Shown: positions 1 through 64,000 of the stretch, piece by piece | Numbering within the stretch: position 1 is the first letter of the stretch | Layout: each line of letters opens with the position of its first letter | Assembly: GCA_026387335.1 (NCBI GenBank) | Contig: JAPLLX010000003.1 | Coordinates: 74,230 to 138,229 of the forward strand | From: Candidatus Omnitrophota bacterium | GTDB lineage: Bacteria > Omnitrophota > Gorgyraeia > Gygaellales > Profunditerraquicolaceae | Direction: 5' to 3' | Length of the DNA stretch: 64,000 nt | Program-made: the position numbers and the translations under genes | The notes under the pieces: model-generated | Database searches by the model: none | Told to the model about the DNA's origin: nothing | The model's input: only the letters and a program-made list of their open reading frames with translations

Positions 1-184
1 AAAAAGGGTCATGCATATGGCTTATTTTGACGTTTAAGAACCTCTCGGCTTCGCTTACCCCGGATAGGCCGCGGTTAATTAAAACCTGGGCGAGTATTTT
101 GGATATTTTTAGTTCTTGGCTTAAGGTATTCTGAAGGTGTGTTTGGCCGGAAGCGATTCTTAATATCTTGTGGGAATGCATAAA

Positions 185-1822
185 TTACATCTTTTCGGGG
201 GTAGAAACGCCTAACAAATCCAGACCGGTAGCGATTAAAATCCTCGTGCCTTCAATAAGGCCAAGGCGGGCCTGGGTAAGGTTAGCGTCATCGGTTAAAA
301 CACGATGCAAATCATAAAATTTATGGAACGTTTCCGAAAGCTCCTGCAGATAAACAGTCAGCATATAAGGATCCTGGGTCTTAAGGCAGGCATTGAGGAT
401 ATAAGAAAATTGCAGTATTTTTTTGATCAGATCCAGCTCTTCTTTCTCTTTTAATAACGCCAGGTCCGCGTTTTTATTTAATTTTACTGTCGCACTGCGC
501 AAGATACTGCAAATACGGGCATGGGCGTACTGCACATAATAAACCGGGTTCTCGGAAGTCTGAGCCTTGGCTACATCCAGGTCAAAATCCAAGTGGCTGG
601 AAGTCCGCCGCATAATAAAGAAAAATCTGGCGGCATCCCTACCCACTTCGTCTAAGACTTCCCTTAAGGTTATGTATTCTCCCCGGCGCGTAGACATCTG
701 TATAGGCAAGCCATCCCGGAATATCGTGGCCAACTGCACGATAACTATCGATAGCGAAGCAGGGTCCCTACCTAATGCCGCGACTGAAGCTTTAAGCCTG
801 CTGATATAGCCGTGATGGTCCGGGCCCCAAAGATTAATCAACCACTTGAATCCGCGCTTGTATTTATCGTCATGATAAGCGATATCGGGAGCCAGATACG
901 TATAAGTTCCGTCACTTTTTAGGACGACCCTGTCTTTATCGTCTCCAAAAGCGCTGGACTTAAACCAGAGGGCTCCTTCCTGCTCATAGAGAAAACCTTT
1001 CTTCTTTAATAGCTCAAAAGCCTTCGGAATTTTATCGCTTTTCCCCAGACCTTTTTGCGAATACCAACAGTCAAATCTTACCCCGAAATCATCCAACTCT
1101 TTTTTAATTATGTCCAAAATAAATTTTGCGGCAAAATCACCCAGGTCCTCGGTTTTAATCTTCTTTTCTTTTGCTTTTTTAGCTATGTCATAAATATATT
1201 CGCCCTGGTAATAATTCTCCGGGAAATCCGTCTTTTCTGCGGAATTTTCTTTCATTCTCAGCTCTACGGATTTACCCAGAATATTTATCTGGTTGCCTTC
1301 ATCATTAAGATAATATTCCCGGCTGACCTTAAAACCTAAAAAGCTCAGGATGTTAGCCAGGGCATCGCCGACAGCTGCCTGACGGGCATGAGCGACCGAT
1401 AAAGCGCCGGTCGGGTTAGCGCTGACAAATTCAATTAAAACGGGTTCATTTTTACCTAAATCCAGCCGCAGGGCTTCTTTTTCTTTTTTTAAGATAACCT
1501 CTAATTCCTGGTATAAATATTTAGGCTCAAGATAAAAATTGATAAAACCTGCTCCTTCCACTTTAATCTCTTTAATATAATTTTTTAAGGGGGATTTTTC
1601 TGCCTGCTTATTGATCCTGCCTATTAAATCCACGGCGATTTCCCGGGGAGGCTTATTTAACGCCTTACTCAGGCGCAGAGCGACATTAGTCGAGAAATCT
1701 CCGAAACGGCTTGCCCCTGGGATATCCAGATACAATTCTTCGGTTAAAGAAGACGCTTGGCCCGTTTCCTTCAACGCCTCTTTGACTAACCCAATAATCT
1801 GGTCTTGGATATTTTCTTTCAT
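185..1822 (-). CDS. argS: Arginine--tRNA ligase (class I aaRS with a C-terminal DALR anticodon-binding domain)
   Basis: 545 aa ORF. The N-terminal Arg-tRNA synthetase domain, a Rossmann core with HIGH-like 'ANPTGALSVAHARQ', the 'MSTRRG' KMSKS-equivalent and the C-terminal DALR-type helical domain are all present. Length and domain order are typical of bacterial ArgS. Confidence 0.9.
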   Translation of the reverse strand: MKENIQDQIIGLVKEALKETGQASSLTEELYLDIPGASRFGDFSTNVALRLSKALNKPPREIAVDLIGRINKQAEKSPLKNYIKEIKVEGAGFINFYLEPKYLYQELEVILKKEKEALRLDLGKNEPVLIEFVSANPTGALSVAHARQAAVGDALANILSFLGFKVSREYYLNDEGNQINILGKSVELRMKENSAEKTDFPENYYQGEYIYDIAKKAKEKKIKTEDLGDFAAKFILDIIKKELDDFGVRFDCWYSQKGLGKSDKIPKAFELLKKKGFLYEQEGALWFKSSAFGDDKDRVVLKSDGTYTYLAPDIAYHDDKYKRGFKWLINLWGPDHHGYISRLKASVAALGRDPASLSIVIVQLATIFRDGLPIQMSTRRGEYITLREVLDEVGRDAARFFFIMRRTSSHLDFDLDVAKAQTSENPVYYVQYAHARICSILRSATVKLNKNADLALLKEKEELDLIKKILQFSYILNACLKTQDPYMLTVYLQELSETFHKFYDLHRVLTDDANLTQARLGLIEGTRILIATGLDLLGVSTPEKM

Positions 1823-1849
1823 GTAAGTTTGAAAATCTCTGGAGGGGAA

Positions 1850-2134
1850 CTACCTAACCACTCTGACCTTTTTAGCGTCAGACCACAGGCGCTCTAAACA
1901 ATAATGTTCGCGCAGCGGTTTATAAAATACATGGGCTATTACGGAAGCAAAATCCAGGACCACCCACCCGCTTTCATCCCCGATAGGCACCTTGGAAAGA
2001 GGTTTTAGGTTATCCTTAGTTAGATCCTCCGCTATACCCTGGGCGATCGCGCCTACCTGCCTTAAGGATGTAGCGCTAGAAATTATAAAATAATCGCAGA
2101 AGGAAGCAACCTTACGCATATCTAAGATTACCAC
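1850..2134 (-). CDS. rsfS: Ribosomal silencing factor RsfS (Iojap family)
   Basis: 94 aa with the characteristic 'DYFIISSATSLRQV...GWVVLDFASVIAHVF...YCLERLW' Iojap/RsfS signature. The ORF-track start is GTG. An in-frame ATG at 2119 (MRKVAS...) is the more likely start. Confidence 0.85.
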   Translation of the reverse strand: MVILDMRKVASFCDYFIISSATSLRQVGAIAQGIAEDLTKDNLKPLSKVPIGDESGWVVLDFASVIAHVFYKPLREHYCLERLWSDAKKVRVVR

Positions 2135-2225
2135 CTTCTGCGCTTTTTTAGACTTAGCTGCTGCCGCAATACGTTGAGCTAACTTTTTTGTATCTATTGA
2201 GCCTGACCTCTTTTTCTTTTAAAAT

Positions 2226-2375
2226 CTAGGAATTACCTAGAATCTTATACATGCCTGTGCCGCATGATGTACATTTGCCCTTCATCGCCTGACGGCCGTT
2301 CTTCATGGTTACCTTCTGCTCATCTTTCATTTCTTTCTTATCTTTGCACTTTACGCAATAACCTTTCTCTGCCAT
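2226..2375 (-). CDS. Small zinc-ribbon protein, DUF5679-like (49 aa), not in the ORF track
   Basis: Manual translation of the minus strand gives MAEKGYCVKCKDKKEMKDEQKVTMKNGRQAMKGKCTSCGTGMYKILGNS*. It has two CxxC pairs, a strong AAGGAGG Shine-Dalgarno 6-8 nt upstream, and a TTGACC-16-TATAAT promoter upstream. It is below the 60-aa cutoff of the supplied ORF track. Confidence 0.6.
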   Translation of the reverse strand: MAEKGYCVKCKDKKEMKDEQKVTMKNGRQAMKGKCTSCGTGMYKILGNS

Positions 2376-2410
2376 TTCCTTCCTCCTTGTTAGTATTAAC
2401 TTCTATTGTT

Positions 2411-2438
2411 ATTATACAACTGAAAAATCAAAGGTCAA
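2411..2438 (-). promoter_or_regulatory. Sigma70-type promoter (-35 TTGACC, 16-nt spacer, -10 TATAAT) reading on the minus strand toward the 49-aa zinc-ribbon gene
   Basis: The reverse complement of 2411-2438 is TTGACCtttgatttttcagttgTATAAT. The -35 hexamer overlaps the stop codon of the upstream CBS-domain gene. An SD-like AAGGAGG lies about 25 nt downstream. Confidence 0.4.
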
Positions 2439-3448
2439 TTTTTATTTGTTGGACCCTTAGCCTGATCCTCTTTTATTTCTCCGACAATTTCTTCAGTCAG
2501 GTCCTCTAAAGTAACCAGCCCCAGCGTCTTCTTAGCGCTATCCACGACTATAGCGATCTGCACTTTATCTTTCTGAAACTTTCTTAAGAGCTCACTTACC
2601 TGCATCCCCTGCGGGACACAATAAGCCTCATGGACCAGATCCTGCAAGAGGAAAAGGCCCTTATCCCTTAATATATAAAGGAGGTCGCGGGCATAAATAA
2701 TACCCACTACATTATCAATAGCCCCGCTATACACCGGAAGCCGGGCATGCCCTTCTTCCACAAACATATTCAATAACTCTTCCGAAGTAATATTAATATT
2801 GACCGCCACCATTTTTTCTCTAGGGACCATGACATCTTTTACCTTAGTATCCCCGAATTCAAAGATACGGTGCAGCATCTTCCTTTCTTCGTCGCTTAAA
2901 ACCCCCTCATCTTTACCTACTTCTATCATCAGGCGCAGCTCTTCTTCCGTGATGAGCGGCGACCGTTTACTTGGGCCTATTTTAAACAGTTGAAGAATAA
3001 AATTACTGATGCTGATAAAGAAATTAACCGCGGGGTTCAGTACTTTGAGTAAAACTTCCATAATCGGAGCGATAAAAAGCGCGGATTTCTCCATATGCTT
3101 GGTCGCCAGTATTTTCGGGGTCATCTCACAGAAAATAAGCACAAAGAATGTCGCAATGAATGTAGCAATGATGGTCCCAAAACTAAAACCAAATATAGGA
3201 GTACAGACTGCGGTCACAATCGCCGAAATAGCGGTATTTACAAAGTTGTCTCCGATGAGAATAGCGGCAAGGAACCTATCCAACTTGGTAACCAAGTTTT
3301 GAACATTCTGAGCATTTTTTACGCCTTTGGAAACCATATGGCGCAGGCGGATTTTGCTTAAGCCGATAACTGAAGTCTCCGAGATGGCAAAGAAAAAAGA
3401 CATAACCGCCAGGAGCATAAACACAATTATTATAATTATGGTTGTCAT
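2435..3448 (-). CDS. CNNM/DUF21 transmembrane plus tandem CBS-domain protein (CorC/TlyC 'hemolysin' family)
   Basis: 337 aa. The N-terminal half is hydrophobic multi-helix (DUF21-like). The C-terminal half has the CBS-pair motifs 'VMVPREKMVAVNINITSEELLNMFVEEGHARLPVY...DNVVGIIYARDLL'. Confidence 0.8.
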   Translation of the reverse strand: MTTIIIIIVFMLLAVMSFFFAISETSVIGLSKIRLRHMVSKGVKNAQNVQNLVTKLDRFLAAILIGDNFVNTAISAIVTAVCTPIFGFSFGTIIATFIATFFVLIFCEMTPKILATKHMEKSALFIAPIMEVLLKVLNPAVNFFISISNFILQLFKIGPSKRSPLITEEELRLMIEVGKDEGVLSDEERKMLHRIFEFGDTKVKDVMVPREKMVAVNINITSEELLNMFVEEGHARLPVYSGAIDNVVGIIYARDLLYILRDKGLFLLQDLVHEAYCVPQGMQVSELLRKFQKDKVQIAIVVDSAKKTLGLVTLEDLTEEIVGEIKEDQAKGPTNKN

Positions 3449-3452
3449 ATTC

Positions 3453-4730
3453 TTATCCTACTGATAAGGCTTTCCGTATTTTATCTTCTATCCCCGAAAG
3501 CGGCCCGATCAGGCTTAAATTAATGTTTTTGTCATCAAATATCTCAGCCGCGGCTTCCCGGATACTAGCCCTATCCACACGATTCACTTCAGCAATGATA
3601 TCCTCTAAAGAAAATGTTCTATCCAGCTTAAGAGTAGTTTCACCTATCCAAAGCATATGTTCTAAAGTATCCTCTAAGGCCAGCCTTAATTGGCCGATAT
3701 AAAATTCTTTCGCCCGCCTGAATTCACCGGCAGTAACCAGATTATTTCGGGTTTTCTTTAATTCTTTCAAAATCAGGGGTATAGCCTCTAATACTTGCTT
3801 ATTATCAATTCCCGCGTGCACAATAAACGCCCCGGTATCCTGAAAACGCTTGACCAGCGAACCTATCTCGTAGGCCAGCCCGCGTTTCTCCCGGATTTCA
3901 TCAAAGAGGCGCGAGGACATATTAGCGCCTAATATGACATGGAGCATGCCCAAGGCGTGTTTCAAAGGATGTTCCCTCTTAAAACTCCGGAATCCCAAAG
4001 CCATATGGGTCTGTTCGGTTTCTTTATGGAAAAGTTTAAAAGCCGGCGCGTCCTGATTTTCTCTGACTCGCTGAAAAGTGTTTAGCCTGTTAGCTGGGAG
4101 TCTGGAGAATATCTTATTTACAGAGCGCTCTAATTTTAGGCTATCCAGATTGCCGCAGGCGCTGACCACGATATTGGAAGCGGTATAATAGCTCTCTTTA
4201 AAATCTAACAGCTCTTTTCTGCCTATGCTCTTTACGGATTCAACCGTGCCTATGATGGGTGAACCCAGGGGCTGCTTTGGCCAGAGCAATTCATCCAGAA
4301 GCTCATACACATAACTCTGAGGAAGATCCCTGTACATCTTTAACTCTTCCAGAATGACTGTCTTTTCTTTTTTAATATCGCCTGTAAAAAGCAGGGGATT
4401 GATCACCATATCCGCTAAAATATTTAAGCCCGTATTCAGACGCGCAGCCGGCACTTTCACCAGATAGCAGGTAAGCTCTTCCGAAGTAAAACCGTTTAGG
4501 GACCCTCCGATACCCTCAATAGATTCCTTAAGCAGCCGGCAGGAATAGTTCTTGGTCCCCTTAAACAAAAGATGCTCTAAGAAATGCGCCGCGCCTTTGT
4601 TTCGTAAGCCCTCGTATCTTCCGCCCACATTTATCCATATACCCAACGCCGCCGACTCCCGCTTAGGCATATTATGGCTGATGATCTTTAATCCGTTATC
4701 TAAACGCGTCTTTTTATAAATATTTTTCAT
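3453..4730 (-). CDS. M16-family zinc metallopeptidase (insulinase/pitrilysin-like)
   Basis: 425 aa with the inverted zinc-binding motif HxxEH ('AHFLEHLLFKGT') near the N-terminus and a downstream glutamate region typical of M16 peptidases. Confidence 0.85.
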   Translation of the reverse strand: MKNIYKKTRLDNGLKIISHNMPKRESAALGIWINVGGRYEGLRNKGAAHFLEHLLFKGTKNYSCRLLKESIEGIGGSLNGFTSEELTCYLVKVPAARLNTGLNILADMVINPLLFTGDIKKEKTVILEELKMYRDLPQSYVYELLDELLWPKQPLGSPIIGTVESVKSIGRKELLDFKESYYTASNIVVSACGNLDSLKLERSVNKIFSRLPANRLNTFQRVRENQDAPAFKLFHKETEQTHMALGFRSFKREHPLKHALGMLHVILGANMSSRLFDEIREKRGLAYEIGSLVKRFQDTGAFIVHAGIDNKQVLEAIPLILKELKKTRNNLVTAGEFRRAKEFYIGQLRLALEDTLEHMLWIGETTLKLDRTFSLEDIIAEVNRVDRASIREAAAEIFDDKNINLSLIGPLSGIEDKIRKALSVG

Positions 4731-5512
4731 GCCTTTAACCCGCTGACAAAATTACTTACCCTTTTTACTAAATCAGCCTTACCGCTATTTTCCTTTATCT
4801 TCTTGACGATCGCGCTTCCGATAATAACGCCATCAGCAAAACTTTTAATCTCTCTGGCCTGAGACGAAGTTGATACGCCAAAGCCGACACAAACCGGCTT
4901 TTTGGTATATTTCTTGATCAGATTGATCTGCCTGCGGATCCCGGAATCAAGATTATTGCGCTCTCCGGTTACTCCGGTCAGAGAAACATAATAAATAAAA
5001 CCTTTAGAGACCCTGGAGATTAATTTTACTCTTTTCAGGCTGGAAGTCGGAGAAAGAAAACAAATCACATCCAGGCCTCGTCTGTTTGCCGCCTGGATAA
5101 AATCCCTGCCCTCTTCAGGAGGTAAATCCGGTATAATCAATCCGTCTACGCCGGATTCCTTGGCTTGGGCAATAAATTTTTTATCCGGAAAACAAAAGAC
5201 CGGATTGTAATAAGTCATCAGGCAAATAGGTATATTGACGCTTTTGCGGGCCTTCTTAACCAGATTCAATATATCAATAAGATGCGTGCCCTTCCTTAAA
5301 GCTTGGGAAGAAGCCTCCTGGATCACCGGGCCATCGGCCATAGGATCGGAAAACGGGACTCCCAACTCTAAAATATCCACTCCTATTTTATCAAACTCAT
5401 AAATAAGTTTTTCAGTTATATGGAGATTAGGGAAACCCGCGGTGATAAAAGCTATAAAAGCCTTTTTTCCTTTCTTTCTCAATTCTTGAAATTTTTTATC
5501 TATGCGGTTCAT
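4727..5512 (-). CDS. trpA: Tryptophan synthase alpha subunit
   Basis: 261 aa TIM-barrel protein with '[17 protein letters not shown]' and 'GFGVS' motifs. It is translationally coupled to trpB (4-nt overlap). Confidence 0.9.
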
Positions 5513-6696
5513 ATTTTGCCTTTAGTCACTATTCCCAAGTCCTTATCTCCCCTGCCGGATAAGCAGACTATAACAATTGATTTCCGGTTAATTTTCTTAG
5601 CTAACTTCTTTAAATAGGCGATAGCGTGCGCTGATTCTAACGCCGGAATTATTCCTTCTAACTTAGAAAGTAAATCAAACCCTTCCAGGGCTTCTTTATC
5701 GTTGATCGCGACATATTCAGCCCGGCCGATTTTCTTATAATAGGCATGTTCCGGCCCGACCCCGGGATAATCCAGCCCGGCAGAAATAGAATGCGTAAGG
5801 CTGACCTGGCCGAATTTATCCTCTAATAAACCTGACTTTGAGCCATGTAAAACGCCTATATCGCCGTTCACTAAAGTAGCCGCGTGTTTACCGCTAGATA
5901 ATCCTCTTCCGCCGGCTTCCACCCCGATAAACCTTACTTTTTTGTCATTAACAAACGGATAAAATAACCCCAGGGCATTACTTCCTCCGCCTACGCAGGC
6001 AACCAGGTAATCCGGCAGACGTTTTTCTTTCTTTTTAAGCTGGACCTTGGATTCGCTTCCGATCACCGACTGAAAATCCCTTACCAACATCGGATAGGGA
6101 TGCGGCCCGGCAACAGTACCGATGATATAATGCGTATCGCGCACATTAGTCACCCAATCGCGCAGAGCCTCGGTCATCGCGTCTTTTAAGGTCCGGGAGC
6201 CGCTTTTTACCGGGATCACATTCGCGCCCAGCAGTTGCATACGGAAAACATTGGGCTTCTGCCTTTCCATATCTTCCTGGCCCATATAAACATCACATTT
6301 TAATCCAAAGAGGGCCGCAACCGTAGCGGTAGCTACGCCATGCTGGCCCGCGCCGGTCTCCGCGATTACCCGCGGTTTTTTCATCCGCAGGCACAGAAGC
6401 GCCTGAGCCAGAGTATTATTTATTTTATGCGCGCCGGTATGTAAAAGGTCTTCCCTTTTAAGATATATTTTATTTATGCCTAGATGCCGGCTGAGCTTCT
6501 TAGCAAAATATAACGGCGTTGGCCGGCCGGCGTATTCATTTAAATAAAATTTAAGCTCCGTCTTAAACTGCTTATCTCTTCTCGCCTTTTTATATTCTTT
6601 TTCCAATTCATCCAGGGCAAAGATCAGCGTCTCCGGAACAAACCTGCCGCCAAATTCCTCAAAATGCCCGGATTTATCCGGTAATTTTTTTTCCAT
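5509..6696 (-). CDS. trpB: Tryptophan synthase beta subunit (PLP-dependent)
   Basis: 395 aa with 'HTGAHKINN' around the PLP lysine and the 'GGGSNA' glycine loop. Typical TrpB length. Confidence 0.95.
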
Positions 6697-7014
6697 TTAT
6701 AATGTAACCCTCTCCCAAAACATCTTTACGCCTTCAATCAAATCATTCCAAATAGGCCCGCCTAGCCCGGGGCCGGGGATATTCCACGGGTAATTATGCG
6801 CCGGGGAATAAAATATCCCGTAAAACATAGCCTTAATCAGCACAAAGGTCAAAGCTATAAAAATATTTACCAAAATTATGAAACCCACAAAGCCGATCAG
6901 GCAACCCAAAAGACAATTCAGCCATTTTTTCTTCTTCTTTAAAAATTCACCGCAATGCTTGCATTTCAGCGCCTCATCCTGTATCTCTTCCGCGCAATAC
7001 GGGCATCTTTTCAT
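6697..7014 (-). CDS. Small zinc-ribbon membrane protein (hypothetical) embedded in the trp operon
   Basis: 105 aa. It has an N-terminal CPYC...CKHC zinc ribbon followed by a poly-Lys stretch and one long hydrophobic helix. The start overlaps the trpF stop (7011-7014) and the stop abuts the trpB start, implying co-translation with the operon. Confidence 0.5.
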
Positions 7015-7622
7015 TTTAACGCCTCAATAAATTTCTTTATCTTTTTATGGTCCTTCTGGCCCGGTTTTGCTTCCAGCGCACTGGAGACATCCACCCAATC
7101 CGGATGAAGTTTGTTTATCGCGCTGAACACATTCGCGCTGGTTAATCCACCGGACAAAAAAACCTGACCACTTATTTTATCTATATTCTTTAATAAATTC
7201 CAGTTAAACTTTCTTCCTGTGCCTCCGGCCGCGTTTTTAGAGAAGGTATCAAAAAGGTAACCGAAAACCTTATATTTTAATATCGCGGATAAATCTAATT
7301 TTTTCTTTACCCGGAAAGCCTTGACGACTTTATAACCCTTAAATTTATTACAATATTCCGCGCTCTCATTCCCGTGGAATTGCAGCAGATCCAGATCGCA
7401 AAGCTGGGCGATTTTTTTTACCTGCGCCAATTTTTCATCGACAAATACGCCCACCCTTAAAATCTTTTTAGGCAGGATACGCGCGATATTTCTGGCCTTT
7501 AACGGCTGAATAAAGCGGGGGCTCTTCTTATAAAATACAAAGCCAATAGCATTTGCTCCGCTAAAAAGGCTGGCTAAGGCGTCTTCCAGATTCGTTATCC
7601 CGCAAATTTTTACCTTTACCAT
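7011..7622 (-). CDS. trpF: Phosphoribosylanthranilate isomerase
   Basis: 203 aa with 'VKICGIT' at the N-terminus and a C-terminal 'LSGGL' phosphate-binding region. It sits between trpC and trpB. Confidence 0.85.
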
Positions 7623-8407
7623 CCCATTAGTTCTTCGACCTTAGCCTTGATATTTTCCGCCTGCATAAAAGCCGTACCGATTAAAACCGCGCTGACCCCC
7701 AGAATTTTTAAAAACAGGATATCCTGATAAGTCTTAAGCCCGCTCTCTACAACTACTACTTTATCCTTGGGAATCAAGGTATATAATTTTTCAGTCGTTT
7801 TAGGGTCAACCTCCAGGGTATGCAGATCCCGGTTATTTATGCCGATAAGCGCTACCCCTTTTAATTTTAAGACCTTTTTTAGTTCCTTTTCATTATGCAC
7901 TTCCACTAAACAATCCATATTCAATTGCGTAGCCAGGGCCATAAATTGGGTTATTTCATCCTGGGTGAGCAAATCCGCGATAAGTAGTATGGCGTCAGCC
8001 CCGTAAAACCTGGATTCGTAAACCTGATAAGGCTCAATAATGAAATCTTTCCTTAATACCGGGACCGCGGCTATATTTTTTATTTCATTAATATAAGAAA
8101 TACTCCCCAGAAAATAATCCTCTTCGGTCACAACCGAGATCGCCTGGACTCCTGCCTCCTGATAGATTTTGGCAATATCCAGATGGTTAAAATCCTGCCG
8201 GATTAGGCCTTGCGAAGGCGAAGCCTTTTTTATTTCAGCGATCAGGGAAATCTGGCGCGGCTTACTTAACGCCTTAATAAACGGCCGGGTAGGACTAAGC
8301 CCCTGAACCTTGGCTTTTAATTCCTCTTCAGGAAGAAGCTGCTTAGCTAAAGCCAGGCGCTCTTTTTTCTTTAGGATGATCTCTTTTAAGGTGTCTATTT
8401 TTGCCAT
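7616..8407 (-). CDS. trpC: Indole-3-glycerol phosphate synthase
   Basis: 263 aa with 'IAEIKKASPSQG', 'RKDFI', 'LIGINNRDL' and 'ESG' motifs characteristic of IGPS. Confidence 0.9.
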   Translation of the reverse strand: MAKIDTLKEIILKKKERLALAKQLLPEEELKAKVQGLSPTRPFIKALSKPRQISLIAEIKKASPSQGLIRQDFNHLDIAKIYQEAGVQAISVVTEEDYFLGSISYINEIKNIAAVPVLRKDFIIEPYQVYESRFYGADAILLIADLLTQDEITQFMALATQLNMDCLVEVHNEKELKKVLKLKGVALIGINNRDLHTLEVDPKTTEKLYTLIPKDKVVVVESGLKTYQDILFLKILGVSAVLIGTAFMQAENIKAKVEELMGW

Positions 8408-9417
8408 TACCGTGAATACTTCTTCAATAATTCCAGTTTTCTTAAAGCCGCCTTGCTATCTATTGACTCTGCGGCTAGTTTTATGCCTTCGTTGATCGAG
8501 CCGGCTTTATCCGCCGCGTATATTGCGCATCCCGCATTCAGCAAGATTATATCCCGCCGGGAACCGTCTTTACCATCTAAAATATCCAAAGCTATCTGGA
8601 CATTATCAAATAAGCTTCCTCCCAGAAGATCTTCCGGCCGGGCGCGCTTAAATCCAAAATCCTCCGGCGCTATTTCGTATTCCTTAAATTCACCGTGATT
8701 AACCTCACAGATTTTCGTCTTATCGGTAGTAGTCACTTCATCCAGGCCGTCTAAGCCATGCACTACTAAAACATGCTTGGTCCCTAAATTATATAAGACG
8801 CGGGCTAAAATCGGCGGCCACTGGCTGCTATAAACCCCGATCAGCTGATTGGTCGCCCGGGCAGGATTGATTAACGGGCCCAAAATATTAAACATGGTCT
8901 TAGAGGCTATGCGCTTACGGGCCAGGGATACATTTTTCATCGCCGGGTTAAGGTTCGGCGCGAATAAAAAGGCTATCCCGATTTCCTCAAGGCATTTCTT
9001 AATTTTTGCCTTATCCATATTTATATTTACGCCCAATGCCTCTAAGATATCGGCGCTTCCGCAGATACTGGAAACTGAACGGTTGCCGTGTTTAGCGACT
9101 ACAACGCCGGCGCCGCTGGCCACAAAAGCGCTAATGGTAGAAATATTAAACGTGCCTTTTTTATCCCCTCCTGTTCCGCAGGTATCCAATATATTCGGTT
9201 TATCCACGATAATCGGGTCAATATATTTAAGCATCATCTCTACGGCCGCGGTCAGTTCTTCAATCGTCTCTCCCTTGCTATTTAAACAAGTCAGAAATTC
9301 GATTATATCCGCGGTATCCGTCACTCCGCTTAAAATATCATACATTACCGACTGCATCTCGTGAGCGGAAAGGTCTTTCTTCTGGATTAACTTATTTATC
9401 GCTTCTTTTATGATCAT
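8407..9417 (-). CDS. trpD: Anthranilate phosphoribosyltransferase
   Basis: 336 aa with 'DTCGTGGD', 'KHGNRSVSS' and 'NPAR' motifs of TrpD. Confidence 0.9.
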   Translation of the reverse strand: MIIKEAINKLIQKKDLSAHEMQSVMYDILSGVTDTADIIEFLTCLNSKGETIEELTAAVEMMLKYIDPIIVDKPNILDTCGTGGDKKGTFNISTISAFVASGAGVVVAKHGNRSVSSICGSADILEALGVNINMDKAKIKKCLEEIGIAFLFAPNLNPAMKNVSLARKRIASKTMFNILGPLINPARATNQLIGVYSSQWPPILARVLYNLGTKHVLVVHGLDGLDEVTTTDKTKICEVNHGEFKEYEIAPEDFGFKRARPEDLLGGSLFDNVQIALDILDGKDGSRRDIILLNAGCAIYAADKAGSINEGIKLAAESIDSKAALRKLELLKKYSR

Positions 9418-9977
9418 AGATTAACAAAGTTAGCTAAAATATCCATTCCGCATTTGGTAAGAATGGATTCCGGGTGGAATTGCACTCCCCAAACAGGATA
9501 TTTTTTATGTCTCAGGCCCATAATCTCATCTTCCTTGGTCCAGGCGGTGATCTGAAGGCATTCCGGAAGGCTCTTTTTCTCGACCAGCAAAGAATGGTAA
9601 CGCGTGGCCTCAAAAGGATTAGGGACGGCCCGGAATATCTCTTTGCTGTTGTGATAGATCATCGAGGTCTTGCCGTGCATAAGCTTCTTGGCGCCGATAA
9701 TTTTTCCTCCGTAAGCATACCCTATCGCCTGATGGCCAAGACAAACCCCTAAAATGGGAATTTTACCGGCGAATTCTTTTATCGCCTCAACCGAGACCCC
9801 GGCGTCTTCCGGCCGGCCCGGCCCGGGAGAAATAACTATTTTTTTAGGATTAAGTTTATTTATCTCACTCACAGTAATCTTGTCATTACGCAAGACTTTT
9901 ACCTCCTGGCGCAAGGAACTTAAATACTGCACCAGGTTATAAGTAAAAGAGTCGTAATTATCAATCATCAGGATCAT
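9414..9977 (-). CDS. trpG: Anthranilate synthase component II / aminodeoxychorismate synthase glutamine amidotransferase
   Basis: 187 aa class I GATase with 'ILGVCLGHQ' (catalytic Cys) and 'GVQFHPES'. No trpE is present in this window. Confidence 0.85.
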   Translation of the reverse strand: MILMIDNYDSFTYNLVQYLSSLRQEVKVLRNDKITVSEINKLNPKKIVISPGPGRPEDAGVSVEAIKEFAGKIPILGVCLGHQAIGYAYGGKIIGAKKLMHGKTSMIYHNSKEIFRAVPNPFEATRYHSLLVEKKSLPECLQITAWTKEDEIMGLRHKKYPVWGVQFHPESILTKCGMDILANFVNL

Positions 9978-11236
9978 TCTTTTTCTCTCCAGACCTTGGC
10001 CCCTAATTTCTCCAGCTTCTCTTCAATATTTTCATATCCGCGCTCCAAATGATATATCCTGGATATGCTGGTCTTGCCTTTGGCAGCCAAGCCGGCTAAG
10101 GCTAAACAGGCGGACGCGCGTAAATCCGAAGCCATTACCGGAGCGCCGCTAAGTTCTTTTATCCCTTCAACAATAGCGTGCGGGCCTTCCCTCTGAATAT
10201 GGGCGCCCATACGGTTAAGTTCGGCGACATGCATAAACCTGTCCGGATATATTTTTTCAGTAATCACGCTTATCCCGGGCGTAACGCTCATCAGGCTCAT
10301 CATCTGGGCCTGCATATCTGTGGGAAAACCCGGATAAGGAAGCGTAGTAACGTTTATGGCTTTAAGTTCATTTTTATACCTTACATGCATAGAATTATCG
10401 GTTTTAACCAGCCCTGCTCCCGCTTCTTCCAGCCGATCAATTAACGCGCCTAAATGCTTATAAGAAACATTTTTAATCAGAATGTCTCCGCGGGTAATCA
10501 GAGCAGCTAGGATCATTGTCCCGGCTTCAATCCTATCCGGGATGATTGTATGTGTCGCGCCGTGCAGGCGCTTTACTCCCTCTATTTCAATTATAGGCGT
10601 GCCCTGGCCTTTGATCTTAGCTCCCATCTTAACCAAAAATTCCGCTAAATCCACTACTTCCGGCTCGCAGGCCGCGGATTCAATCACGGTTTTGCCATTG
10701 GCTAAAACAGCGGCCATCATCACATTATCGGTGGCCAGGACCGATGAACCGTAAACCCCGCCTAAATAAATGTGGTTACCTTTTAATTCTTGAGCCTTGG
10801 CGATTACATAACCGGACTCAATATTTATATCCGCGCCCAACGCCTTTATCCCCTTTAAATGCAGATCTACCGGCCGCACGCCGATTACGCAGCCCCCGGG
10901 AAGAGAGACCTTGGCTTTCTTAAGTTTGCCTAAAAGCGGGCCCAGGACGCAAAAAGAAGCGCGCATGGTTGAAACCAGTTTATAGTCGGCGACATAACCT
11001 GTCTTTTTAAGTGTACTTATTGAAACTATGCCTTTTTCCAGATCCGCGCTTTTACCCAAAGAACGCAATATCCTTATCATTGTATTTGTATCGCGCAGGT
11101 CCGGCACGCCTTTGATTATACAGGCATCATCCGTAAGCAGGGTTGCCGCCAATATGGGCAGGACCGCGTTCTTGGCTCCTGAGATAGTGACTTCACCCTT
11201 AAGCTTTACCCCACCTTCAATGACTAATTTATCCAT
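9974..11236 (-). CDS. murA: UDP-N-acetylglucosamine 1-carboxyvinyltransferase
   Basis: 420 aa. 'MDKLVIEGGVKLKGEVTISGAKNAVLPILAATLL' is the typical MurA N-terminus. The enolpyruvyl-transferase fold is present throughout. Confidence 0.95.
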   Translation of the reverse strand: MDKLVIEGGVKLKGEVTISGAKNAVLPILAATLLTDDACIIKGVPDLRDTNTMIRILRSLGKSADLEKGIVSISTLKKTGYVADYKLVSTMRASFCVLGPLLGKLKKAKVSLPGGCVIGVRPVDLHLKGIKALGADINIESGYVIAKAQELKGNHIYLGGVYGSSVLATDNVMMAAVLANGKTVIESAACEPEVVDLAEFLVKMGAKIKGQGTPIIEIEGVKRLHGATHTIIPDRIEAGTMILAALITRGDILIKNVSYKHLGALIDRLEEAGAGLVKTDNSMHVRYKNELKAINVTTLPYPGFPTDMQAQMMSLMSVTPGISVITEKIYPDRFMHVAELNRMGAHIQREGPHAIVEGIKELSGAPVMASDLRASACLALAGLAAKGKTSISRIYHLERGYENIEEKLEKLGAKVWREKE

Positions 11237-12014
11237 ACGCTTCTACCTTTCTGGCGACCATTACCCTCTCTATATCATTATAGTCTTGGACTACTTTTAT
11301 TATTTCCAATAATTTTTGACTGTCAAATATTTTTTCTAAATCCTTTTTTTGTTGAAAGCCGATTTCCATAATTAAGAGGCCGCTTCTCTTTAAATAACCC
11401 GCCGCCTTTAAGATTATCTTGCGGTAAAAATCCAGGCCGTCGCTCCCGCCGTCTAATGCCACCTTTGGCTCAAATTGCAGCTGCGGCTGTAATTTTCTTA
11501 TCTGGTCTTCTGCTATATAAGGCGGATTACTGACAATAATACCATATTCTTTATATTCTAACTTATCAAATAAATCACTCCTGATAAAATTAATCTTGGC
11601 GGCGTGGAGCAAGGCATTCTCTTTGGCCACGCTTAAAGCCTCTGGCGCTATATCACTGGCATCTATTTCTAAATCCTTCAAATATTTAGCTAAAGCTACC
11701 GCGATACAACCTGAACCTGTCCCCAGGTCCAAAACTCTTGTAGGATTTTCTCGGTTAGCATATTCTATCGCTGTCTCTACGAGCCTCTCCGTCTCCGGCC
11801 TGGGAATAAGAACATTTCTATTAACCTTTAGCTCCAAGCCCATAAATTCGGTCTTTCCCAATATATACTGTATGGGCTCGCCTTTTATCCTTCTACTTAA
11901 AGCCGAAGAGATAAAAGCCGCGTCTTTACGGCTTAAACATTTATCTTTATTCAGGTATAAATCTACCCTCTGGCAACCCAGGCAATCGCTAAATAATAAT
12001 TCCGCTTCGTTCAT
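11229..12014 (-). CDS. prmC: Release-factor glutamine N5-methyltransferase
   Basis: 261 aa. It has the SAM-binding 'VLDLGTGSGCIA' and the catalytic 'NPPY' motif. It lies directly downstream of prfA, as in most bacteria. Confidence 0.85.
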   Translation of the reverse strand: MNEAELLFSDCLGCQRVDLYLNKDKCLSRKDAAFISSALSRRIKGEPIQYILGKTEFMGLELKVNRNVLIPRPETERLVETAIEYANRENPTRVLDLGTGSGCIAVALAKYLKDLEIDASDIAPEALSVAKENALLHAAKINFIRSDLFDKLEYKEYGIIVSNPPYIAEDQIRKLQPQLQFEPKVALDGGSDGLDFYRKIILKAAGYLKRSGLLIMEIGFQQKKDLEKIFDSQKLLEIIKVVQDYNDIERVMVARKVEAYG

Positions 12015-13075
12015 CAGCTCTTTTCTTTCCGCTCTTTTTCCGCTTTAATCAAGGCTTCCGATATTTCGTCAAATCCGCCTTCTAGCACTGCTTCCAATTG
12101 ATGAATAGTAAAATTTATACGATGATCCGTAACCCGCCGGTCAGGAAAATTATAAGTGCGTATTTTTTCGCTGCGGTCCCCGGAGCCGATCTGGGATTTT
12201 CTCTCCCGTGATAACCTCTTGGACTCTGCCTCTTTTTTAGCGTCTAAAAGTTTGGCCCGTAAAATGCGCATCGCCTTGTTTTTATTTTTTAGCTGCGAGC
12301 GCTCATCCTGGCAGGCAACCACAACGTTAGTAGGTATATGGGTGATCCTGACTGCCGAGTCGGTCTTTTGCATATGCTGGCCGCCCGGGCCGCTGGAACG
12401 GTAAGTATCGATCCTTAAATCCGACGGCTCAATCACTAAATCCACTTCTTCCGGTTCAACTAAGACCGCGACTGTGGCGGTTGAGGTATGGATCCTTCCC
12501 TGGGCCTCTGTTGTAGGGACACGCTGCACGCGATGCACGCCGCTCTCAAACTTCAGCCGGCTATAGGCGTCTTTGCCTTTTACGCTGAAAGCTACTTCTT
12601 TAAAACCCCCGGATTCGTTAGTGGCAGCGAACATCAGTTCAACTGACCAACCCTTGTTTGCCGCGTATTTGGTGTACATACGGTAAAGGTCAGCGGCAAA
12701 TAAACCCGCTTCATCTCCTCCTGTACCCTGACGTATTTCTACGATAATATCGCGGCCGGCATCTTTATCTTTTTCAATAAAGCCTTCTCTTATTTTTTCT
12801 TCTAAAGCCTTAAGCTTGGGTCTTAACTCGGCAAGCTCTTTTTTAGCCAACTCCAGGTATTCTTTATCGTGCTTCTCCCCCAGCGCAGCCTCCATCTCCT
12901 GGATTTCTTTTAAGACGCGCTTTTGCTCGCGGTATAAAGCAACCGGCTCCCGGATATCCGAAAGCTCCTTGGCCAGTTTATTGGATTTCTCGCGGTCAGC
13001 GAGGGTCTCCGGAGAGCTTAAAAGCTGCTCCAGCTCAATATAGCGTTCTTCAAGTTTTTTTAACTTTTCGAGCAT
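12014..13075 (-). CDS. prfA: Peptide chain release factor 1
   Basis: 353 aa with the GGQ motif ('SGPGGQHMQKT') and a PxT tripeptide-anticodon region ('RVPTTE'), which indicates RF1 rather than RF2. Confidence 0.95.
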   Translation of the reverse strand: MLEKLKKLEERYIELEQLLSSPETLADREKSNKLAKELSDIREPVALYREQKRVLKEIQEMEAALGEKHDKEYLELAKKELAELRPKLKALEEKIREGFIEKDKDAGRDIIVEIRQGTGGDEAGLFAADLYRMYTKYAANKGWSVELMFAATNESGGFKEVAFSVKGKDAYSRLKFESGVHRVQRVPTTEAQGRIHTSTATVAVLVEPEEVDLVIEPSDLRIDTYRSSGPGGQHMQKTDSAVRITHIPTNVVVACQDERSQLKNKNKAMRILRAKLLDAKKEAESKRLSRERKSQIGSGDRSEKIRTYNFPDRRVTDHRINFTIHQLEAVLEGGFDEISEALIKAEKERKEKS

Positions 13076-13103
13076 CGCACTGTTTCCTATTTTACCCTAA
13101 GTC

Positions 13104-13355
13104 TTACGCTTTTTGCTTCTTGGCGTATTTCTTAATAAACTTATCCACGCGGCCGGCGGAATCCACAAACTTCTGTTTGCCGGTAAAAAACGGATGACAC
13201 TTGGAACAGATCTCCACTCTGATAGCAGGTTTAGTGGAACGGGTATGCACAGTCTCTCCGCAAGCGCAAATAATCGTAGCTTCTTTGTAGTTCGGATGTA
13301 TCTTGTCTTTCATTTTCCCCTCTCCTTTTTGTGTACGGACACAACACCCGCGCAA
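13104..13355 (-). CDS. rpmE: 50S ribosomal protein L31 (zinc-binding type)
   Basis: It contains 'IHPNY...CACGE...[10 protein letters not shown]', the L31 type A signature. The probable true start is the internal MKDKIHP (about 13313). The track start carries an upstream extension. Confidence 0.85.
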
Positions 13356-13377
13356 CTCCGATTAGCGCGGGGTGCTT

Positions 13378-14634
13378 TTATTGGTTCATACTGTTTAAAA
13401 ACTCTTCGTTGTTCTTGGTTTTACTTAATTTCTCGATCAGAAGCTCCATCGCCTCCACATTATTCAATTCATTGAGCACCTTCCTTAGAATCCAGGTTTT
13501 CTGCAATACATCCGGCTTGACCAACAGCTCTTCATGACGGGTATTTGAGCGCTTGATATCAATCGCCGGATAAATCCTGCGTTGGAAGAGGTTCCGGTCA
13601 AGCTGGGTCTCCATATTTCCCGTACCTTTAAATTCTTCAAAAATAACTTCATCCATCCGGCTGCCGGTGTCAACTAACGCGGTGGCGATAATGGTCAGGC
13701 TGCCGCCTTCTTCAACCGCGCGCGCCGCGCCAAAGAATCTTTTAGGTTTCTGTAAAGCATTGGAATCAATACCGCCGGAAAGAACCTTACCGCTATGCGG
13801 GACAACCGCGTTATAAGCGCGGGCCAAACGCGTAATACTATCCAGCAATACTACCACATCTCTTTTATGCTCCACCAGCCGCTTGGCTTTTTCCAGGACA
13901 ATTTCGGCTACCTGGATATGCCTCTCCGGTGGTTCATCAAAAGTAGAAGAGATGACTTCGCCTCTAACGTGGCGCTGCATATCGGTGACTTCTTCCGGGC
14001 GTTCGTCGATCAAAAGGACGATCAAAACCACATCCGGCGTGTTCGTGGTTATGGCATTGGCGATCTTCTGTAAAAGCACAGTCTTCCCGCTATAAGGCTG
14101 GGCGACGATCAGGCCGCGCTGCCCCTTACCGATAGGCGCCAGCAAATTCATTATGCGCATGGATATTTCATCGGGTTTAGTCTCCAGGCTAAATGCCTCT
14201 TTAGGATAAACCGGCGTAAGGTTGTCAAAAAGGACCTTCTCCTTTACCTCCTCGGGATTCTCAAAATTCACCGCCTCCACCTTAAGCAGAGCAAAATATT
14301 TTTCACCCTCTTTAGGCGGCCGGATCTGGCCGGAAACCGTATCTCCCGTCCTTAAATCAAATTTTCTTATCTGCGACGGCGAAATATAGATATCGTCCGG
14401 ACAGGGAAGATAATTGTAATTCGGGCTTCTTAAAAAACCGAAACCCTCCGGGAGGATCTCTAAGACCCCCTCGCCGAACATCAATCCTTCTTTTTCCGCC
14501 TGCGCCTGCAAAATCTTAAAAATCAAATCCTGTTTCTTCAGGCCGCTGGTGCCGTTGGCGTTAAGCTCTTTAGCCAGTTTATTTAATTCGCTGATCTTCA
14601 TTTCTTTTAGATTTTTTATATCTAACTTTTCCAC
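13378..14634 (-). CDS. rho: Transcription termination factor Rho
   Basis: 418 aa. It has an N-terminal OB-fold RNA-binding region and the RecA-like ATPase with Walker A 'GKTVLLQ'. Typical Rho length and motifs. Confidence 0.95.
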
Positions 14635-15236
14635 AACTTCCTCCTTATTTCTTCAACTTGTTTTCGGGTTTCTTTTAATGTACCGCTATTATCTATTCTA
14701 AAATTCGCAACGCGTAACTTCATTTTCTGCGAAATCTGAGATTTTATCCTCTTTAAGATATCCGCCCTGCTTAACGCTGTCTTCTTAAGCAACCGCTTTA
14801 ATTGCCTATTTTTTCCCGCGGTTACCACGACCAACTTATCTACCCTCTTTCTTAACCCCGCCTCCAGCAATAAAGGCGCGTCCAAAATGATTACTCCTTT
14901 CTTTAGGCTGCCGATCTTCTTTTTGATCACCCGTATTACTTCGGGATGAATTAGACTGTTTAATTTTTTGAGCTTACTTTCATCGTTAAAAACTATTTTT
15001 CCAAGAATGCCCCGGTCGATCTCCTTATTTTTTCCAATGACTTGCGGGCCAAACGCCAAGATCACTTTTTTATAAATCCTGCTTCCGCGTTTTAAGCAAC
15101 TGTGCGCTATTTTATCGGCATCAATGATCTTAGCGCCGAAAGAGGCAAAAATACCGGCTACAGCGCTTTTACCGCTTCCGAAACTTCCGGTAAGCCCGAT
15201 TATAATCTTATTATTTTTTGGCTTTTGCCTTGGCAT
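14622..15236 (-). CDS. coaE: Dephospho-CoA kinase
   Basis: 204 aa with the N-terminal P-loop '[12 protein letters not shown]'. Confidence 0.85.
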
Positions 15237-16626
15237 ACAAGTCTAAATACTTTTTGGCCGATGCCTCCCACGAAAAATTACATTTCATGGCTTTTTTAAC
15301 CAGCGCGCTCCAGCCGGCCTTATCCTTAAACGCGTCCAGCGCTTTCCTTATTGTCTTAACCAGCCGTATCCTGGAATAACTGTCAAAGATAAATCCGTTC
15401 TCTGAATTTACCGTGTCCGCCAAACCTCCTGTTTTAAAGACCAACGGGATAGTCCCGTACCTTAAGCTGATTAACTGGCCCAGGCCGCAAGGCTCATATC
15501 TGGAAGGCATAATAAATATATCGCTTCCGGCGTAAATCTTATGCGCCAGCGTATCATCAAATTTTAAGGCTAAAGATATTACTTTAGGGTATTTAGCGAC
15601 CATACTTTGCATGACCTCATGGTATTTTATATCGCCTGTCCCTAAAATTACCATCTGGATATTCATCTTGCATATCTCGTCAATTCCTTCAGCGAGGATA
15701 TCAAAACCTTTTTGCTCGGCTAACCTGGAAACAATCCCGAGTAACGGCACGTCTTTCTTTAAGGGAAGTTTACAGAGCGCCTGGAGGTCCTCTTTATCCT
15801 TAGCTTTACCCTCCGGAGAATCCGCGGAGAAATTCTTAGCAATAAATTTGTCGGATTGAGGATCCCAGATATCGTAATCCAGGCCGTTTAATATACCGAA
15901 AACAGAATTCCGGCGTTTATTCAATACCCCTTCTAAACCAAACCCGAATTCTTTAGTTTGAATCTCCTTAGCGTAGGTCGGGCTGACCGTATTAATGATA
16001 TCGGAAAAAATCATCCCGCCCTTAAGTATGTTCACCTGGCCGTAAAATTCCAGGCCTTCCATACTAAAAAGGCTCCAGTCCAGGCCCAGCTTCCCAAATT
16101 CATCCTTGGGGAAAAGCCCCTGGTAGCCGATATTATGTATTGTCAGGATCGTGCGTATATTTTTATAGAACGGGTCTTTGGCGTAAATCGTTTTTAAGAA
16201 TACCGGGACCAGCGCTGACTGCCAGTCGTGGCAATGGATAATATCCGGCTTAAAATTGATCTCTTTTAATAAATCCAGGGATTTCCTGCAGTAATAAGAA
16301 AAGCGGTCTAAATTATCTTTATGGTCGCCGTTCTTGTCTCCGTACAGGCCGTCGCGGTCAAATAAATCTGCGTTTTCAATAAAATAAACTTTAATATTTT
16401 TTCCTAAGACTCCGCTTAAAACTCCGTTCTTAGATGGTTTAAGATTAAATTTAGCTGCGTCTATCGCTTTATAACGCGGCATGATTATAATGATTTCCTG
16501 GTTTTCCTTCTCCAGGGCCAACGGCAGGGCTCCGGCTACATCCGCTAACCCGCCGGTCTTCGCAAACGGAACCACCTCTGACGCGCACATTACTATCTTC
16601 ATTTTACTTCCTCCATTTCCAGCCAA
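15211..16626 (-). CDS. glgA: Glycogen synthase (GT5, ADP-glucose type)
   Basis: 471 aa. 'MKIVMCASEVVPFAKTGGLADV' and 'KTGGLADTV' are the GlgA signature KTGGL motifs. Confidence 0.85.
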   Translation of the reverse strand: MAGNGGSKMKIVMCASEVVPFAKTGGLADVAGALPLALEKENQEIIIIMPRYKAIDAAKFNLKPSKNGVLSGVLGKNIKVYFIENADLFDRDGLYGDKNGDHKDNLDRFSYYCRKSLDLLKEINFKPDIIHCHDWQSALVPVFLKTIYAKDPFYKNIRTILTIHNIGYQGLFPKDEFGKLGLDWSLFSMEGLEFYGQVNILKGGMIFSDIINTVSPTYAKEIQTKEFGFGLEGVLNKRRNSVFGILNGLDYDIWDPQSDKFIAKNFSADSPEGKAKDKEDLQALCKLPLKKDVPLLGIVSRLAEQKGFDILAEGIDEICKMNIQMVILGTGDIKYHEVMQSMVAKYPKVISLALKFDDTLAHKIYAGSDIFIMPSRYEPCGLGQLISLRYGTIPLVFKTGGLADTVNSENGFIFDSYSRIRLVKTIRKALDAFKDKAGWSALVKKAMKCNFSWEASAKKYLDLYAKAKAKK

Positions 16627-19139
16627 TTATGACCCTTCTTTATATCCACTTTCACCGGGACATTAAGTTTTAAAGCGTTCTCCATCCTCTCCCGGACCAA
16701 CCCCGCCAAAGCAGGCAATTCATCTTTGGGTAAATCAAATAAAAGTTCATCATGGATCTGCAGGGCCATCCGCGATTTAAGCTCTTTCTTTTTAATCTCT
16801 CGGTCTATCGCGATCATGGCCAACTTGATTAAATCCGAAGCCGAGCCCTGTATGGGCGTATTCACGGCCTGCCGCTCGGCAAATTGCCTTACCGCCTGAT
16901 TTTTACTGTTTATCTGCGGCAGATACCTTCTCCTGCCCAACATCGTGGTGACGAAACCTTCTTTTTTAGCCTGGGCGATCTGGCTATCTATATATTTTTT
17001 AACTCCCGGATAACGGGAAAAATAAGCGTCAATAAAACTTTGCGCGTCTTCGAACGGAATACCTAGATCCTTGCTCAAGCCGTAAGAAGTAAGCCCGTAG
17101 ACAATACCGAAATTCACGCGTTTGGCCCGGTCGCGCATTTCACTGTTCACTTCTTTTTCCTCTACGCCATAGATCAGGGCGGCAGTCGCTTTATGTATAT
17201 CCAGGCCCCGCCTAAAAGCGGAAACCAGATTCTCATCTTCGCTTAAATGCGCCAAAATCCTTAAGTCAATCTGCGAATAATCGCAGGAGATAAGACAATT
17301 TTCTTTTCCGCCCGCGATAATGGCCTTGCGGATCTTAGAGCCTATCTCGGTCTTGATCGGTATATTCTGCAAGTTCGGATTGCTGGAACTTAAGCGCCCG
17401 GTTTCAGTAGCCGCCTGATTAAAAGAAGTATGCAGCCTGGCTGTCTTAGGGTCGGCTAATTCCAAAAGGGCATCAATATAAGTAGTTTTGAGTTTAGTCA
17501 GCTGACGGTATTCCAGCAACAACGCCGGAAGCTTATGTTTAGCGCAGAGCTTATTTAAAACATCTTCATCGGTTGAAGGCCCGGTCTTAGTCTTCTTGAT
17601 CACCGGCAGTTTTAACTCATCAAAAAGGACTACTCTTAATTGTTTAGGCGAATTAATATTAAACTCGGACCCGCTGGTTTTATAAATATCTTTGACCAGT
17701 TTAGTTAATTTCTCCTCTAATTCCAGCGAAAGCGATTTTAATAATTTTAGGTCCAGCTTTATACCCCACAGCTCCATACCGGCGAGCACCTCGGCCAAAG
17801 GCATCTCCGTATCGTAAAAAAGCTTATCCGCTTTCTTCTTATTCAACTCGACTTCCAGCTTCGGCTTTAAATCTTTGATCAGGCTTAAGGCTTCCGGAGG
17901 ACTGAATAATTTCCCGTGAGGAAATTTATCCAGATAATCTGAAGCAATAGCCTCTAAAGTATAACTGCCCTGAGAAGGATTTAAAACATAGGCGGCCAGC
18001 ATTGTATCAAAATACAAACCTTCCAGGCTAAAATCATTTTTAGCTAAAGATACTTTGAGTTTCTTAAGGTCATGGCTTATTTTTCTTATCTTAGGGTCAG
18101 CTAAAATATTTTTTAATCCGGGGTTATCCTTCTCCAAACGCAGGATTTTTCCTCCCTGATCAAAAACTAGATTATCCGGGCTATCCCCATAGAGAAACAG
18201 GTCTTCCTTAGATGCAATAAATTTCTTCAGATCTTTTTCACTCCACTCTTCTATTTTGATATCCGCGGCCGTAGCGTCTCCCAAATTCAATTCTTTTAAG
18301 AACTTCTTAAATTCCAGATGTTTGAATAAGCGGGCCAGTTCTTTAGCCTTAGCTTCGCCTATTTTAAGGTCTTGCGGGCTAAAATCCAGTTTTACGTCAT
18401 CCACCAATAGCGCCAGTTCTTTATTTAATTTTATCTGTTTAATATTTTCTTTTAGCGTTGCCCTTATCTTATCTTTCTTTATTTTTTCCGGGTCAGCCAA
18501 CAAATTATCCAGCGAACCAAATTCGCTGATCAGGCCTAAAGCGGTCTTCTCTCCGATCCCGGGTATTCCGGGTATATTATCCGCCGTATCGCCCATCAGG
18601 CTGATGACATCAGGGACTTGCGACGGTTTTACTCCGAAGCGCTGTAAAACCATTTTCTCGTCATAAGTTATCCCTTCATCCTTATACGGGCTATAAACCT
18701 CGATGTCCTTATCCACTAATTGTAATATATCTTTATCCGAACTGATGATCACGGTATGCATGCCTTTGGCCTGGGCTTCTTTGGCTAGAGTCGCGATCAC
18801 ATCATCCGCTTCATAACCGGCCTTTTCCAAAATCTTGATCCCGTAATTAGAAATTATCTCCTTAATAAAAGGGATCTGCGAAGAGAGGTCATCCGGCATC
18901 GGCGGCCGCTGGATCTTGTATTCAGCGAACTTTTTGGCCCGGAAAGTATCCCGGGAAACATCAAAACAAGCTGCCAGGTATTCCGGCTTATTCTCTTTTA
19001 ATAATTTATTTAATATATTTATAAAACCGTAAATAGCGCCGCTGGGCTGGCCAAAAGTTGTGCTTAACCCCCTTATCGCGTAAAACGCGCGATAGCAAAA
19101 AGCTGTCGCGTCTATCAGGTATAATCTATTTTTATTCAT
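16599..19139 (-). CDS. polA: DNA polymerase I
   Basis: 846 aa. It has an N-terminal 5'-3' exonuclease (FEN-like), a central region and a C-terminal family A polymerase palm with 'DYSQIDLRILAHLS' (motif A) and 'RRxAKxxNFGxxYG' (motif B). Confidence 0.95.
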   Translation of the reverse strand: MNKNRLYLIDATAFCYRAFYAIRGLSTTFGQPSGAIYGFINILNKLLKENKPEYLAACFDVSRDTFRAKKFAEYKIQRPPMPDDLSSQIPFIKEIISNYGIKILEKAGYEADDVIATLAKEAQAKGMHTVIISSDKDILQLVDKDIEVYSPYKDEGITYDEKMVLQRFGVKPSQVPDVISLMGDTADNIPGIPGIGEKTALGLISEFGSLDNLLADPEKIKKDKIRATLKENIKQIKLNKELALLVDDVKLDFSPQDLKIGEAKAKELARLFKHLEFKKFLKELNLGDATAADIKIEEWSEKDLKKFIASKEDLFLYGDSPDNLVFDQGGKILRLEKDNPGLKNILADPKIRKISHDLKKLKVSLAKNDFSLEGLYFDTMLAAYVLNPSQGSYTLEAIASDYLDKFPHGKLFSPPEALSLIKDLKPKLEVELNKKKADKLFYDTEMPLAEVLAGMELWGIKLDLKLLKSLSLELEEKLTKLVKDIYKTSGSEFNINSPKQLRVVLFDELKLPVIKKTKTGPSTDEDVLNKLCAKHKLPALLLEYRQLTKLKTTYIDALLELADPKTARLHTSFNQAATETGRLSSSNPNLQNIPIKTEIGSKIRKAIIAGGKENCLISCDYSQIDLRILAHLSEDENLVSAFRRGLDIHKATAALIYGVEEKEVNSEMRDRAKRVNFGIVYGLTSYGLSKDLGIPFEDAQSFIDAYFSRYPGVKKYIDSQIAQAKKEGFVTTMLGRRRYLPQINSKNQAVRQFAERQAVNTPIQGSASDLIKLAMIAIDREIKKKELKSRMALQIHDELLFDLPKDELPALAGLVRERMENALKLNVPVKVDIKKGHNWLEMEEVK

Positions 19140-19195
19140 TATTAGAATAATTGGAATTCAATTTTGGCAGGAAAACTCTGCTTTTTTCTGGTCTC

Positions 19196-19933
19196 TTATC
19201 TTGCTCTCGCCTTGGCCTGGATCTGCTTCTCCACAAAATCTTCCGCTTCCTTATTCGAAGAGTCCAGATATTGAGCGTCCAACGCCCCGGTTATGGCTTT
19301 AGGATAATCCTTTTTACCGTAATTAATCTTGGCTTCTTTAATCTTCTTAGCGGCCAGGTCCTGGCTACTCAGCCTTGAGGAGAATTTATCATTAGTAACT
19401 TCGCGCATCAAGTCCACAATATCGCTTTTGCGCATCTGCTTTCCGGGATCCGGGGACAAAGAAAGCTGTATATCTTCTATGCGCTGCTGGGCCTTGAATG
19501 TCCAGGGGTCATTCTCATCCCCTAATTCCACTCTTCTCTTCCAATAATAAGCGGCATTAGCTAAATCCCGCTTACTTTCATAAAAAAGAGCGAGGTTGCT
19601 GTAGGCGCCTAAGAAGCAGGGGTCGATCTTTATGACCTGCAGATAGCTCTCTTCCGCCCTATCCGGCATATCATAAGCTTCATAAATTATACCCAAGTCA
19701 TTATAGGCATCCGGATATGTTGGATCAGCCTCTATCGCTTTTTGATATGATTTCAAGGCGTTTTCCAGATCGCCTAATTCCTGAAGCTTTAAGCCTTCGC
19801 TGCGGTATTCCCTGGCCTGCTCCTGCATCCCGCTTAACTCATTCTGTTTATCGTTGTCAACCTTATCTGCGGCAAAGAGATAGGCAGTAAACGCGAATAT
19901 AAAACAATTGACTATTAGGGTTGTCTTCTTCAA
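19196..19933 (-). CDS. Secreted tetratricopeptide-repeat (TPR) protein
   Basis: 245 aa with an N-terminal signal-like hydrophobic segment followed by several TPR-like repeats (AxxYxxLG..Y, 'AYNDLGIIYEA', 'AYSNLALFYES'). Confidence 0.6.
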   Translation of the reverse strand: MKKTTLIVNCFIFAFTAYLFAADKVDNDKQNELSGMQEQAREYRSEGLKLQELGDLENALKSYQKAIEADPTYPDAYNDLGIIYEAYDMPDRAEESYLQVIKIDPCFLGAYSNLALFYESKRDLANAAYYWKRRVELGDENDPWTFKAQQRIEDIQLSLSPDPGKQMRKSDIVDLMREVTNDKFSSRLSSQDLAAKKIKEAKINYGKKDYPKAITGALDAQYLDSSNKEAEDFVEKQIQAKARAR

Positions 19934-20007
19934 GTTTTCTTTGAGGAATTTGATTGGTATGTACCAGTTGTTATTATATACGCTAAATACCGCGCGTCAA
20001 GAAAAAT

Positions 20008-22188
20008 CTACATCAACGGCTCAAGATTTAGCGCCGGATGCTTGACTTTTTCTAAGAAAGCCAGCAGCTCATCCGAACTAGTAGCAACTGTCTCATCCGC
20101 GATCTTTTCTAATAAGTCCGGCTGGCCGATTTCTTGGGCCCGCCTCTTTAACTTATCCCCTAAAAGCTCTTTTAACTCCTTGGGCATCCAAACTAAGCGC
20201 TCTAACCCGCCTTCGGCAGAAATAAACTTTTTACTTAAGATATAGAGCTTGCCTACGCCCAGGAACCCCGGAGTCTGCACCCCTCCTCCTACTGAACCGG
20301 CTAAAGTAGTAAAGCTCATTCCGGAAGGAGTCATACCGGAGAAATCGCGGTGCACGATCATCACTCCGTTGACTTCTGGGATTATCGCTAAGATACATTC
20401 AAAACATCCGCAGGAAGATTGCGGTGATTCCATAAGTGAATACATGCTGACCTTATCTATGCTCTTGTTGGATTTCTGCTTTACAAACTCGTTCACATTC
20501 TCCCACTGGCCTAATTTTGAATCAAGCGTAGCTCCCTTTGCTATAGGTTGGTTCGGGCCGGTAGGCGTGATCTCAAAAGAAGCTTTGGCGTCCAACCAGG
20601 AATAGGCTCCGCAAAGGCCAAGGCGTTCAGGAGTCACAATACATACATGATTAGGCGCAAAAGATTGGCACAATAAACAGGAATAATACGTATCCACGCT
20701 TTCATCGGTCATGCCGCTTATGCGCTCGTCGCGCTCATCAAATACTTTTTTCGCTCCCCCTAACAGCCTATCCACATCTTCCTGCTTGGTATAAAGCTTG
20801 ACCTGGATTTTATCCACGATAGCGCTATATTCCTGATGCAGCATCGCGTGTAAAATCACGCCGATATGCTTTAAGCGGAAGCCTTTGGCAAAGGCGTCTT
20901 GGCTTATTCTGATCCAATCCATATCCCGCTGGCCGACGTGCATCAAGCCCATGGCATAATTTACGAAACGGTGGATCTGCCTCTCTAAAATCGGCTCAAA
21001 ATCCTTTTGCATCTTACGGCCGTAAACATCAACAATAATCGCTAAAGGCAAGGATTTAACTCCCGCCGCTAACGCGTCAATATCCGGGCCGATTATCTCG
21101 ATCTTGCCGTCATCAACTTCATTCTCTTTTTTTGAGCTTAAAAATTCAAAAGCGCTGCTGGCCTTGCCTCCGAATTCTACCTGTAACTGCTCTTTTCTTA
21201 CGCGCTCACCTTCAAAAGCCGCGGCATAGGGAACCGGAACAGCCACTTGGGCCATCTTTACTTTAATTCCGCGGGTAAGCAGGCACTTGGAGGGAAGTTT
21301 CTTATAATCCTTTTCCGTAACCAAAGCCTCAAATAAAGTCGTCTCGATTTTGCCTAATTGCGGAACTTCTAAATCCGTAATAATCGGTAATCCGAAAGCT
21401 AAAGCGCCCAGGCCGGTAGCTACGATTACTTCATCCACATGCCCCAGGAGTAGAACAAACGCGGGCACGCGGTTACGGATATACTCCGCTATTCCTTCCC
21501 ATTGCCCGGGTTTAAATCCGCCGTAAATCAAGGGCGCGCGCACCGCAAAGTTAACCGCGTAAATCGCCGAGAGATAATCCTCTCCCAGCGGAACAATATA
21601 ATTATCTAAACCTAACTCTATTCCCTTATTTTCCAGCTGCTTCTGTAAAGTCTTTCCGTTGATATTGCCGACTAATAAACTCACGATACTCTTAGATTGA
21701 AAATCACGTATCAAGCTGACTGCCGCGTCTTCATCTTTGGCCGGGCCTAAAATTACCGCGATACCGGCTATTCTTCCGTCAACCAGCTGCAGGCCCAAAG
21801 AGCGCAGTATTTTATCCGGGATAAAACCGATTCCGTTCTTCGGATGCTCCTTATTCATTACCGCCAAGCCCGCTAAAATTTCTTCACAAAGCAACGTCGA
21901 GACGCCTTTATTCAAAATCCCGCCTAAATAAGGAATGACTAAGCCGGTTTTGGTAGCCACACCTTTACTTAAGGATTCAATTTCTTTGAGGGCCAAAGAT
22001 AAATCCCCTAATTTTTTGACTTCTATATTCAGAAGAGCGTTAATTAAAGGAAAATAATAATTAGTTTCCGGAAATTCAACCGCTGTATCTTTACCGGATT
22101 TCGCGATCGTCTTATCCAAAGATTCTCTTGTAAGATTCAATACCGCTGCCGCGCCCTTCTCTCCTAATTGCACTAAGACGTCTGACAT
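20008..22188 (-). CDS. acsB: CO-methylating acetyl-CoA synthase, beta subunit (A-cluster Ni-Ni-[4Fe-4S]) of the CODH/ACS complex
   Basis: 726 aa. It is collinear along its length with bacterial AcsB and carries the diagnostic C-terminal motifs 'CQSFAPNHVCIVTPER.GLCGA.SWLDAKAS' and 'SCGCFE.I.AI.PE.NG' (the Cys-Gly-Cys A-cluster ligands). Confidence 0.9.
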   Translation of the reverse strand: MSDVLVQLGEKGAAAVLNLTRESLDKTIAKSGKDTAVEFPETNYYFPLINALLNIEVKKLGDLSLALKEIESLSKGVATKTGLVIPYLGGILNKGVSTLLCEEILAGLAVMNKEHPKNGIGFIPDKILRSLGLQLVDGRIAGIAVILGPAKDEDAAVSLIRDFQSKSIVSLLVGNINGKTLQKQLENKGIELGLDNYIVPLGEDYLSAIYAVNFAVRAPLIYGGFKPGQWEGIAEYIRNRVPAFVLLLGHVDEVIVATGLGALAFGLPIITDLEVPQLGKIETTLFEALVTEKDYKKLPSKCLLTRGIKVKMAQVAVPVPYAAAFEGERVRKEQLQVEFGGKASSAFEFLSSKKENEVDDGKIEIIGPDIDALAAGVKSLPLAIIVDVYGRKMQKDFEPILERQIHRFVNYAMGLMHVGQRDMDWIRISQDAFAKGFRLKHIGVILHAMLHQEYSAIVDKIQVKLYTKQEDVDRLLGGAKKVFDERDERISGMTDESVDTYYSCLLCQSFAPNHVCIVTPERLGLCGAYSWLDAKASFEITPTGPNQPIAKGATLDSKLGQWENVNEFVKQKSNKSIDKVSMYSLMESPQSSCGCFECILAIIPEVNGVMIVHRDFSGMTPSGMSFTTLAGSVGGGVQTPGFLGVGKLYILSKKFISAEGGLERLVWMPKELKELLGDKLKRRAQEIGQPDLLEKIADETVATSSDELLAFLEKVKHPALNLEPLM

Positions 22189-23042
22189 CTCTCTCCCTTC
22201 ATTTGGCTGATAATATGATCCACGAGCATCATACTGATTATTACGCTATCCTTAGCTACGACGCTTCCGCAGGCAAAAATATCCTTAACCGTAGTCCGCA
22301 GGAAACCGTCAACAACGATAATATCGTTCTCTACCCGCACATCCGTATTCTTTAGGAAATCTATGTTCGATTTATAATCATCTATAAATAAAACCGCGCA
22401 GGCAGAGATCACTTTCCCGCTGGCCAGCTTCACGGCCTGAATTTGCCCTTCTCCGATCACCTCGGCGGCTGCATCATTGATTATTTCCACATACTTAGGA
22501 GTTAGAGACGGATCAAAGACCTTACGGGTCAAAAACTTCACTTCTACGCCGTACTTTTCCGCGATTGCTTCCGCTATCCTTAAAGCAAAACTATTCCCTC
22601 CGGCTACGCAAACCGGCTCGGATATGTAACTCTTGAGGAATTCTTTGGTATCATCCAAGGTATATAACCGATAGGCCCCTGCTTTTCTTGCGCCGGGTAT
22701 ATCGGGCAATGTAGGACTTCTGCCAGAAGCAATAACCAATAAATCGTAGCTTAAGTTCCCCTTATCCTTAAAATAAAGCAGTTTTTTCTGGGTATTCAGG
22801 CTCCCGACCTTCTTGCCTTTTAGAAAATTGATATTTTGCTGCTGATAAAAATCTTCGCTGCAGAGAAATATATTATTTTCCGGCACGATCCCGCTGATCA
22901 GGTCAGCGAGCTTAAAATGGTCGTAGGGAGGGTAATTCTCCTCACTGATAAGGGTAATGTGGCAATCCTTATCTTTCTCCCTTAAACGCAGGGCTATATT
23001 GTGTCCGGAAACCGTAGCTCCGATAATGACTATATTATTCAT
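22173..23042 (-). CDS. Small FAD/NAD(P)-binding pyridine nucleotide-disulfide-type oxidoreductase domain protein
   Basis: 289 aa. It has an N-terminal dinucleotide-binding 'IVIIGATVSGHNIA' (GxGxxG-like) and a second Rossmann 'LVIASGRSP'. It lacks the C-terminal dimerisation domain of full-length enzymes. It overlaps acsB and metF, so it is in the same operon. Confidence 0.6.
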   Translation of the reverse strand: MNNIVIIGATVSGHNIALRLREKDKDCHITLISEENYPPYDHFKLADLISGIVPENNIFLCSEDFYQQQNINFLKGKKVGSLNTQKKLLYFKDKGNLSYDLLVIASGRSPTLPDIPGARKAGAYRLYTLDDTKEFLKSYISEPVCVAGGNSFALRIAEAIAEKYGVEVKFLTRKVFDPSLTPKYVEIINDAAAEVIGEGQIQAVKLASGKVISACAVLFIDDYKSNIDFLKNTDVRVENDIIVVDGFLRTTVKDIFACGSVVAKDSVIISMMLVDHIISQMKGERCQTS

Positions 23043-23908
23043 AGATTTGAAGCCTCTAAAACCCGCGGCACAACCTTATCCCAGCCGATAGGCATGATAT
23101 GGATGCCGTCGCACATAGGTTTTAATTTCTTGATCAGTCGCGAGGCTATATCAACGGATTGAGCGGTTTTATCCTTTGTTTCTTCCATCTCTTTTATCAA
23201 ATCATCCGGGACGCATACGCCGGCGACATTCTTATTCATATAGCGGGCCATGCCGGCTGATTTTAATAAAACAATTCCGGCCATAATTTTAGTCTTTAAG
23301 TGTTGGGTTTTATTCAGGAAATTTTCAAATACTTTCAGATCATAGACTGCCTGGGTCTGAAAAAATTCCGCGCCGGCGGCGATCTTTTTTTCCATCTTCA
23401 TTATCTGCGGCTCTAACGGATCTGCTCCCGGATTAACCACAGCGCCCATGCAGAATTTCGGCGGCTCGCCGATTAATTTGTTCCCTTTCATATCGGCTCC
23501 GGCCTGAAGCTTTTTAACTACTTCTAACAACTGCACTGAATCCAGGTCAAATACGGGTTTGGCTTCCGGATGGTCGCCTAACGCCGGATGGTCGCCGGTA
23601 AGGATTAAAAGATTTTCTATGCCTAATGCGGCGGCGGATAAAATATCCGACTGTAGGGCCAAGCGGTTGCGGTCGCGGCAGGTTAGCTGGTATATCGGTT
23701 CAAAACCGTGTTGTTTAAGCAGAAAACATACCGCTAAAGACCCCAGGCGCATTACCGAGCTCTGTAAGTCCGTGACATTGATGGCGTCAACTTTGGCCCG
23801 GATTAATTCCGCGTCTTCCAAAAGCTGTTTAGTCTCAATCCCCTTGGGCGGCCCGATCTCCAAGGTCACCACAAATTTACCAGATAGTAATTTTTCTTTG
23901 AATGTCAT
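23039..23908 (-). CDS. metF: 5,10-methylenetetrahydrofolate reductase
   Basis: 289 aa TIM-barrel MTHFR. It has the acetogen-type short MetF N-terminus 'FVVTLEIGPPKG', and 'LILTGDHP' and 'GAEFFQTQAVYD' are conserved. Confidence 0.85.
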   Translation of the reverse strand: MTFKEKLLSGKFVVTLEIGPPKGIETKQLLEDAELIRAKVDAINVTDLQSSVMRLGSLAVCFLLKQHGFEPIYQLTCRDRNRLALQSDILSAAALGIENLLILTGDHPALGDHPEAKPVFDLDSVQLLEVVKKLQAGADMKGNKLIGEPPKFCMGAVVNPGADPLEPQIMKMEKKIAAGAEFFQTQAVYDLKVFENFLNKTQHLKTKIMAGIVLLKSAGMARYMNKNVAGVCVPDDLIKEMEETKDKTAQSVDIASRLIKKLKPMCDGIHIMPIGWDKVVPRVLEASNL

Positions 23909-23912
23909 ATTC

Positions 23913-24758
23913 CTAGCGTTGCTGAGACTTAGCTGCCGCGACTAAATTCCGCATTAACATAGTTACAGTCAAGGGCCCGACGCCTCCGGGAACAGGCGTA
24001 ATGAATGAGGCGCGTTTTTCTGCTACTTCAAACTCTACATCCCCGACTATTTTTTCATTAACCCGGTTTATGCCTATATCTATAACCAGCGCGCCTTCTT
24101 TAATCCAATCGCCCTTGATTAATCCGGCTTTACCGACCGCGACCACCAAAACTTCAGCGCGCCTTACATGCTCTTCTAATTTTCCGGCCTTGCTTGTGCC
24201 GATATGCGCTACCGTGACTGTGGCAAATTTATCCAATAATAAAAGCGCTAAAGGCTTCCCCACTATCTCGCTATGGCCCACAATCACGACTTCTTTTCCG
24301 TATAAATCAATCCCGGTAGAAGTAATCAACTCCATAGCGCTGGCCGCGGTGCAAGGAATAAGTTTGGCCTTGCCGAATAAAATCTTTCCGATATTTGCCG
24401 GATGCATACCCTCAATATCTTTGTCCGCGGAAATGAACTGACTTATTTTTTTATAATCTATTGCTGGCGGAAGAGGCATCTGGATAATAATACCGTTGAC
24501 TGAATTATCGGAATTTAATTTACGCACAAATTCTATTAAAGCGTCTTCGGTGATATCCTGGGGCAGGTTTTGCAGACGGTATTCAATACCTAAATTTTCC
24601 GCGGCTTTACTTTGAGATTTAACATAAGCCAGGGCTCCGGGATTATCACCGACCAGAATACTGGCTAAAACCGGCTTATTTTTTAAAGCAGCCACCTCCA
24701 GCTTTATTCCTTCCTTTATCTTTTCGGCTAACGGCTTACCCTCTAATAATTTTGCCAA
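23913..24758 (-). CDS. folD: Bifunctional methylene-THF dehydrogenase / methenyl-THF cyclohydrolase
   Basis: 281 aa with 'GRSNIVGKP'-like 'GHSEIVGKPLALLL' and 'TPVPGGVGPLT' signature motifs. Confidence 0.95.
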   Translation of the reverse strand: MAKLLEGKPLAEKIKEGIKLEVAALKNKPVLASILVGDNPGALAYVKSQSKAAENLGIEYRLQNLPQDITEDALIEFVRKLNSDNSVNGIIIQMPLPPAIDYKKISQFISADKDIEGMHPANIGKILFGKAKLIPCTAASAMELITSTGIDLYGKEVVIVGHSEIVGKPLALLLLDKFATVTVAHIGTSKAGKLEEHVRRAEVLVVAVGKAGLIKGDWIKEGALVIDIGINRVNEKIVGDVEFEVAEKRASFITPVPGGVGPLTVTMLMRNLVAAAKSQQR

Positions 24759-25296
24759 CTTTACCCTCCATATCTGTTCTGATCTTTTTAACCAGTTTGG
24801 CCTTTTGGCTTAATTCTTTGCGGATGGCCTTTTTAAGCTTTGTATCATTAAGCGCCTTTAAATTTATCTCAACATTAAAATAGGCGCTGGCAAAAGCGGA
24901 CTCTAAAAGTATAGCCGCTACTGCCACATCGCTGATTAAATTAATATTGCCTTTCTTGACTAATGGCGGGCAAAGCTTGATCCCTTCCAGCGCCAGCCGG
25001 GCCACCATAAAAGGCGTATTCAGCGCGTCGCGTAAATTCTTGCTTTTGTAGGCGATGACATCCAGATCAGTAAGTCTTAAGAATTCCATCCTTAAAATCT
25101 CGGATTTATCTAAAATATTATTTAACTCTTTTTCGTATTTGGCGTATTTAGGCTTCCCCAAAGTAAAATTAACCACCATACTGATCAAGGCCACTCCCAG
25201 CGCGGCATTAAAGGCAGCGGCTGAACCGCCTCCCGGCGCAGGCAGCCTGGCCGCTAAATCATCCAGGTATTTTTTAAGCGATTCGTCTTTATACAT
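24736..25296 (-). CDS. fchA: Cyclodeaminase/cyclohydrolase family protein (FTCD C-terminal domain; probable methenyl-THF cyclohydrolase FchA-like)
   Basis: 186 aa all-helical protein with the 'PAPGGGSAAA' glycine-rich motif typical of formiminotransferase-cyclodeaminase C-domain/FchA proteins. It is the first gene of the folD-metF-acsB cluster. Confidence 0.7.
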   Translation of the reverse strand: MYKDESLKKYLDDLAARLPAPGGGSAAAFNAALGVALISMVVNFTLGKPKYAKYEKELNNILDKSEILRMEFLRLTDLDVIAYKSKNLRDALNTPFMVARLALEGIKLCPPLVKKGNINLISDVAVAAILLESAFASAYFNVEINLKALNDTKLKKAIRKELSQKAKLVKKIRTDMEGKVGKIIRG

Positions 25297-25297
25297 T

Positions 25298-25678
25298 TTA
25301 GTAAGTAAACCTTTCGTTTAACTCAAACGCGTTTTTAATCAGCTCTATTTTCTCTTGAGCAGCGCAGGTATCTAACGCGACAACATCAAATCTGGCTTTC
25401 TTGTCCAAAAGATTCTTTTCTTTTAAATAAATTAAGGCGGCTTTGGAGATTTGTTTCTGCTTGGTTGCTGAGACCGCTTCCAAACCTGAGCCGAACTTTT
25501 CCGAGCTACGGCATTTTACTTCTATAAAACAAAGAACGTCTTGATCTTGCGCGATAATATCCACTTCCCCTAATTTCGTTTTGTAGTTGCGGCAGAGGAT
25601 CTTATATCCCTGATTCTCCAGGAACTTTTTGGCTTTTTCTTCCGCCTGAATCCCTAAATTTAAGCTCTCTTTAGTCAC
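25298..25678 (-). CDS. yraN: YraN/UPF0102 family endonuclease
   Basis: 126 aa. 'GEVDIIAQD...LCFIEVKCR' is the PD-(D/E)xK-like core of UPF0102. Confidence 0.8.
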   Translation of the reverse strand: MTKESLNLGIQAEEKAKKFLENQGYKILCRNYKTKLGEVDIIAQDQDVLCFIEVKCRSSEKFGSGLEAVSATKQKQISKAALIYLKEKNLLDKKARFDVVALDTCAAQEKIELIKNAFELNERFTY

Positions 25679-26324
25679 AGGAAAAAGTCTTCCGGTGTAT
25701 CGGGCAAGCGCCTATTTTCCTAATTATTGCCCGGTGCCTTTCTGTGGGATACCCCTTATGCCGAGCAAATCCGTATTCCGGATAAATTGAATCATACTTA
25801 AGCATGATCCGGTCGCGGGTAACCTTAGCCAGTATGGAAGCGGAAGCTATACTCTTGGATTTGGTATCGCCTTTAATGATATCGGTAGAAGGCCAACATA
25901 AGTCCAGAGACATCTTCCCGTCCACAATCACATGGATACTGCGGGAAGCGGGATCCTCTATTTTTTCTAACAAAGAACCGACCGCCTTCTGCATAGCCTC
26001 GCGCGTAGCCCTTAAGATATTCACGCGGTCAATCCTCTTTTCGCTGACTACGCTTATGCCAAATATGGATTTATGGATAATTTCCCCGAATGCCTTCTCG
26101 CGGGAATTAAAGTTTAGTTTCTTAGAATCGTCTATGCGGTTTTTAAAACTCGTTGTCTTAAGCGCTACTGCTGCGGCTACTACCGGGCCGGCCAATGGAC
26201 CCCGGCCAGCCTCATCCACTCCGATAATTAAATCATAACCTTCTTTTTTAAGCAGGCGTTCGTAAGCGAGTAAATCCTTACTTCTTCTCCTGCTTGCTTT
26301 CAATCTTCGTGGCGCGCTTTCCAA
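25671..26324 (-). CDS. rnhB: Ribonuclease HII
   Basis: It contains '[17 protein letters not shown]' (catalytic DEDD start) and a C-terminal 'ARHKGY'-like region. The N-terminal extension overlaps rplS by 47 nt, so the true start is probably internal or non-ATG. Confidence 0.9.
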
Positions 26325-26634
26325 CCTTGCCTCTTAAATAATAAAGCTTGGCCCTTTTGACTTGTCCGGAACGGATAACTTCAATACGTTCAATGGTCGG
26401 AGAATAGAGCGGAAATACGCGCTCAATACCCTCTCCGTAGGAAACTTTTCTGACGGTAAAATGCTCTCTTGCCCCTGAGCCTTCCCTGGAGATAACCACT
26501 CCCTCAAACGGATGCAGGCGCACCTTGTCCGGGCCTTCGGGGATTTTAGTCATTACTTTGACCGTATCTCCCACCCCGAACTTAGGCATATCTTTTTTAA
26601 TAAACTGTGCTTCAATAAGTTGCATTTTGTCCAT
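26278..26634 (-). CDS. rplS: 50S ribosomal protein L19
   Basis: 118 aa. The N-terminus '[31 protein letters not shown]' and '[10 protein letters not shown]' are classic L19. It follows trmD in the conserved trmD-rplS arrangement. Confidence 0.9.
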
Positions 26635-26638
26635 TTAT

Positions 26639-27340
26639 TTAATTCTCCTTTCGCACATTTGATTTTAATAGATCCGGCCGTCTTGCTCGCGTCCTTTTTA
26701 ACGCTTCTTTATTTCTCCAGGCTTCTATTTTCTTATGATCCCCGGAAAGAAGGACTTCCGGCACGCTCATCTTACGAAAATTCGCTGGCCGGGTATAATG
26801 CGGATGTTCTAATAGATTACCCTCAAATGACTCAAAATTCAAGGAATTTTTATCCCCTAAGACCCCCGGAAGAAGCCGCACAACACTATCCACCAAAACC
26901 ATAGCCGCCAGTTCTCCTCCGGTAAGCACATAATCGCCTATGGATATCTCCTCATCCACCAATTTTTCCCGTACTCTCTCATCCACTCCCTCATAATGCC
27001 CGCAGATAAGAATTATGTGCTTCTCTTTTGAAATATTTTTAGCGATTTTTTGGGTAAGTTTTTCGCCTTGAGGGCATAATAAAATTACTTTTGACTTTTT
27101 ACCTTTTATTTTTGATTTGATATGCTCAACCGCCTTAAAAATCGGCTCCGGCTGCATAAGCATACCTGAACCGCCTCCAAAAGGCCGGTCATCAACCTTA
27201 CGGTGCTTATCCGAGGTATAATCCCTTAAATCATGAATATGAAATTTAACCTTACCTTTATCTTGAGCCCGCAGCATAATGGATTCATTCAGCACAGGCG
27301 CAAACATTTTAGGAAATATAGTAATTATATCTATCCTCAT
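26639..27340 (-). CDS. trmD: tRNA (guanine37-N1)-methyltransferase
   Basis: 233 aa SPOUT knot MTase. '[13 protein letters not shown]' and '[14 protein letters not shown]' are TrmD signatures. Confidence 0.95.
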
Positions 27341-28473
27341 ATTGCCTGTCCTTTGGCGTATTCCAGCAAAAATTCTTTTTTAAACTCGCTGAATTGATTA
27401 TCTTTAATCGCTTCCCGTATCTTACGGGCCAAATCTAAAAAGAAATATACGTTATGTAAAGAAAGCAAGGTCAAACCCAACATCTCCTGAGCGTTAAATA
27501 AGTGCCGCAGATAGGCCCGGCTAAAATTCCGGCAGCAATAGCAGCCACATTTTTCATCCAAAGCCTTAAAATCATCGGCAAATTGGGCGTTGCGGATGAT
27601 AATCTTCCCGCGGCTGGTAAACCCTGTCCCATTCCTGCCGTAACGGGTGGGAACAACGCAATCAAACATATCAATCCCCCGCTCCACCGCCTCAATTATA
27701 TCCGGCGGATAACCTATACCCATGGCATAGCGCGGTTTTTCAACGGGCAGAAAATTAGCTGTGTATTCTAATATATTATATATTAAATCGCTGGGTTCGC
27801 CAACTGAAACTCCGCCTATGCTAAAACCGTCAAAATCAATATCAATCAATTCTTTAGCGCATTCAGAACGCAGATCCTCATAAGTCGCTCCCTGCACAAT
27901 GCCGAATAACACCTGCTTCTTGGTCGGGCCATGTTTCTTATGCTCCTTAAAATGTTTATACGAACGCTTGGCCCAGCTGATTGTGCGTTTCATGGCGATT
28001 TCCGCGTGGTCCTTAGTACAAGGATAATGCACGCATTCATCCAACGGCATCATTATATCCGAACCTAAGTCTTGCTGAATATCAATTACGTCTTCAGGGG
28101 TCAGGAAATGCTTAAAACCGTCTATGTGCGACTGAAATTCAACTCCCTTGTCGCTTAACTTTCTTAGAAGCGCTAAACTAAAGACCTGATAACCGCCGCT
28201 ATCCGTAAGAATGGGTTTTTTCCAGGAGATAAACTTATGCAAGCCGCCGGCTTTCCGGATAATATCCATTCCCGGACGCAAGAATAAATGATAAGTATTA
28301 GAGAGCATGATTTCCGCGCCTGCCTCTTCCACATCCTTAGGATAAAGGCCCTTAATGGTAGCATGCGTCCCTACAGGCATAAAAGCCGGCGTATTAATTA
28401 CCCCATGCTCTGTAGTAATCCTGCCCAACCTGGCTTTGCTCTTCTTATCTTGCTGAATTAATTCAAACATCAT
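27337..28473 (-). CDS. tgt: Queuine tRNA-ribosyltransferase (tRNA-guanine transglycosylase, bacterial type)
   Basis: 378 aa. It has the catalytic 'DSGGYQ' and 'VPTRYGRNG' regions and the Zn site 'CGCYCC...H' (CxCxxC...H) diagnostic of canonical bacterial Tgt, not archaeosine or DpdA-type enzymes. Confidence 0.95.
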
Positions 28474-28540
28474 TAGTCATTGCGAGTCCGCCGTAGGCGG
28501 ACGAAGCAATCTCTGCGTTGTTATGCTACGTTTATCCTTT

Positions 28541-28673
28541 AAGGTCACAATTTGTGACCTTAAACAATACGCCTTGTTATCTAAAATCTTGAAGTCACAA
28601 TTTGTGACTTCAAACAAATACGCTTAGAGTATACCTTGTTACCTGGAATCTTGAAATCACAAATTGTGATTTC
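28541..28673. repeat. Three tandem degenerate units (about 50-62 bp each), each containing a 21-bp palindrome built on TCACAA-TTTGTGA, in the tgt 5'-flank and island boundary
   Basis: The palindromes are aaggtcacaatttgtgacctt (28541-28561), gaagtcacaatttgtgacttc (28591-28611) and gaaatcacaaattgtgatttc (28653-28673). Arm substitutions are compensatory (agg/cct, aag/ctt, aaa/ttt). Each is followed by an aaacaa(a)tacgc...ccttgtta...aatctt tail. Confidence 0.6.
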
Positions 28674-28736
28674 AAGTAATAAGCCCTGCTTAGAAACAAG
28701 TCAAGTCATACGCTATACAAATCCGAACCGTCCCCT

Positions 28737-29312
28737 TTATGTAAATTCAATTTCGTATTTCGCCTTAAATTTTTCAAACCAATCGAGAAGGTCTCTACAG
28801 AAATATGAAATGATTAAACCGAATTTTAGTTTAAATTTTGTAAACTTATGAGAACCCTGCGATCCAAAATTTTCTATATTTATATTAAGTAAATTTAGAA
28901 TGAAAGAATCCACTAAGACAGAAAACGTTAACATTTTTGCTCCTTTTTCCATAATCTCCCAATCACTTTTAATCGCCTTGTAATATTGGGCATACCGAAT
29001 TACTATAATATTATGTACACCCTTAAGACCCTCTTCTGAAATGTCTGGGTGCCGAGCAGGATTATATATTGCTTTATGCATACCATCTAAAACTATTTTA
29101 ATATTTTCTTCCCCAAGGTAAGCAAATATTCTTTGAAAACAATAAGTTAGAAGAAATACCCAAAGATAAAAAAGTTCCCATTCAATTCTTTTATCATCTT
29201 GCAATATCTTTTCTTCTTTTATGACTTCTCCCCAAGCTGATGATGAAAATTTACTTATCGCTTCTTTGCAAAATGTCTCTACAAATATTTCATAAGGTAT
29301 GGATTGTGACAT
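28737..29312 (-). CDS. Hypothetical protein (191 aa), distal gene of the A+T-rich 3-gene insert. Possible paralog of the 30329-30907 product
   Basis: The ORF is very A+T-rich with K/I/F/N/Y-rich codon usage, unlike the neighbours. The start lies 4 nt after the stop of the 307-aa ORF, indicating translational coupling. It has one long hydrophobic segment and the motif 'MHKAIYNPARHPD'. Confidence 0.5.
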   Translation of the reverse strand: MSQSIPYEIFVETFCKEAISKFSSSAWGEVIKEEKILQDDKRIEWELFYLWVFLLTYCFQRIFAYLGEENIKIVLDGMHKAIYNPARHPDISEEGLKGVHNIIVIRYAQYYKAIKSDWEIMEKGAKMLTFSVLVDSFILNLLNINIENFGSQGSHKFTKFKLKFGLIISYFCRDLLDWFEKFKAKYEIEFT

Positions 29313-29316
29313 TTAT

Positions 29317-30240
29317 TTACCCTTTTTGTAACTGACCAACAGAAGGTTTTTTAAGTTTCAGGAGTTCTGCTATCAACTGCTTAACTTCCGAATGAAGATT
29401 TAAATCCTCAAATTGCCCTCTAATGTTTGTAATTTCAAGAAGCAACCTTGAAGATGAAACTAATGCCATTTTTGCTGTTTCTAAATCTGCCCTTGGATTT
29501 ACATCTCTCTTGTCTGGCTTCTCTTTAAACAAACCCAAACCTATAAAACTTGAGTGTGTTGCCATAGAGAATTTTTTATAAATCCTATACCATTCCAAAC
29601 CTTGATTATCACAAACTCTAAAAATATCTTCTATCTTTTCGTATTCTGGTTTATACCAGAAATTTCTTAGTTTGCCTTTTTTAATAAATTCAGATTTATA
29701 TTCTTCTGCCCTCTTTTTGTATTGTGGATTTAATCTATTTAATTGGAAGTTAACTTGACCCATATTGAAGTCTTTTTCATATTCGTTGAAATCTTCATCC
29801 AGGTAACTATTTAATAAATCATGTGCATAGAATTTAAACGCCATATATTCGCTATCTTTCTTAACGATAGCTACTGAATTCGTAAAGCATTCTAGGAGGC
29901 TTCGTATAATTACAGGGGCTACGGAAACCCATCCATCTTCACACATAGATAAAATACTCCTATCTAAAATAACTGCTCTCTCTCCTATTATATACAGACA
30001 CCCTCTTGCTAAAATATCTTTTCCGGCTAAAGGACTTGGGGGGTTGTATTTTTTGAAAGACGCCAAGTTTGTTTTAACAGCGAAATCTATGACCTTATTA
30101 TAAAAATCTAAATACGCAAATACTTCAGGGGTGGACTTAACGAACCCTTTTGAGCCAGTTATTTTCCCTCTTCTATATCCTTCTCTGACACCTCTTTTAA
30201 ACCCTTCTATGTATACCTTTTTAGCAATAAATTTTAACAT
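29317..30240 (-). CDS. Hypothetical protein (307 aa), middle gene of the A+T-rich 3-gene insert
   Basis: It has an ATG with an upstream AAGGAG. Composition matches its flanking partners, not the host genes. I recognise no catalytic motif. It has a basic N-terminus (KRGVREGYRRGK) and is predicted largely alpha-helical from the residue pattern. Confidence 0.5.
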   Translation of the reverse strand: MLKFIAKKVYIEGFKRGVREGYRRGKITGSKGFVKSTPEVFAYLDFYNKVIDFAVKTNLASFKKYNPPSPLAGKDILARGCLYIIGERAVILDRSILSMCEDGWVSVAPVIIRSLLECFTNSVAIVKKDSEYMAFKFYAHDLLNSYLDEDFNEYEKDFNMGQVNFQLNRLNPQYKKRAEEYKSEFIKKGKLRNFWYKPEYEKIEDIFRVCDNQGLEWYRIYKKFSMATHSSFIGLGLFKEKPDKRDVNPRADLETAKMALVSSSRLLLEITNIRGQFEDLNLHSEVKQLIAELLKLKKPSVGQLQKG

Positions 30241-30328
30241 AATCTAATATCTACTCCTTTAATTATTCCGTGGCACATTACTTGATTATCTTTTCTCCGA
30301 GGAATTAAGTATCGTACCCAGGACTCCG

Positions 30329-30907
30329 TTATTTAATTCTAAATCTTTCTGCCGCTAATTTTAATAATTCAAAATCATCAATGCTAATACTCTTCGGCAT
30401 ACCTATGGAATCCAGAAATTTCATAGTGTCTGCTCTGTCTTTCAATAAATGAGGATACTTAAGCCAAAACCATATTTCGAACATTACAACAGATTGGGAT
30501 TGTCTATATTTCAAACATTCATTAGATGCTATATGCCTAAATAAATAGCATGCCTCAATAATACGAAAAGGTAATGTATCTGTTTCATAAGATAAAACGT
30601 CATCTAGGTCATTATCAGCATGTTTAAAGAAATTTTGAGCCTTGTGAATAGTATTTATCCATAATTTCTTATACTCTGGCTTTATATAATCAGAATCATG
30701 GAGAAAAGCTTCAACGCCATATTTTTTTCCTAATGGCATTAGTACGCCTATGGCAGCTCCTACCAATGTTTCAATAACTACAGGATTAGCCTTATCAAAA
30801 AATAAAAAAATAGCTTCATTTAGTTGTATTTCCGCGGCTTGAATCTTCTTAAAATTAATCTTCATAATCCATTTTTGGTAATTTTTAGAAAAGTACTGAA
30901 TTTTCAA
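30329..30907 (-). CDS. Hypothetical protein (192 aa, or 178 aa from the internal ATG at 30865), first gene of the A+T-rich insert
   Basis: The track start is a TTG. The in-frame ATG lies 14 codons in. It has a hydrophobic segment 'VVIETLVGAAIGVLMPLG' and the motif 'IHKAQNFFKHADND', which resembles that of the 28737-29312 product. Confidence 0.45.
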   Translation of the reverse strand: MKIQYFSKNYQKWIMKINFKKIQAAEIQLNEAIFLFFDKANPVVIETLVGAAIGVLMPLGKKYGVEAFLHDSDYIKPEYKKLWINTIHKAQNFFKHADNDLDDVLSYETDTLPFRIIEACYLFRHIASNECLKYRQSQSVVMFEIWFWLKYPHLLKDRADTMKFLDSIGMPKSISIDDFELLKLAAERFRIK

Positions 30908-30976
30908 ATGACACCGGCACGCTTAGCCGCGGATATTAATGTTAATTATGGATATTTTGCCGAAGGGTGTTGTGAA

Positions 30977-31105
30977 GCGCACAATTAGAAAATTTTCGGC
31001 AAAAGAGTGCGAGGAATTACGACGAACGGAGGAATTCCTTTCTAGCGTAAGTCCTTCCGGGAGTGAGTCGTAAACCGAAGCACTCGGCGAAAATTTTCGT
31101 GCGCG
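30977..31105. repeat. About 130 bp structured element. Imperfect 25-34 bp inverted repeats flank a hairpin-rich core, and each arm contains a perfect GAAAATTTTC palindrome
   Basis: The left arm is gcgcacaattagaaaattttcggcaaaagagtgcg (30977-31011). The right arm is cgaagcactcggcgaaaattttcgtgcgcg (31076-31105), the reverse complement with small indels. The inner core has nested stems (ttacgac/gtcgtaa) and a GGAATTCC palindrome. It lies 23 bp downstream of the queA stop. Confidence 0.5.
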
Positions 31106-31127
31106 AACAATACCCGCAGGCGAAATA

Positions 31128-32120
31128 TCAAAGAATCAACATTGCGTCGCCGTAGCTGTAAAACCTGTATTTCTTATCCACTGCTTCCTGATACGCCTTT
31201 TTCATCAACTGCTCTCCGCCAAAAGCGCATACCAGCATAAAAAGCGTGGTCTTGGGCAAATGAAAATTTGTCAGCAAGCAATTGGCTAATTTAAATTTAT
31301 AACCCGGATAAATGAATAAATTTGTTTGGCCTTCTTTTATGCCAGTAGCATAAACCTCTAAAGCTCTTAATGAAGTTGTGCCTACGGGAATTATGCGGGA
31401 GTTATTCTTGCGCGCTTCTTCTATTTTTTCTTGCGCGGGTTTAGGAACCTGAAAGGATTCCGGTTCCATTTCATGCTCGGTAATATTATCTGAAGTGACC
31501 GGCTTAAACGTGCCTAAGCCGACATGTAAAGTCAAATACGCGGTTTTTACTCCCTCATCTTCTATTTGCTTAAGCAGCTCATTAGTAAAATGCAGTCCGG
31601 CGGTAGGAGAAGCTATCGCGCCCTCTTTATTCGCATAAACTGTTTGATAATATTCTTTATCTAAATCTTCCGGCTCTCTTCTGATGTAAGGAGGAAGCGG
31701 AACCTGGCCGAATTCATAAATTTTATCCGCGTCTTTTAGCTTAAAAGAAATCTCCCGGCGGTTAGTTACTGCTCCCTCAATCTTATCTTTTCCGAAAAAT
31801 ATCTTCTCGCCTATTTTGGTGCGGCTGGGTTGGATCAACGCTTCAAAAGTAGAGCCGCTTCTGCGCTTAGTCAATAAAATCTCAACCTTGCCTCCGGTAG
31901 CCTTATGCCCGATTAAACGGCAGGTAAGCACCTTGGTATCATTTAAAACCAGAAGGTCGTCTTTTTTTAAATATTTGGCGATATCCTTAAAAAGGCAATG
32001 CTCAATTTCTGAGTTTGAGCGGTTGACAACCATAAGCTTGGCTTCCACTCTATCCTCTAGAGGATATTGGGCGATTAATTCTTTGGGCAGGTTATAGTCA
32101 AAATCAGAGAGTTTTAACAT
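31128..32120 (-). CDS. queA: S-adenosylmethionine:tRNA ribosyltransferase-isomerase
   Basis: 330 aa. The N-terminus 'MLKLSDFDYNLPKELIAQYP' and the overall length match QueA, which acts directly after Tgt in queuosine synthesis. Confidence 0.95.
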   Translation of the reverse strand: MLKLSDFDYNLPKELIAQYPLEDRVEAKLMVVNRSNSEIEHCLFKDIAKYLKKDDLLVLNDTKVLTCRLIGHKATGGKVEILLTKRRSGSTFEALIQPSRTKIGEKIFFGKDKIEGAVTNRREISFKLKDADKIYEFGQVPLPPYIRREPEDLDKEYYQTVYANKEGAIASPTAGLHFTNELLKQIEDEGVKTAYLTLHVGLGTFKPVTSDNITEHEMEPESFQVPKPAQEKIEEARKNNSRIIPVGTTSLRALEVYATGIKEGQTNLFIYPGYKFKLANCLLTNFHLPKTTLFMLVCAFGGEQLMKKAYQEAVDKKYRFYSYGDAMLIL

Positions 32121-33300
32121 TTGTCCCCGGATAGTAATATTTTAAGATCTGTTCAGCGCTCTGGTCATCTTTGGCCATAAAATAAGCGCCCCACTGGCAA
32201 AGCCCCACGCCATGCCCCCAGCCAATCCCTTCAAAAACCGCGTCTTTGCCGGATATAGCGACTGAGAAATTAGTGCTCCTGATAATATTCGGGCCTAAAA
32301 TGCCGCGAAAATCCTTAGCCGGAACCTTGACTTCTCCCCCTTCTGACATTATCAACAGGTTGGTAATCCTTCCGGACTTATCTCTGCCCTCTATGTTTAT
32401 ATTACTGATATTTTTTATCTTAAATCCTGCGTCGGATAACTTTTTTCCGATCTCCTTTAAGGTAAGATCATAATGCCAGTTAAAATGCGGAGATTCCCGG
32501 CAGTAGGCGCAAGCTACTCCTTTTAAGGGCGCTAAATCTAAATTCCAGAGGAGCGCCGCGTCCTCTGTATGGCCGCCGCAGGTGGCGTGAAAATAAGCCG
32601 GGATGATCTTTCCTTTATAAAAGAGGACTTTCCCGTCTGTTTCATCCACTGCCCTGGTTGTCCGAAACCGCTCAGAGGTCTGGCCTCCATAGACCTGAGA
32701 ATATATATCACTGGTTACATCAAAATCATTAAGCCTATTCTCCTGTATCTGATAAAGCGCGTAGGTGCGCGAAACTATCGCCTGCGCCTTTAACGCCTCC
32801 ATCGGCCAGTAATGGGAGGTTTCATGATACATAATACCTTTGATATAATCTTGCAGTTCAATATGATTGACGACCAGTATTTTATTTTCGCCTTTGCGGA
32901 TAAACTGGATATTCCCCCGGAACATCCTCCCGTTGATTATAATGGCCTCGGGGTCGTCGGATTCAATCAACAGGTTCTCGGAATTCGGTTTTACTCCCCC
33001 CAGGATTATTCCGTTTTTATAGGTGGTTACCGTCGTATTGATAGACTTGGCCCGGTAGACTATCTTATCGCTCTTTAGGTCCTTGACCCTAAAGAACCCT
33101 TTTATCTTAAGGCTCAAAGATGGCGCGTCCTGGATAATAGCCACCCGCACATAGCGCGGAGTATCGGCAAAAGCAAAACCCGCCGTAATCAAAATTGACA
33201 CAACCACTATCTTAAATATGCGTATCATCGGGTCTTGGAATTTGGTTTTTTTATAGAGCGTTCTATTTCCGAATAAATGCACCCGCAATATTTCTGGCAA
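32104..33300 (-). CDS. SpoIID/LytB-domain protein (secreted; peptidoglycan lytic transglycosylase/amidase-enhancer family)
   Basis: A signal peptide 'MIRIFKIVVVSILITAGFAFA' begins at the internal Met (about 33228), which lies just after the queH stop. The track N-terminus is an artefactual extension overlapping queH. The C-terminal region has a SpoIID-like conserved Cys/His-containing core. Confidence 0.75.
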   Translation of the reverse strand: MPEILRVHLFGNRTLYKKTKFQDPMIRIFKIVVVSILITAGFAFADTPRYVRVAIIQDAPSLSLKIKGFFRVKDLKSDKIVYRAKSINTTVTTYKNGIILGGVKPNSENLLIESDDPEAIIINGRMFRGNIQFIRKGENKILVVNHIELQDYIKGIMYHETSHYWPMEALKAQAIVSRTYALYQIQENRLNDFDVTSDIYSQVYGGQTSERFRTTRAVDETDGKVLFYKGKIIPAYFHATCGGHTEDAALLWNLDLAPLKGVACAYCRESPHFNWHYDLTLKEIGKKLSDAGFKIKNISNINIEGRDKSGRITNLLIMSEGGEVKVPAKDFRGILGPNIIRSTNFSVAISGKDAVFEGIGWGHGVGLCQWGAYFMAKDDQSAEQILKYYYPGTNVKTL

Positions 33301-33770
33301 TAAATTCCTTTTGTATGCGCCGCATCATGCGCTTTCCTGAAACCTGGCCTAAAATCCGCGTAATAAAATTTCACGCCTTCTTCGAGCGCGACCGCATTGC
33401 CGATTTTTTTAAGTAACTCCTGGTCCTGATAAGGACTGACTAAAAGAGTGGTTGTAAAATATTCCAAACCTTTATTTTTGGCCTCTTGGGCGGTCCTCTT
33501 AAGCCGCTGCCTCCAGCATATCCGGCACCTTTCCGGCGCTTCTTCCTTTAAATTAACCACCTGGAAAAATTCGCGGGGAGAATATTCCGGATAGAGCATC
33601 TCTATACCAGCAGCTAAAGCGCTAAACGCCTCTTTCCTCTTAATGTATTCCGCCAAAGGATGGATATTCGGGTTATAAAAGAACCCGGAAACTTCAAAAC
33701 CTTCCTGTTTTAATTTTTCCAGAGGGTAAATCAGGCACGGCGCGCAACAGGTATGCAGTAAAAGCTTCAT
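33225..33770 (-). CDS. queH: Epoxyqueuosine reductase QueH (DUF208)
   Basis: 181 aa beginning 'MKLLLHTCCAPC', with a C-terminal 'YCQKYCGC' cysteine cluster. These are the hallmark Fe-S ligands of QueH. Confidence 0.85.
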   Translation of the reverse strand: MKLLLHTCCAPCLIYPLEKLKQEGFEVSGFFYNPNIHPLAEYIKRKEAFSALAAGIEMLYPEYSPREFFQVVNLKEEAPERCRICWRQRLKRTAQEAKNKGLEYFTTTLLVSPYQDQELLKKIGNAVALEEGVKFYYADFRPGFRKAHDAAHTKGIYCQKYCGCIYSEIERSIKKPNSKTR

Positions 33771-33771
33771 T

Positions 33772-34269
33772 TTATAATTTGAATCTGCTGATAATCAATC
33801 TGCCGAAGAAATCACTCATAAAAATTACGCAGAGGGCGATAAGCATATGCTCGAACATCGCTGTATAGGGGCTGAGCTTGCGCTCGCGGGCAATGCGGTA
33901 ACTGATAGAACATAACAATAATAAACCCCAGGCCAAAGAAACCAGCACTGCCAATTGCAGGGGTAAAAATAAGACGCAGGCAATAAAGGTGAGCGAAACT
34001 AAAAGCCGGCTGGTGAAGTTAGTCAAAGTTGAGATCCAGACTTCTTTCTGGGCCAGGCACTCTGACTCTTGATAAATGTGTATTCCCACCGAATCCGAGA
34101 TATTATCCGCCAGGGCTATGATCAGCATACCGCCGATAATGCTTATCTTGGCGTGCTCTCCGGTCCTTAAGCCGACGACCAACGCTAAATTGGTGATAAT
34201 CGCGGCTGTCGCCCCGAAACTAAACCGCGTGTCTTTTAACCTGCACTTTTCTTTAATGAATTTAATCAT
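33772..34269 (-). CDS. Small VIT1/CCC1-related (TIGR00267-like) membrane protein
   Basis: 165 aa. 'FSFGATAAIITNLALVVGL' is a VIT-family-like first helix and three to four TM helices are predicted. The family assignment comes from weak motif recall. Confidence 0.4.
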   Translation of the reverse strand: MIKFIKEKCRLKDTRFSFGATAAIITNLALVVGLRTGEHAKISIIGGMLIIALADNISDSVGIHIYQESECLAQKEVWISTLTNFTSRLLVSLTFIACVLFLPLQLAVLVSLAWGLLLLCSISYRIARERKLSPYTAMFEHMLIALCVIFMSDFFGRLIISRFKL

Positions 34270-34311
34270 CGATTTTTATTATTTACCGGTAAGGAGAGAA
34301 TAAGAGCGTCC

Positions 34312-35394
34312 CTAAAATAATTCCTTTTGCTGTTCCTTAGTATATTTCCTGCCGAAGTGATCAAAGGCTAACTTGGTAGCCGTGCGGCCGCGCGGGGTAC
34401 GTTTTAAATACCCGGCTTTCAACAGGTATGGCTCAACCGTATCCGCGAGAGTATCTACTTCCTCATTTAAACTGGCAGCCAGAGATTCTACGCCCACCGG
34501 ACCGCCGTTATAAGAATCCATAACCAAAGTTAAGACTTTCCGGTCAAGCGCGTCCAGGCCGGCCTTATCAATCCCTAAATCATCCAGCGATTTAGCGGCC
34601 ATACTCGCGGTCACTTTTGCCAGACGGGCCACCTGGGCATAATCCCTTATACGCCTAAGCAACCGGTTAGCTATACGCGGGGTTCCCCGCGCCCGCAGAG
34701 CGATCTCATTAGCGGCTGCCTCCTCAATATCCACGCCTAAAATAATCGCCGAATGCCTGACTATAGTGGCTAAATCCTCAATTTTATAAAAATCCAGGTT
34801 ATAGAATATCCCGAATCTTCCTCTTAAGGGCGCGGCCAATAAGCCCGAACGCGTAGTCGCGCCGATCAGAGTAAAAGGCTTAAGGTTAAATTTTATCGTC
34901 TTGGCATACGGCCCCTTATCAATAACAAAATCTATCTGGAAACTCTCCATCGCCGGATACAAAAACTCTTCCACTACTTTTGAGAGACGGTGTATCTCAT
35001 CAATGAACAAAATATCCCCTTTTTCCAGGTTGGTCAATATACCGATCAGATCTCCCGCGCGCTCAATCGCCGGACCGCTTGTTGCGGTGATCTTCGCATT
35101 CATTTCATGGGCGATTATATGCGATAAAGAAGTCTTGCCTAAGCCCGGCGGGCCGCTGAATAACACATGTTCTAAAGGTTCAGCTCTTTGCATAGCTGCC
35201 TGAATAGATATCTTTAAATTATCCACAATATCTTTATGCCCGACGAATTCCGTAAACTTCTTCGGACGTAAAGAGATGCTTAAGACCACATCCTCTTCGG
35301 ACTCATTGCTTTTGATTATATTCGGCGCTCCTTTAAGCAGCGCTTCTCTGGTCTCTTCGCTCATAGGGAATAATATTCTCCTTATTGCGCACAA
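34312..35394 (-). CDS. ruvB: Holliday junction branch-migration ATPase RuvB
   Basis: It has 'LRPKKFTEFVGHKDIVDNL', the Walker A 'GPPGLGKTS' and an arginine finger region. The probable start is the internal MSEETRE. The track adds about 10 codons. Confidence 0.95.
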   Translation of the reverse strand: MCAIRRILFPMSEETREALLKGAPNIIKSNESEEDVVLSISLRPKKFTEFVGHKDIVDNLKISIQAAMQRAEPLEHVLFSGPPGLGKTSLSHIIAHEMNAKITATSGPAIERAGDLIGILTNLEKGDILFIDEIHRLSKVVEEFLYPAMESFQIDFVIDKGPYAKTIKFNLKPFTLIGATTRSGLLAAPLRGRFGIFYNLDFYKIEDLATIVRHSAIILGVDIEEAAANEIALRARGTPRIANRLLRRIRDYAQVARLAKVTASMAAKSLDDLGIDKAGLDALDRKVLTLVMDSYNGGPVGVESLAASLNEEVDTLADTVEPYLLKAGYLKRTPRGRTATKLAFDHFGRKYTKEQQKELF

Positions 35395-36094
35395 TATCTA
35401 TCTCCTGAAACAACTCCGATTGCCGGGCAATAATTTCTTTGATTTTTATTAACTCCAGTACCGCCAAAAAGGTGACGATTATCTCCATTTTATTCTTCGC
35501 GCGTCTAAAAAGTTCGGAAAGTTTAACGCTGGAGTTGACTAGCAATAAATGGAGTATCTGATGGGTCGCCTCCTCCATGGTAAACTTATCCTTAACCACC
35601 TCATAAAATACTTCTTTCGGTATATCTTTTAAGGCCTGGGAAAACGCGTTAATCAAATCAAAAATACTGGCCTCAAAATAGGTTTCTTGATTTTGCGCCT
35701 CTTTCTTTTCTGTCTCAGGCTTGGGCCGTTTAAAGACCTCCTGTTGCTGGGCCTCTTTTTGGCGCAGGTCGCCGGCTATCTCCTTGAATTTTTCATATTC
35801 CAGCAACCGCCTGACCAATTCTTCGCGCGGGTCTTCCGCTTCCGCCTCGCTACCTTCGCCCTCCTGCGCCGGCAGGAGCATCTTAGACTTGATCTGCATA
35901 AGGGTAGCCGCCATAACCAGAAATTCTCCGGCAATATTTAAATCCAGCATCTGCATTAAATTTATATACTCCAGATACTGTGCGGTTACCTTGGCGATCG
36001 GAATATCATAAATATTCAGGTGGTCTTTTTTAACCAAATAAAGGAGCAGGTCCAGGGGACCTTCAAATAATTCTAATTTTATTTTATAATTCAT
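35333..36094 (-). CDS. scpA: Segregation and condensation protein A (kleisin)
   Basis: 253 aa. 'LELFEGPLDLLLYLVKKDHLNIYDIPIAKVTAQYL' is the ScpA N-terminal signature. Confidence 0.85.
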   Translation of the reverse strand: MNYKIKLELFEGPLDLLLYLVKKDHLNIYDIPIAKVTAQYLEYINLMQMLDLNIAGEFLVMAATLMQIKSKMLLPAQEGEGSEAEAEDPREELVRRLLEYEKFKEIAGDLRQKEAQQQEVFKRPKPETEKKEAQNQETYFEASIFDLINAFSQALKDIPKEVFYEVVKDKFTMEEATHQILHLLLVNSSVKLSELFRRAKNKMEIIVTFLAVLELIKIKEIIARQSELFQEIDIVRNKENIIPYERRDQRSAA

Positions 36095-37080
36095 GCGTTT
36101 TTAAAGCCGATCAGCCCTTTTACTTCTTTAAGGACAGTAGAAGAAAAGGCAACGGCTTTTTCTTTACCCTTATCTAATATATTTCTTATTCCATTTTTAT
36201 CCCGCAACAGCTCTTCCCTGCGAGCATGAAACGGCTTAAGTTTATCCATCAATCCTGACGCCAATATTTTCTTGCACTCGGTGCAGCCGATTTTAGCGTT
36301 GATACAGTTAGCGGCCACTTCTTCCTTTAAACCGGGGATAAACGTTGAATAATAAGCGAAAACATTGCAGATGTCCGGATGCCCTTTATCCGCTAACTTG
36401 ATCCGCTTAGGATCAGTGATCATGGAAGTTACTTTCCGCCGGATGATCTCCTCGGAATCTGAAAGATTTATAGTATTATCATAACTCTTGCTCATCTTAC
36501 GGCCGTCCAGGCCCATAAGCCGCGGCACCTTAGTCAATAAGGCTTGCGGATACGGGAATATATTTTTTTTGTATAATGTATTAAAGCGCCGGGCGATCTC
36601 GCGGGTAAGCTCTAAATGCGGCAACTGGTCGTCTCCGACAGGGACCCTCTCTGCTTTATAAATAAGGATATCCGCCGCCTGAAGCACGGGATAACCCAGA
36701 AAACCGTAAGTATTCAGGTTCCTGGTCTTTATCTGGCGCATCTGCTCTTTATAAGTAGGGCAGCGCTCTAAAAGGCCTAAGGGCGTAAGGCAGGAAAATA
36801 TCATACAAAGATCTAAATGCGCGGCTACTTCTGACTGGACGAATAACGTGGATTTATCCGGGTCAATGCCCGCGGCAATCCAATCAGCCACGTTATCAAT
36901 GGCATATTCGCTCATACGCGACGTATCTTCATATTCGCTCATCAGCGCGTGCCAGTCCGCAACCATAAAAAAGCAGTCGTATTCATCCTGCAGCTTGATC
37001 CAATTATCCAACGCTCCGACTAAATGCCCAAGATGCAGCTTTCCGGTCGGCCGCATACCGCTAAGTATTCTTTTTTTCAT
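36091..37080 (-). CDS. trpS: Tryptophan--tRNA ligase
   Basis: 329 aa class I aaRS with 'SGMRPTGKLHLGHLVG' (HIGH) and 'KMSKS'. Confidence 0.95.
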   Translation of the reverse strand: MKKRILSGMRPTGKLHLGHLVGALDNWIKLQDEYDCFFMVADWHALMSEYEDTSRMSEYAIDNVADWIAAGIDPDKSTLFVQSEVAAHLDLCMIFSCLTPLGLLERCPTYKEQMRQIKTRNLNTYGFLGYPVLQAADILIYKAERVPVGDDQLPHLELTREIARRFNTLYKKNIFPYPQALLTKVPRLMGLDGRKMSKSYDNTINLSDSEEIIRRKVTSMITDPKRIKLADKGHPDICNVFAYYSTFIPGLKEEVAANCINAKIGCTECKKILASGLMDKLKPFHARREELLRDKNGIRNILDKGKEKAVAFSSTVLKEVKGLIGFKNA

Positions 37081-39125
37081 AGCTTTCTGGCTATCTTCTC
37101 GATTTCATAGCCCTCAATAACATCGCCTTCCATCATCTGATCAAACCCTGCCAGGCTCATCCCGCACTCAAACCCCTCGCCTACTTCCCGGACATCATCC
37201 TTAAATCTCTTTAGTGAAGAAAGTTTACCTTCAAAAACAACCTGGCCGTTTCTGACCAGCTCGATTACGCAATTGCGGGTTAATTTGCCTTTGGTGACAA
37301 AACAACCGGCAATTATTCCGGAACGCGATAATTTAAATACCTTCCTGATATCAGCTTTTCCTAGTAATATTTTCTTTAGCTTCGGCTCAAGCATGCCTTC
37401 AATAGCCGCTTTTATATCGTTAGCCAACTCATAGATAATGCTGTAAGTTTTAACATCTATGCCTTCCTTACTTACCAGATCGCGGGCCAGGTCATCCATG
37501 TCTACATTAAACCCGAGGATCAAAGCATTGGAGGCCATCGCCAGGATAACGTCAGAGTTATTGATGTTGCCGCAGCCGGTGTGGATAAAATCCAACTTGA
37601 TCTCTGAGACGTTCAATTTATTCAAAGTTTCTTTGATCGCCTCCAGAGAACCCTGCACATCCGCTTTGATAATGAGTTTTAATTCCTTGATCTTGCCCTC
37701 CAGTATCTGGGCGTGTAAATCCTCCAGGCTTATATGCTTAATTGACTTTATCAGCTGTAGTTTTTCTTTTTCCAGCCGAGCCATTGCCAGCTCCTTAGCT
37801 TGTTTCTCATCGGCGATAGCAAAGAACTGCTCTCCGGCTGCCGGAACCCCGGATATGCCTAATACCTCTACCGGAACCGACGGAGTAGCGTGAGTCACGG
37901 CTTGAGCGTGATCATTAAACATCGCCCGGATCTTACCGTAAAAATTTCCCACAATAATATTCTCATTTAAATGCAGCGTCCCGTTCTGAACCAGTAAAGT
38001 AGCGACCGGGCCCCTTCCTTTAGACATCTCAGCCTCAATGACTACTCCCTTAGCTAAGCGGTTAGGATTAGCTTTTAACTCCAGCATCTGGGCTTCCAGA
38101 ATAATCATCTCCAGTAGATTATCAATACCCTGGCCGGTCTTGGCCGATACAGGGACAATAATTGTTTTTCCGCCCCAGTCTTCGGGGTTTAAATCCTGTT
38201 TGGCCAACTGTTTTTTGACTATATCTATATCTACTCCGGTCTTATCAATTTTATTAATGGCTACAATTATGGAAACGCCAGCTGCCCGGGCATGGTCTAT
38301 TGCTTCCTGGGTCTGGGGCATTATGCCGTCATCCGCGGCCACCACTAAAACAACTATATCGGTGATACTCGCTCCGCGCGAACGCATAGCGGTAAAAGCC
38401 TCATGGCCCGGAGTATCCAAAAACGTAATCTCTCCGTGCGGCAGGACTACCCTGTACGCTCCGATATGCTGGGTAATGCCGCCATGTTCAGATTCGGCGA
38501 CCTTGGTCTTTCTTATAGCGTCTAATAACGAAGTTTTCCCGTGGTCAACGTGGCCCATGAAAGTGACTACCGGTGAACGGAGTTTTAAATCTTTTGCACC
38601 GTCTTTTATATTATGCACGCTTAGGGCCAGTTCTTCTTCACCGGGAGCTGGCTTAATCTTAAAACGGTACTTTTCGCAAATCTTAGCTACCACTGCTTCA
38701 TCTAAAACCTGGTTTATACCGACCATGATCCGGGAGTCCATAAGGCTTTTAATAATAACCGACGGTTTTTCCTGCAACTTAATGGCCAGGTCCTTAAGGG
38801 TAATGGGAAGCTCCAGCTCTAATTCTTGAAGTTCAATAACCGGCGCGACAGGCGCGACTTTAACCTCAGGTTTAGCTTCAACGGGCTTAACCGGAACTAC
38901 CGGCTCTACCTTAGGGGTTACTTTAGGCTCTATTTTGTGAACAACAGGCGCGACAATAGCGCTCTTTTTAACTGGAAGGACTTTCTTAACTATTTTGGGT
39001 TTAACCGCGGCTACGCTTTTCTTAACCGGCTTAATCGCGCTCTTCGCCGGTTTTACTACTTTCTTAACTTTAGGCTTAGCCTCTTTCTTGACTATCTTTT
39101 TCTCTTTTTTTGTCTTAACAACCAT
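37077..39125 (-). CDS. infB: Translation initiation factor IF-2
   Basis: 682 aa. It has an N-terminal K/V/P-rich low-complexity region, a GTPase domain with 'GHVDHGKTSLLD', 'DTPGH' and 'NKID', and a C-terminal IF2 beta-barrel. Confidence 0.95.
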   Translation of the reverse strand: MVVKTKKEKKIVKKEAKPKVKKVVKPAKSAIKPVKKSVAAVKPKIVKKVLPVKKSAIVAPVVHKIEPKVTPKVEPVVPVKPVEAKPEVKVAPVAPVIELQELELELPITLKDLAIKLQEKPSVIIKSLMDSRIMVGINQVLDEAVVAKICEKYRFKIKPAPGEEELALSVHNIKDGAKDLKLRSPVVTFMGHVDHGKTSLLDAIRKTKVAESEHGGITQHIGAYRVVLPHGEITFLDTPGHEAFTAMRSRGASITDIVVLVVAADDGIMPQTQEAIDHARAAGVSIIVAINKIDKTGVDIDIVKKQLAKQDLNPEDWGGKTIIVPVSAKTGQGIDNLLEMIILEAQMLELKANPNRLAKGVVIEAEMSKGRGPVATLLVQNGTLHLNENIIVGNFYGKIRAMFNDHAQAVTHATPSVPVEVLGISGVPAAGEQFFAIADEKQAKELAMARLEKEKLQLIKSIKHISLEDLHAQILEGKIKELKLIIKADVQGSLEAIKETLNKLNVSEIKLDFIHTGCGNINNSDVILAMASNALILGFNVDMDDLARDLVSKEGIDVKTYSIIYELANDIKAAIEGMLEPKLKKILLGKADIRKVFKLSRSGIIAGCFVTKGKLTRNCVIELVRNGQVVFEGKLSSLKRFKDDVREVGEGFECGMSLAGFDQMMEGDVIEGYEIEKIARKL

Positions 39126-39156
39126 AATCGAGCACCCTCTTCCTGTTTAAATAAAA

Positions 39157-40392
39157 CTATTTTTTACCCTTGGCCGCGGCCATTAATTTCTCGGCTTTTT
39201 TCTCACCTATTCCTTTTATCTTGGTCAAACCTTCTATTTTTGCCGCGAGCAACTCTGCTACGCTATTAATTCCCGCTTCTTTAAGGCTAGCTAAAGTTTT
39301 TTCTCCTATCCCGGATAACTCTTCCAAAGAAATATCCGCCTTCTTCTTTTTCTTTTCTTTCTTAGCCTTCTTTTCCTCCGGCCCGCCGGATAACGCTTCA
39401 GCTGCTTCTTCTTTAGCGGTCTTCGCCTCTTCTTTAGCCGGAGCTCCGGCTGCCGTAGTCTTAGTCCGGATATCTAAATCCCAACCAATGAGTTTAGAGG
39501 CCAGCCGCACATTCTGGCCGTGCTTACCTATAGCTAGCGACAACTGATCATCATCAACGATGACTTCGGCTTTTTGATGTTCTTTATCCAGAGTGATCTG
39601 GGCGACTTTAGCCGGGGAAAGCGCGTTCTTTATATATTCGCGGATATCCTCGTTAAAACGCACGATATCAATTTTCTCTCCGTAAACTTCGTTCACGATG
39701 TTCCTTACGCGGTTACCCCGCATTCCGACGCAGGCTCCCACCGAATCAACTTTATCATTTTTGGAATAAACCGCTATTTTAGTGCGTTCCCCTGCCTGCC
39801 GGGAGATGGCCTTGACCTCGACGATCCCTTCATAAATCTCCGGCACTTCCAGCTCAAAGAGCTTCTTCACCAGAGCCGGGTGCGAGCGCGAAAGAATGAT
39901 CTGCGCGCCCTTGGCATCCTTTTTTACTTCCAATACGTAGGCCCGGACACGCTGGCCCTGCTTAAATTCCTCTTTAGGGGACTGCTCTCTTTTGAGCAAT
40001 ACGCCTTCAGCCTTGCCTAAAAGGTCAATAATAATGTTTCCTTTCTCAAAACGATAAACTGTGCCGCTGACGATTTCGCCTACCCGGCCTTGAAATTCGT
40101 TAAAGATAACGTCTTTTTCCGCTTCGCGCATCTTCTGGATTATTACCTGGCGCGCGGTAGAGGCGGCAATGCGGCCGAAATCAATGGAAGTTATCTCTTC
40201 GGCGTTTTTCCAGGCGCGGATCTTGCCGTTAGAGCGGTCGATCTCGATCTTCAGCTCCTCTTCGGGCTTGACATCAATCACGCGTTTGGCAGCGCTTAAC
40301 ATCGCGCTCTCCACCGCCTGGATTAAAATTTCTTTCTTGATGCCTTTTTCTCTTTCAATTTGTTCGATTATCGCTAACAGTTCCTGACTCAT
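39157..40392 (-). CDS. nusA: Transcription termination/antitermination factor NusA
   Basis: 411 aa with the N-terminal RNAP-binding domain, S1 and two KH domains, plus a C-terminal K/E-rich linker and an HhH acidic repeat. Confidence 0.95.
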   Translation of the reverse strand: MSQELLAIIEQIEREKGIKKEILIQAVESAMLSAAKRVIDVKPEEELKIEIDRSNGKIRAWKNAEEITSIDFGRIAASTARQVIIQKMREAEKDVIFNEFQGRVGEIVSGTVYRFEKGNIIIDLLGKAEGVLLKREQSPKEEFKQGQRVRAYVLEVKKDAKGAQIILSRSHPALVKKLFELEVPEIYEGIVEVKAISRQAGERTKIAVYSKNDKVDSVGACVGMRGNRVRNIVNEVYGEKIDIVRFNEDIREYIKNALSPAKVAQITLDKEHQKAEVIVDDDQLSLAIGKHGQNVRLASKLIGWDLDIRTKTTAAGAPAKEEAKTAKEEAAEALSGGPEEKKAKKEKKKKKADISLEELSGIGEKTLASLKEAGINSVAELLAAKIEGLTKIKGIGEKKAEKLMAAAKGKK

Positions 40393-40407
40393 TTTTAATC
40401 TCCGATC

Positions 40408-40866
40408 TTAAATTTCTTGTTTAGCTTTATTGATCTTAACCAAAGGCACTTCGATAAGGCCGTTTCCCGTATCAACAGCTACTACTCCGCTATCCACCTT
40501 ATGCACAACACCTTCCCACTCAAGCTTAGCCTTAATATAATCGTTTAAGAAAAATCTTACCCGCTTGTTTATTGAACGCTTGAAATCATTCTCCGTCTTT
40601 AGATCCCTGTCTAATCCCGGAGAAGACACTTCCAGAATAAACCTGTTCTCTAAAATATTCTTTTCATCCAGGATAGCGCCTAATTCGCGGTTTAAGCCGG
40701 CGCACTCATCCAGGGTTATCCCGCCGTTAAACTTATCCACCAGGACCCGCAAAAATAAATCCCGGCCTTCATATCTATAGATAAGCTCAACAAAATCTAA
40801 ATTCCGCTCTCTAAGAAAACCCTCTAAGAAAGCCTTAAAGTCGTTGATTAAAACTTCCCTATCCAT
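40408..40866 (-). CDS. rimP: Ribosome maturation factor RimP
   Basis: 152 aa lying immediately upstream of nusA in the conserved rimP-nusA-infB operon. It has RimP-like N-terminal 'LEVSSPGLDR'. Confidence 0.85.
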   Translation of the reverse strand: MDREVLINDFKAFLEGFLRERNLDFVELIYRYEGRDLFLRVLVDKFNGGITLDECAGLNRELGAILDEKNILENRFILEVSSPGLDRDLKTENDFKRSINKRVRFFLNDYIKAKLEWEGVVHKVDSGVVAVDTGNGLIEVPLVKINKAKQEI

Positions 40867-42040
40867 TTACAAGCCTTACTATCTCTTTAAATGCCTCATC
40901 AACAGGCTTAATTATTTTTTCTTTGGACGATCTAACCTTAAATTCCAGTGTGCCGTCCTTAAGCGAATTCTTTCCGACGATTACCTGTAACGGAATACCC
41001 AGAAGGTCAGCATCCTTAAATTTAACCCCGGCCCTCTCGTCCCGGTCATCCAGAAGCGTTTCTATCCCGGCTGATTTTAATTTCTGATAAACATTACTAG
41101 CCAGATCCATAATATTTTTATCCCCGGAGTCTAAAACTAAAATCAGGACTTTATAAGGAGCCAATTCTAGAGGCCAGATAATACCGTCCGCGTCATTATT
41201 CTGCTCGATTACTGCTGAAATCAGCCGGGATACGCCTATGCCATAGCAACCCATGATTATCGGCTGCAGCTTTCCGCTTGCGTCCAGAAAATTCGCGCCT
41301 AAAGCCGCGCTGTATTTTGTCCCCAGTTTAAATATGTGGCCGACCTCGATGGCGTTGACTTTTTCCGCGCCGACCGTAACTACATCCTCGCCGTCTTTGG
41401 CCGGGACCATAAATTCGTGCGAAACTTTACCGCCCATCACCCCAGGATCAGCTTCAGTAGTAATAATATTTAAGCCGCATCTTTTAAATATTCTTAAGTA
41501 GGCCGCGTGCATCGCCTGATAATTCTTATCTAAACCCGCCTCGTCTTGATCAAAACTATAGGCGTCTTTCATAATAAATTCGCACGAACGGATCAACCCG
41601 AAGCGCGGCCGCAGCTCATCGCGGAATTTAGTCTGGATCTGATACAAAACCAGCGGAAGCTGCTTGTAACTGGAAACGTGAGCCCTGACCAGATCCGTGA
41701 TCACCTCTTCGTGCGTCGGGCCCAAACATATTTTTCTGCCCCGGCGGTCGGTAAATTTAATCATCACCTCGCCTAAATCCTTATCCCGGCCTGAACGCTG
41801 CCACAATTCCAACGGCTGTAACGCCGGTAACAATAATTCCGCCGCGTCGCAGGAATTCATCTCCTGGCGGATAATCTTCTTTAAATTCTGGAGCACCTTT
41901 AATCCCAAAGGAAGATAAGAATAGCTGCCAGCCATAAGCATACGCGCCAGGCCCGCGCGCAGCAATAGCTTATGCGCGACAGATTCCGCTTCTTGGGGGG
42001 ATTCTTTTAAGGTCGGAATAAAAGTCTTTGACCAAAGCAT
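40859..42040 (-). CDS. proS: Proline--tRNA ligase (compact form lacking the INS editing domain)
   Basis: 393 aa. The N-terminus 'FIPTLKESPQEAE..HKLLLRAG' is the ProS signature. The class II motifs and C-terminal anticodon-binding domain are present. It is too short to contain an insertion/editing domain. Confidence 0.85.
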   Translation of the reverse strand: MLWSKTFIPTLKESPQEAESVAHKLLLRAGLARMLMAGSYSYLPLGLKVLQNLKKIIRQEMNSCDAAELLLPALQPLELWQRSGRDKDLGEVMIKFTDRRGRKICLGPTHEEVITDLVRAHVSSYKQLPLVLYQIQTKFRDELRPRFGLIRSCEFIMKDAYSFDQDEAGLDKNYQAMHAAYLRIFKRCGLNIITTEADPGVMGGKVSHEFMVPAKDGEDVVTVGAEKVNAIEVGHIFKLGTKYSAALGANFLDASGKLQPIIMGCYGIGVSRLISAVIEQNNDADGIIWPLELAPYKVLILVLDSGDKNIMDLASNVYQKLKSAGIETLLDDRDERAGVKFKDADLLGIPLQVIVGKNSLKDGTLEFKVRSSKEKIIKPVDEAFKEIVRLVNG

Positions 42041-42041
42041 C

Positions 42042-43100
42042 TTATTTAGCGATCTCCTTTAATAAAACATCCACGCAATCAGCATAGGCTACTTTTTTTA
42101 CGGGTTTGCCCTTCTTAAATAACAGGCCGGCGCTCTTTCCAAAGGCTACCCCGATATCCGCTTCTTTTGCTTCTCCCGGGCCGTTTACTACACAGCCCAT
42201 TACAGCTATTCTTAAAGCCTTACGGGATTTTGGTCCCAAAGTCATTGCCGCTAACTTTTCTTCCAATTCTCTTACAATCTTGACTAAATCTACTGCGCAA
42301 CGGCCGCAGGTCGGACAGCTTATTATGCTAGGCCCGAATTTCCGCAAGCCCAATGACTCTAAAATAACCTTGGCCGCATAAACTTCCCGAACCGGGATAT
42401 CCGTCAGGGATACCCTTATTGTATCACCAATCCCGCCTAATAGCAAAGACCCTAAGGCGACGCTGGACTTGATCGCTCCGGCAAACGGAGAGCCTGTCGC
42501 GGTGACTCCCAGATGCAACGGATAATCGCAAAGCCCGGATAGTTTATTATAAGCGCTGACAGTATCCAAAACATTGGAAGCCTTTAAAGAAACAACAATA
42601 TTATAAAATTTAAATCCTTCCACTATTCTTATATATTCCAGCGCGCTCTTAACTAATTTATCCGCCGCGCTCTTAGAGCGCAAATCCCTGACTGAACCGG
42701 AGTTTAATCCGATACGTAAAGGTATCTTAGCGGCTTTTAGGCCGGCTACTACCTCCCGGATCTCTTCTTTCTTGTAAATATTCCCCGGATTAAGCCTTAT
42801 TTTATCTACTCCGCTCTCTATCGCTTCCAGGGCCAGACGATAATCAAAATGAATATCCGCGACTAGCGGTAGCTTAGCTTCTCGCTTAATTTTCTTCAAA
42901 GAGCGGGCATCCTGAATATCTTTAACGGCCAGCCGCACGATCTCACAGCCGGCATTTTCCAACTCGCGGATCTGCTTTAAAACTTTGTCAATATCAGCAG
43001 TCCGGCATTTAGTCATTGACTGTATGGCTACGGGGTTATTCCCGCCGATAAGCAGGTTCCCTATTTTTATTACTCTGGATTTTCTTCTTTTAATCTGCAT
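42042..43100 (-). CDS. ispG: 4-hydroxy-3-methylbut-2-en-1-yl diphosphate synthase (MEP pathway)
   Basis: 352 aa. It has a TIM-barrel N-domain and a C-terminal 4Fe-4S domain with 'CPTCGRC...GCVVNGPGE'. Confidence 0.95.
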   Translation of the reverse strand: MQIKRRKSRVIKIGNLLIGGNNPVAIQSMTKCRTADIDKVLKQIRELENAGCEIVRLAVKDIQDARSLKKIKREAKLPLVADIHFDYRLALEAIESGVDKIRLNPGNIYKKEEIREVVAGLKAAKIPLRIGLNSGSVRDLRSKSAADKLVKSALEYIRIVEGFKFYNIVVSLKASNVLDTVSAYNKLSGLCDYPLHLGVTATGSPFAGAIKSSVALGSLLLGGIGDTIRVSLTDIPVREVYAAKVILESLGLRKFGPSIISCPTCGRCAVDLVKIVRELEEKLAAMTLGPKSRKALRIAVMGCVVNGPGEAKEADIGVAFGKSAGLLFKKGKPVKKVAYADCVDVLLKEIAK

Positions 43101-43102
43101 AT

Positions 43103-44182
43103 CTATTTTATCAGTTTGGCCAGCTTATCCCCGAAATTCCTGACTATATCATTGTAAGTCACAAAAATTACCAGAAACATAATAAAACTTAAGCCTATCT
43201 TATTAATGATATCATCGGCCTTAATGCTTAAGACCTTGCCTCTTATCTTCTCTAAAGCTAAAAGCGCGATATGCCCGCCATCCAGTATAGGCAAAGGCAA
43301 AAGATTAAAAACAGCTAAACTCAAACTTAAGACGGCCATTAAATGCAAGACGGCGATGATCCCCAGTTGAGCGGCTTTAGAAGTAATAAAAAATATCCCC
43401 AGCGGCCCGGTCATGGATTCGCGCATCGATAAACTGCCGGTAACCAGACGGCCTAACGCCTTATAAGTCATAATGGTCAGGCTCCAGGTTTTACTTAAAC
43501 CCAGGCCGAATGATTCCCCAAAACCGTGCCTTACCTTGATTATCTCATCAAAAGGAGTGATGCCTAAAAGGCTTAGTTTATGTTTCTGGCCTGCCTGATC
43601 CTCTAAAACCTCTTCCTTAAGTTTGACCTTGACTGAGAGTTCCTTACCGGCTCTAAGCAAAGAGACATTTACTGAAGCCGCTCCTTTTTTGGAATAAATC
43701 ACTTTTTGCAGGTCTTCCCAATTCTCGGTTTTCTCTCCCTCTATGGAAGTGATCTTATCGCCGACCATCAGCCCCGCTTCTTTGGCCCCGAAATTATCGA
43801 TCAACCCGCCGACTTTTGTACTCAGCGTTGGGTACCCGACAAAGAAAATCATCCAAAAAAGCAAAATACTTAAAACATAATTAAGCAAAGGACCGAAAAA
43901 TATTATCCAAAAACGCTTTCCCGGAGCTTTAGAAAAATATTCGTCGGGTTTACCGCTATATTCCGCTAAATTATCTCCGGCCAGCTTGACAAACCCTCCT
44001 AAAGGGATCGCGCTTAGGCTATACTCCGTGTCGTTTTTCTTCTTACGGAATAAGACTTTGCCAAAGCCCAGAGAAAACTGTTCAACGCGCACTCCCATTT
44101 TCTTGGCGATAATAAAATGCCCGAATTCATGGACCACGATTAAAACGCTTAAAATAAACAGAAATATTATTAAAGTAACCAT
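43103..44182 (-). CDS. rseP: Site-2 protease RseP (M50 zinc metalloprotease with PDZ domain)
   Basis: 359 aa with the 'HEFGHF' HExxH motif in TM1, a central PDZ and a C-terminal 'NLLPLPILDGG' motif. Confidence 0.85.
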   Translation of the reverse strand: MVTLIIFLFILSVLIVVHEFGHFIIAKKMGVRVEQFSLGFGKVLFRKKKNDTEYSLSAIPLGGFVKLAGDNLAEYSGKPDEYFSKAPGKRFWIIFFGPLLNYVLSILLFWMIFFVGYPTLSTKVGGLIDNFGAKEAGLMVGDKITSIEGEKTENWEDLQKVIYSKKGAASVNVSLLRAGKELSVKVKLKEEVLEDQAGQKHKLSLLGITPFDEIIKVRHGFGESFGLGLSKTWSLTIMTYKALGRLVTGSLSMRESMTGPLGIFFITSKAAQLGIIAVLHLMAVLSLSLAVFNLLPLPILDGGHIALLALEKIRGKVLSIKADDIINKIGLSFIMFLVIFVTYNDIVRNFGDKLAKLIK

Positions 44183-44185
44183 AAT

Positions 44186-45340
44186 TTAATTTAACCTCGC
44201 CATCACCTTACGCGCTTGGACCCTGGCCCATTTATCCGCTTCCCAGATATCGCCTAATACGGGATTAGGCTTATTTCTATGCGCCCGCATGACCTTTTGC
44301 ACAACTTCGGCTATATGCATAAATTTCAATTTCTCTTTTAAGAATTCCGCGACAGCTACTTCATTCGCGGCGTTTAAAACGCAGGGCAGCGTGCCTAATT
44401 CCCGGGCAGCCTCGTAGGCTAAACTTAAACAGGGAAATTTCAGGCAATCCGGTTTTTCAAAATGTAACCCGCCGACCTTACAGAAATCTATTCCGCCTAA
44501 CGGGCTTCTCAGTCTCTCTGGGTAAGCCAGGGCGTATTGAATAGGGATACGCATATCGGTAACGGATAACTGCGCGATTATTACTCCGTCAATAAATTCT
44601 ACCATCGAATGGACCAAGGCTTCCGGATGAACCAGCACTTTAATTTTAGGAACATCCACCCCGAATAAAAACATCGCCTCCAACAACTCTAATCCCTTAT
44701 TCATCAGGGTCGCCGAATCCACGCTTATCTTCTTACCCATCTTCCATCTGGGATGCGCCAGCACTTCCTTTAAACGGATTCTTTTTAAGGCCTGCTTGCT
44801 TAATTTACGTAAAGGCCCCCCGGAAGCCGTAAGATAAATATTTTTAAGGCTGCCTCTATCTTCATCCTTAAGGCACTGCCAGATTGCCGACTGCTCGCTA
44901 TCAACAGGTATGATCCTGACCTTTTTTCTAGCGCTTAAGCGCGTAATCAGCGGACCGGCCATAACCAACGCTTCTTTATTGGCCAGGGCAATATCCTTGC
45001 CGCTATCTATGGCGCTTAAAAGCGGCGCCAGCGCGGGTGAGCCGCTTATGGCAAACATTACCTGGTCTATCCGCTTATCCTTGACTAACGCCTCCAGGCC
45101 CTCCGAGCCGGTAAAGACCTTGACCCCGGGCTTGATCATTTTGGAAAGAGCCAGCGCCCGCGCCTTATCGTTCACACAAACACAAGCGGGAGCAAATTCT
45201 TTTATCTGCCTGGATAATTTATCTATATCCGCATTGGCGCTTAAGGCCGTGACCTTAAATTTATCGGGGAAATTACGGATGACCTTAAGCGTATTCTCTC
45301 CGACTGAACCGGTCGAACCCAGTATCGCGATATTCTTCAT
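44186..45340 (-). CDS. dxr: 1-deoxy-D-xylulose 5-phosphate reductoisomerase
   Basis: 384 aa. 'KNIAILGSTGSVG' NADPH-binding N-terminus and Dxr core. It sits in the conserved uppS-cdsA-dxr-rseP order. Confidence 0.95.
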   Translation of the reverse strand: MKNIAILGSTGSVGENTLKVIRNFPDKFKVTALSANADIDKLSRQIKEFAPACVCVNDKARALALSKMIKPGVKVFTGSEGLEALVKDKRIDQVMFAISGSPALAPLLSAIDSGKDIALANKEALVMAGPLITRLSARKKVRIIPVDSEQSAIWQCLKDEDRGSLKNIYLTASGGPLRKLSKQALKRIRLKEVLAHPRWKMGKKISVDSATLMNKGLELLEAMFLFGVDVPKIKVLVHPEALVHSMVEFIDGVIIAQLSVTDMRIPIQYALAYPERLRSPLGGIDFCKVGGLHFEKPDCLKFPCLSLAYEAARELGTLPCVLNAANEVAVAEFLKEKLKFMHIAEVVQKVMRAHRNKPNPVLGDIWEADKWARVQARKVMARLN

Positions 45341-46143
45341 CTAAGGACTACGCTCATATAGAAATAAAAAACAGGAGCGACAAAAAGCAGGCTGTCGATC
45401 TCATCCAGCACTCCGCCCATCCCGGGGAATATTTTCCCTGAATCTTTTACTTCGCAATCCCGTTTGATTAAAGATTCAGAGAGGTCCCCTAACTGACCCA
45501 ATAAACCCATGCAGATACCTAGAACAATAAGATGCGCATACCCAAACCCTAAGAAGGGTTTGCAGATCAGAGCCGTAAGGATATTAAAAATCAACCCGCC
45601 GAAAAAACCTTCCACGGTCTTCTTGGGGCTAATACGCGGCAGAAGCGGAGTCTTGCCGAAACGGCTTCCGATAAGATAGGCGCCTATATCGCCGGACTTG
45701 GTGATCAATAAGACTACGGCTAAAAGGCCCAAACCCCCTTCCAGATACCTTATCTTAATCAGGAAACTAAAAAACCAGGAGACATAAATTATGCCGAATA
45801 TAGTAGTGGAGATATCCACTATAGCCCCGGTGTTACGCCGGCGCTTAAATTGCATAAGAATAAGGAATAACAGGGCCAAAAGAATAAACAGGAATTCCCA
45901 GCCGCGGGTGAGCTCAAAACGAAACATAATGGATAATGGAATGACTATCCCTAAGCCTATACCGAAATATTTATAAGCGCTTATCCCTTTCTTATCCAGC
46001 ATACTGAAAAATTCATAGAGCCCCCCGATAATAAAAAGGGTAACGACTAACCCACAGAGCCAGTCAATAAATATCACGCCGATGATCATACTGATCAGCA
46101 AAATAGAGGTAACTATCCTTTTAGTCATATTATAAACCTCCAA
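45337..46143 (-). CDS. cdsA: Phosphatidate cytidylyltransferase
   Basis: 268 aa polytopic membrane protein with the C-terminal CTP-transferase signature 'SLIKRDCEVKDSGKIFPGMGGVLDEID'. Confidence 0.85.
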   Translation of the reverse strand: MEVYNMTKRIVTSILLISMIIGVIFIDWLCGLVVTLFIIGGLYEFFSMLDKKGISAYKYFGIGLGIVIPLSIMFRFELTRGWEFLFILLALLFLILMQFKRRRNTGAIVDISTTIFGIIYVSWFFSFLIKIRYLEGGLGLLAVVLLITKSGDIGAYLIGSRFGKTPLLPRISPKKTVEGFFGGLIFNILTALICKPFLGFGYAHLIVLGICMGLLGQLGDLSESLIKRDCEVKDSGKIFPGMGGVLDEIDSLLFVAPVFYFYMSVVLR

Positions 46144-46840
46144 ACCTTCTCTCTCTTGATTGATATTCTTTGACTGCTTCTCTTAAATCCTCGGCGCCGA
46201 AATCCGGCCAGAGTTTTTTGGGAAAATATAACTCGGCGTAAGAAAGCTGCCAGAGTAGAAAATTGCTTAGGCGTAATTCTCCGCTGGAACGTATAAGCAG
46301 GTCGGGGTCAGGCAAATCATGGGTATAAAGGTAACGGCTAAACATTTTTTCATCCAGGGCATTTATATCCGCTTTAGAACGCGTTACATCTGCGGCAAAC
46401 GACTTGGCCGCGTCTACTATCTCCTGGCGGGAGCCGTAATTTAAGGCCAGCACAACGGTAAGGCCGGTATTATCCTTGGTTTTTTGCTCTGCCTCTTTTA
46501 TCTTTTTCTGGATAGCTGCAGGCAAGGGCGCGGCCCGGCCAATAGCCCGAAAACGGATATTCTTTTTGTGCATATCCGCTATTTCCGAGCCTAAGAAATT
46601 ATTCAAGTAGCGCATTAAAACACTGATCTCTCTTTGGGGCCTGGACCAGTTCTCGGAAGAAAAAGCAAAAAAAGTTAAAACTTTAATGCCCGACTCTGCC
46701 GCTTCTTTAACGATCTCCCTGACTCTTTTTATTCCTTCCCGATGCCCCGCAGTGCGCGAAAGAGAGCGCGCCTTTGCCCAGCGGCCATTGCCGTCCATAA
46801 TAATAGCTACGTGCTTAGGTATACTATTTTTATCTATCAC
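46130..46840 (-). CDS. uppS: Ditrans,polycis-undecaprenyl-diphosphate synthase
   Basis: 236 aa. It has 'HVAIIMDGNGRWA' and 'ALNYG' cis-prenyltransferase motifs. Confidence 0.95.
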   Translation of the reverse strand: MIDKNSIPKHVAIIMDGNGRWAKARSLSRTAGHREGIKRVREIVKEAAESGIKVLTFFAFSSENWSRPQREISVLMRYLNNFLGSEIADMHKKNIRFRAIGRAAPLPAAIQKKIKEAEQKTKDNTGLTVVLALNYGSRQEIVDAAKSFAADVTRSKADINALDEKMFSRYLYTHDLPDPDLLIRSSGELRLSNFLLWQLSYAELYFPKKLWPDFGAEDLREAVKEYQSRERRFGGL

Positions 46841-48417
46841 TGGTGTGCTTTATAATCTATCCCGGGGAAAATATTATCTTTGTATTCTATGTCTGCCAGC
46901 CAATCCTGGTCTATAGAATTGGATTTGATCTCTTCATAAAGCCGGTTAAACCTTAAAATGTGGTCTTTAGTCCGCCGCAGCGCGTATTCCGTATGGGTGC
47001 CGGTCCCCAGTATAAACGCCCAATCCGAGCTCTGGGCTAATAATAATTCGCGTAACGCCTGATTCAGCGCCCTTTTAGTCAAACCGTTTACTTGCGGATA
47101 ATTCTTCGCTAATTCCGTCATCTTTTCCGCGGCGACATGCAAATGCCGGTAGATCCAGTCATTTGTCCCCTGCAGCCACATCTCGCTATAACCCTTCCAT
47201 CCCCAGCTGGACATGGACGGAGTAATCACCTGATTGCGCGGATTTTCACTTAAGTATTCTGACGGCGTGGTCAGGCGGATCTCATCCTGGTCAAAAACTA
47301 TTTTTCGGATTAAAAACTCGATCCACATCGGTCCTTCATACCACCAGTGGCCGAATAATTCCGCGTCATACGGCGAAATAATAAGAGGTTTCTTCTGCAT
47401 AAAATCATACAGGTACTCCACCTGTTTCTGCCGGTTAAACATAAAGTTTCCGGCTTGCTGGGCCGCTTTATCGTGGGCCCGCTGCGGGTGATAAGCTTCT
47501 TTATGGTTACCTGAACCTGTAATGCGGAAATATTTTATCCCGGTATTGATCCTCACCCCATCCGGATGGATATAGGGCTTAATGTATTCATATTCCAGGT
47601 CAAAACCTATGTCCCGGTAAAACTCGCGGTAATTATAATCGCCGGGATAGCCTTCTATTGATGACCAGACCTGTTTTGAGGATTCCAGGTCCCTGGCAAA
47701 ACAGGCGACGCCCGTCCCCTTACAATACACCGGAGCGAATACCCCGTATTTTGGCCGGGGCGTTCCATGTAAAACTCCGTGAGCATCCGAGAAGAAGAAA
47801 CGTAAGCCCGCTTCTTTTAATATTTCATCCTGGCCCGGATAATATCCGCACTCCGGAAGCCAGATGCCGCGGGGTTTTCTTCCAAAGACACTCTCGTAAT
47901 GGCTGACCGCGACCTTGACCTGGGCCCGGACTGATTCCTTATGGATATCCATCAGCGGGAAATACCCGTGGGTCGCCCCGCAGGTGATGATCTCTAAATT
48001 TCCCAGATCCTGAAAATTCTTAAAAGCGCTGACTAAATTCCGGTTGTACCTTAAAAATGTATCCCGGGCCTTGGAAAACTCGGATAGATACATTAAGGCC
48101 AGGTTATGAAATTCAGGCTGCCAGCGGGTCCGCTCTATTTCTTTACGGGCCAATTCAATAAGTTTATTTATATGGTTGAGGTATCTCTCCTGAAGCAAAG
48201 CGTCGCTTAACATTGAGATCAATGTCGGGCTTAAGGTCAGGGTAATGCGGAAATTCACCTTATCCTGGACCAGCCTTTCAAAGACCATGATCAGCGGCAC
48301 ATAGGTCTCGGTAATGGCTTCATAGAGCCAGTCTTCTTCCAGGAAGTTTTCATGTTCAGGGTGGCGCACATACGGAAGATGGCCGTGTAAAACTAACGCA
48401 AGGTATCCTTTAGGCAT
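46837..48417 (-). CDS. Glycoside hydrolase family 57 protein (probable 1,4-alpha-glucan branching enzyme, GH57 type)
   Basis: 526 aa. The N-terminal 'LVLHGHLPYVRHPE' is typical of the GH57 catalytic domain and a C-terminal helical domain follows. Glycogen genes glgA and a DUF4912 gene lie nearby. Confidence 0.8.
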   Translation of the reverse strand: MPKGYLALVLHGHLPYVRHPEHENFLEEDWLYEAITETYVPLIMVFERLVQDKVNFRITLTLSPTLISMLSDALLQERYLNHINKLIELARKEIERTRWQPEFHNLALMYLSEFSKARDTFLRYNRNLVSAFKNFQDLGNLEIITCGATHGYFPLMDIHKESVRAQVKVAVSHYESVFGRKPRGIWLPECGYYPGQDEILKEAGLRFFFSDAHGVLHGTPRPKYGVFAPVYCKGTGVACFARDLESSKQVWSSIEGYPGDYNYREFYRDIGFDLEYEYIKPYIHPDGVRINTGIKYFRITGSGNHKEAYHPQRAHDKAAQQAGNFMFNRQKQVEYLYDFMQKKPLIISPYDAELFGHWWYEGPMWIEFLIRKIVFDQDEIRLTTPSEYLSENPRNQVITPSMSSWGWKGYSEMWLQGTNDWIYRHLHVAAEKMTELAKNYPQVNGLTKRALNQALRELLLAQSSDWAFILGTGTHTEYALRRTKDHILRFNRLYEEIKSNSIDQDWLADIEYKDNIFPGIDYKAHQ

Positions 48418-49349
48418 TATTTGGTTTCCCTCGTGACAATCGGTGTTATAACCCGGTTTTCCAGCTTATCCGCGGATACCGCTTTAACCGGAATAACCTG
48501 TTTTCCGTCGGGAAGAGCATAACGTAAAGTAAATGTCCCGTCCGGACGTAAATTTATGGGTTTAGCCTGAACAGTGACTTGCGCGTCCGGTTCAGTCGCT
48601 CCGTAAACGATCAATTCGCAATCAACCTTAAGCCAAAAACCTTTTTGCTGCGGCTTTTTTACCGGACTGGCCATAGAAGCCATTCCGGGAGAGCTGATAA
48701 TCCTCTGTCTCCAGGCCTTGCCCACGGGAGAACTTTTCCCCTGGCCAAAACCCATTCCGTAAAGCCGGGCGAACATATCGTCAGGGATCATCCATTCTTC
48801 ATCAGTGATCCAGGACGGCCCGTCTAAAGGCGTCTGCACTACATTAGAGCGCAATATGGTGATAAACCTTCCGTCGGATAAGATCAAACCTAAATCCACG
48901 CACCAGGATCTTCCGGGGTTGGCCGCGTCAATATACCAGTTATTGGCAAACTCATGGATCTGGATATCAAAGAAACGATTGGCGTTAGAGCCGTTGAAAA
49001 TAATGTTGGTTACATCATAAACCCGCAGGATCCGCCTGGCTTTATAGAATTCTTCTTTAAGTTCGGATTTTAATCTCTCGACGGTAGAATTATTGACCTC
49101 CCAATAAGTATACAGCCACCAGGGGTCGCGCACCATGAGGACCATTTTATCTACCCCGTATTGAGAAGGCAGTTCCTGAGGAAAAGTCCTGGCCATGCGC
49201 CGGGGGGCCTCGGGATGCGAAAACTTCGCTGTGCCGACGGCTATCTCCTGAGCATACAACGTTTCTTTCTTAAGTTCAATTTTAGGGCTGGCCTTAGCTC
49301 TGGATACCTTTACCCGTTTACTCTTTCTGGTTTTTCTGACTTTCGCCAT
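48417..49349 (-). CDS. DUF4912-family protein (commonly paired with GH57 branching enzymes)
   Basis: 310 aa. It has a basic N-terminus and a conserved core 'MVRDPWWLYTYWE'. It is adjacent to and co-oriented with the GH57 gene, with the stop and start sharing a base. Confidence 0.55.
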   Translation of the reverse strand: MAKVRKTRKSKRVKVSRAKASPKIELKKETLYAQEIAVGTAKFSHPEAPRRMARTFPQELPSQYGVDKMVLMVRDPWWLYTYWEVNNSTVERLKSELKEEFYKARRILRVYDVTNIIFNGSNANRFFDIQIHEFANNWYIDAANPGRSWCVDLGLILSDGRFITILRSNVVQTPLDGPSWITDEEWMIPDDMFARLYGMGFGQGKSSPVGKAWRQRIISSPGMASMASPVKKPQQKGFWLKVDCELIVYGATEPDAQVTVQAKPINLRPDGTFTLRYALPDGKQVIPVKAVSADKLENRVITPIVTRETK

Positions 49350-49374
49350 GGCTACCTCCTTAGTCCCTGTTAAT

Positions 49375-49402
49375 AAAAAAGGGGAGATTATCCCCTTTTT
49401 TT
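49375..49402 (-). terminator. Rho-independent terminator (A-tract, GGGGA stem, gatta loop, U-tract) after the 49437-49811 gene. The hairpin is symmetric, so it could act bidirectionally
   Basis: aaaaaaGGGGAgattaTCCCCttttttt. On the minus-sense RNA the stem is followed by UUUUUUAUU. It lies between the stop of the upstream gene (49437) and the RBS/ATG of the DUF4912 gene (49349). Confidence 0.55.
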
Positions 49403-49436
49403 AAGAACTGTCTGACTGTTCTTTTACCCCCTTATT

Positions 49437-49811
49437 TCATTTCTTAGCCTTTTTATTAGTCGTCAATGCCTTCTTTAATTCTTCCTCTAAGGCTTCATTA
49501 ACTTTAGTCACTTTCTGTAAATCTTCTTTGAGGCTTTTATCTATCAGTTGTTCCTGAATTAACGCTTTTTTAGTGACCTGATGCGCGGCGACTTCATCAT
49601 CCAACTCTTTCTGTATACCTTTGAGCTTCTCTGAAGAGATCGCGTTATCCTGAGCAGCCTTGCTCATCTTCTCTTCAATTTCCATCCTCTGCAGCATCTC
49701 CTTCTTACGCAGAGAATCCTGCTTATAAACATTAGCGCAGGAAGCTATATTAAAAATAAAAAGAACCAGGGTCACCGCGGCTAAAATTATTAAGACTCTA
49801 TTCTTATCCAT
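49437..49811 (-). CDS. Small coiled-coil lipoprotein/membrane-anchored protein (hypothetical)
   Basis: 124 aa. It has an N-terminal hydrophobic anchor with a possible lipobox (NIASC), then an E/K-rich coiled coil. Confidence 0.4.
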   Translation of the reverse strand: MDKNRVLIILAAVTLVLFIFNIASCANVYKQDSLRKKEMLQRMEIEEKMSKAAQDNAISSEKLKGIQKELDDEVAAHQVTKKALIQEQLIDKSLKEDLQKVTKVNEALEEELKKALTTNKKAKK

Positions 49812-49846
49812 ACCTTGACCTCTCTTCCCCCGCTAAAGCCGCTTAA

Positions 49847-50500
49847 CTATTTAAGATTTTCTTTTGGCTCCATAAGCCCGGATTCTTCTACTTGGGCCTT
49901 GCCTTCTTTAACTTTGGTCACTTTAGGCTGAATAACGATTTCAACCCTGCGGTTTAGCTTACGGCCTGCGCTTGTCGCGTTGGTATCAACCGGCCGATAC
50001 TCGCCGAAGCCAATAGCGGAAAGGCGCTCCGGGGATACTCCTTTATCATTGACTAAAAAGTGCAGCACGCTTAAAGAGCGGGCAGTAGATAGCTCCCAAT
50101 TGGATTTCCATCCTGAATGCTTGATCGGAACATTATCAGTATAGCCCTCTATGCCGATATTGAAATTGGCCATATTGTCTTTTAAAACAGTAGCCACCTT
50201 ATCCAGGAGCGGATAAGCCTCCTGTCTGATTTTAGCCTTACCGGAATCAAAAAGCAGGTCTCCGACTACGGTGATAACCAGGCCTTTCTCCATCATCTGC
50301 AACTTGACCTGTTTATCGTTAATCTCCTGGCCTAACCTGTCTTCCAGAAGTTTTTTAGCCTGCGCTAGATCATCTAACTGTTGAGAAAGTTCCTCAATCT
50401 TTTGTTTATCCGAACGCCTGCCGCTCTGAAAGATAAAAGTACAACCTGCCAACGCCAAACCCAGAAGAACGATTAAACCGATTTGCCATATTTTTTTCAT
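49847..50500 (-). CDS. OmpA/MotB-family peptidoglycan-associated lipoprotein
   Basis: 217 aa. It has a signal peptide plus lipobox (LALAGC), a coiled-coil linker and a C-terminal OmpA-like domain ('FDSGKAKI...NRRVEIVI'). Confidence 0.7.
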   Translation of the reverse strand: MKKIWQIGLIVLLGLALAGCTFIFQSGRRSDKQKIEELSQQLDDLAQAKKLLEDRLGQEINDKQVKLQMMEKGLVITVVGDLLFDSGKAKIRQEAYPLLDKVATVLKDNMANFNIGIEGYTDNVPIKHSGWKSNWELSTARSLSVLHFLVNDKGVSPERLSAIGFGEYRPVDTNATSAGRKLNRRVEIVIQPKVTKVKEGKAQVEESGLMEPKENLK

Positions 50501-50549
50501 ATCTCACCTCTCCTTTTATTAGAAAGTTACTATAACACAAGCCTAAATC

Positions 50550-51833
<1,284 letters not shown>

Positions 51834-51837
51834 TTAA

Positions 51838-53091
51838 TTACGGAGTCATGGTAAATATTTTTCGGGCAATATCCGGGTATTTAGCCACAAATTTCAGCTC
51901 TTCATCCACCAAAGGCTTTTGATTATGCACATTGGCATAGCGGACTAATTCCAAAACCTTGACTGCTTCGGCATCGTCTTTAAAAACAAGTTCCAATTTA
52001 TCCGAGACGTTCCTAAAGCCCTTGATCCCGGAATATTCTCCGGCGGTGATCTTGCGCCCGGTATCAATTATCTCGGGCTCACCCCGGCCTAATTCCTCGT
52101 AATCATAAAGTTCATAATTGCGCCTGTCTTTAAGCGCGCCATCGGCATGTATTCCGGATTCATGGGCAAAGGCGTTAGAGCCTACGCCCGGCTGGTTTAT
52201 CGGGATAGGAACCCCGAAGGCGTAAGAGGCGTATTTACAAATCTTCCAGGCCACCTTAAGGTCCACCTTTTCATCAAGAGAATAATCTTTCATGTCGTTG
52301 CCGTATTTTATGGCCAAAATCACGGAAACCAAATCCGCGTTCCCCGCGCGCTCGCCCATCCCATTCACACAGGTATTGATATAGGCGTCGCTTCCGGAGT
52401 CATTTGCCGCTTTTGCCCCGGCTATTGAATTCGCCACGACTAACCCTAAGTCATTATGACAGTGGACCTCAATGGGAATATTCACCGCTTTAGCCAATAG
52501 CTTTATTCTTTCATAGATTGAAAATGTGGTATCGCAGCCTAACGTATCACAATAACGAATTCTGCTGGCTCCGGCAACTTTCGCCGCTTGCGCAAATTCA
52601 ATCAGGTAATCTATATTTGTCCGGGAGGCGTCTTCGGCGTTTGTCCCCACGGACTCAGCTCCTAAACGCAACGCTTCCTTGACTGCTTCCACCATCTCTT
52701 TGATTACCGATTGATGGTCCAGTTTGCCTTTAAATTTATGAATAATCATCTGGTCCGAAGTGGATATGGAAAGATTCACGTGTTTTAACTGCGGAACAAG
52801 TTTAAAAGCGGCCTTAACATCATCCCGCGTAGCCCGTAGCCAGCCGCCCAGCCTTATCGGAGAAAGCGCGCCTAACTTTACCAGTTCAAGGTTAGCGTTT
52901 AAGTAATTTGTTTCATGGCGGGTAAGCGGAAAACCGAACTCCGACTGGAATACACCCATCTCATTAAGATACATATTAATCATGGTCTTCTGCAGCTTAG
53001 AAAGGCAGATACGCGATGTCTGCACGCCGTCCCGGTTAGTTACGTCAATCAGATAAATTTTAGGTTTAGCCATAATCAACTCCTTAAACAA
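51838..53091 (-). CDS. HMGL-like DRE-TIM aldolase family: homocitrate / (R)-citramalate / 2-isopropylmalate synthase homolog, short form without the LeuA C-terminal regulatory domain
   Basis: 417 aa. 'DVTNRDGVQ' N-terminus and 'HCHNDLGL' metal-binding motif. At 417 aa it resembles NifV or short CimA-type enzymes rather than long LeuA. Confidence 0.75.
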   Translation of the reverse strand: MFKELIMAKPKIYLIDVTNRDGVQTSRICLSKLQKTMINMYLNEMGVFQSEFGFPLTRHETNYLNANLELVKLGALSPIRLGGWLRATRDDVKAAFKLVPQLKHVNLSISTSDQMIIHKFKGKLDHQSVIKEMVEAVKEALRLGAESVGTNAEDASRTNIDYLIEFAQAAKVAGASRIRYCDTLGCDTTFSIYERIKLLAKAVNIPIEVHCHNDLGLVVANSIAGAKAANDSGSDAYINTCVNGMGERAGNADLVSVILAIKYGNDMKDYSLDEKVDLKVAWKICKYASYAFGVPIPINQPGVGSNAFAHESGIHADGALKDRRNYELYDYEELGRGEPEIIDTGRKITAGEYSGIKGFRNVSDKLELVFKDDAEAVKVLELVRYANVHNQKPLVDEELKFVAKYPDIARKIFTMTP

Positions 53092-53101
53092 GCGCTGCCT
53101 T

Positions 53102-53193
53102 GATTTCGATATGCCTCTGGCGTTTATATCGAAATCACACTTGCCTCTGGCAAGTGCAAGGATACGCTTGTTTACTCCGCGCTATGCGCGGAG
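53102..53193 (-). promoter_or_regulatory. Hairpin-rich 5' leader of the leuA-family gene (three stem-loops; TGCCTCTGGC repeated in two loops)
   Basis: gatttcgatat/atatcgaaatc (53102-53136), cacttgcc/ggcaagtg (53138-53156) and ctccgcgc-tat-gcgcggag (53175-53193) lie between the gene start (53091) and the upstream gene stop (53201). Confidence 0.3.
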
Positions 53194-53200
53194 CTTATTG

Positions 53201-54952
53201 TTATTTTTTAATTATCTTCTTCAATTCCTTTTTTGACGGCGCGCCCTTAGAAGAAAAGATACTCTGGTTATCCAAAAGATACGCCGGGCCGAACATAATT
53301 TTAAGGTCCTGGGCCAACTTAGAATTTTCTTTTAATAACGCCTTGCCTTCATCATTCCTCGCGCAAGATTTTATCTTATTCAGGTCCATTTTGACGGCGC
53401 AATCCTCCCACCAGGAACTCTCAATATTGCTCGCCCTACAGGTAATATAGCCCCAGAAATTATCCGGGTAATATTTCTGCACGCACACTGCGCGCAAATC
53501 TTCCTCCACTTCGGCTTTTCCCCGCAAGGCTTCAATTTTATCGTTGTTGACAATGGTCAAGAAATGCAGCACCGGATTAAATTCCTGGATTACTTTTAAA
53601 ACCTCGGCGCTCTCTTTTCCAAACAAGCTTATGAATAAATCTAACTTTCCTTTGATCTCAGCGCGCTTAAGAAAGTAAGCAACTCCGCTGACCTGCGGAT
53701 CTAACATATAATAATCGCCTTTATCCGTCAGGCTGGCCTTCAGGTTCTTAAAATTCTTTTCTTTATCTATTTCTTTGCCCAAAAGATATACGGGTAAACC
53801 CGCTACAGGCGTATTTAAACCCTCCAGGATCTTAGTTGCTTTTGTATCCGCATAATATATATAGGAGGTTTCCAGACCCGGAAATTCTTTCTTAAGAAAA
53901 TTAACTACCGGCTTGGGATTACAGGTCAGACAATCCTTTACGGTGATCACGGTAAGATTTATCTTAGCTGCTTCACTGAATAAGCAGCTTGCCTGCGCCT
54001 CGCCGGCATCCTGGCAGGTTCCAATCAAGCCTTCTTTTTTACAATCGCCATCCGCGAAACAACGCGGAAGTATTTTAAGGAGACCGGGGTCATCAACCAG
54101 TTTATCCGAAACCCGTATTTCTTCCGCGCTAACATTACCAATTTTGCCTCCCCTGATATTTAAAACAGCTTTACCCAGGCGGCGAGCCTGCCTGGCCGGC
54201 CTTAAAATAACAGTATTGCCGGACCGGATAAACGCTTCCACCCCTGAACGGTTATAGCCGTCGATAACCACGGATATCCCCGGAACCTCTTTGATTATCT
54301 TTAAGTCCTCATCTTCTCCTAAATTACTTAAAAGGATGATCAGGGTTACGCCTTTTTTCTGCAGCTCCCGCACGGATGCTGCCAGAGAAGCCCTGGATTC
54401 CAGGAATTTTAGGTCCCCGGACTTTTGTTTCGCCAGAGGATTAGTCAGGCCGATAATCCCGGTCTTCAAGCCGGCTACTTCCCTGATAATATAGGGGACA
54501 GTTTTAGCAAATTTTAAATTAGAAGAAACAAAATTCAATTTTACTTTAGCTATATTTTCCTCAAAAAAACCTTTTCCAAAATTAAACTCATCCTGGCTAA
54601 CCGCCAGGGCGTCATATTGCATCAATTCCATAGCCCGCAGGTTAAGGCTAGCCCTAAGCATATCCAGTTGCGTATTCTGCGTATATTGATCCGCTAACCC
54701 TCCGCTAAAGAAATTTCCTGAATCTAAAAGCAGCGAGTCAGGATATTGTTTCCTTAACTGCTGGATTAAAGTTGCGCGGCGGGCTACTCCTCCGTCCGGC
54801 TCCACAGGACAGGAACAGGGATAGAGCATAGCGTGAGTCTCGCCGGTATAAATAAGGGTTATCTGCTTATCTTTAGCGTAAGCGCAAACTACCGCCGCTG
54901 AAAATAAACTGTAGGCCATCGCCGCTAAAATCAGCAAAATCACCTTCTTCAT
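53201..54952 (-). CDS. Secreted calcineurin-like metallophosphoesterase / 5'-nucleotidase-family protein with a Cys-containing C-terminal extension
   Basis: 583 aa. It has a signal peptide. 'LIYTGETHAMLYPCSC...LLLDSGNFFSGG' is reminiscent of bifunctional metallophosphatase/5'-nucleotidase N-domains. The C-terminal about 200 aa has several CxxC-like pairs. Confidence 0.6.
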   Translation of the reverse strand: MKKVILLILAAMAYSLFSAAVVCAYAKDKQITLIYTGETHAMLYPCSCPVEPDGGVARRATLIQQLRKQYPDSLLLDSGNFFSGGLADQYTQNTQLDMLRASLNLRAMELMQYDALAVSQDEFNFGKGFFEENIAKVKLNFVSSNLKFAKTVPYIIREVAGLKTGIIGLTNPLAKQKSGDLKFLESRASLAASVRELQKKGVTLIILLSNLGEDEDLKIIKEVPGISVVIDGYNRSGVEAFIRSGNTVILRPARQARRLGKAVLNIRGGKIGNVSAEEIRVSDKLVDDPGLLKILPRCFADGDCKKEGLIGTCQDAGEAQASCLFSEAAKINLTVITVKDCLTCNPKPVVNFLKKEFPGLETSYIYYADTKATKILEGLNTPVAGLPVYLLGKEIDKEKNFKNLKASLTDKGDYYMLDPQVSGVAYFLKRAEIKGKLDLFISLFGKESAEVLKVIQEFNPVLHFLTIVNNDKIEALRGKAEVEEDLRAVCVQKYYPDNFWGYITCRASNIESSWWEDCAVKMDLNKIKSCARNDEGKALLKENSKLAQDLKIMFGPAYLLDNQSIFSSKGAPSKKELKKIIKK

Positions 54953-56535
54953 ACTTTAATACCTTTTACAGTTAAGATGTTCTCCAACTTCTTGATCTTT
55001 TCGGCCAACTCAACCGATACCGGGCTATCCACATTTAAAACACTGATCGCCTTGCCTCCCGGCTTATCCCGGCCAAAAGTCATAGCGGCAATATTTACGC
55101 TGTTTTTGCCTAAAACTGTGCCCAGGTTTCCGATAAGGCCCGGCTTATCCCAGTTTTCAATATAGATCATTTCTCCGACCGGATAAAGCTCCACATAATA
55201 TTCGTCTATTTTGACGATTCTGGCCTGTTTATTCCCGGAAAGAGTCCCCCAGATCACCCTGGTCTCTTTGTCTGTTTTTAACGCCAGCTTGATAAGATTA
55301 ACAAACTCTTCCTCCTTGGAAGACTTTGCCTCTTTAATTTTTATCCCTCTCTCCTTGGCCAAAGAAACCGCGTTGATGAAATTTACGGTCTCTTTTAATA
55401 TCGGAGAAAGCAAGCCCTTAGAGAGAGACATAGTAAGCGGGCTTAAGTCATAGGTGGCGATCTCTCCGCTATAGCTTATATCCAGCTCCTGGAACCTTCC
55501 TGCAACCAGTTGAGCCGCGAATACTCCCATTTTTTCAGCCAAAATAATATAAGGATTAAGCATCTTGCAAGCTTCCGCCTCTAAGCAGGGATAATTTGCG
55601 GCATTGCGTATTCCTTTGCCTAAAAGCGCATCGCGCACAATTTCAGCCACTTCAATCGCCACATTGACCTGCGCCTCTTCTGTAGAAGCCCCCAGATGCG
55701 GGGTAACAATCACATTATCCAGTTTTAAAAGTTCAGAATCAACGCTAATCGGTTCTTTTTCAAAAACATCCAAAGCCGCGCCGGCGACCTTTCCTTCTTT
55801 GATAGCCTCCGCTAAGGCCGCTTCATCCACAATCCCGCCTCTGGCGCAATTAATAACACGCACTCCTTTTTTCATTATGGCAAATTGCTTAGTTGATATC
55901 ATATGCCTAGTCTCTTCGGTCAAAGGGGTGTGCACCGTAATATAATCCGACTGCTCAAATAACTCTTTTAATTCCACTACCTCAATACCCAAAGATTCGG
56001 CGATCTCCCGGGATAAGAACGGGTCATACGCTTTAACCCGCATACCAAAAGACAAGGCCCTCTTGGCTACTTCTTTGCCTATTCTGCCAAAACCGACTAC
56101 CCCTAGGACCTTACCGTAAAGCTCGACACCCATAAACTTTGCCCGTTTCCATTCGCCTTTCTTGGTCGAGGCGCTGGCCTGGGGGATATTTCTGGAAAGG
56201 GAAAGAATCATACTGACTGCGTGCTCGGCGGTAGAAATGGTATTGCCGGCGGGAGTATTCATAACAATGATGCCTTTTTGCGTAGCGGCATCCAGATCCA
56301 CATTATCCAGGCCAACGCCGGCGCGGCCGATTATTTTTAATTTATCGGCAGCCTCAATGATATCCCTGGTGACCTTGGTGGCGCTCCTTACCAAAAGAGC
56401 CTCATAATTCTTAATTACTCCTTTTAGCTCCTCGGGTTTTAAATCTGTTTTCACGTCAACCTGAAATTCTTTAACTTCTTTGAGGATTTTTAATCCCTCT
56501 TCGGATAACTGGTCGCTGACTAAAATCTTAATCAT
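54949..56535 (-). CDS. serA: D-3-phosphoglycerate dehydrogenase (with C-terminal ACT domain)
   Basis: 528 aa. It has the 2-hydroxyacid dehydrogenase NAD-binding 'GVVGFGRIGKEVA', the catalytic 'TPHLGAST' and a C-terminal ASB plus ACT region. Confidence 0.9.
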   Translation of the reverse strand: MIKILVSDQLSEEGLKILKEVKEFQVDVKTDLKPEELKGVIKNYEALLVRSATKVTRDIIEAADKLKIIGRAGVGLDNVDLDAATQKGIIVMNTPAGNTISTAEHAVSMILSLSRNIPQASASTKKGEWKRAKFMGVELYGKVLGVVGFGRIGKEVAKRALSFGMRVKAYDPFLSREIAESLGIEVVELKELFEQSDYITVHTPLTEETRHMISTKQFAIMKKGVRVINCARGGIVDEAALAEAIKEGKVAGAALDVFEKEPISVDSELLKLDNVIVTPHLGASTEEAQVNVAIEVAEIVRDALLGKGIRNAANYPCLEAEACKMLNPYIILAEKMGVFAAQLVAGRFQELDISYSGEIATYDLSPLTMSLSKGLLSPILKETVNFINAVSLAKERGIKIKEAKSSKEEEFVNLIKLALKTDKETRVIWGTLSGNKQARIVKIDEYYVELYPVGEMIYIENWDKPGLIGNLGTVLGKNSVNIAAMTFGRDKPGGKAISVLNVDSPVSVELAEKIKKLENILTVKGIKV

Positions 56536-56550
56536 TGTTGGCTCCTTAAT

Positions 56551-57687
56551 TTATTTCAAAAATATTTCTTCGGCCGCCTTAACCCCCGTACCCATTTGGA
56601 ATTTATACCCCATCTGGGTGAGGACTTTTTCCAAACAGGAAATACCTGTGATTATATCAAACTCCTCAATAAAACCCATATGCGCGAACCTGAAGATCTT
56701 GCCTTTTAATTCCTCCTGGCCGCCAGCGATAGTGACGCCGTAAGTATCGCGCATGGTTTTAACCAGCTTTTCTCCGTCAAGGCCGGCAGGAACCTTAACT
56801 GCGGTAACCACATCCGACCCATCAAGCGGAGCAAATAATTCCAAGCCCAAAGCCTTAACCGCTGCCCGGGTCGCTTCCGCTAATTTTCTATGCCTGGCAA
56901 AAACTACCTCCAGGCCGTCCTGCTTAATCATCTTAAGCGCTTCATTCAGGGCAACGACTAAAGTAATGGCCGGAGTAAACGGGGTATCGATCTTATCAAA
57001 GGCTTTTTTAACTTTCTTTAAATCAAAATAGTAACGCGGGCTTTTAGAATTCTCAATTAACTTGGCTGCCTTAGGACTTAAAGAGAGAAAACCTAAACCC
57101 GGAGGAAGCATAAGCCCTTTCTGCGAACCGCTGACCACAATATCGCAGGACCAGTCATCTGTCTTTAAATCAATCGCGCCCAGCCCGCTGATAGCGTCAA
57201 CCACTAATACCGCTGGTGTATCTTTTATCAGACGGCCGCAGGAAGCAATATCACTGACTACGCCGGTAGAAGTTTCGCAAAGGGTGGTAAATACCGCTTT
57301 TATTTTAGGGTTGGCCTTTAATCTTTTTTCTAATTCCGCCGGCTTAACCGCTTGACCCCATTCCACATCCAGGACTTCAGTACTTATCCCGTAGCTTTTA
57401 CAAATTTCCGTCCATCTCTCGCCGAATTTACCGGCCTGGACGACCAAAGCCGTATCTTGAGGAGATAAAATATTGACTACTGCCGCCTCCATCGCGCCGG
57501 TCCCTGAAGAAGTCAAAATAAAAACATCGTTCTTAGTCTGAAATACATATTTCAGTCCTTCGCTAGCCTCTTTTAACATTGCCTGGAACTGCGGGGTACG
57601 GTGGTGGATAATGGGACGGGCCATCGCCGCGCGAACCTCAGGCGGAAGAGGTGTCGGCCCCGGGGTCAATAAATAATTCTTACGCAT
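56551..57687 (-). CDS. serC: Class V aminotransferase (AGXT-type; probable phosphoserine aminotransferase acting with the adjacent serA)
   Basis: 378 aa. 'LLTPGPTPLPPEV' N-terminus and the PLP Lys region 'VSGSQKGLMLPPGLG' are typical of the serine-pyruvate/phosphoserine aminotransferase subfamily. Confidence 0.7.
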   Translation of the reverse strand: MRKNYLLTPGPTPLPPEVRAAMARPIIHHRTPQFQAMLKEASEGLKYVFQTKNDVFILTSSGTGAMEAAVVNILSPQDTALVVQAGKFGERWTEICKSYGISTEVLDVEWGQAVKPAELEKRLKANPKIKAVFTTLCETSTGVVSDIASCGRLIKDTPAVLVVDAISGLGAIDLKTDDWSCDIVVSGSQKGLMLPPGLGFLSLSPKAAKLIENSKSPRYYFDLKKVKKAFDKIDTPFTPAITLVVALNEALKMIKQDGLEVVFARHRKLAEATRAAVKALGLELFAPLDGSDVVTAVKVPAGLDGEKLVKTMRDTYGVTIAGGQEELKGKIFRFAHMGFIEEFDIITGISCLEKVLTQMGYKFQMGTGVKAAEEIFLK

Positions 57688-57734
57688 CTTTCTTGTCCTC
57701 CTTGAATAATTAAACTATTTTAGTTTTGTTAATC

Positions 57735-58388
57735 CTATTTTTTCTTTGCCTGCGGTAAAATTACTTCATCCACCAAGCCATAGGTCTTAGCCTCTTCGGC
57801 TGACATAAAATAATCCCTGTCCGTATCCTTTTTTACCTTTTCAATCGATTGACCGGTATGCTGCGCGATTATTTCGTTGATCCTGTCGCGCATTTTTAAG
57901 ATTTCCTGCGCATGGCGAGATATGTCTTCAGCCTGGCCCTGCACACCGCCCCAGGGTTGATGGATCATGATCCGGGAATTCGGCAATGCCTGGCGTTTCC
58001 CTTTTGTTCCCGCGCACAAAAGCAACGCGCCCATACTGGAGGCCTGGCCCACGCAATAAGTAGCTATATCGCATTTTACAAACTGCATAGTATCATAAAT
58101 CGCCAAACCCGAGGTAACCGAGCCGCCGGGAGAATTAATATAAACGTTTATATCTTTTCCGACATCTTCCATCTGCAGGAATAATATCTGGGCGATGATC
58201 AGGTTAGCCACATAGTCATCTATGGGTGTGCCGATAAAAACTATGCGGTCTTTAAGTAAGCGGGAATAAATATCATAAGCCCGCTCATACCCTTTAGCAG
58301 TCTGTTCAATTACCATAGGCACTAATGTCTGATTTTTAATGCTCATCCCCACCTCCGTGTTATGATCCTGTGTTATCCGATGTTCCAT
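57735..58388 (-). CDS. clpP: ATP-dependent Clp protease proteolytic subunit
   Basis: 217 aa with the catalytic triad context '[11 protein letters not shown]' (Ser), 'MIHQP' (His) and the Asp region. Confidence 0.95.
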
Positions 58389-59248
58389 TTGGCTTCCCTC
58401 ATTAAAAATTCCATTACCCGCCGGGGCATATGGTCGTCCAGCGCGATATTCTCTTTTTTGGCTATGGCGCTTAAAACCAGATAGATCTTAACTTGCTTAG
58501 CGGCCTCGCCTTCTAACTCCTCGCGCATCTTTTTATCCTGTTCTTCTATTTTTTCACGGGCTACCCCTTTTAAGGCTAAATCAATTTTGGCTTGCCGCAG
58601 CATCTCTTCTAATTGCCGCTTAACTAAAGATTGCGGTAATTTAAAATCCAGGTCCTTGAGCAGGTTCTCAATTATCCCGCTCTCTGCCTTTTGCCGCTCG
58701 GCGTTTTCTTTCTGAATAAAAATCTGTTTATCTAAAACTTTCTCTAACTCGGCTAAATTCGGATAACCTAAAGAGCGGGCCAGGCCGTCATCCACTTTAT
58801 CGATTTTACGCGATTCTTTCAAAGAATCAATCGCCCGCTTTACTTCGTCGCTGCTGACGCTTACGCTTGTATAATCTATTTTGATTCCTTTATAATCCTT
58901 GACATTGATCTCGGGGGATACTTCCACCTTAGCCTTAAAAGAAAGCGACTCGCGCTCTAATTTCACTTCGGATATCTCAGGCAATTCAATGACATCCAGG
59001 CCCTCTTTATTGATGGCCTCGTTGTAAATATCCGGAACTAGCTCTTTTAATACCTGTTCATGGGCAGCGCCAGAGTAATTCTTCTCCACTATATCCCGCG
59101 GCGCATGGCCCGGACGAAAACCCGGGATCTTGGCTTCTTGGGTAATTCGTTTAAAAACATCCTCAAATTTATTTTTTACTACTTCCCCGTTTACTTCCAC
59201 ATTAAGTTCTCTTATATTGGAATCAACCTTCTTTACCTCTGTTTTCAT
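58373..59248 (-). CDS. tig: Trigger factor, short form (ribosome-binding N-domain plus C-terminal chaperone arms; no FKBP/PPIase domain)
   Basis: 291 aa. It has the ribosome-docking signature 'GFRPGHAP' and the conserved position immediately upstream of clpP. The length is roughly 140 aa shorter than canonical Tig. Confidence 0.75.
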
Positions 59249-59260
59249 CTCTTCCTTTCC

Positions 59261-59983
59261 TTACATCCTGAATTTCTCACCCAGATAAATTGAACGGGCT
59301 TGCGCGTTGTTAATAAGTTCGTTAGCTGTCCCTGAAATAAGGATCTTGCCTTCGGCAATCAAATAGGCCCTGTCGGTTATGGAAAGCGTTTCTCTTACAT
59401 TATGGTCGGTAAGCAGAATGCCTAAACCCTTATCCCTTAATTCTTTGATAATCTCCTGCGCCTCATTAACCACAATCGGGTCGATCCCGGAAAACGGCTC
59501 ATCCAGGAGTATAAATGAAGGATTGGTAACCAGCGCCCGGGTGATCTCTAAGCGCCTGCGCTCGCCTCCGGATAAAGTAAAAGCCTTGGACTTGGCCAGA
59601 TGCGCTATATTTAATTCATCCAAGAGGCTGGCCAATCGGCGCTTTCTTTCCGACCTGCTTATCGCCAGAGTCTCTAAGATCGCCAGGATATTTTCCTCAA
59701 CCGTAAGCTTGCGGAATATGGAGGGTTCCTGGGACAAATAACCTATCCCGAAATGCGCCCGCTCATGGATTGACAGATTAGTTATATCATAATTATCAAA
59801 AACTATTTTACCGCGGTTAGGAGGAATAATACCGACTACCATATAAAAGGTGGTGGTCTTTCCCGCGCCATTAGGCCCCAGGAGCCCGACGATCTCTCCG
59901 CGCTTGACCAGAAGATCGACACCTTTGACTACTTCTCTTCCGCCGTAAGCTTTACTTAGGCCTTTAATTTCCAAAAGATGCAT
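59261..59983 (-). CDS. lptB: LPS export ABC transporter ATP-binding protein
   Basis: 240 aa with the Walker A 'GPNGAGKTT', signature 'LSGGERRRLEI' and Walker B 'ILLDEP'. It lies directly downstream of an OstA-like gene. Confidence 0.9.
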   Translation of the reverse strand: MHLLEIKGLSKAYGGREVVKGVDLLVKRGEIVGLLGPNGAGKTTTFYMVVGIIPPNRGKIVFDNYDITNLSIHERAHFGIGYLSQEPSIFRKLTVEENILAILETLAISRSERKRRLASLLDELNIAHLAKSKAFTLSGGERRRLEITRALVTNPSFILLDEPFSGIDPIVVNEAQEIIKELRDKGLGILLTDHNVRETLSITDRAYLIAEGKILISGTANELINNAQARSIYLGEKFRM

Positions 59984-60875
59984 CAGTCAGGTCCTTTGTA
60001 GAATAGAAAACCAGTTTAGGTTTTCCGCTTAAAATTATTTTTTTCTCTAAAGCCGAATAGACCGCCTCATCGCTATAAGAGGTATTCTCTCCGCGCACGA
60101 TGCGCACATTTCCCCGGGCAACGATTTTATCAATTTTATTATTGCCCATAAGCCCGGCGGTGTTATCCTCTTTAACCTTGGGGCTATCTTTTCCTGAACT
60201 AAAATAGAGCACCATTGTATCGCTGTAAATCACTGAATCCGACTTTTCCACCTTAACGTTCTTATTAAAAGTAGCGATATTTTTTTCATAATCTACCGTC
60301 AATGACCCGTCGCAGGTTACCGTGATCTTTTCTTTTACCGCCAAATCTCCGGTTTTGGCCAAAGAGGCATCCGCCTGGTTGATATCCACTTTCACATCTT
60401 TATTTAAGGCTACTTTCTTAAGGCTTGGCTCGCCCCTGGCTCCGGTGCCGGAAATATTTATATTATCCTTGGCGATATTTACTTTATCTTCGGTTGCTAC
60501 CAGCTGCTTATTTCTATCCCAATCCATTGAGTTAGTGGTAAGCTTGGCGCCCTTGGAGGTAGTAATAACGACATCTTTCTCCAAGTGGACTAAACCGTTT
60601 TTTTTATTAAAATTACCGGTCTTGGCGGTAAGGTTTACGTCTTCCTCTTTACCGTATAAATTTCCGTCTACGTCTTTTAACTTAACCTCATCCGTAAATA
60701 TATCGGCTGACTTACCGGCAATATCCCAGCTCTTTTTTCCTTTTTCGCCGTAACCGGAAAGGGAAAAATCCGCGATTTGCTGGTCGGATTCTTGATCAGT
60801 TGTTGTAGAGCCAAACGCGGGGGCAAAGCATAAAAAAAACGCTGCACAAACTATTAAAGCTTCATTAAGCCTCAT
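59964..60875 (-). CDS. lptA: OstA-like/LptA-family periplasmic LPS-transport protein (possible LptC/LptA)
   Basis: 303 aa. It has a signal peptide. The beta-jellyroll OstA_N-like repeats show no enzymatic motif. It sits between kdsC and lptB as in canonical kdsD-kdsC-lptC-lptA-lptB loci. Confidence 0.6.
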   Translation of the reverse strand: MRLNEALIVCAAFFLCFAPAFGSTTTDQESDQQIADFSLSGYGEKGKKSWDIAGKSADIFTDEVKLKDVDGNLYGKEEDVNLTAKTGNFNKKNGLVHLEKDVVITTSKGAKLTTNSMDWDRNKQLVATEDKVNIAKDNINISGTGARGEPSLKKVALNKDVKVDINQADASLAKTGDLAVKEKITVTCDGSLTVDYEKNIATFNKNVKVEKSDSVIYSDTMVLYFSSGKDSPKVKEDNTAGLMGNNKIDKIVARGNVRIVRGENTSYSDEAVYSALEKKIILSGKPKLVFYSTKDLTDASFGN

Positions 60876-61407
60876 AAAATCTGACTAGTTCTTCCCATTT
60901 ACCCTGCGCCTTAAGTATTAACTCGGCAACTTCCCTCACCGCGCCGCGGCCGCCGTGCTTTATAGTAATATAATCGGCAGCCTGTTTGATCTCCGGGCAG
61001 GCGTTAAAAACCGCTATAGGCAGCCCCACGACTTTCATCAGCCCTAAATCCACCAGGTCGTCTCCCACAAAACAAACTTCATCTTTAGTGACCTTATATT
61101 TCTTTAAAATTTTATCCAGTATGGCGCTTTTAGGAAAGATATCCGCGAATACTTCGGTTATGCGCATGTCGCGCGCCCGCGGCTGAATGGTTCCGGAACT
61201 TTTAGCGGTAACGATAATGGTCTTGATCCCGGCTCTATTTAAAACATAGACTCCCAAGCCGTCGTGGACATCAAAAAATTTTGAATCCCTGCCCTTGGAA
61301 TCATAAATGATCCTGCCGTCAGTCAAAACGCCGTCCACATCCAGCAGCAAGACCTTGATTTTCCTGGCGCGTTCTTTTAATTCTTCCTTAAACGTAGCAC
61401 TGGGCAT
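60865..61407 (-). CDS. kdsC: 3-deoxy-D-manno-octulosonate 8-phosphate phosphatase (HAD family)
   Basis: 180 aa. 'LLLDVDGVLTDGRIIY' DxDx(T/V) HAD motif I and a 'GDDLVD' motif. Confidence 0.8.
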   Translation of the reverse strand: MPSATFKEELKERARKIKVLLLDVDGVLTDGRIIYDSKGRDSKFFDVHDGLGVYVLNRAGIKTIIVTAKSSGTIQPRARDMRITEVFADIFPKSAILDKILKKYKVTKDEVCFVGDDLVDLGLMKVVGLPIAVFNACPEIKQAADYITIKHGGRGAVREVAELILKAQGKWEELVRFYEA

Positions 61408-61409
61408 CT

Positions 61410-62378
61410 TTAGACTAATCCCGCCTTAAGCAGGTCCTGAACATCTAAAAGTCCTATCGGACGCTTAAATTTATCCACTACCGGTAATTCATCAACTCTT
61501 TTTTCCTGCAATATGCGCATAGCCTCGGCTGCCAGCATATCCTGATAAACAACCGTCGGATTCTTAGTCATTACCTCGCTGATCTTGCGTAACGGCAGGT
61601 CCTTATCCGTTTCCAGGTGGCGCCTGAGGTCGCCGTCAGTAAATATCCCTTTTAATTTACCGGCCTTATCTACTACTGTAGCCGAGCCGGCGCGGGCCTG
61701 AGTAATCTTTAAGAGGACTTTGGCGACTCTTTCTTCTTCTTTGACAATAGGATTGGCGTGGCCCGAACGCATAATATCTTCTACCTTTAAAAGCAAACGC
61801 CTCCCTAAAGCTCCTCCGGGATGAAAAAAAGCAAAATCTTTTTCCTTAAAACCCTTTAATTCTAATAAACATACGGCCAAGGCATCGGTCATAGCCAGGG
61901 CGGCTGTGGTGGAAGCCGTAGGCGCCAGGCCTAAAGGACAGGCTTCTTTTTTTACGGATACGTCTAAAACTATATCGCTATATTTGGCCAAAACAGATTT
62001 CGCGTTTCCGGTCAGGGCAATTACTTTACAGCCTATCTTCTTTAATAAAGGCAGCAGTTGCTTCATCTCTTGCGTTGAGCCGCTGTTAGAGAGTATGATC
62101 ACCACATCATCCGCAGTCACCTTGCCTAAATCTCCATGGATCGCCTCGGCAGTATGCAAAAATAAACTTGGTGTCCCGGTTGAGGCCAGGGTCGCGGAAA
62201 ATTTCTGGGCGATGATCCCGGTTTTACCCATACCGCTGATTATGGCCCGGCCTTTTGTCCTGAAGATTAAATTAACGGCGTCTTTAAAATTGTTATTGAC
62301 CCGCGACTTTAACCCTTGGATAGCCCTGGCTTCAATATCCAAAACCTCTCTTGCCCTTTTTACTATATTTATCCTCAT
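61410..62378 (-). CDS. kdsD: Arabinose-5-phosphate isomerase (SIS plus tandem CBS)
   Basis: 322 aa. It has an N-terminal SIS domain 'ISGMGKTGIIAQKFSATLASTG' and C-terminal CBS pairs. Confidence 0.9.
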   Translation of the reverse strand: MRINIVKRAREVLDIEARAIQGLKSRVNNNFKDAVNLIFRTKGRAIISGMGKTGIIAQKFSATLASTGTPSLFLHTAEAIHGDLGKVTADDVVIILSNSGSTQEMKQLLPLLKKIGCKVIALTGNAKSVLAKYSDIVLDVSVKKEACPLGLAPTASTTAALAMTDALAVCLLELKGFKEKDFAFFHPGGALGRRLLLKVEDIMRSGHANPIVKEEERVAKVLLKITQARAGSATVVDKAGKLKGIFTDGDLRRHLETDKDLPLRKISEVMTKNPTVVYQDMLAAEAMRILQEKRVDELPVVDKFKRPIGLLDVQDLLKAGLV

Positions 62379-63187
62379 AGCGCTTCCTCTATTTTCTTAA
62401 CTTGCTTGAGAAGTTTCTCTAAATCCTTTAAATTAATCATGTTCAGTCCGTCGCAGGGAGCATTCTGCGGGTCAGGATGCGTTTCTAAAAACAAACCGTC
62501 GCAGCCAAAAGCTACAGCTGCCCTGGAGAGCCCTTCCACAAACTGGCGCTCTCCTCCGGAAGAATTTCCTCTACCCCCGGGGATTTGGATGCTGTGGGTC
62601 GCGTCATAAATCACCGGATAGCCGAATTCCCGCATAACCTGCAGGGCCCGGAAATCCGAAACCAGGTTATTATAACCAAAACTTACTCCCCGTTCGGTAA
62701 TAAGGATTTTTTTATTCCCCGTAGACTCGACTTTTTTTATAATCGGCAGGATATCCCAAGGCGCTAAGAACTGGCCTTTTTTGATATTCACAACTTTGCC
62801 GGTGCGGGCGGCGGCCAGCACAATATCCGTCTGACGGCATAAAAATGCGGGTATCTGGATAATATCCAAGACCTTGGCTGCCTCGGCCATATCCTTCACG
62901 CAATGCACATCGCTTAATATGGGGACCTTGATCTTCTGTTTAACTTTATTTAAAATCTCTAATCCCTTTTTTATCCCCGGCCCGCGAAAAGAATCCACCG
63001 ACATGCGGTTAGCCTTATCAAAACTGGATTTAAATATGAAAGGTATGCCGAGTTTCGCGGTAATATCTTTGATTTTAGCGGCGGTCTCAAGGCAAAGCGA
63101 TTGAGATTCGATTACACAAGGACCGGCGATAAGTACCAACGGATTTTTGTTTCCTATTTTAATATTTCTGACCATGATCTGAGACAT
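62375..63187 (-). CDS. kdsA: 3-deoxy-8-phosphooctulonate synthase
   Basis: 270 aa DAHP-synthase-like TIM barrel. 'LIAGPCVIES' and 'DATHSIQ' are conserved. Confidence 0.95.
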   Translation of the reverse strand: MSQIMVRNIKIGNKNPLVLIAGPCVIESQSLCLETAAKIKDITAKLGIPFIFKSSFDKANRMSVDSFRGPGIKKGLEILNKVKQKIKVPILSDVHCVKDMAEAAKVLDIIQIPAFLCRQTDIVLAAARTGKVVNIKKGQFLAPWDILPIIKKVESTGNKKILITERGVSFGYNNLVSDFRALQVMREFGYPVIYDATHSIQIPGGRGNSSGGERQFVEGLSRAAVAFGCDGLFLETHPDPQNAPCDGLNMINLKDLEKLLKQVKKIEEAL

Positions 63188-63193
63188 TATATT

Positions 63194-63928
63194 CTATCCT
63201 TTTCTTAAAATATCTTTGACCTTTTCCAAATCTTCCGGGGTATCCACCCCTATAGTATCAAAGTTAGTTTCAATGACCTTGATGCGAAAACCCCCTTCTA
63301 ATACCCTCAGTTGCTCCAGGCGTTCGGTCTTCTCTAAATTGGAAACCGGAAGGTTCTTGTAAGTAAAAAGAAAATCTTTGGTGTAGGCGTAAAGGCCGAT
63401 ATGCTTGAAGTAAACCGGATGTTCAATTTCAGCGTTCAGCGCTAAGTGCGGAATAGCGGCGCGCGAGAAATAAAGCGCGAAATTGTTCTTATCCACTACT
63501 ACCTTGACTACGTTCGGGTCGTTAATTAAATTTGTATCTTCTATTCTTTTCATAAGCGTAGCCATATTTATATCTTTACTATCTAAAAGCGCGGCGGCCA
63601 CACTATCAATCATACTGGGATGGATTAAAGGCTCATCCCCCTGGATATTCACTATTATTTTTACGTCTAGAGGATTGACTACTTCGCTGATCCTGTCTGT
63701 CCCGCAGTCATGGGATTGAGAGGTCAGCACAACCTTGGCCCCAAACTCACGAGCAGCATTAGCTACCGCTTCATGATCACAGGCAATAATTACGTCATCC
63801 AGCAACCTGGCCTGTTTTGCCCTCTCGTAAACATGCTGCAGCATGGGCTTACCGAGGATATCCGCCAAAACTTTTCCTTCAAATCTGGTAGAAGAATAAC
63901 GTGCCGGTATAACTCCGATTACATCCAT
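63194..63928 (-). CDS. kdsB: 3-deoxy-manno-octulosonate cytidylyltransferase (CMP-Kdo synthetase)
   Basis: 244 aa. 'VIGVIPARYSSTRFEGKVL' N-terminal nucleotidyltransferase motif and 'IVNIQGDEP'. Confidence 0.9.
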   Translation of the reverse strand: MDVIGVIPARYSSTRFEGKVLADILGKPMLQHVYERAKQARLLDDVIIACDHEAVANAAREFGAKVVLTSQSHDCGTDRISEVVNPLDVKIIVNIQGDEPLIHPSMIDSVAAALLDSKDINMATLMKRIEDTNLINDPNVVKVVVDKNNFALYFSRAAIPHLALNAEIEHPVYFKHIGLYAYTKDFLFTYKNLPVSNLEKTERLEQLRVLEGGFRIKVIETNFDTIGVDTPEDLEKVKDILRKG

Positions 63929-64000
63929 TAGCCTAACCTTTCCAATAGTTCGTCCCGGGTAGCCGTGGCTGTCCCAATCTTGCCCACAACAATACCCGCG
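63929..64000 (-). CDS. 3' end of an unidentified upstream CDS (C-terminus ...AGIVVGKIGTATATRDELLERLG*), truncated by the window edge
   Basis: The minus-strand frame is open to the window edge and terminates with TAA at 63929-63931, immediately before kdsB. It is too short to identify. Confidence 0.3.

Follow-up and report, generated by a model that had tools for sequence, protein, structure and literature searches.

A cut-down Wood-Ljungdahl gene cluster that keeps acetyl-CoA synthase without carbon monoxide dehydrogenase genes in Candidatus Omnitrophota

Acetyl-CoA synthase (ACS) is usually viewed as half of the carbon monoxide dehydrogenase (CODH)/ACS machine, and in solved CODH/ACS complexes the N-terminal domain of AcsB is docked on CODH and houses the CO tunnel. 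The ACS of Carboxydothermus hydrogenoformans can act without bound CODH; its acsB gene lies in an acs cluster that includes a CODH gene, and a CODH/ACS complex containing this protein is known as well (7ZKJ). Dehalococcoides mccartyi is said, in work attributed to Zhuang et al. 2014, to possess an incomplete Wood-Ljungdahl pathway in which ACS is kept without CODH, reportedly providing a precedent for an ACS that runs in the cleavage direction, supplying methyl-THF and releasing CO; MetF is reportedly missing from Dehalococcoides, whose acsC and acsD remain beside acsB. Within the Omnitrophota, a Wood-Ljungdahl pathway without AcsA, CooS and CooF has been reported (Seymour et al. 2023, Nat Microbiol, PMC10066038), and CODH loss itself is thus already described for the phylum; the authors report Fhs and AcsB-E in cooS-less species and propose CO, not CO2, as the carbonyl substrate. 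Their paper is confined to gene content, and a keyword search of its passages and supplements returned no mention of gene order, of a remnant of the flavoprotein FNOR (a flavin NAD(P) oxidoreductase), of divergence in the AcsB N-terminal domain or of a trp-operon position for acsC-acsE. A CooS-CooF-FNOR module is likewise known from earlier studies (Whitham 2015; Geelhoed 2016, PMC4703632; Inoue 2019, PMC6344411).

The window analysed here, the whole 64-kb stretch of DNA from a Candidatus Omnitrophota lineage, resembles the partial pathway of the Velamenicoccus archaeovorus type in the same phylum (PMC10066038), as it combines methyl-branch genes and AcsB with the absence, within the window, of AcsA, CooS and CooF. 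Unlike that type, which is reported to have Fhs and AcsB-E, the window contains no fhs and no acsC-acsE, even at the sites that these genes occupy in relatives. Five tightly packed ORFs, all on the minus strand, encode FchA-like, FolD, MetF, flavoprotein-like and AcsB proteins, and Pfam and NCBIfam matches confirm all five identifications at the coordinates given by an initial annotation of this DNA. The features relevant to the analysis are as follows:

24736..25296, minus strand: FchA-like methenyl-THF cyclohydrolase with an FTCD_C domain, 186 aa (Pfam PF04961, 156.8 bits)
23913..24758, minus strand: FolD, bifunctional methylene-THF dehydrogenase/methenyl-THF cyclohydrolase, 281 aa (Pfam THF_DHG_CYH and THF_DHG_CYH_C)
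23039..23908, minus strand: MetF-type methylene-THF reductase, 289 aa (Pfam MTHFR, 121 bits)
22173..23042, minus strand: FNOR remnant, truncated and motif-degenerate, 289 aa (Pfam Pyr_redox_2, 106 bits)
20008..22188, minus strand: AcsB, full-length bacterial acetyl-CoA synthase, 726 aa (NCBIfam NF040764)
19973..20000, minus strand: near-consensus sigma-70-like promoter sequence (TTGACG-16-TATAAT, 11/12)
19196-19933, minus strand: TPR lipoprotein-like gene, a conserved downstream neighbour
16599-19139, minus strand: polA, a conserved downstream neighbour, which together with the TPR gene defines the polA-type arrangement
6697..7014, minus strand: trpF/trpB junction, holding just a 105-aa zinc-ribbon membrane ORF (Pfam Zn_ribbon_3)

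The surroundings likewise agree with the initial annotation, with the TPR protein and polA downstream and yraN and rnhB upstream, and its view of a diderm lineage carrying acetyl-CoA pathway genes is correct; kdsA, kdsB, kdsD, lptB and lptC/A are present in the window. It is hardly credible that the locus is an artefact or a recent transfer, that is, a chimeric contig or a foreign acsB island in a housekeeping region: apart from the source being a metagenome-assembled genome, nothing specific speaks for it, whereas the yraN/fchA, metF/FNOR/acsB and acsB/TPR/polA junctions are seen again in dozens of assemblies made independently in different studies, the GC content across 20-26 kb (0.43-0.47) is in line with the window average, and the cluster genes overlap or abut their neighbours, the fchA-like gene beginning 1 nt past the yraN stop. 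The promoter-like site falls in the 74 nt that separate the acsB stop from the TPR gene, and this consensus match by itself suggests that acsB may be the end of a transcription unit, the total of such sites in the region being not above the shuffled expectation.

Compared with canonical acs clusters (Moorella, Clostridium and complete Omnitrophota clusters), the window has homologous fchA, folD, metF and acsB genes in the same order and on the same strand, but it lacks cooC, cooS, cooF, acsC, RACo, acsD, acsE and fhs, its FNOR is truncated, and housekeeping genes come after acsB. The arrangement is demonstrably derived from the canonical one, and the cluster is what remains of a carbon-fixation gene cluster that was formerly complete and has since lost its carbon monoxide dehydrogenase. 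In relatives, the complete form reads fhs-fchA-folD-metF-cooC-cooS-cooF-FNOR-acsB-acsC-RACo-cooC-acsD-acsE, with acsC, acsD and acsE following directly after acsB, and such clusters (L077, L083, CP070837.1) are intact in other Omnitrophota, closed genomes included. The next form in the series has lost the acsC-to-acsE block from the acsB locus, a further one has also lost cooS and cooF, and at the stage represented by the window FNOR is truncated, the ORFs of this series having been confirmed by Pfam. Here metF directly abuts the FNOR remnant, at the point where cooS-bearing polA-type relatives have cooS and cooF. A synteny comparison of 80 genome loci found the order yraN-(fhs)-fchA-folD-metF-X-acsB-TPR-polA in >60 species-level Omnitrophota genomes; the organisation, regarded as unusual in the initial annotation, is therefore unusual only against model acetogens and is the conserved norm in a large clade of Omnitrophota. 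In a midpoint-rooted neighbour-joining tree of AcsB, a single protein, the cooS-less clade is set apart from the cooS-bearing polA-type clade, and the order of events therefore rests partly on synteny and on distances in the middle and C-terminal domains. The disappearance of fhs, cooS, cooF, cooC and half of FNOR would fit a vanishing pathway equally well, which counts against a cluster still at work.

The cluster, originally described as a compact methyl branch, has the fchA-like gene, folD and metF but is not complete within the window: fhs is absent there (Pfam FTHFS and tblastn), including its usual position in relatives, between yraN and fchA. Against the NCBIfam FchA model, the 186-aa protein scores 140.7, below the cutoff of 275, and "FchA-like" is therefore the appropriate wording. 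The folD gene has a TTG start and overlaps fchA by 23 nt; its product is recognised by Pfam (THF_DHG_CYH, 116 bits; THF_DHG_CYH_C, 211 bits) and falls under the curated cut-offs of all NCBIfam FolD models (best 313.2 vs 355). No metV is adjacent to metF. MetF and AcsB are the two most conserved proteins of the block, with dN of 0.07 and dN/dS of about 0.04 for MetF (vs L001 and L003) and similarly low values for AcsB (dN 0.08, dN/dS about 0.045), and the FNOR fragment is under purifying selection as well (dN/dS 0.09-0.12); dS is saturated (1.2-2.7) in these block comparisons, and all such ratios are therefore rough. Unlike Dehalococcoides, the window has this conserved MetF, and its acsB has neither acsC nor acsD close by.

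The AcsB assignment made initially, together with the A-cluster motifs quoted for it, is secure. The protein scores 997.9 bits against NF040764 (cutoff 800, residues 11-726 covered) and shows the three-domain architecture of ACS in Pfam (CODH_A_N PF18537, 64 bits; CdhC PF03598, 220 bits; ACS_CODH_B_C PF19436, 411 bits). Among PDB structures it matches 1RU3 and 7ZKJ_B best (E 1e-208), and the motifs CLLCQSFAPNHVCIVTPERLGLCGA (residue 504) and SCGCFEC (residue 592) both line up with their counterparts in the solved structure of C. hydrogenoformans ACS (7ZKJ_B). The A-cluster ligands are intact, comprising the four Cys of the [4Fe-4S] cluster and the Cys-Gly-Cys of the Ni-Ni site, and the motifs are invariant across all clades compared. 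AcsB thus shares its domain architecture and A-cluster ligands with the monomeric ACS of C. hydrogenoformans (1RU3), but the window has no CODH gene and its docking domain has diverged. In the cooS-less clade, divergence is restricted to the N-terminal domain, whose identity to complete-cluster genomes is 0.41, compared with 0.73 in cooS-retaining relatives, whereas the middle and C-terminal domains, which are catalytic and conserved, are equidistant from complete-cluster genomes in both groups (0.60/0.68 vs 0.60/0.68). The CODH-docking N-terminal domain of this AcsB is accordingly not conserved in the manner of the bifunctional CODH/ACS complex. The same divergence is replicated, in weaker form, in other independent cooS-less lineages, and no donor lineage for the N domain was found among 1.84 billion representatives.

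The separation of acsB from the genes for CODH and the corrinoid protein, as claimed in the initial annotation, holds across the window by two approaches. A Pfam scan took in all 65 ORFs with 70 aa or more on the greedy map of the window, and among the 60 ORFs outside the cluster (seven of them without any Pfam match) none matched cooS, cooF, cooC, acsC, acsD, acsE, RACo or fhs, the families Prismane (cooS), CdhD/FeS (acsC/D), Pterin_bind (acsE), CbiA (cooC), RACo and FTHFS (fhs) being absent. Searching the window by tblastn with Omnitrophota CooS, CooF, Fhs, AcsC, RACo, CooC, AcsD and AcsE returned noise only (E >=0.1), so that none of these genes lies within 20 kb of acsB in one direction or within about 42 kb in the opposite direction. 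In L100 and L134, two long metagenome contigs with flanking genes in the same order as in the window, acsC-RACo-cooC-acsD-acsE is inserted between trpF and trpB, about 13 kb downstream of acsB, and a 5-kb fragment (L108) agrees on the upstream side, with trpD and trpC pieces before its acsC. The refuting condition of the initial annotation, cooS/acsCDE lying immediately beyond the window, is partly answered: related contigs hold the genes for the corrinoid Fe-S protein (CFeSP), methyltransferase, RACo and CooC in the trp operon, at a position that lies inside the window but is empty here, and tblastn detected no acs remnants there. None of these four sets of genes was found within the 64 kb, an observation that counts against an AcsB still served by them. 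In another contig (L099), the acsC-to-acsE block has a different context, indicating that it has moved at least once.

The default of the initial annotation, an ordinary CODH/ACS whose genes are scattered, with cooS/acsA and acsCDE elsewhere, a canonical complex and merely an odd gene order, draws on the window being part of a genome and on the demonstrable mobility of the acsC block in the phylum. It is nevertheless quite improbable, given an AcsB docking domain with only 41-43% identity to CODH-bearing relatives, compared with 73-79% among those relatives, a pattern that recurs in independent cooS-less lineages, and given the deletion of the cooS-cooF-FNOR module at this very locus with a degenerate FNOR stump left behind; cooS-less Omnitrophota also appear in the published gene-content analysis (PMC10066038).

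A true orphan AcsB, for which the corrinoid Fe-S protein, AcsE, RACo, CooC, CODH and Fhs would have been lost genome-wide and which, with the FNOR-derived fragment, would have a non-canonical role or be a recent orphan that has not yet decayed, would agree with a trpF/trpB site that is filled in L100 and L134 but empty here, with the successive loss of fhs, cooS, cooF and the FNOR C-terminus at the locus, and with recurrent fusions of the FNOR fragment to AcsB that hint at a new partnership; moreover, among 11 Omnitrophota AcsC proteins with their gene contexts retrieved, none belongs to a polA-type genome. Should the corrinoid partners indeed be lacking genome-wide, the A-cluster would be in a new biochemical context. 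Such a state is nonetheless unlikely. AcsB and MetF are the most conserved proteins (dN 0.07-0.08, many species) and every A-cluster ligand is kept, which is hard to square with losing the only known methyl donor and the Ni-insertion factor. Furthermore, L100 and L134 retain the block between flanks of the cooS-less clade, L099 shows that another placement is possible, the view of this genome spans 64 kb, and AcsB-E are reported in cooS-less species by Seymour et al. 2023 (PMC10066038).

On balance, the window probably represents a reduced, CODH-independent Omnitrophota Wood-Ljungdahl gene cluster, in which AcsB works without CODH and its corrinoid partners are encoded elsewhere. By analogy with the monomeric ACS of C. 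hydrogenoformans, AcsB would act as a stand-alone acetyl-CoA synthase that interconverts methyl groups derived from methyl-THF, free CO and CoA with acetyl-CoA. It would be supplied by the putatively co-transcribed FchA-like protein, FolD and MetF, and its partners (corrinoid Fe-S protein, methyltransferase, RACo and CooC) would be encoded outside the window. The net flux might be either CO-dependent acetyl-CoA synthesis or acetyl-CoA cleavage, the sequence leaving both. The locus and its relatives constitute a natural stepwise dismantling of CODH/ACS across dozens of species, in which the corrinoid genes were moved off, CODH and ferredoxin were then deleted, and the flavoprotein was finally whittled down and fused to AcsB. 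During this process, the AcsB catalytic core stays strongly selected and the CODH-docking domain alone is released from constraint, which raises the testable question of what role a CODH-free ACS plays in ultra-small, possibly predatory or parasitic anaerobes. Caution is also warranted for metagenomes, where acsB should not be read as a marker of CO2-fixing acetogenesis.

The protein encoded between metF and acsB, taken initially for a small FAD oxidoreductase, does not represent an enzyme in its own right but a truncated, motif-degenerate remnant of the FNOR from the cooS-cooF-FNOR module that precedes acsB in relatives. Its gene shares 4 nt with metF and 16 nt with acsB, and the 289-aa product is equivalent to residues 1 to about 275 of the FNOR in such modules, which measures 421-436 aa (tblastn with the L036 FNOR, residues 1-275 covered, E 6e-37). 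Full-length FNOR relatives of 420-440 aa combine Pyr_redox_2 with a C-terminal Rubredoxin_C-like domain, whereas only Pyr_redox_2 was matched here and Rubredoxin_C is absent by Pfam. The protein thus resembles the CooS-CooF-FNOR module in its homology to the FNOR N-terminal part and in its position upstream of acsB, but cooS and cooF are not adjacent and the C-terminal domain is lost, as are, by alignment, the NAD(P)H-binding motif (GGGLIG to AGGNSF, plus a 14-aa deletion) and the FAD GD motif (TAGDV to CGSV). A role as NAD(P)H oxidoreductase would be gone. It is rather doubtful that AcsB, freed from both CODH and the corrinoid Fe-S protein/methyltransferase, works with this catalytically dead FNOR-derived domain in an undescribed reaction or with an undescribed methyl or CO source. 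Under the preferred reading of a CODH-independent cluster, the fragment would be retained as an AcsB-associated module, because in sister lineages (P0029, P0047) it is fused to AcsB, the natural fusions measuring 1029 aa and about 850 aa.

The five minus-strand genes proposed in the initial annotation were recovered by the ORF map, Pfam and NCBIfam; one of them encodes a derivative of FNOR, the flavin NAD(P) oxidoreductase of CooS-CooF-FNOR modules:

24736-25296, minus strand: FchA-like protein, 186 aa; Pfam FTCD_C, below the NCBIfam FchA cutoff
23913-24758, minus strand: FolD, 281 aa; both FolD domains in Pfam
23039-23908, minus strand: MetF, 289 aa; Pfam MTHFR
22173-23042, minus strand: FNOR-derived protein, 289 aa; Pyr_redox_2 as sole Pfam domain
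20008-22188, minus strand: AcsB, 726 aa; NF040764 score 997.9 bits (cutoff 800); CODH_A_N, CdhC and ACS_CODH_B_C

From yraN onward, the successive genes are spaced by 1 nt, overlap by 23 nt, are spaced by 4 nt, and then overlap by 4 nt and by 16 nt. Greedy mapping of the window yielded 65 ORFs, every one of which was scanned against Pfam, and none belongs to the cooS, cooF, cooC, acsC, acsD, acsE, RACo or fhs families. Searches of the window by tblastn with Omnitrophota CooS, CooF, CooC, AcsC, AcsD, AcsE, RACo and Fhs returned noise only, with no remnants of lost genes, so that the claimed lack of cooS, acsC, acsD and acsE near acsB holds across the full 64 kb. The Pfam-matched ORFs on one side of the cluster are housekeeping genes (argS, rsfS, the trp operon, aroA, prmC, prfA, rpmE, rho, coaE, glgA, polA and a TPR protein gene), and the yraN side carries further housekeeping genes (yraN, rnhB, rplS, trmD, tgt, queA, ruvB, trpS, infB, nusA, proS, ispG, dxr, uppS, purA, serA, clpP, tig, lptB, lptC/A and kdsD/A/B). 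The cluster runs on without break from upstream rnhB-yraN and may be part of a long transcription unit starting at tgt. A search downstream of acsB found no convincing terminator and turned up a sigma-70 promoter-like site alone (11/12 match), right behind the acsB stop codon and ahead of the TPR gene, whose bearing on transcription is suggestive only.

Strand bias is extreme throughout the window (1-64000): the minus strand carries 64 of the 65 mapped ORFs, and GC skew is negative in each 2-kb bin. Between tgt and queA, the stretch 28737-30907 is low in GC (0.35-0.38 versus about 0.45 elsewhere), contains a DUF5677 protein gene (29317-30240) and two ORFs without Pfam match, and may be a small acquired island. 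A 583-aa minus-strand ORF in the interval from serA to an HMGL-like gene (53201-54952) had no Pfam match at E 1e-4.

An exact-sequence look-up of the window AcsB gave no record, yet the NCBI protein P0001 ("Candidatus Omnitrophica bacterium") is 100% identical to it, and close homologues number in the hundreds, nearly all labelled Omnitrophota. When 80 species-representative loci were surveyed by tblastn with the window proteins, the gene order tgt-trmD-rplS-rnhB-yraN-(fhs)-fchA-folD-metF-X-acsB-TPR-polA-glgA was kept down to 56% AcsB identity, indicating a stable trait of a large clade and no accident of a single genome or assembly. The initial interpretation is thus sustained for the missing genes and the uncoupling of acsB within the window, but not for the peculiarity of the arrangement, which is conserved across that clade. 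From the ORFs listed in the gaps, which were then Pfam-scanned, four states were defined, ranging from complete-type clusters (acsB followed by acsC through acsE) to reduced polA-type clusters (acsB followed by the TPR gene and polA).

Table. Reduction states of the cluster; L-numbers denote homologous loci or contigs.
S0, complete: fhs-fchA-folD-metF-cooC-cooS-cooF-FNOR-acsB-acsC-RACo-cooC-acsD-acsE; L077, L083, L087-L090; closed genomes CP070837.1 and CP070780.1
S1: S0 order through acsB, then TPR-polA instead of acsC; L036 and about 25 others
S2: cooS and cooF gone, FNOR cut to 65-78% length; window, L001, L003, L025 and others
S3: FNOR down to ~120 aa, as an in-frame fusion with the N-terminus of AcsB; L004-L011, L013-L017 and others

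The S3 fusion accounts for many AcsB calls of 841-868 aa. At the yraN/fchA junction, fhs is present in S0, S1 and some S2 loci and absent in the window. In the AcsB tree, the cooS-less loci of S2 and S3, including the window, form a single clade on a long stem. A separate lineage (L071, L074:1-12623, L076, L101 and L102) has metF followed by acsB-acsC-RACo-cooC-acsD-acsE without cooS, cooF or FNOR, and appears to have lost the CODH module independently with the corrinoid genes left in place.

The product annotated as a small FAD oxidoreductase is a Pyr_redox_2 protein with its FAD fold kept, and represents a truncated, motif-degenerate FNOR remnant. CooS-CooF-FNOR is a described CODH module that is biochemically uncharacterised (Inoue et al. 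2019, PMC6344411). Aligned with full-length FNOR references (401-448 aa, Pyr_redox_2 and Rubredoxin_C), the 289-aa protein matches FNOR residues 1 to about 275 and retains the N-terminal FAD fold; the NAD(P)H-binding GxGxxG has been lost (GGGLIG to AGGNSF), 14 residues are deleted C-terminal to that site, the GD motif is altered (TAGDV to CGSV), and the entire C-terminal domain is absent. A decaying pseudogene was rejected, as dN/dS is about 0.1 (0.09-0.12 against L001 and L003), similar to yraN and rnhB. In other lineages, FNOR fragment and AcsB form a single polypeptide, with a long fragment in the proteins P0029 and P0047 (1029 aa) and a central fragment in P0062 and numerous further proteins of about 850 aa. 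In one metagenome lineage (L093:1423-4491 and L094:3-2575), NuoE-like, NuoF-like and Fer2_4/Fer4 proteins replace FNOR just upstream of acsB and resemble HydBC or electron-bifurcating modules. The complete-type locus L095 (4181-7779 and 11345-13883) has cooS called at 537 aa, FNOR split into ORFs of 233 and 197 aa, and a split RACo, signs of fragmentation that may stem from genuine decay or from faulty assembly.

The window AcsB matches best, among solved structures, the C. hydrogenoformans ACS (1RU3, 7ZKJ_B; E 1e-208), as well as Moorella 1OAO; its A-cluster motifs align residue for residue with solved ACS and show no variation in any group compared. Compared with its nearest relatives, the window AcsB shows a dN of 0.08 and a dN/dS of about 0.045, as low as for MetF and below polA and glgA, these ratios being approximate owing to saturated dS. 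Identity is unevenly distributed among the domains.

Table. AcsB identity between reduction states by domain (N-terminal, residues 1-316; middle, 317-482; C-terminal, 483-726).
S1 vs S0: N 0.73; middle 0.60; C-terminal 0.68
S2/3 vs S0: N 0.41; middle 0.60; C-terminal 0.68
S2/3 vs S1: N 0.43; middle 0.71; C-terminal 0.75
Within S1: N 0.78; middle 0.71; C-terminal 0.75

In their middle and C-terminal domains, S2/3 members match S1 as closely as S1 members match each other, so the long stem reflects acceleration limited to the N-terminal domain. In the solved CODH/ACS structures of Moorella and Carboxydothermus, this domain provides CODH docking and the CO tunnel. Among 1.84 billion representative proteins, only three, all full-length and from the same clade, reached an N-domain identity of at least 60%; all representatives outside the clade reach at most 45%, and a domain swap was accordingly rejected as unsupported. 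In other cooS-less lineages (L071, L074, L076, L101, L102 and L066), N-domain identity to S0 is 0.49-0.59 with 0.63-0.72 in the middle and C-terminal domains, as against 0.77-0.78 for the N-domain of cooS-bearing loci at matched middle/C-terminal distance; L059, an S1 locus with no cooS or cooF beside acsB, shows a slight drop (0.69 vs 0.78). This recurrent drop and the lack of a donor lineage support the N-domain reading, and from these sequence comparisons we infer that the AcsB of the window clade would no longer bind CODH.

The locus is probably a reduced form in which acetyl-CoA synthase is independent of CODH and the genes for its corrinoid partners lie elsewhere; the main rival, in which AcsB is truly an orphan, is considered unlikely. 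AcsC homologue searches were seeded with L067 and L032. All 11 AcsC homologues with inspected contexts, drawn from the best 120, lie directly behind acsB in complete-type (S0) clusters, and none is from a polA-type genome; the polA-type AcsC clade, at 51-53% identity to the seed, is too divergent for the best 120 matches. A metagenome scan yielded two long contigs, L134 and L100 (the latter taken from a contig of 114 kb), with the order glgA-coaE-rho-prfA-prmC-aroA-trpG-trpD-trpC-trpF-[178-aa ORF]-acsC-RACo-cooC-acsD-acsE-trpB. L100 continues with trpA-M16 peptidase-CNNM-rsfS; in L134 an additional 437-aa ORF precedes trpB, where the contig stops. The flanking order equals that of the window downstream of polA, and the flanking proteins are closest to the S2 locus L025 (rho 91-94%, glgA 75-79%). 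In this lineage, the block for the corrinoid Fe-S protein (CFeSP), RACo, CooC and methyltransferase shares the strand of acsB and lies ~13 kb downstream of it, just outside the flanks of 10 kb that the genome loci include. At the corresponding junction in the window, acsC-RACo-cooC-acsD-acsE is absent, and nothing but a zinc-ribbon membrane ORF of 105 aa lies between trpF (7011-7622) and trpB (5509-6696). AcsC from L100, L134, L108 and L099 groups as a separate clade (65-72% identity to L100 AcsC; all others at most 60%), and the different upstream context of acsC in L099 indicates that the block moved at least once.

According to Seymour et al. 2023 (PMC10066038), Omnitrophota species such as V. 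archaeovorus have a Wood-Ljungdahl pathway without formate dehydrogenase or AcsA/CooS/CooF, with CO proposed as carbonyl substrate of an "AcsB-E complex", other species retain CooS/F, and the most complete families include QZM4-1-77 and QZM4-1-127, which the isolate names of the S1 loci L036 and L052 match. To that extent, the gene-content pattern was already known. The other Omnitrophota papers searched contain nothing on acs gene order, and no mention turned up in the papers searched of the conserved position of the cluster among housekeeping genes, its stepwise reduction, the FNOR remnant and AcsB fusion, the N-domain-specific divergence of AcsB, or the CFeSP block in the trp operon and its lack at that site here.

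A place inside the tryptophan operon is unusual for a corrinoid protein module (L100:10001-15919; L134:10001-16046). In the 5-kb contig L108 (4010-5017), pieces of trpD and trpC precede acsC, and the contig ends within acsC. In L099:2995-5719, acsC of this stand-alone clade lies just behind ORFs of 134 and 222 aa, which looked FmdE-like and LarB-like by their N-terminal sequences alone, with a tsaD-like gene further upstream. Several Omnitrophota carry an intein within AcsB (L081:6227-9991 and L082:6164-9991, from CP070837.1 and CP070780.1; protein P0030), giving products of 1254-1275 aa with Intein_splicing and LAGLIDADG_3 inside the ACS_CODH_B_C region. A second Pterin_bind (AcsE-like) gene occurs a few genes past acsE in the complete-type clusters L083:17621-18409, L088:17623-18411 and L089:17841-18638, preceded by panB and a ketopantoate reductase-like gene of the ApbA family and followed by a CbiA/DRTGG gene and apbE.

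Follow-up and report, generated by a model that had tools for sequence, protein, structure and literature searches.

What are the three genes that lie between tgt and queA in this genome of the Omnitrophota, and do they belong together? An earlier note had described them as a compositionally foreign insert and a candidate accessory system (defence, toxin-antitoxin-like or mobile cargo). Within the window, by which we mean the whole 64-kb stretch of DNA that was analysed, the islet in question spans 2,654 bp and is surrounded by a queH-queA-tgt-trmD cluster. We regard it as probable that this segment represents a small accessory islet of variable content at a queA-tgt insertion hotspot, found in one lineage of a phylum of uncultivated, often ultra-small bacteria. 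The coordinates given earlier for tgt, orfC, orfB, orfA and queA proved correct, all on the minus strand, and so did the spacings: 4 nt between orfB and orfC, with the orfC start lying just past the orfB stop, 88 bp between orfA and orfB, and a 220-bp region 5' of orfA. The features of the locus, in window coordinates, are as follows.

27337..28473, minus strand: tgt, queuine tRNA-ribosyltransferase; core gene and downstream border of the hotspot
28486..28502, minus strand: GC-rich hairpin GTCCGCC-TAC-GGCGGAC in the tgt leader, read from the sequence and present in the minimum-free-energy fold
28538..28679, no strand assigned: palindrome TTTAAGGTCACAAATTGTGACCTTAAA, 25-29 nt, repeated three times in tandem at distances of 50 and 62 bp; terminator-like hairpins
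28680..28714, minus strand: degenerate left arm AGCGTATGACTTGACTTG of a dispersed inverted-repeat hairpin, at the tgt-side edge of the cargo
28737..29312, minus strand: orfC, 191 aa; rare orphan family
29317..30240, minus strand: orfB, 307 aa; Pfam DUF5677 (PF18928)
30250..30319, minus strand: conserved hairpin in two tiers, about 50 nt, within the orfA-orfB spacer and immediately 5' of the orfB ribosome-binding site; consensus fold
30329..30868, minus strand: orfA, 179 aa from ATG 30868; the open frame reaches TTG 30907
30950..31127, minus strand: repeat of about 180 nt that folds into a hairpin, its inverted arms long but imperfect (GCGCACGAAAATTTTCGCCG ... GCCGAAAATTTTCTAATTGTGCGC)
31128..32120, minus strand: queA, S-adenosylmethionine:tRNA ribosyltransferase-isomerase; core gene and upstream border of the hotspot

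The foreign composition that had been judged by eye was confirmed by measurement. The GC content of the islet is 0.337, compared with 0.448 in the remaining window; no other 2.65-kb stretch of the window is as low, and the value lies about 4.7 SD under the mean. The GC3 values of its ORFs (0.229, 0.279 and 0.249, versus 0.492 +/- 0.036 for 55 reference genes) are the bottom three among 58 genes, with z from -5.9 to -7.3, and the claimed richness in K, N, I, F and Y amounts to 0.34-0.39 versus 0.286.

The flanks of the islet are conserved in 21 Omnitrophota loci, where queA is 68-81 % and tgt 59-89 % identical to the genes of the window, and the content between them varies. The queA-tgt gap measures 3-47 bp in ten more distant Omnitrophota (L020, L022-L027, L029-L031) and 231-5,875 bp in the ten closest genomes (L012-L019, L021, L063). 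These loci show a contiguous queA-tgt pair to be the ancestral state of the phylum and a junction that opened in the clade of the window, holding low-GC cargo that differs by genome; the islet, as had been proposed, interrupts a pair that is contiguous in distant relatives. The cargo of the close clade comprises ORF6N, HTH_17 with Fic (the L013 gap), flavodoxin, DUF1330, DUF3592, a group II intron, a HEPN-motif protein and membrane proteins. A more distant host (L071, tgt 72 %) has a 4.8-kb gap with an orfA relative and other genes, bordered by orthologs in which PF02547 Queuosine_synth and PF01702 TGT are present. None of the 20 further Omnitrophota queA-tgt loci retrieved by the tgt scan contains orfA, orfB or orfC. 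The suggestion of an acquired insert survived this comparison, since the relatives do not share the three ORFs as a conserved core, and the junction is a core-gene-flanked variable hotspot.

The three genes were also followed outside this junction. Relatives of orfA, orfB and orfC never occur together in 13 other loci, a set without P0003-P0005, the closest relatives of orfB, whose contigs are short, and none of them has a conserved partner there. No two of the families adjoin, even among the 83 % (orfB) and 81-85 % (orfC) relatives whose contigs show a neighbour, and no neighbour family is common among the contexts of orfA, orfB or orfC, the L007/L010 element itself excepted. The pattern of a type II toxin-antitoxin pair, two small adjacent genes co-occurring across genomes, was not found. 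Relatives of all three genes also stand in unrelated contexts, and their GC content lies under that of the host locus in 11 of 11. At E <= 1 none of the three proteins had a match to a PADLOC-DB v2 family, and no PHROGs or NCBIfam model matched them. The earlier impression of diverged paralogs did not hold: orfA/orfC paralogy was ruled out by BLASTP (E = 92) and by hhalign (probabilities of 0.1-0.6 % among all three family profiles). That none of the proteins carries a known-family motif stands for orfA and orfC, which lack matches in Pfam, NCBIfam, PADLOC and PHROGs, but not for orfB, which matches DUF5677. The islet is shown to consist of three unrelated genes, each with its own small family that appears independently elsewhere, and at least two of them are probably related to conflict or defence.

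Against this background, three other readings of the islet can be judged. That its ORFs are spurious frames within AT-rich non-coding DNA, as might be thought from the AT-rich sequence, the absence of functional annotation and the orphan status of orfA and orfC, is of practically negligible probability: there are three long frames on the strand of the genes despite the stop-codon richness of AT-rich DNA; homologs of each family reach down to 33-54 % identity with motifs and lengths conserved, and the AF2 model of orfA is confident. Such conservation at the protein level already refutes the idea. A native origin is barely tenable, with the genes as rapidly evolving accessory factors of queuosine or tRNA modification whose composition reflects function or expression level. 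The position inside the queH-queA-tgt-trmD cluster would suit such factors, as would the orfA relatives that adjoin queA in two other genomes (L068, L071), but the genes are missing from 20 of 20 other loci, all three have relatives in unrelated contexts and their GC3 lies 6-7 SD under that of native genes; their variable presence already contradicts a native origin. The proposal of the earlier note, one co-functional and undescribed defence or toxin-antitoxin-like operon (for instance with orfA as HEPN toxin and orfB or orfC as sensor or antitoxin), draws on the tight, co-directional packing, the foreign composition common to all three genes and the HEPN-like character of orfA, and is nonetheless very unlikely. 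The proposed translational coupling of orfB and orfC concerns a purely local arrangement that is conserved nowhere else, none of the 13 other loci has two of the families side by side, the neighbours of the orfA relative in the L071 queA-tgt gap are wholly different, and the suggested comparison with PADLOC models returned no match; the lack of co-occurrence largely refutes a single system. We infer that the islet genes work as stand-alone conflict genes and not as one machine.

The structured elements reported on both sides of the insert are real features of the locus, with RNA-fold z scores versus shuffles of -6.55 on the tgt side and -3.85 on the queA side, the latter for the 30950..31127 repeat. 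This repeat recurs in full length but inverted beside tgt in L012, and its left half after queA in L018, and it was not found upstream of orfA relatives in other contexts; judged by these copies, it is MITE-like and not specific to orfA. The arm AGCGTATGACTTGACTTG lies directly past the queA stop in six loci (L012, L013, L014, L017, L019, L063) and elsewhere at L017 12682 and L071 9342. Matches to the palindrome TTTAAGGTCACAAATTGTGACCTTAAA number 5 versus 0.04 expected by chance, with single copies in the queA-tgt gaps of L012-L015, L018 and L063. Copy 2 in the window was flagged as terminator-like; the counts of a promoter and terminator consensus scan were not above shuffled expectation. The palindromes 3' of orfC would most likely terminate islet transcription or insulate it from tgt. 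This hairpin, with a T-run after it, is also present in unrelated viral contigs, and a phage link was rejected: the 16 viral-contig matches are generic hairpin-plus-T-run terminators with no related genes, at least six of them with identical flanks (one lineage).

The hairpin of the orfA-orfB spacer occurs once within the window. Copies 91-97 % identical to it lie 5' of the next gene start in L015 (3617-3651) and L071 (7653-7687), in L071 5' of the ribosome-binding site of that gene; L015 carries the hairpin without orfA, and another copy there is split by a group II intron. Its interpretation as a widespread cassette junction was discarded: the metagenome collection added a single match, on that same L071 contig, and viral contigs gave none. 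Rfam gave no match for the structured flanks or for the hairpin elements of the relatives, the only matches being to the group II intron of L015. Dispersed MITE-like hairpin repeats and terminator-like palindromes are shown to interleave the cargo.

It is rather unlikely that the islet is a decayed integrative element, a small island or prophage fragment beside queA that lost its integrase and attachment sites, an account that overlaps with that of an accessory islet at a hotspot. The element that carries the 85 % orfC relative also contains HTH_36, Fic and HTH_3 genes, a tyrosine integrase and an excisionase-like HTH_17 gene; the L013 gap carries HTH_17 and a Fic gene related to the Fic of that element; and the cargo is AT-rich throughout. 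Set against this, the gap of the window contains no integrase, excisionase or transposase ORF, its coding strand having only three ORFs of at least 50 aa, none a recombinase, no direct repeats bracketing the islet were found, viral contigs yielded no relatives of orfA, orfB or orfC and PHROGs no matches, and three independent distributions suggest several events instead of one element. The absence of an integrase, a transposase and flanking direct repeats also weighs against the accessory islet that we favour. For this islet we infer that the genes arrived by horizontal transfer; recombination in the conserved sequence on either side may have fixed them, or a decayed integrative element may have left them behind. 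The islet resembles chromosomal integron cassette arrays and CALINs, which are reservoirs of defence genes (bioRxiv 10.1101/2024.07.02.601686), in its short co-oriented genes with structured repeats between them, and the group II intron in an inter-gene hairpin of L015 recalls class C introns at attC sites. It differs from them in that no integron integrase lies in or beside the gap, not every gene is followed by a hairpin, the palindromes cluster at one end, the R''/R' core sites of attC were not seen by inspection and the inter-gene hairpin is rare, with its one further metagenome match.

Hotspots bounded by core genes have been described in other bacteria. Like cDHS1 and cDHS2 of Pseudomonas aeruginosa (Johnson et al. 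2023, PMC10250203) and the defence-island hotspots of E. coli (PMC10121019), the queA-tgt site is enclosed by conserved housekeeping genes, its low-GC and largely uncharacterised cargo changes from one related genome to the next, part of that cargo is of conflict type (here Fic, ORF6N, HEPN-like and DUF5677), and mobility genes are not required inside the spot. Unlike them, it is far smaller, at 0.2-5.9 kb, it belongs to an uncultivated phylum, the islet of the window contains no defence system recognised by PADLOC, and some of the sister cargo looks metabolic or membrane-related (flavodoxin, DUF1330). Because that cargo is partly metabolic or membrane-like and the islet has no PADLOC system, the site is termed a variable rather than a defence hotspot. 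The islet is probably ordinary hotspot content, that is, independently mobile, conflict-related genes; the pattern of a variable islet between core genes with MITE-like repeats is familiar, the host phylum is poorly studied, and no new kind of system is involved. To our knowledge, almost nothing has been reported on the mobile gene pool and phage defence of Omnitrophota. The queA-tgt hotspot is compact and easily recognised, with core flanks ancestrally a few bases apart, and could serve as a source of new accessory or defence genes in surveys of MAGs; here it offers three tractable single-gene candidates, one from a HEPN-like family whose motif is not the canonical one, one from DUF5677 and one from an orphan family that is very rare.

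The DUF5677 member is orfB, whose assignment follows from its profile match to PF18928 (54.3 bits with a gathering score of 27.1, E = 2.2e-14, profile positions 16-156 of 166), and all 13-14 orfB homologs score above the gathering threshold. The predicted protein is all-helical and has an extra lysine/arginine-rich N-terminal helix, modelled with low confidence. DUF5677 is reported to be enriched in defence contigs associated with serine recombinases, and the single DUF5677 ORF tested was not among the 5 of 9 ORFs that protected against six Enterococcus phages (bioRxiv 10.1101/2025.10.07.681051). One orfB relative lies between a type I R-M/GmrSD locus and Drt1a (E = 0). Most likely, orfB would be an accessory protein that travels with defence islands.

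The orphan family is that of orfC, which has 5 homologs in 5.8 billion clusters and 23 representatives at E <= 0.001 in 1.84 billion. It is marked by the conserved motifs LDxxH and RYxQYY, and in some representatives it is joined to an unrelated N-terminal region. Neither Pfam, PDB nor profile comparison gave a link, and no informative domain was found among the 23 representatives. In view of the integrase-bearing element of its 85 % relative, orfC is most likely cargo of mobile elements.

The start of orfA is most likely ATG 30868, not TTG 30907, and the former is the start in most orfA homologs. The family carries the invariant motif QNFxKHxxxD, in which Q78-N79-F80-x-K82-H83 is invariant across 31 members with no conserved Arg there. 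The canonical HEPN motif Rx4-6H is absent from these 31 members, which argues against canonical HEPN membership and remains compatible with HEPN-like activity. At E <= 1 orfA itself matched nothing in Pfam, the sole HEPN-clan match being HEPN_Apea (E 0.13) in 2 of the 31; no HEPN protein came up when PDB sequences were searched with a profile, and PADLOC gave chance-level matches across the family. The AF2 model, which is confident, is all-helical and places QNFxKH at the end of the third long helix. In structural ranking AbiV (PDB 9bj5, 201 aa) came out best, with Csm6 HEPN domains, MNT-associated HEPN toxins and sacsin HEPN next in order; the HEPN/AbiV similarity did not reappear in Foldseek.

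On this model, orfA is a probable HEPN-fold protein of AbiV-like form. Like AbiV and HEPN ribonucleases (PDB 9bj5; bioRxiv 10.1101/2024.05.05.592566; Anantharaman et al. 2013, PMC3710099), it is an all-helical protein, of about 180 aa, and the one polar cluster that is invariant in orfA has His as its last residue and sits where the third long helix ends, comparable to the RNHKSKH of AbiV in the loop following alpha3; among AbiV relatives R and H are not strictly conserved (bioRxiv 10.1101/2024.05.05.592566). It differs from HEPN ribonucleases in the missing Pfam match and in the Gln that QNFxKH has for the catalytic Arg, and from AbiV, which is type III toxin-antitoxin-like, in that no adjacent non-coding RNA travels with it. 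The flanks of six orfA relatives (200-300 nt up- and downstream) have nothing in common except the L071 spacer hairpin, and an abiV2-like partner RNA was ruled out for want of an orfA-specific shared flank; a conserved adjacent antitoxin, RNA or protein, was found in none of the relatives.

The neighbours of orfA relatives, in separate contexts, are BrnT/BrnA with an MNT-like gene, a NACHT ATPase, an MNT-HEPN pair and a PIN protein, and this adjacency to MNT, HEPN, PIN and BrnT toxin-antitoxin genes is a further likeness to HEPN toxins; some relatives lie among housekeeping genes without defence neighbours. The relative in L068 stands upstream of queA, together with the MNT-HEPN pair. Judging from the model, orfA would most likely be a dimeric HEPN-type ribonuclease of the AbiV kind that cuts cellular or phage RNA once triggered, acting by abortive infection or in a toxin-like manner, with His83 and Asn79 in the role of the catalytic motif and Gln78 or Lys82 taking the place of the canonical Arg. 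A stronger version, in which orfA is a new HEPN-type ribonuclease with a Gln-for-Arg active site and its repeated placement beside queA and tgt (in the window, L071 and L068) is functional and no accident, is highly improbable. By analogy, one possibility is that orfA is an anticodon nuclease acting on, or gated by, queuosine-modified (GUN-anticodon) tRNAs, and colicin E5 provides a comparison as a nuclease for such queuosine-related tRNAs. If orfA were a tRNA nuclease of this type, the spacer hairpin, which is also a group II intron target, would be part of the expression or movement of the cassette.

The interval between queA and tgt is occupied by three AT-rich genes, orfA, orfB and orfC, whose positions, and those of the flanking genes, agree with the ones given in an earlier note made from the sequence alone. 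The features of the interval are as follows:

27337-28473, minus strand, tgt
28680-28714, immediately beyond orfC towards tgt, degenerate arm belonging to a second family of dispersed hairpins (TTAGCGTCTGNCTTGNCTTG ... CAAGCCAANCCATCCGCTAA)
28737-29312, minus strand, orfC
29317-30240, minus strand, orfB
30329-30907, minus strand, orfA as first called; the probable start is the ATG at 30868, giving 179 aa, as in most homologs
30950-31127, queA side, structured inverted-repeat element of about 180 nt
31128-32120, minus strand, queA

The composition of this islet is foreign, as the same note had judged by eye. GC is 0.337 in the 2,654-bp interval versus 0.448 in the remainder of the window, and no other 2.65-kb stretch of the 64 kb is as low (mean over the window 0.443, sd 0.023). 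The reference set was 55 other non-overlapping same-strand ORFs no shorter than 150 aa. GC3 is lower in the islet genes than in any of these (0.229, 0.249 and 0.279; reference 0.492 +/- 0.036, z -5.9 to -7.3), the islet proteins are richer in K/N/I/F/Y (0.34-0.39 versus 0.286), and codon adaptation is lowest in orfB and orfC, with orfA sixth. Strand bias across the 64 kb is extreme, with 58/58 non-overlapping ORFs of at least 150 aa on the minus strand, and the islet genes share this orientation.

Comparison with relatives, the check that the earlier note had proposed, shows that contiguity of queA and tgt is the ancestral state and that their junction is a variable hotspot in the clade of the window. 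Species-representative genomes were scanned with the tgt protein, yielding 21 Omnitrophota loci in each of which queA, tgt and trmD were located. The queA-tgt gap measures 3-47 bp in ten genomes whose tgt is 59-79 % identical (L020, L022-L027, L029-L031), and 231, 304, 578, 731, 990, 1064, 1185, 1721, 3257 and 5875 bp in the ten closest genomes (tgt 81-89 %; L012-L019, L021, L063). No relative of orfA, orfB or orfC was found in any of these gaps, several of which hold other cargo:

L012, ORF6N/Rha-like protein and a 245-aa protein with an RNAVVH motif
L013, HTH_17 excisionase-like gene, Fic protein and flavodoxin
L015, DUF3592 and, within 4430-6346, a complete group II intron (Rfam RF02005 at 4470-4701, RF00029 at 6254-6321)
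L016, DUF1330

The 245-aa ORF of L012 (plus strand, gap coordinates 114-851) carries a canonical HEPN-type motif, IIRNAVVHND, lacks a Pfam match and may be a second, unrelated HEPN-like gene of the same hotspot. Additionally, a predicted 131-aa membrane protein is encoded just upstream of tgt in four sister genomes at 71-97 % identity (L013 7604-7999, L016 7605-8000, L018 7601-7999, L063 7604-7999) and is missing from the window, which indicates that the window's lineage lost one gene at the junction besides gaining three. The same gene has seemingly shrunk to a remnant of about 35 codons in L014 (about 7855-7965).

Dispersed hairpin repeats lie on either side of the cargo, and both flanks, described beforehand as structured, are predicted to fold much more stably than shuffled sequences (z -6.55 and -3.85). 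The 30950-31127 element recurs by tgt in L012, full-length but inverted, and in L018 the left half is found behind queA. The TTAGCGTCTGNCTTGNCTTG/CAAGCCAANCCATCCGCTAA element, which matches no Rfam family and may represent either a MITE or a structured RNA, lies directly 3' of queA in six relatives, with further copies elsewhere in those genomes; copies were recorded at L012 3338-3499, L017 7709-7867 and 12682(-), L071 6764-6930 and 9342(-), L019 7293-7470 and L014 7771-7812. Its two sequences form terminal inverted arms around a GC-rich internal part of about 5 to about 150 nt, and one internal stem shows apparently compensatory changes between L017 and L071 (GTTTTGCC/GGCAAAAC versus GTTGCGGC/GCCGCAAC). 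A palindrome of 25-29 nt is present in three copies at 28538-28679, the only ones in the window. Six relatives have a single copy in their gap, among them L014, whose gap of 231 bp is otherwise "empty". The palindrome core is likewise present in unrelated phage contigs, where a T-run follows the hairpin, which marks it as a terminator-type stem-loop of a generic kind; the palindromes may block read-through into tgt.

Within the 88-bp orfA-orfB spacer, a two-tier hairpin of about 50 nt is 91-97 % identical in L015 and in L071, a more distant host, and is rare beyond these loci. In all three the start of the following gene comes shortly after it, and in the window and L071 the hairpin directly precedes the ribosome-binding site. 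Another copy in L015 is split exactly by the group II intron (5' GTGCG at about 4438, 3' end 6321), which encodes a 432-aa reverse transcriptase; the 5' exon ends in GGGGACA, the 3' exon begins with CGATACTTAATTCCTCGGAGAAAAG, and joining them restores GGGGACA|CGATACTTAATTCCTCGGAGAAAAG. Because the intron sits precisely inside a hairpin copy, the hairpin looks like an intron homing target. Directly upstream of the 5' junction, at L015 4335-4430, is an irregular tandem array of short AATTCCG-type repeats (gaagaattccg... caattccgg...).

Occupancy of the junction is variable, and neither a recombinase gene nor att-like direct repeats were found at the insert. Horizontal transfer would turn the cargo over, which may be fixed by homologous recombination in the conserved flanks or left by integrative elements that decay at the site, while the hairpin repeats may merely have built up at an intergenic site that tolerates insertions. 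Among known phenomena, the nearest are the core-gene-flanked defence and accessory hotspots of Pseudomonas (PMC10250203) and E. coli (PMC10121019), of which the islet is a small instance in an uncultivated phylum, not a new kind of system.

The earlier note had put the trio forward as a candidate for a single undescribed three-gene system, and the 4-nt distance that it gave for orfB and orfC, from stop to start, is correct. This packing is local and not a conserved operon. Thirteen other loci encoding relatives were fetched, searched with all three proteins and their neighbours clustered; none (0/13) contains two of the three families, and no neighbour family is common across contexts. An 83 % orfB relative (L008, L009) has no orfC downstream, a 68 % relative is a singleton flanked by a peptidase and an autotransporter, and a 45 % relative has type I R-M/GmrSD genes on one side and a full-length Drt1a reverse transcriptase on the other (PADLOC E = 0). 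Relatives of orfC at 81-85 % are encoded behind an unrelated protein of 202-207 aa, on an element that also carries Fic and HTH genes, an excisionase-like gene and a tyrosine integrase, while those of orfA neighbour, depending on the locus, BrnT/BrnA and MNT-like genes, a 2,001-aa NACHT protein, an MNT-HEPN pair, a PIN protein or plain housekeeping genes. GC of the relative is below that of the host locus in 11/11 contexts measured, by 3-14 points. The three families are therefore independent of each other, behaving as independently mobile AT-rich accessory genes, and a dedicated three-gene system is improbable. None of the families was found in viral contigs. The orfA relative beside the NACHT protein (L003/L004 5952-6489) seems frameshifted near its N-terminus (tblastn places residues 14-34 and 36-192 in different frames) and may be a pseudogene or an assembly error.

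For orfA, 35 homologs were found, and the protein has no family match in any library searched. Its AF2 model is confident (pLDDT 90, pTM 0.87) and all-helical, and the sole invariant polar cluster of the family, Q78-N79-F80-x-K82-H83-x3-D87, stands at the end of the third long helix, a position comparable to that of the catalytic RNHKSKH of AbiV, a HEPN-superfamily RNase, in the loop after alpha3 (bioRxiv 10.1101/2024.05.05.592566). The canonical HEPN Arg is absent from the orfA motif; R and H are not strictly conserved in the AbiV family, according to its authors (bioRxiv 10.1101/2024.05.05.592566). Given this missing Arg, the lack of a significant Foldseek match to the model and a best E of only 0.13 for HEPN Pfam models against the family, orfA is called only HEPN-like, a label that is probably right, if held with modest confidence, and is not filed under AbiV or any HEPN Pfam family. 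It may act as a HEPN-type RNase in an abortive infection or toxin fashion. The proposal that orfA and orfC are diverged paralogs fails (BLASTP E = 92, hhalign probability 0.1 %).

Two or three cases in which the gene lies next to queA hint at a functional tie between the orfA family and queuosine-tRNA biology: L071 (4397-11290) has a relative in the same queA-tgt gap although its tgt is only 72 % identical, and L068 (1050-4281) has one upstream of queA with an MNT-HEPN pair between. Such positions might mark queA as the centre of a general hotspot, or else point to a functional link; relatives in L001, L003, L067, L069 and L089 are not near queA, which contradicts the link and leaves it very improbable.

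The claim that none of the three proteins fits a known family does not hold for orfB, a bona fide member of Pfam DUF5677 (54.3 bits versus a threshold of 27.1), whose model (pLDDT 78) matches only generic helical bundles. In the sole literature found, DUF5677 is enriched near serine-recombinase-linked defence genes, and the single DUF5677 ORF assayed was not among the protective ORFs (bioRxiv 10.1101/2025.10.07.681051). The orfC family has 23 representatives among 1.84 billion proteins, with no link to Pfam families, PDB entries or the orfA and orfB families, and both orfB and orfC may be stand-alone accessory proteins. Four orfC-family representatives (P0061, P0069, P0073, P0074) bear unannotated N-terminal extensions. 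The deep search that used the orfC profile also detected, in the 523-aa protein P0063, a region resembling orfC (residues 351-484, E 9e-7); it comes after GlutR_N and Shikimate_DH domains, in the place of the C-terminal helical domain of a glutamyl-tRNA reductase-like protein.

Follow-up and report, generated by a model that had tools for sequence, protein, structure and literature searches.

Operators that lie inside coding sequence are known, as in the case of lac O2 in lacZ and gal OI in galE, and autoregulatory operators provide a natural comparison for the palindromes described here, which belong to genes of the ORF6N family. Like such operators, the ORF6N dyad sites cluster 5' of their own regulator gene, with a further copy inside the coding region, and the ORF6N product is a predicted DNA binder with a coiled coil. 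Unlike them, the internal ORF6N site falls within the coding sequence of the protein's own DNA-binding domain, at the same codon position in every subfamily sampled, and the arrays mix alleles whose varying positions stay complementary, which is not required of ordinary operators. The novelty with respect to known operators is a putatively cis-acting palindrome tied to a regulator gene, lying within that gene's own coding sequence, preserved through pairing and liable to be copied locally; the locus analysed here would itself be an ordinary relic.

Several families of DNA hairpins can also be compared with the array. The REP/RAYT repeats resemble it as short extragenic palindromes that form DNA hairpins, occur in small tandem intergenic clusters and undergo compensatory stem changes. 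The ORF6N palindromes differ from them in the lack of a RAYT gene near the array and of the GTAG/CTAC head, in their perfect stems, and in the presence of a single cluster in the window (the whole stretch of DNA analysed, 64,000 nucleotides, or 64 kb); moreover, they are tied to ORF6N, with one copy coding. An attC site is an imperfect palindrome of 57-141 nt with R''/L''-L'/R' boxes and extrahelical bases, and the corresponding cassettes are served by IntI. The likeness here is that of structure-read, sequence-variable hairpins bordering gene cassettes in a cargo hotspot; in contrast, the ORF6N palindromes are perfect, 27 nt long and devoid of extrahelical bases and R''/R' core sites, no integron integrase is present, and the other cassettes of the hotspot carry no palindromes. 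The IS200/IS605 hairpins likewise act as DNA, and in both cases structure matters more than sequence; unlike those elements, the array has neither an adjacent TnpA/TnpB gene nor left and right ends, and the hairpins of the array are perfect, tandem and homologous to an intragenic ORF6N element.

The array is located between queA (31128-32120, minus strand) and tgt, the gene for queuine tRNA-ribosyltransferase (27337-28473, minus strand; Pfam PF01702, E = 1e-161), whose product finds its best homologues among Omnitrophota MAG proteins, at 85-91% identity, in line with an origin of the window in Candidatus Omnitrophota. Along the minus strand, a SpoIID-like gene and queA are followed by a 192-aa ORF, a DUF5677 gene and a 191-aa ORF, then by the array, a GC-rich hairpin, tgt, trmD, rplS and rnhB; tgt heads the tgt-trmD-rplS-rnhB run, and the array occupies the region 65-203 nt upstream of its start codon. 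The three ORFs constitute a low-GC insert (roughly 28.7-30.9 kb) of about 31% GC against about 44% in the flanks, and the palindromes do lie at its tgt-proximal edge, as the earlier note had placed them. The sole Pfam match among the insert genes is DUF5677 (E = 2e-14), accompanied by one weak, unrelated NCBIfam match and no PADLOC match; no relationship links the 191-aa ORF to the 192-aa one, and a 71-aa ORF at 28636-28851 has no family match. The last gene of the insert, the 191-aa ORF (28737-29312, minus strand; NCBI MAG locus NTW18_03020), is also without a family match, and its stop codon lies 60 nt from the outermost palindrome, P3. An integrase/Fic element (L410) contains, at 2850-3433, a gene with which the 191-aa ORF is 90% identical at the DNA level, and the homology stops at the ORF borders; judged by this comparison of sequences, the ORF is a separately acquired cassette. 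Between the innermost palindrome, P1, and the tgt start there is an unrelated GC-rich hairpin repeat (28478-28511, with no strand assigned; CATTGCGAG..GAAGCAATC), which is missing at the corresponding spot in the related locus L413 and has a 78%-similar copy in L410 (225-282).

The queA-tgt gap is a hotspot in related genomes, where the cargo is different each time or the gap is empty. No integrase is found in this hotspot, either in the window or in the relatives L001-L004, L404-L407 and L412. The other edge of the insert (30921-31127) carries a different repeat and no second palindrome array, and the window contains no tRNA or tmRNA attachment site.

The three palindromes, previously described as 21-bp elements at 28541-28561, 28591-28611 and 28653-28673, are present at those positions, and each of them extends to 27 nt. 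P1 (28538-28564; TTTAAGGTCACAATTTGTGACCTTAAA) and P3 (28650-28676; CTTGAAATCACAAATTGTGATTTCAAG) have 13/13 arm pairs and are of the 'LRSQFVTLN' and 'LKSQIVISS' type, respectively, while P2 (28588-28614; CTTGAAGTCACAATTTGTGACTTCAAA), of the 'LKSQFVTS' type, has 12/13; none of the three is assigned to a strand. Their centres at 28551, 28601 and 28663 are 50 and 62 nt apart, in agreement with the spacing of about 50-62 bp reported before. The outer three base pairs (agg/cct, aag/ctt and aaa/ttt) are strictly complementary, as had been claimed, and all arm differences among P1-P3 are compensated with the exception of the outermost pair of P2, the sole pair that fails. Exactly three copies of the 13-nt core TCACAAWTTGTGA are present in the 64-kb window, all of them within the array; 27-nt palindromes with at least 11/13 pairs are represented in the window by P1-P3 and by two unrelated sites. 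The spacers between the palindromes share homology: spacer 1 (28565-28587, no strand; CAATACGCCTTGTTATCTAAAAT) has a diverged copy in spacer 2 (28615-28649, no strand; CAAATACGC[ttagagtatac]CTTGTTACCTGGAAT), which carries in addition a 12-nt insertion. The direct-repeat family D2, in which the spacers are included, measures 42 nt at 86%; the spacers themselves have diverged by about 17%.

Each palindrome, taken as ssDNA, gives a 12-bp stem with a 3-nt loop at about -10 kcal/mol (z = -5.7 to -6.8), and the RNA fold of the entire 267-nt intergenic region reaches z = -8.0 against shuffles. P1-P3 occupy three distinct frames, and stop codons interrupt both strands. The features of a CRISPR array are lacking, in that the repeats differ mutually whereas the two spacers share homology; the core sequence does appear in one paper as a false CRISPR call. 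The window gives no Rfam match at the gathering threshold, and the sub-threshold matches are chance hairpins of miRNA type.

The identity of the palindromes emerges from a scan of public genomes and viral contigs for ARRTCACAAWTTGTGAYYT, in which most genome matches fall inside ORF6N genes (PF10543; Pfam E = 1e-31 to 1e-37). In these genes the site corresponds to the peptide NL[RK]SQ[IF]VTS, situated between DFMFQLT and YLPYAFTEQG; the coding copy proper encodes L[RK]SQ[IF]V[TI]S, and the palindrome is formed by codons such as TTG AAG TCA CAA TTT GTG ACT TCA A. The element is a dyad of about 27 nt centred on W, composed of an inner core RTC-R-CAA-W-TTG-Y-GAY and of variable, complementary outer arms. 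Distant phyla have ORF6N genes with internal palindromes to which P1, P2 and P3 are identical over 26-29 nt, in full or in all but the central base. Some ORF6N genes contain in-frame tandem copies, as in L019, where three of them are found 42 nt apart.

Since a scan for ARRTCACAAWTTGTGAYYT selects for the palindrome, a second, motif-blind sample was drawn, in which ORF6N loci were recognised by peptide patterns outside the motif (FP[EAD][DK]F[MCT]FQ, EQG[VI]AMLS and [VI]MLD..). It yielded 77 distinct palindrome sequences, in which Watson-Crick pairing holds at arm positions 2-13 in 73-98% of cases; sliding the partner column, as a control, lowers pairing to 19-41% of the cells. The mean number of pairs is 11.7/13, compared with 6.5 (sd 2.0) under synonymous-codon resampling, and at least 12 pairs are formed in 64% of the ORF6N genes versus 0.45% of the synonymous resamples. 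Doubly compensated cells amount to 106 in the same sample against 32.9 in shuffles, none of the 500 shuffles reaching 106. The encoded residues covary as pairing dictates: SQ.V is written tcacaa/ttgtga and SQ.A tcgcaa/ttgcga, FQ.G is written ttccaa/ttggaa and CQ.G tgccaa/ttggca, and position 3 of the R/K codon is base-paired with position 2 of the T/I codon. The statistics of the coding copies thus show the element, within ORF6N genes, to be under selection for self-complementarity. ORF6N genes at 30-42% identity, with another peptide at this site, retain a palindrome of different sequence, the best one again falling at this codon position (e.g., gaactggtcgaaaAtttcgaccggttc and gaggttatcaaaaAatttgataacctc). 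This retention by distant genes argues that the palindrome is a nucleic-acid-level hallmark of the ORF6N family, in every lineage sampled. The earlier reading of the covariation, as a sign of a hairpin or cruciform and not of ordinary protein half-sites, is much strengthened by these family-wide data.

Mismatches in the coding copies are biased (A.C 51 vs G.T 19), and a preference for an antisense hairpin was considered on this basis; it was discarded, as codon constraints explain the bias and it vanishes in the non-coding copies. Regarding known RNA families, the 20 ORF6N loci compared with Rfam give no match at the gathering threshold. No description of a palindrome in or near ORF6N genes was found in the literature searched, in Rfam or in PDB. 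As a separate observation, ORF6N genes that are closely related show mosaicism around the palindrome.

The same element also occurs outside coding sequence. ORF6N start codons are often preceded by 1-5 tandem copies, lying no more than about 130 nt away, and these arrays often mix core alleles (e.g., L310, L109, L105, L264, L283 and L192). Their inner core, RTCRCAAWTTGYGAY, is conserved, and their outer arms vary freely while remaining complementary, with pair variants such as ccgg/ccgg, ctgg/ccag, ggta/tacc and gcgg/ccgc. Among 59 non-coding copies, doubly changed cells number 143 versus 36.8 in shuffles; this alignment was chosen for at least 11/13 pairs, so that its percentage of paired positions is inflated and the diversity of pair types alone constitutes the evidence. 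In a set of 70 non-coding copies with at least 10/13 pairs, the mismatches are divided between G.T (20) and A.C (27), with no sense-strand preference for wobble; in the alignment of 59 copies, pairs changed on one side only, of the G-U type, are rare. Taken together with the codon-explained A.C excess of the coding copies, this pattern of mismatches fits symmetry at the DNA level better than an RNA helix, as far as can be read from the alignments. Finally, about 17 of 120 genome loci carry solo palindromes, with no ORF6N within 800 nt, in short intergenic regions; such solo intergenic copies recur in other phyla.

The connection with the present locus is provided by related Omnitrophota in which the queA-tgt hotspot still holds an intact ORF6N gene (L412/L413, L404 and L405), divergent from tgt in L412/L413 and in L404. 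The order in L412/L413 is tgt, 138 bp, the divergent ORF6N gene, a convergent gene and queA, with a palindrome at 32 nt from the start codon of tgt and another inside ORF6N. Both of these have counterparts in the window. Spacer 1 together with P2 (28566-28616) aligns with L413 747-796 over 51 nt at 90% (BLAST E = 6e-13); P2 and the upstream palindrome of L412/L413 (cttgaagtcacaaTttgtgacttcaaa) are identical, and spacer 1 resembles the 21-nt flank that lies in L413 between the tgt start and that palindrome (AATACGCCTTTCTTATGAAAT; P = 0.0007 against shuffles). P1 with its flank (28537-28571) aligns with L413 1067-1101, that is, with the internal palindrome, over 35 nt at 94%; the matched flank in L413 is the 7-nt coding stretch caatacg, from the N-N-T codons of ORF6N, and the two palindromes are distinguished by a single, compensated arm difference (aaga/tctt vs aagg/cctt). 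In L404, whose Tgt is 87% identical, two palindromes precede ORF6N, one of the P1 and one of the P2 type, with the same short flanks: P1 also matches the start-proximal one, and P2 shares its left flank AAAATC with the start-distal one. Seen from tgt, the P1-like and P2-like units of L404 come in the opposite order to those of the window. P3 is identical, at 27/27 positions, to the internal coding palindrome of the L404 ORF6N gene (centre 4967).

The 64-kb window itself contains no ORF6N coding sequence, by HMM or by six-frame regular expression, beyond the peptide that the palindromes encode. A decayed remnant of the ORF6N coding sequence or promoter was sought with an all-filters-off HMM and with Smith-Waterman alignment to L404, L405 and L413; the outcome is non-significant (P = 0.39-0.91), the shuffle controls used in the Smith-Waterman search limiting significance to the palindromes and 5-21 nt of flank (spacer 1). 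Because the remnant alignments are non-significant, two readings of the sequence around the palindromes were dropped and are not claimed here, namely the flank after P3 as PYAFTEQG codons and TTAGAA-N18-TATACA as a promoter-like remnant.

Taking into account the absence of an ORF6N coding sequence from the window, the array would represent a collapsed, locally duplicated remnant. On the basis of the sequence relationships described above, it is quite probable that P1-P3 are solo, non-coding ORF6N palindromes left by an ORF6N cassette that was lost from this site. According to this scheme, the cassette would once have sat beside tgt in the queA-tgt hotspot; its coding sequence would have been lost, with the palindromes and a few flanking nucleotides surviving, and a unit of palindrome plus spacer would have been duplicated locally. 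The copies of the window share the core, the pairing and the flank homology of the family, and location at an ORF6N gene is seen in the relatives and not here; they are classed as solo or remnant copies because ORF6N is missing from the window, yet present at the syntenic site of the relatives. The array in its present state is most likely a relic without a dedicated function. Possible side effects are the binding of an ORF6N paralogue encoded elsewhere and the formation of hairpins in a read-through transcript from the insert into tgt. A further observation is that P1-P3 have remained near-perfect although their spacers have diverged by about 17%, and a pure relic in this state requires a recent origin, continued selection or templated correction from arm to arm.

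This persistence bears on whether the palindromes still act as operators. The earlier note had offered iterated operators for a dimeric regulator as one of its four proposals, and this one comes nearest, with the difference that the palindromes belong to ORF6N cassettes and that the gene has been lost here. In a co-opted form of the same idea, P1-P3 would be candidate sites for an ORF6N-family protein encoded elsewhere, controlling the tgt-trmD-rplS-rnhB operon or insulating it. The distance of the array from the tgt start codon is compatible with such a role, as is the homologous palindrome of L412/L413 close to the tgt start, in the divergent tgt/ORF6N region. The palindromes stay perfect as the spacers diverge, Omnitrophota genomes often carry ORF6N, sometimes with two genes per MAG (L038, L064), and solo intergenic palindromes recur in other phyla. 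However, six close relatives (L001-L004, L406 and L407) express tgt without such palindromes, and the region shows no promoter-like site on the tgt strand, so that co-option is regarded as rather unlikely. An RNA element, either a 5' leader of tgt or a set of 3' stabilising or partially terminating hairpins of the insert mRNA, is clearly improbable. The flanking genes are all on the minus strand, and read-through transcripts would include the hairpins; the fold of the region is far more stable than that of shuffles, and P2 is followed by AUUUUAG, which is weakly terminator-like. The absence of a U-tract on either strand, as stated in the earlier note, accordingly holds for P1 and P3, neither of which is flagged as terminator-like in a simple scan, but not for P2, which on the minus strand, that of tgt, is followed by ATTTTAGATA and is weakly terminator-like in the same scan, with 4 of its 12 pairs being GC. 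Against an RNA role, the non-coding copies show neither a G-U preference nor frequent one-sided changes, Rfam gives no match, and the palindrome is found in either position relative to genes. Nor is the array conserved upstream of tgt: it is absent there in L001-L004 and L406, and L407 has one degenerate copy (10/13 pairs) about 850 nt upstream. As these six relatives lack palindromes upstream of tgt, a conserved tgt leader is excluded, and the structured 5' leader of the tgt operon that had been proposed is not supported.

The remaining two explanations concern how palindromes arise and move. An end of a mobile element or a recombination site, whether with IS200/IS605-like hairpins, REP/RAYT repeats or attC-like sites for the entry of cassettes, would agree with the position of the array, which borders a low-GC mosaic insert in a hotspot holding different cargo in each relative, with the combination of a conserved core and a structure-only outer stem, comparable to the sites of HUH enzymes or of the integron integrase, and with the mosaicism of closely related ORF6N genes around the palindrome. 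Yet no transposase, RAYT or integrase gene is found in or adjoining the insert, which tells against the element end recognised by a transposase or integrase proposed in the earlier note, and its REP-like element fares no better, as the 64-kb window holds no further copies. Furthermore, the other edge of the insert lacks a second array, relatives with other cargo are without palindromes, the stems are perfect, with neither the extrahelical bases of attC nor the GTAG head of REP, and ORF6N has no constant neighbour such as a nuclease or recombinase partner, with 146 Pfam families among 137 neighbouring genes. Such an origin is therefore highly improbable. It is also conceivable that structure is not under selection at all, in which case template switching alone would keep the arms complementary, the covariation would be a mutational by-product and the sites would be functionless. 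Arms of 13 nt around a loop of 1-3 nt correspond to the geometry in which intra-strand template-switch correction is known to occur, and the palindrome-centred copying and pasting of 35-40 nt, together with the rearranged spacers, suggests events of this type. In contrast, such correction does not account for the retention of the palindrome, against synonymous drift, at the same codon position in all phyla and subfamilies sampled, and the conservation of the inner core next to varying outer arms is left unexplained; this explanation is accordingly improbable as well. Template-switch correction between arms may nevertheless help to keep the palindromes perfect, whereas conservation across the whole family is beyond its reach.

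The preferred reading, that of a remnant of a lost ORF6N cassette, leads to the question of what the palindromes do where the cassette is intact. There they would be putative cis-acting DNA sites, forming a hairpin or cruciform or at least kept symmetrical. In the structural model of the ORF6N protein (pLDDT 73), a winged-helix-like domain leads into long helices, and the residues encoded by the palindrome are found where a helix ends and in a loop modelled with low confidence. The fold search shows weak resemblance to the winged helix of Ski/Dachshund and to RacA-DNA, and PDB contains no sequence relative of ORF6N. The ORF6N protein, in which a winged-helix-like domain is combined with a coiled coil, probably recognises its palindromes for autoregulation. 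The family is large, with at least 8000 ORF6N homologues among the matches listed, and is found in bacterial genomes, plasmids and phages; in two Segatella plasmids of 3-4 kb, ORF6N is the only gene besides rep. The members of the 'Bro network', to which ORF6N belongs with KilA-N, Bro-N and Rha, occur as single, scattered genes in genomes, plasmids and phages and are known for swapping domains (PMC10111431).

A more far-reaching possibility, which we consider unlikely, is that the ORF6N palindrome is a structure-selected hairpin or cruciform, read by the ORF6N protein as its 'self' site within a permissive loop of its own coding sequence, able to copy itself locally, into upstream arrays and in-frame tandem copies, and to outlive the gene; solo arrays would then be functional landing pads, and that of the window would place the housekeeping operon tgt-trmD-rplS-rnhB under control in trans by ORF6N regulators that mobile elements bring in. 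If this were true, ORF6N and its palindrome would form a cis-trans pair, very widespread and so far unrecognised, with nucleic-acid pairing imposing paired amino-acid changes on a protein family.

For the locus itself, the analysis turns an unexplained repeat into a history, in which an ORF6N cassette would have resided beside tgt, its gene would have been lost and its cis-elements left behind. Solo palindromes may consequently serve as a practical marker for sites of present or past ORF6N cassettes. For the family, a very large and uncharacterised group of proteins gains a concrete cis-element that is also its probable binding site. The coding copies provide, in every member examined, a natural case of nucleic-acid structure constraining protein sequence and forcing paired amino-acid replacements.

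Within this lineage, the gap between queA and tgt is a cargo hotspot. The comparison covered window positions 28700-31100 together with nine loci from relatives (L001-L004, L404-L407 and L412), and in each relative the gap either holds different genes or is empty. The cargo sets comprise CBAH with a radical SAM gene, Fic with flavodoxin, and DUF1330, as well as two sets that include ORF6N: Mrr with pilin-like genes and ORF6N, and FRG with ORF6N and DsrE. In L407, where the gap is without ORF6N, a degenerate ORF6N-type palindrome, tttgaagttacaaAttgttactttaag, lies within the gap at 5135-5161 (10/13 complementary arm positions), and may be an older relic.

The cargo of the window includes a 191-aa ORF on the minus strand (28737-29312; protein on record as NCBI locus NTW18_03020), which shares 90% DNA identity with a gene at 2850-3433 of L410, the locus of an element with a tyrosine integrase alongside its Fic and HTH genes. 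This similarity is confined to the ORF and stops at both of its ends, which suggests gene-sized cassette exchange. Between P1, one of the three 27-nt palindromes at the tgt-proximal edge of the insert, and the tgt start codon lies a GC-rich hairpin, CATTGCGAGTCCGCCGTAGGCGGACGAAGCAATC (28478-28511). It is absent at the matching position of L413, a relative with the queA-tgt locus; given a 78%-similar copy at 225-282 of L410, an unrelated element, the hairpin has the look of a short repeat dispersed among Omnitrophota. The opposite, queA-side edge of the insert has a long inverted-repeat region (30921-31127), which separates the queA stop codon from a 192-aa ORF. Its 80% conservation in L412 (6356-6634) and L413 (2229-2507) assigns it to the queA flank, not to the cargo.

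The ORF6N palindrome also occurs inside ORF6N coding sequences. In L019, three in-frame copies are found at 316-400, 42 nt apart, and in-frame tandem copies are likewise present in L050, L036, L021, L031, L080 and L101; such copies lengthen a loop of the ORF6N protein. In an alignment of five ORF6N proteins (P0126, P0140, P0152, P0153 and P0229), overall identity is 80-86%, and what sets the proteins apart is a swapped segment with the palindrome at its centre (..YKNLKSQFVISSWGGRRHS.. vs ..AQSLRSQFVILNNTGSKRGKHLKFM..). Judged from this alignment, the palindrome marks a mosaic, recombination-prone segment.

A palindrome-pattern scan of viral contigs returned groups of related contigs (among them L134, L163, L170, L174, L237 and L137/L173) in which one or two palindromes of the ORF6N type lie apart from any ORF6N gene, for example ..RSQIVILKIRSQIATLK.. 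within short ORFs; solo copies therefore occur in phage genomes too.

ORF6N is also found on plasmids. In two Legionella plasmids (L414 and L415), a tyrosine recombinase gene is divergent from ORF6N, and the upstream region that the two genes share contains a different 26-nt palindrome, gggtagataaggt|acgttatctaccc. Two Segatella copri plasmids, L408 (NZ_CP152354.1, 2955 bp) and L409 (NZ_CP152486.1, 4140 bp), are annotated with just two genes, one for a replication initiator and the other for an ORF6N protein, which hints at a role of ORF6N in plasmid maintenance or copy control.

Follow-up and report, generated by a model that had tools for sequence, protein, structure and literature searches.

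Gene organization of the queA–tgt region

We have analyzed a 64,000-nt stretch of DNA from Candidatus Omnitrophota, which we call the window. The genes that concern us all lie on its (−) strand, in the order ruvB, a 165-aa ORF, queH, a gene with a SpoIID domain, queA, a repeat element, three ORFs, a hairpin-rich spacer, tgt (27337–28473), trmD and rnhB. The features of the interval from queA to the edge of the spacer are listed here.

31128–32120, (−) strand: queA (Pfam Queuosine_synth, E = 4e-126)
30951–31127, (−) strand: the full repeat unit, termed the A element, an imperfect palindrome of ~177 nt in gene-sense orientation, TATTTCGCC...GGCAAAATATC
30974–31107, (−) strand: conserved core of the A element, ~130 nt
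30905–30950, (−) strand: right arm, in degenerate form, of another repeat family, B, that pairs with the 3′ coding end of queA (31131–31143)
28737–30907, (−) strand: three cargo ORFs between the A element and a third hairpin family, C; of variable content and outside the repeat
30329–30907, (−) strand: ORF1, a 192-aa ORFan (Pfam, PADLOC)
29317–30240, (−) strand: a 307-aa DUF5677 protein (Pfam)
28737–29312, (−) strand: a 191-aa ORFan (Pfam, PADLOC)
28683–28714, (−) strand: 5′ arm of a C-family hairpin (AGCGTATGACTTGACTTGTTTCTAAGCAGGGC), at the tgt-proximal edge of the insert (nhmmer E = 5e-8, BLAST)

PADLOC gave no match for the three ORFs of the window. The only homologs that we have seen for this cargo are in two related loci (such loci are designated by L numbers here), L044 for ORF1 and L038, which has a different DUF5677 protein. 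An exact-protein look-up found no record identical to the QueA protein of the window.

An earlier note on this DNA described an inverted repeat of about 130 bp at 30977–31105, comprising two arms that each embed a decamer palindrome, nested stems and a further palindrome. All of these are present in the window as described. The sequence gcgcac begins at 30977, the decamer GAAAATTTTC is found at 30988–30997 and 31089–31098, and these are its sole two copies in 64 kb (0.47 expected). The nested ttacgac/gtcgtaa stems and the GGAATTCC palindrome lie within the element. The size given in the note holds for the core of the element. The full unit is longer, at ~177 nt, and abuts the queA stop codon. 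Its boundaries were defined by a second copy, located ~2 kb past the end of the window at locus L039, which shows 97% identity across 177 nt, with both the apex and the basal stem included. L039 overlaps the window end (61301–64000) at 98.5% identity, and its 344-kb contig is therefore that of a sister strain. Since the 177-nt unit is common to the paralogs of the sister strain, we define the element as ~30951–31127. The window unit aligns with 31 relatives, and its termini are (GA)TATTTTGC...GCAAAATA(TC). There is no conservation of an ORF within it, and the covariation discussed below is structural, not coding. The window contains a single copy.

The TGA stop codon of queA (31128–31130) directly abuts the repeat unit and lies inside a TTTGA motif that also precedes the unit in other contexts. 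At the queA site the TTTGA of the element supplies the stop codon. In relatives in which the site is empty queA ends with TAA or TAG, with the exception of L005 where it ends with TGA.

We scanned the element region for transcription signals, and found promoter-like matches at chance level only. A (+)-strand promoter-like site, ATGACA-18-GATATT at 30908–30937, was set aside as it sits in the non-conserved flank. No terminator site was found between 30600 and 31400, and the 3′ flank (GGCAAAATATC...) fails as an intrinsic terminator, having no T-run. According to ARAGORN the whole window is free of tRNA and tmRNA.

Folding and covariation of the A element

The folding of the element was compared with that of shuffled sequences. 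A 143-nt stretch folded as RNA gives z = −4.6 and −5.5 for the two strands, and a 221-nt stretch gives z = −6.5 and −8.2. The corresponding values for the element folded as single-stranded DNA are z = −5.3 and −7.3. Addition of flanking sequence, from 143 to 221 nt, lengthens the hairpin. These scores, and their growth with the flank, indicate that the feature is real, non-random and longer than 130 bp. Pairing in the window reaches ~30937–31143, past the conserved unit, because the remnant of the B repeat (30905–30950) pairs with the last codons of queA. The B arm was assigned by comparison with L007 and L037 (AATTGACATTCGCGGC, AAATCGACATTCGCGGTCAAACTTGCCAG), where the right arm is likewise complementary to the last queA codons, and with the B consensus found in L001, L042 and L067.

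The core comprises four helices, and the small internal loops between them are rich in pyrimidines on the (−) strand. In the core alignment the 35 base pairs of the four helices are 99% paired, with compensatory double changes in 10 pairs (50 cells of the alignment). No shuffled control out of 500 reached the observed values of pairing and double changes, and on sliding the partner strand by 1–3 columns the pairing fell to ~40–50%. The arms are therefore kept complementary by compensatory changes. An example is provided by L007, where GCGCAC/GTGCGC becomes GCGTGC/GCACGC and a different gene lies downstream. The folding and the covariation both support the proposal of a structured inverted repeat with a long stem. 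The apical stem-loop and the basal stem are variable in sequence and retain their self-complementarity. The elements within the core to which we refer below are the following.

31089–31098: GAAAATTTTC, 5′ strand of helix 2 in the gene sense, which stays complementary to its partner in relatives
31024–31067, (−) strand: variable apical stem-loop, of the GGAAGGACTTACGCTAGAAAGGAATTCC type in the window (alignments)
30988–30997: GAAAATTTTC, 3′ strand of helix 2 in the gene sense, pairing with 31089–31098

The two decamers had been viewed as separate perfect palindromes, and as possible in-phase operators for DNA looping. The comparison of helix 2 between relatives leads to a different conclusion. 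Its 5′/3′ strands read GAAAACTTTC/GAAAGTTTTC, GAAATTTTTC/GAAAAATTTC and GAATTTTTTC/GAAAAAATTC in some of these, and for 13 of the 29 relatives compared neither arm is a palindrome by itself, although the two remain mutually complementary. The centers of the two arms are 101 bp apart in the window, and this spacing ranges from 96 to 107 bp across the relatives. The two GAAAATTTTC decamers are thus the two strands of a single helix, not independent palindromes, and the non-palindromic complementary arms together with the variable spacing exclude a pair of in-phase operators.

The compensatory changes are nearly all from one Watson–Crick pair to another, with 2 wobble cells compared with 50 double-change cells. 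Over the whole hairpins there are 54 G·U and 49 A·C mismatches, i.e. they are balanced. The strand complementary to the genes, (+) in the window, is calculated to fold ~11 kcal/mol better than the gene-sense strand in all 32 copies examined (MFE). This difference arises because the internal loops are GA-rich on the (+) strand and pyrimidine-rich on the gene-sense strand. Given the balance of G·U and A·C, the energy gap reflects the composition of the loops and does not identify a transcribed strand. We note the GA-rich and pyrimidine-rich asymmetry of the loops as an observation in its own right. The covariation shows that the hairpin has been selected, and leaves unspecified both the strand and whether it acts as RNA or single-stranded DNA. 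A constraint operating at the level of DNA fits the near-pure Watson–Crick covariation as well as one operating on RNA.

A dispersed family in Omnitrophota

Metagenome contigs were scanned using a 19-mer taken from the conserved part of the element. The scan gave 36 loci, of which 34 have the whole element. The 34 further full copies bear out the suggestion that the element is MITE-like in a broad sense. We constructed a covariance model, R1, from 29 distinct cores. The R1 scores are 120–156 bits for the loci with whole elements and 146 bits (E = 6e-39) for the core in the window. The model also picks out a single additional copy, divergent and scoring 59 bits (L036:187–338), there being two copies on the 5.8-kb contig of L036. 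Retrieval of relatives by way of queA assigns the window to Candidatus Omnitrophota, and the hosts are MAGs of this phylum; the A-element family is found in a clade within it.

The contig of the sister strain carries at least two further copies (L039 and L035), making at least three dispersed copies in the strain of the window and its sister-strain contig. As in a MITE, the unit is short (~177 nt), non-coding and has terminal inverted repeats. The density of copies, about one per 30–100 kb, is low for a MITE or a REPIN.

The earlier note had also suggested that the element might be a structured ncRNA. Searches of Rfam gave no family for it. There was no match in the whole window at gathering thresholds, nothing covering the element in 28000–34000 at E ≤ 1, and, among 15 related loci, none with a match that fell on the element. 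Plasmid and phage collections searched with the unit by BLAST gave no match. Scanning IMG/VR with a 16-mer gave 26 matches, all of them due to chance, with R1 scores of 16 bits or less for each. A full-text search of the literature found no earlier description of non-coding elements in Omnitrophota.

Genomic contexts of the A elements

The copies occupy at least 14 unrelated intergenic contexts, as judged by distinct upstream genes. They follow queA in at least eight genomes and an SPFH/Band-7 gene in at least five, and in four genomes they lie between tRNA-Lys and tRNA-Leu, downstream of frr. Other upstream genes encode a heptosyltransferase, CysS, AIR synthase, a pseudouridine synthase and TopA, among others. 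Pfam supports the contexts of queA, SPFH, the heptosyltransferase, CysS, AIR synthase, RRF (followed by tRNA-Lys/tRNA-Leu), the pseudouridine synthase and TopA, and LeuS- and GltD-like upstream genes were assigned by sequence reading alone. All the copies are intergenic, usually 0–80 nt past the stop codon of the upstream gene or within a tRNA operon. Plausible upstream genes, where there are any, all run in the direction of the element, and so do the genes downstream. The exception is L040, in which the ORFs lying between the A and C elements are on the opposite strand.

Two roles had been proposed for the element in relation to the three ORFs of the insert, either as a 5′-UTR or riboswitch-like controller of their expression, or as a marker of the boundary of this particular insertion. 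Both are contradicted by the occurrence of the element at 14 or more unrelated loci, by L037, in which queA, the element and tgt follow each other without cargo, and by the unrelated cargo of L007, L038, L048/L055, L070 and L040. In relatives that have no element queA is followed directly by tgt. The earlier note had held that finding the element at many unrelated loci without the three ORFs would make it a generic repeat unconnected with the insert, and this is the distribution that we observe. Its presence without cargo and with unrelated cargo means that it has no tie to these ORFs, and it does not regulate the insert specifically.

The element has an unexpected partner in the third repeat, C. 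The C family is a hairpin AGCGGATGGCTTGGCTTGTTTC...GAAACAAGACAAGCCAGACGCT of 85–165 nt. It is found 12 nt after the A element in L039, L043 and L051, 22 nt after it in L045, and beyond the A element plus one to three unrelated ORFs in the window, L007, L038/L047, L035, L042, L069 and L040. Of the 14 C copies present in ~700 kb of loci, 13 are preceded by an A copy that has the same orientation. It had been suggested that the two ends of the insert are related, on the basis of a CACAATT string shared with the hairpins at the far edge. The string is shared by chance, as most relatives read GCGCGCATTAG at that position. The idea that the ends are related nevertheless survives in modified form, through the different hairpin family, C, at the tgt-proximal edge.

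The cargo between A and C is of the usual accessory kind, and includes DUF5677, Schlafen AlbA_2 ATPase, Fic/DOC and ORF6N/Rha types as well as ORFans. At two junctions, queA|tgt and SPFH|106-aa gene, the cargo differs between genomes. A conserved motif at the tail of the cassette before C (AAGGGKNNSGNTT) did not prove to be general, and no junction motif could be defined at the edges of the cargo. There was no integrase or recombinase among the scanned neighbors of the copies. The pair of A and C elements may bracket a hotspot for insertion. On one reading, the gap flanked by the two structured elements may offer genes their sole neutral place of insertion.

Conservation and probable homogenization

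Between genomes the elements are 79–93% identical, with the third-codon positions of queA only 46–62% identical (i.e. saturated). The element is therefore more conserved than the neighboring queA gene. In L007, for example, the QueA sequence has 69% amino acid identity to that of the window and the element immediately following has 82% nucleotide identity.

The apical sequence behaves differently, varying among genomes and being common to the copies inside one genome. The copies in the window, L039 and L035, from the same strain or contig, have one apical type, and the orthologous queA-site copies of other genomes carry different apices. Nested copies are seen, both A within A and A within B. 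The shared apex within a genome and the nested arrangements point to copying at the DNA level, or to gene conversion among paralogs. L003 contains a half copy that is truncated at the apex. On the queA tree the presence of the element is patchy, with two clades that have it and interleaved relatives that lack it and have queA and tgt abutting. The half copy, the patchy presence and the nesting are suggestive of mobility.

Signs of a mobilizing activity were sought around the copies. The flanks of ~30 copies contain no consistent direct repeat, and the terminal TA, which could be a TA duplication, is inseparable from the inverted repeat itself. In ~700 kb of loci there were no solo or split ends flanking an ORF and no transposase with the same ends that might serve as an autonomous partner. 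No Y1 transposase was present among the scanned neighboring proteins. The conservation across species and the retention at orthologous sites exceed what would be expected of a purely selfish element.

DISCUSSION

The probable nature of the A element

We think it probable, with moderate confidence, that the element is one copy of an uncatalogued family of interspersed palindromic repeats, similar in kind to ERIC, REPIN or MITE sequences, and co-transcribed in the spacers of operons. The copies would have been propagated or homogenized as DNA, either through gene conversion from one copy to another or by transposition with an enzyme acting in trans. Such a process would explain the apex and basal stem that are shared within a genome, and the nested and truncated copies. 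The position and orientation of the element suggest that it is included in the transcript of the operon, in which it would fold into a rod of ~80 bp. By analogy with ERIC, REP/BIME and Correia elements, the most likely effect of such a rod would be as a hairpin at the 3′ end of a message or between cistrons that blocks exonucleases, is cut by a double-strand-specific nuclease, or both. It might thereby allow the message upstream to differ in stability from the one downstream. Survival would then be limited to the orientation that is tolerated or useful. Several observations count against this reading: the lack of a target-site duplication and of an autonomous partner in the loci examined, the low density of copies, the conservation and retention at orthologous sites beyond those of a selfish element, the absence of a U-tract terminator or promoter signal, the balance of G·U and A·C mismatches, and the more stable folding of the strand complementary to the genes.

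One alternative is a dedicated RNA whose structure has a function of its own. It could be derived from a 3′-UTR or spacer, with a role in protein binding or processing, and be present as several paralogous copies. A specific factor would recognize the helices and internal loops, and the genome-specific apex would co-evolve with its partner. In favor of such an RNA are the conservation above that of the adjacent coding gene, the invariant internal-loop sequences with their consistent asymmetry (pyrimidine-rich in the gene sense and GA-rich on the other strand), the strict orientation, the placement right past stop codons, the retention at orthologous sites in several genomes and the low copy number. 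Against this, G·U is not in excess over A·C on either strand and wobble intermediates are nearly absent, there are truncated and nested copies and patchy presence among close relatives, no conserved promoter or terminator bounds a transcript, and Rfam has no match. We consider this explanation to be unlikely, and the preferred reading as an interspersed repeat accommodates the truncated and nested copies.

A second alternative places the function in the DNA, with the A and C hairpins acting as a landing pad for cassettes of accessory genes. Either a folded single strand would be the site of a recombinase, as in the attC sites of integrons, or the repeats would serve as portable arms of homology. 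The order and orientation of A and C noted above (13 of 14 C copies) speak for such a mechanism, as does the separation of the two either by just 12 nt (L039, L043, L051) or by one to three unrelated accessory ORFs. The cargo is of defense, toxin or phage type, it depends on the genome at the conserved queA|tgt and SPFH|106-aa gene junctions, and the near-pure Watson–Crick covariation and the stable folding of both DNA strands would suit a site of this kind. Yet no integrase or recombinase adjoins any copy, R and L boxes like those of attC are absent, and the cargo edges have no definable conserved junction motif. Both C and cargo are missing from many of the A copies (as in the tRNA-Lys/Leu, topA, leuS and L037 contexts), and the accumulation of cargo could be explained by a lone neutral insertion point. 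We therefore regard docking as improbable. We are similarly doubtful of its fullest form, in which A and C would constitute a dedicated two-ended docking site, several per genome and conserved across divergent Omnitrophota, that takes up or exchanges promoterless cassettes of accessory or defense type. If this were true, the system would be one of integron-like gene capture without a recognizable integrase.

That the two decamers are operators of a dimeric DNA-binding protein, set ~10 helical turns apart for DNA looping, is highly improbable, since the perfect palindromes and 101-bp spacing of the window are not maintained in relatives and the whole 130–177 nt covaries as one hairpin; the comparative data already refute it.

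Several known classes of RNA or DNA element were also considered and rejected. For 6S RNA and SRP RNA, and for an ssoA-type single-strand origin, a K-turn, a CsrA sponge, a retron msr/msd and an IS110 bridge RNA, there was no support from sequence, context or comparison. In the case of the ssoA-type origin, the TAGCGT of the loop is confined to this strain.

Relationship to known repeats

Viewed as interspersed palindromic repeats, the A elements are best placed nearest to ERIC in kind, with a looser resemblance to REPINs and to MITEs of the Correia type. The ERIC sequence, an imperfect palindrome of ~127 bp, is confined to transcribed intergenic regions, highly conserved across species and of modest copy number. 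It has size variants that arise from internal insertions and deletions and occurs in both orientations, and an effect on the stability of the mRNA around it has been proposed or demonstrated. We know of no transposase for ERIC. The A elements are similar in having a core that is an imperfect palindrome of ~130 nt, located in intergenic spacers that are probably transcribed, and conserved across species. They differ from the enterobacterial ERIC family itself in that they occur in another phylum and have no sequence similarity to anything in the plasmid or phage collections, that their orientation matches that of the flanking genes, and that they are often nested in or paired with B and C hairpins.

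The Correia elements of Neisseria (CREE/NEMIS) and the MITEs RUP and BOX are ~100–150 bp in length, have terminal inverted repeats and lie beside genes. Elements of the Correia type are co-transcribed to give long RNA hairpins that are cleaved by RNase III, altering mRNA stability. The Correia elements number in the hundreds, are flanked by TA target duplications and carry outward promoters or IHF sites; these features are not demonstrable for the A elements.

The attC sites of integrons are 57–141 bp in length, with R″/L″–L′/R′ boxes (GTTRRRY), one per cassette, and they require IntI. Like attC, the A element is an imperfect palindrome capable of folding as a single strand, with structure conserved above sequence, and it adjoins variable promoterless cargo ORFs. 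Unlike attC it is highly conserved in sequence, its ends (TATTTTGC/GCAAAATA) lack GTTRRRY/RYYYAAC, and there is no integrase among the scanned neighbors. Nor is the arrangement that of an attC array, as the cargo ORFs of the window are not each followed by an element and most A copies are free of cargo.

In the minimal mobile elements of Neisseria variable cargo lies between conserved core-gene flanks and is exchanged by homologous recombination. The Omnitrophota loci are similar, with accessory genes that differ by genome at one conserved junction. They differ by the presence at the junction of the A and C repeats, which are candidates for portable homology.

REPINs are mobilized by RAYT transposases. 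Each comprises a spacer and two short REPs (~20–25 nt), there are usually tens to hundreds of them, and REPs flank the RAYT gene (PMC3116915, PMC3337134). The A element resembles a REPIN as an extragenic inverted repeat forming a hairpin that is vertically persistent and non-autonomous, and the copies within one genome are alike, resembling a population with a genome-specific master sequence. It differs from REPINs in being one continuous rod of 130–177 nt with four helices, in its low density, and in having no RAYT among the scanned neighbors.

Significance

The A elements constitute a new, strongly conserved family of structured repeats in the uncultured phylum Omnitrophota, with ~35 members, a covariance model and a secondary structure that has comparative support. 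It is of use for the annotation of Omnitrophota genomes, and it accounts for the long hairpin at the edge of the queA–tgt insert. The combination of strict sense orientation, conservation above that of the neighboring gene and homogenization within a genome is unusual for selfish MITEs, and the family is thus well suited to studying how intergenic palindromes come to be domesticated as RNA or DNA elements. Lastly, the recurrent bracketing of unrelated, defense-like genes by A and C at conserved junctions provides a testable lead on how accessory genes are inserted into the compact operons of small genomes.

Variable gene junctions

Between queA and tgt, this clade has a hypervariable hotspot, as judged by comparing window positions 28737-31127 with the equivalent spacers of related loci L001-L011, L029, L034, L037-L048 and L070. 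In six relatives queA and tgt abut, with 9-20 nt between them, and the spacers of other relatives carry differing accessory genes (DUF5677, ORF6N/Rha, flavodoxin-like and ORFans). The junction between the SPFH gene and the 106-aa gene is likewise variable; here the genes include Fic/DOC, ORFans and a Schlafen-AlbA_2 ATPase. In L001 a group II intron (8335-10186; domains D1-D4 and D5/6) follows the queA spacer on its downstream side. Within the window, the probable start of the insert's first ORF is an internal ATG (MKINFKKIQAAE...; window 30865-30907) rather than the TTG at 30907, given the sequence of its L044 homologue (MKIDIKKIEAAE...).

Strand asymmetry and other copies of the A element

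On the gene-sense strand, every conserved internal loop of the A element, the intergenic hairpin repeat that lies beside queA in the window, is rich in pyrimidines (UUC/UC, U/UU and UC/UC); this holds for all copies of alignments A2 and A3. Those of the opposite strand are consequently GA-rich (GA/GAA and GA/GA), and this strand folds better by ~11 kcal/mol in 32/32 copies. Wobble statistics of the A copies show no strand preference. Two further copies are:

L039 4729-4924, second copy, 97% identical, at the equivalent of ~2 kb beyond window position 64000
L003 5989-6071, half copy

The former lies outside the window, in a sister strain, preceded by a tandem heptosyltransferase gene and followed directly by a C hairpin (see below). 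The L003 copy comprises the queA-proximal arm as far as the apex and then passes into unrelated GC-rich sequence, which is evidence for deletion or recombination inside the element.

The C hairpin family

A second conserved hairpin family, C, has the form AGCGGATGGCTTGGCTTGTTTC...GAAACAAGACAAGCCAGACGCT with a variable interior:

window 28683-28714 (-), C hairpin
L007 7581-7742, C hairpin
L038 11201-11361, C hairpin
L039 4729-4643, C hairpin
L035 1455-1371, C hairpin
L042 from 3402, C hairpin
L069 1051-888, C hairpin
L043 from 2002, C hairpin
L051 314-151, C hairpin
L045 397-560, C hairpin

C nearly always follows an A element in matching orientation, separated from it by 12 nt or by 1-3 unrelated accessory ORFs. 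The start codon of the next gene follows ~15-25 nt past the end of C. An A-C pair in L045 is followed ~750 nt downstream by an FMN riboswitch (1111-1256).

Small hairpins in the spacers

Shorter hairpins occur near tgt and in other spacers:

window 28540-28677, three short CTTGAAGTCACAATTTGTGACTTCAAG-type hairpins upstream of tgt
L002 ~6050-6077 and L003 ~6190-6216, CTTGAAGTCACAATTTGTGACTTCAAG-type hairpin
window 28476-28512, small conserved hairpin GTCATTGCGAGTCCGCC(G/T)TAGGCGGACGAAGCAATC; also in the interval from queA to the A element in L044 and L055

Relatives lacking the A element have one CTTGAAGTCACAATTTGTGACTTCAAG-type copy between queA and tgt; the three in the window appear to be inserted within a degenerate C hairpin. 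A weak Rfam match to MIR5998 (E = 0.23) is merely this palindrome. Several of these genomes have the GTCATTGCGAGTCCGCC(G/T)TAGGCGGACGAAGCAATC hairpin repeatedly in their intergenic spacers, and GGGACTGTCCCCGYAGGGRACTGTCCC hairpins recur in L001, L035, L042 and L070.

The B hairpin family and the 3' end of queA

The third family, B, has the form CCTGTCAATTTTCTCGCTCAGCACGATTTT...GGCTAAAATCGNNATTCGCTCGAAACTTGCCAGG:

window 30905-30950 with 31131-31143, degenerate B right arm with the queA 3' coding end
L001 6089-6188, B hairpin
L004 ~6135-6350, B hairpin, inverted
L030 and L034, B hairpin
L042 2544-2568, B hairpin
L067 363-387, B hairpin
L037 ~100-135, B hairpin

A elements are frequently nested within B hairpins. 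The queA sites have only the right arm of B, whose sequence complements the conserved final codons of queA. From this complementarity it is possible that the 3' end of queA mimics the left arm of B, and so might serve as a preferred target.
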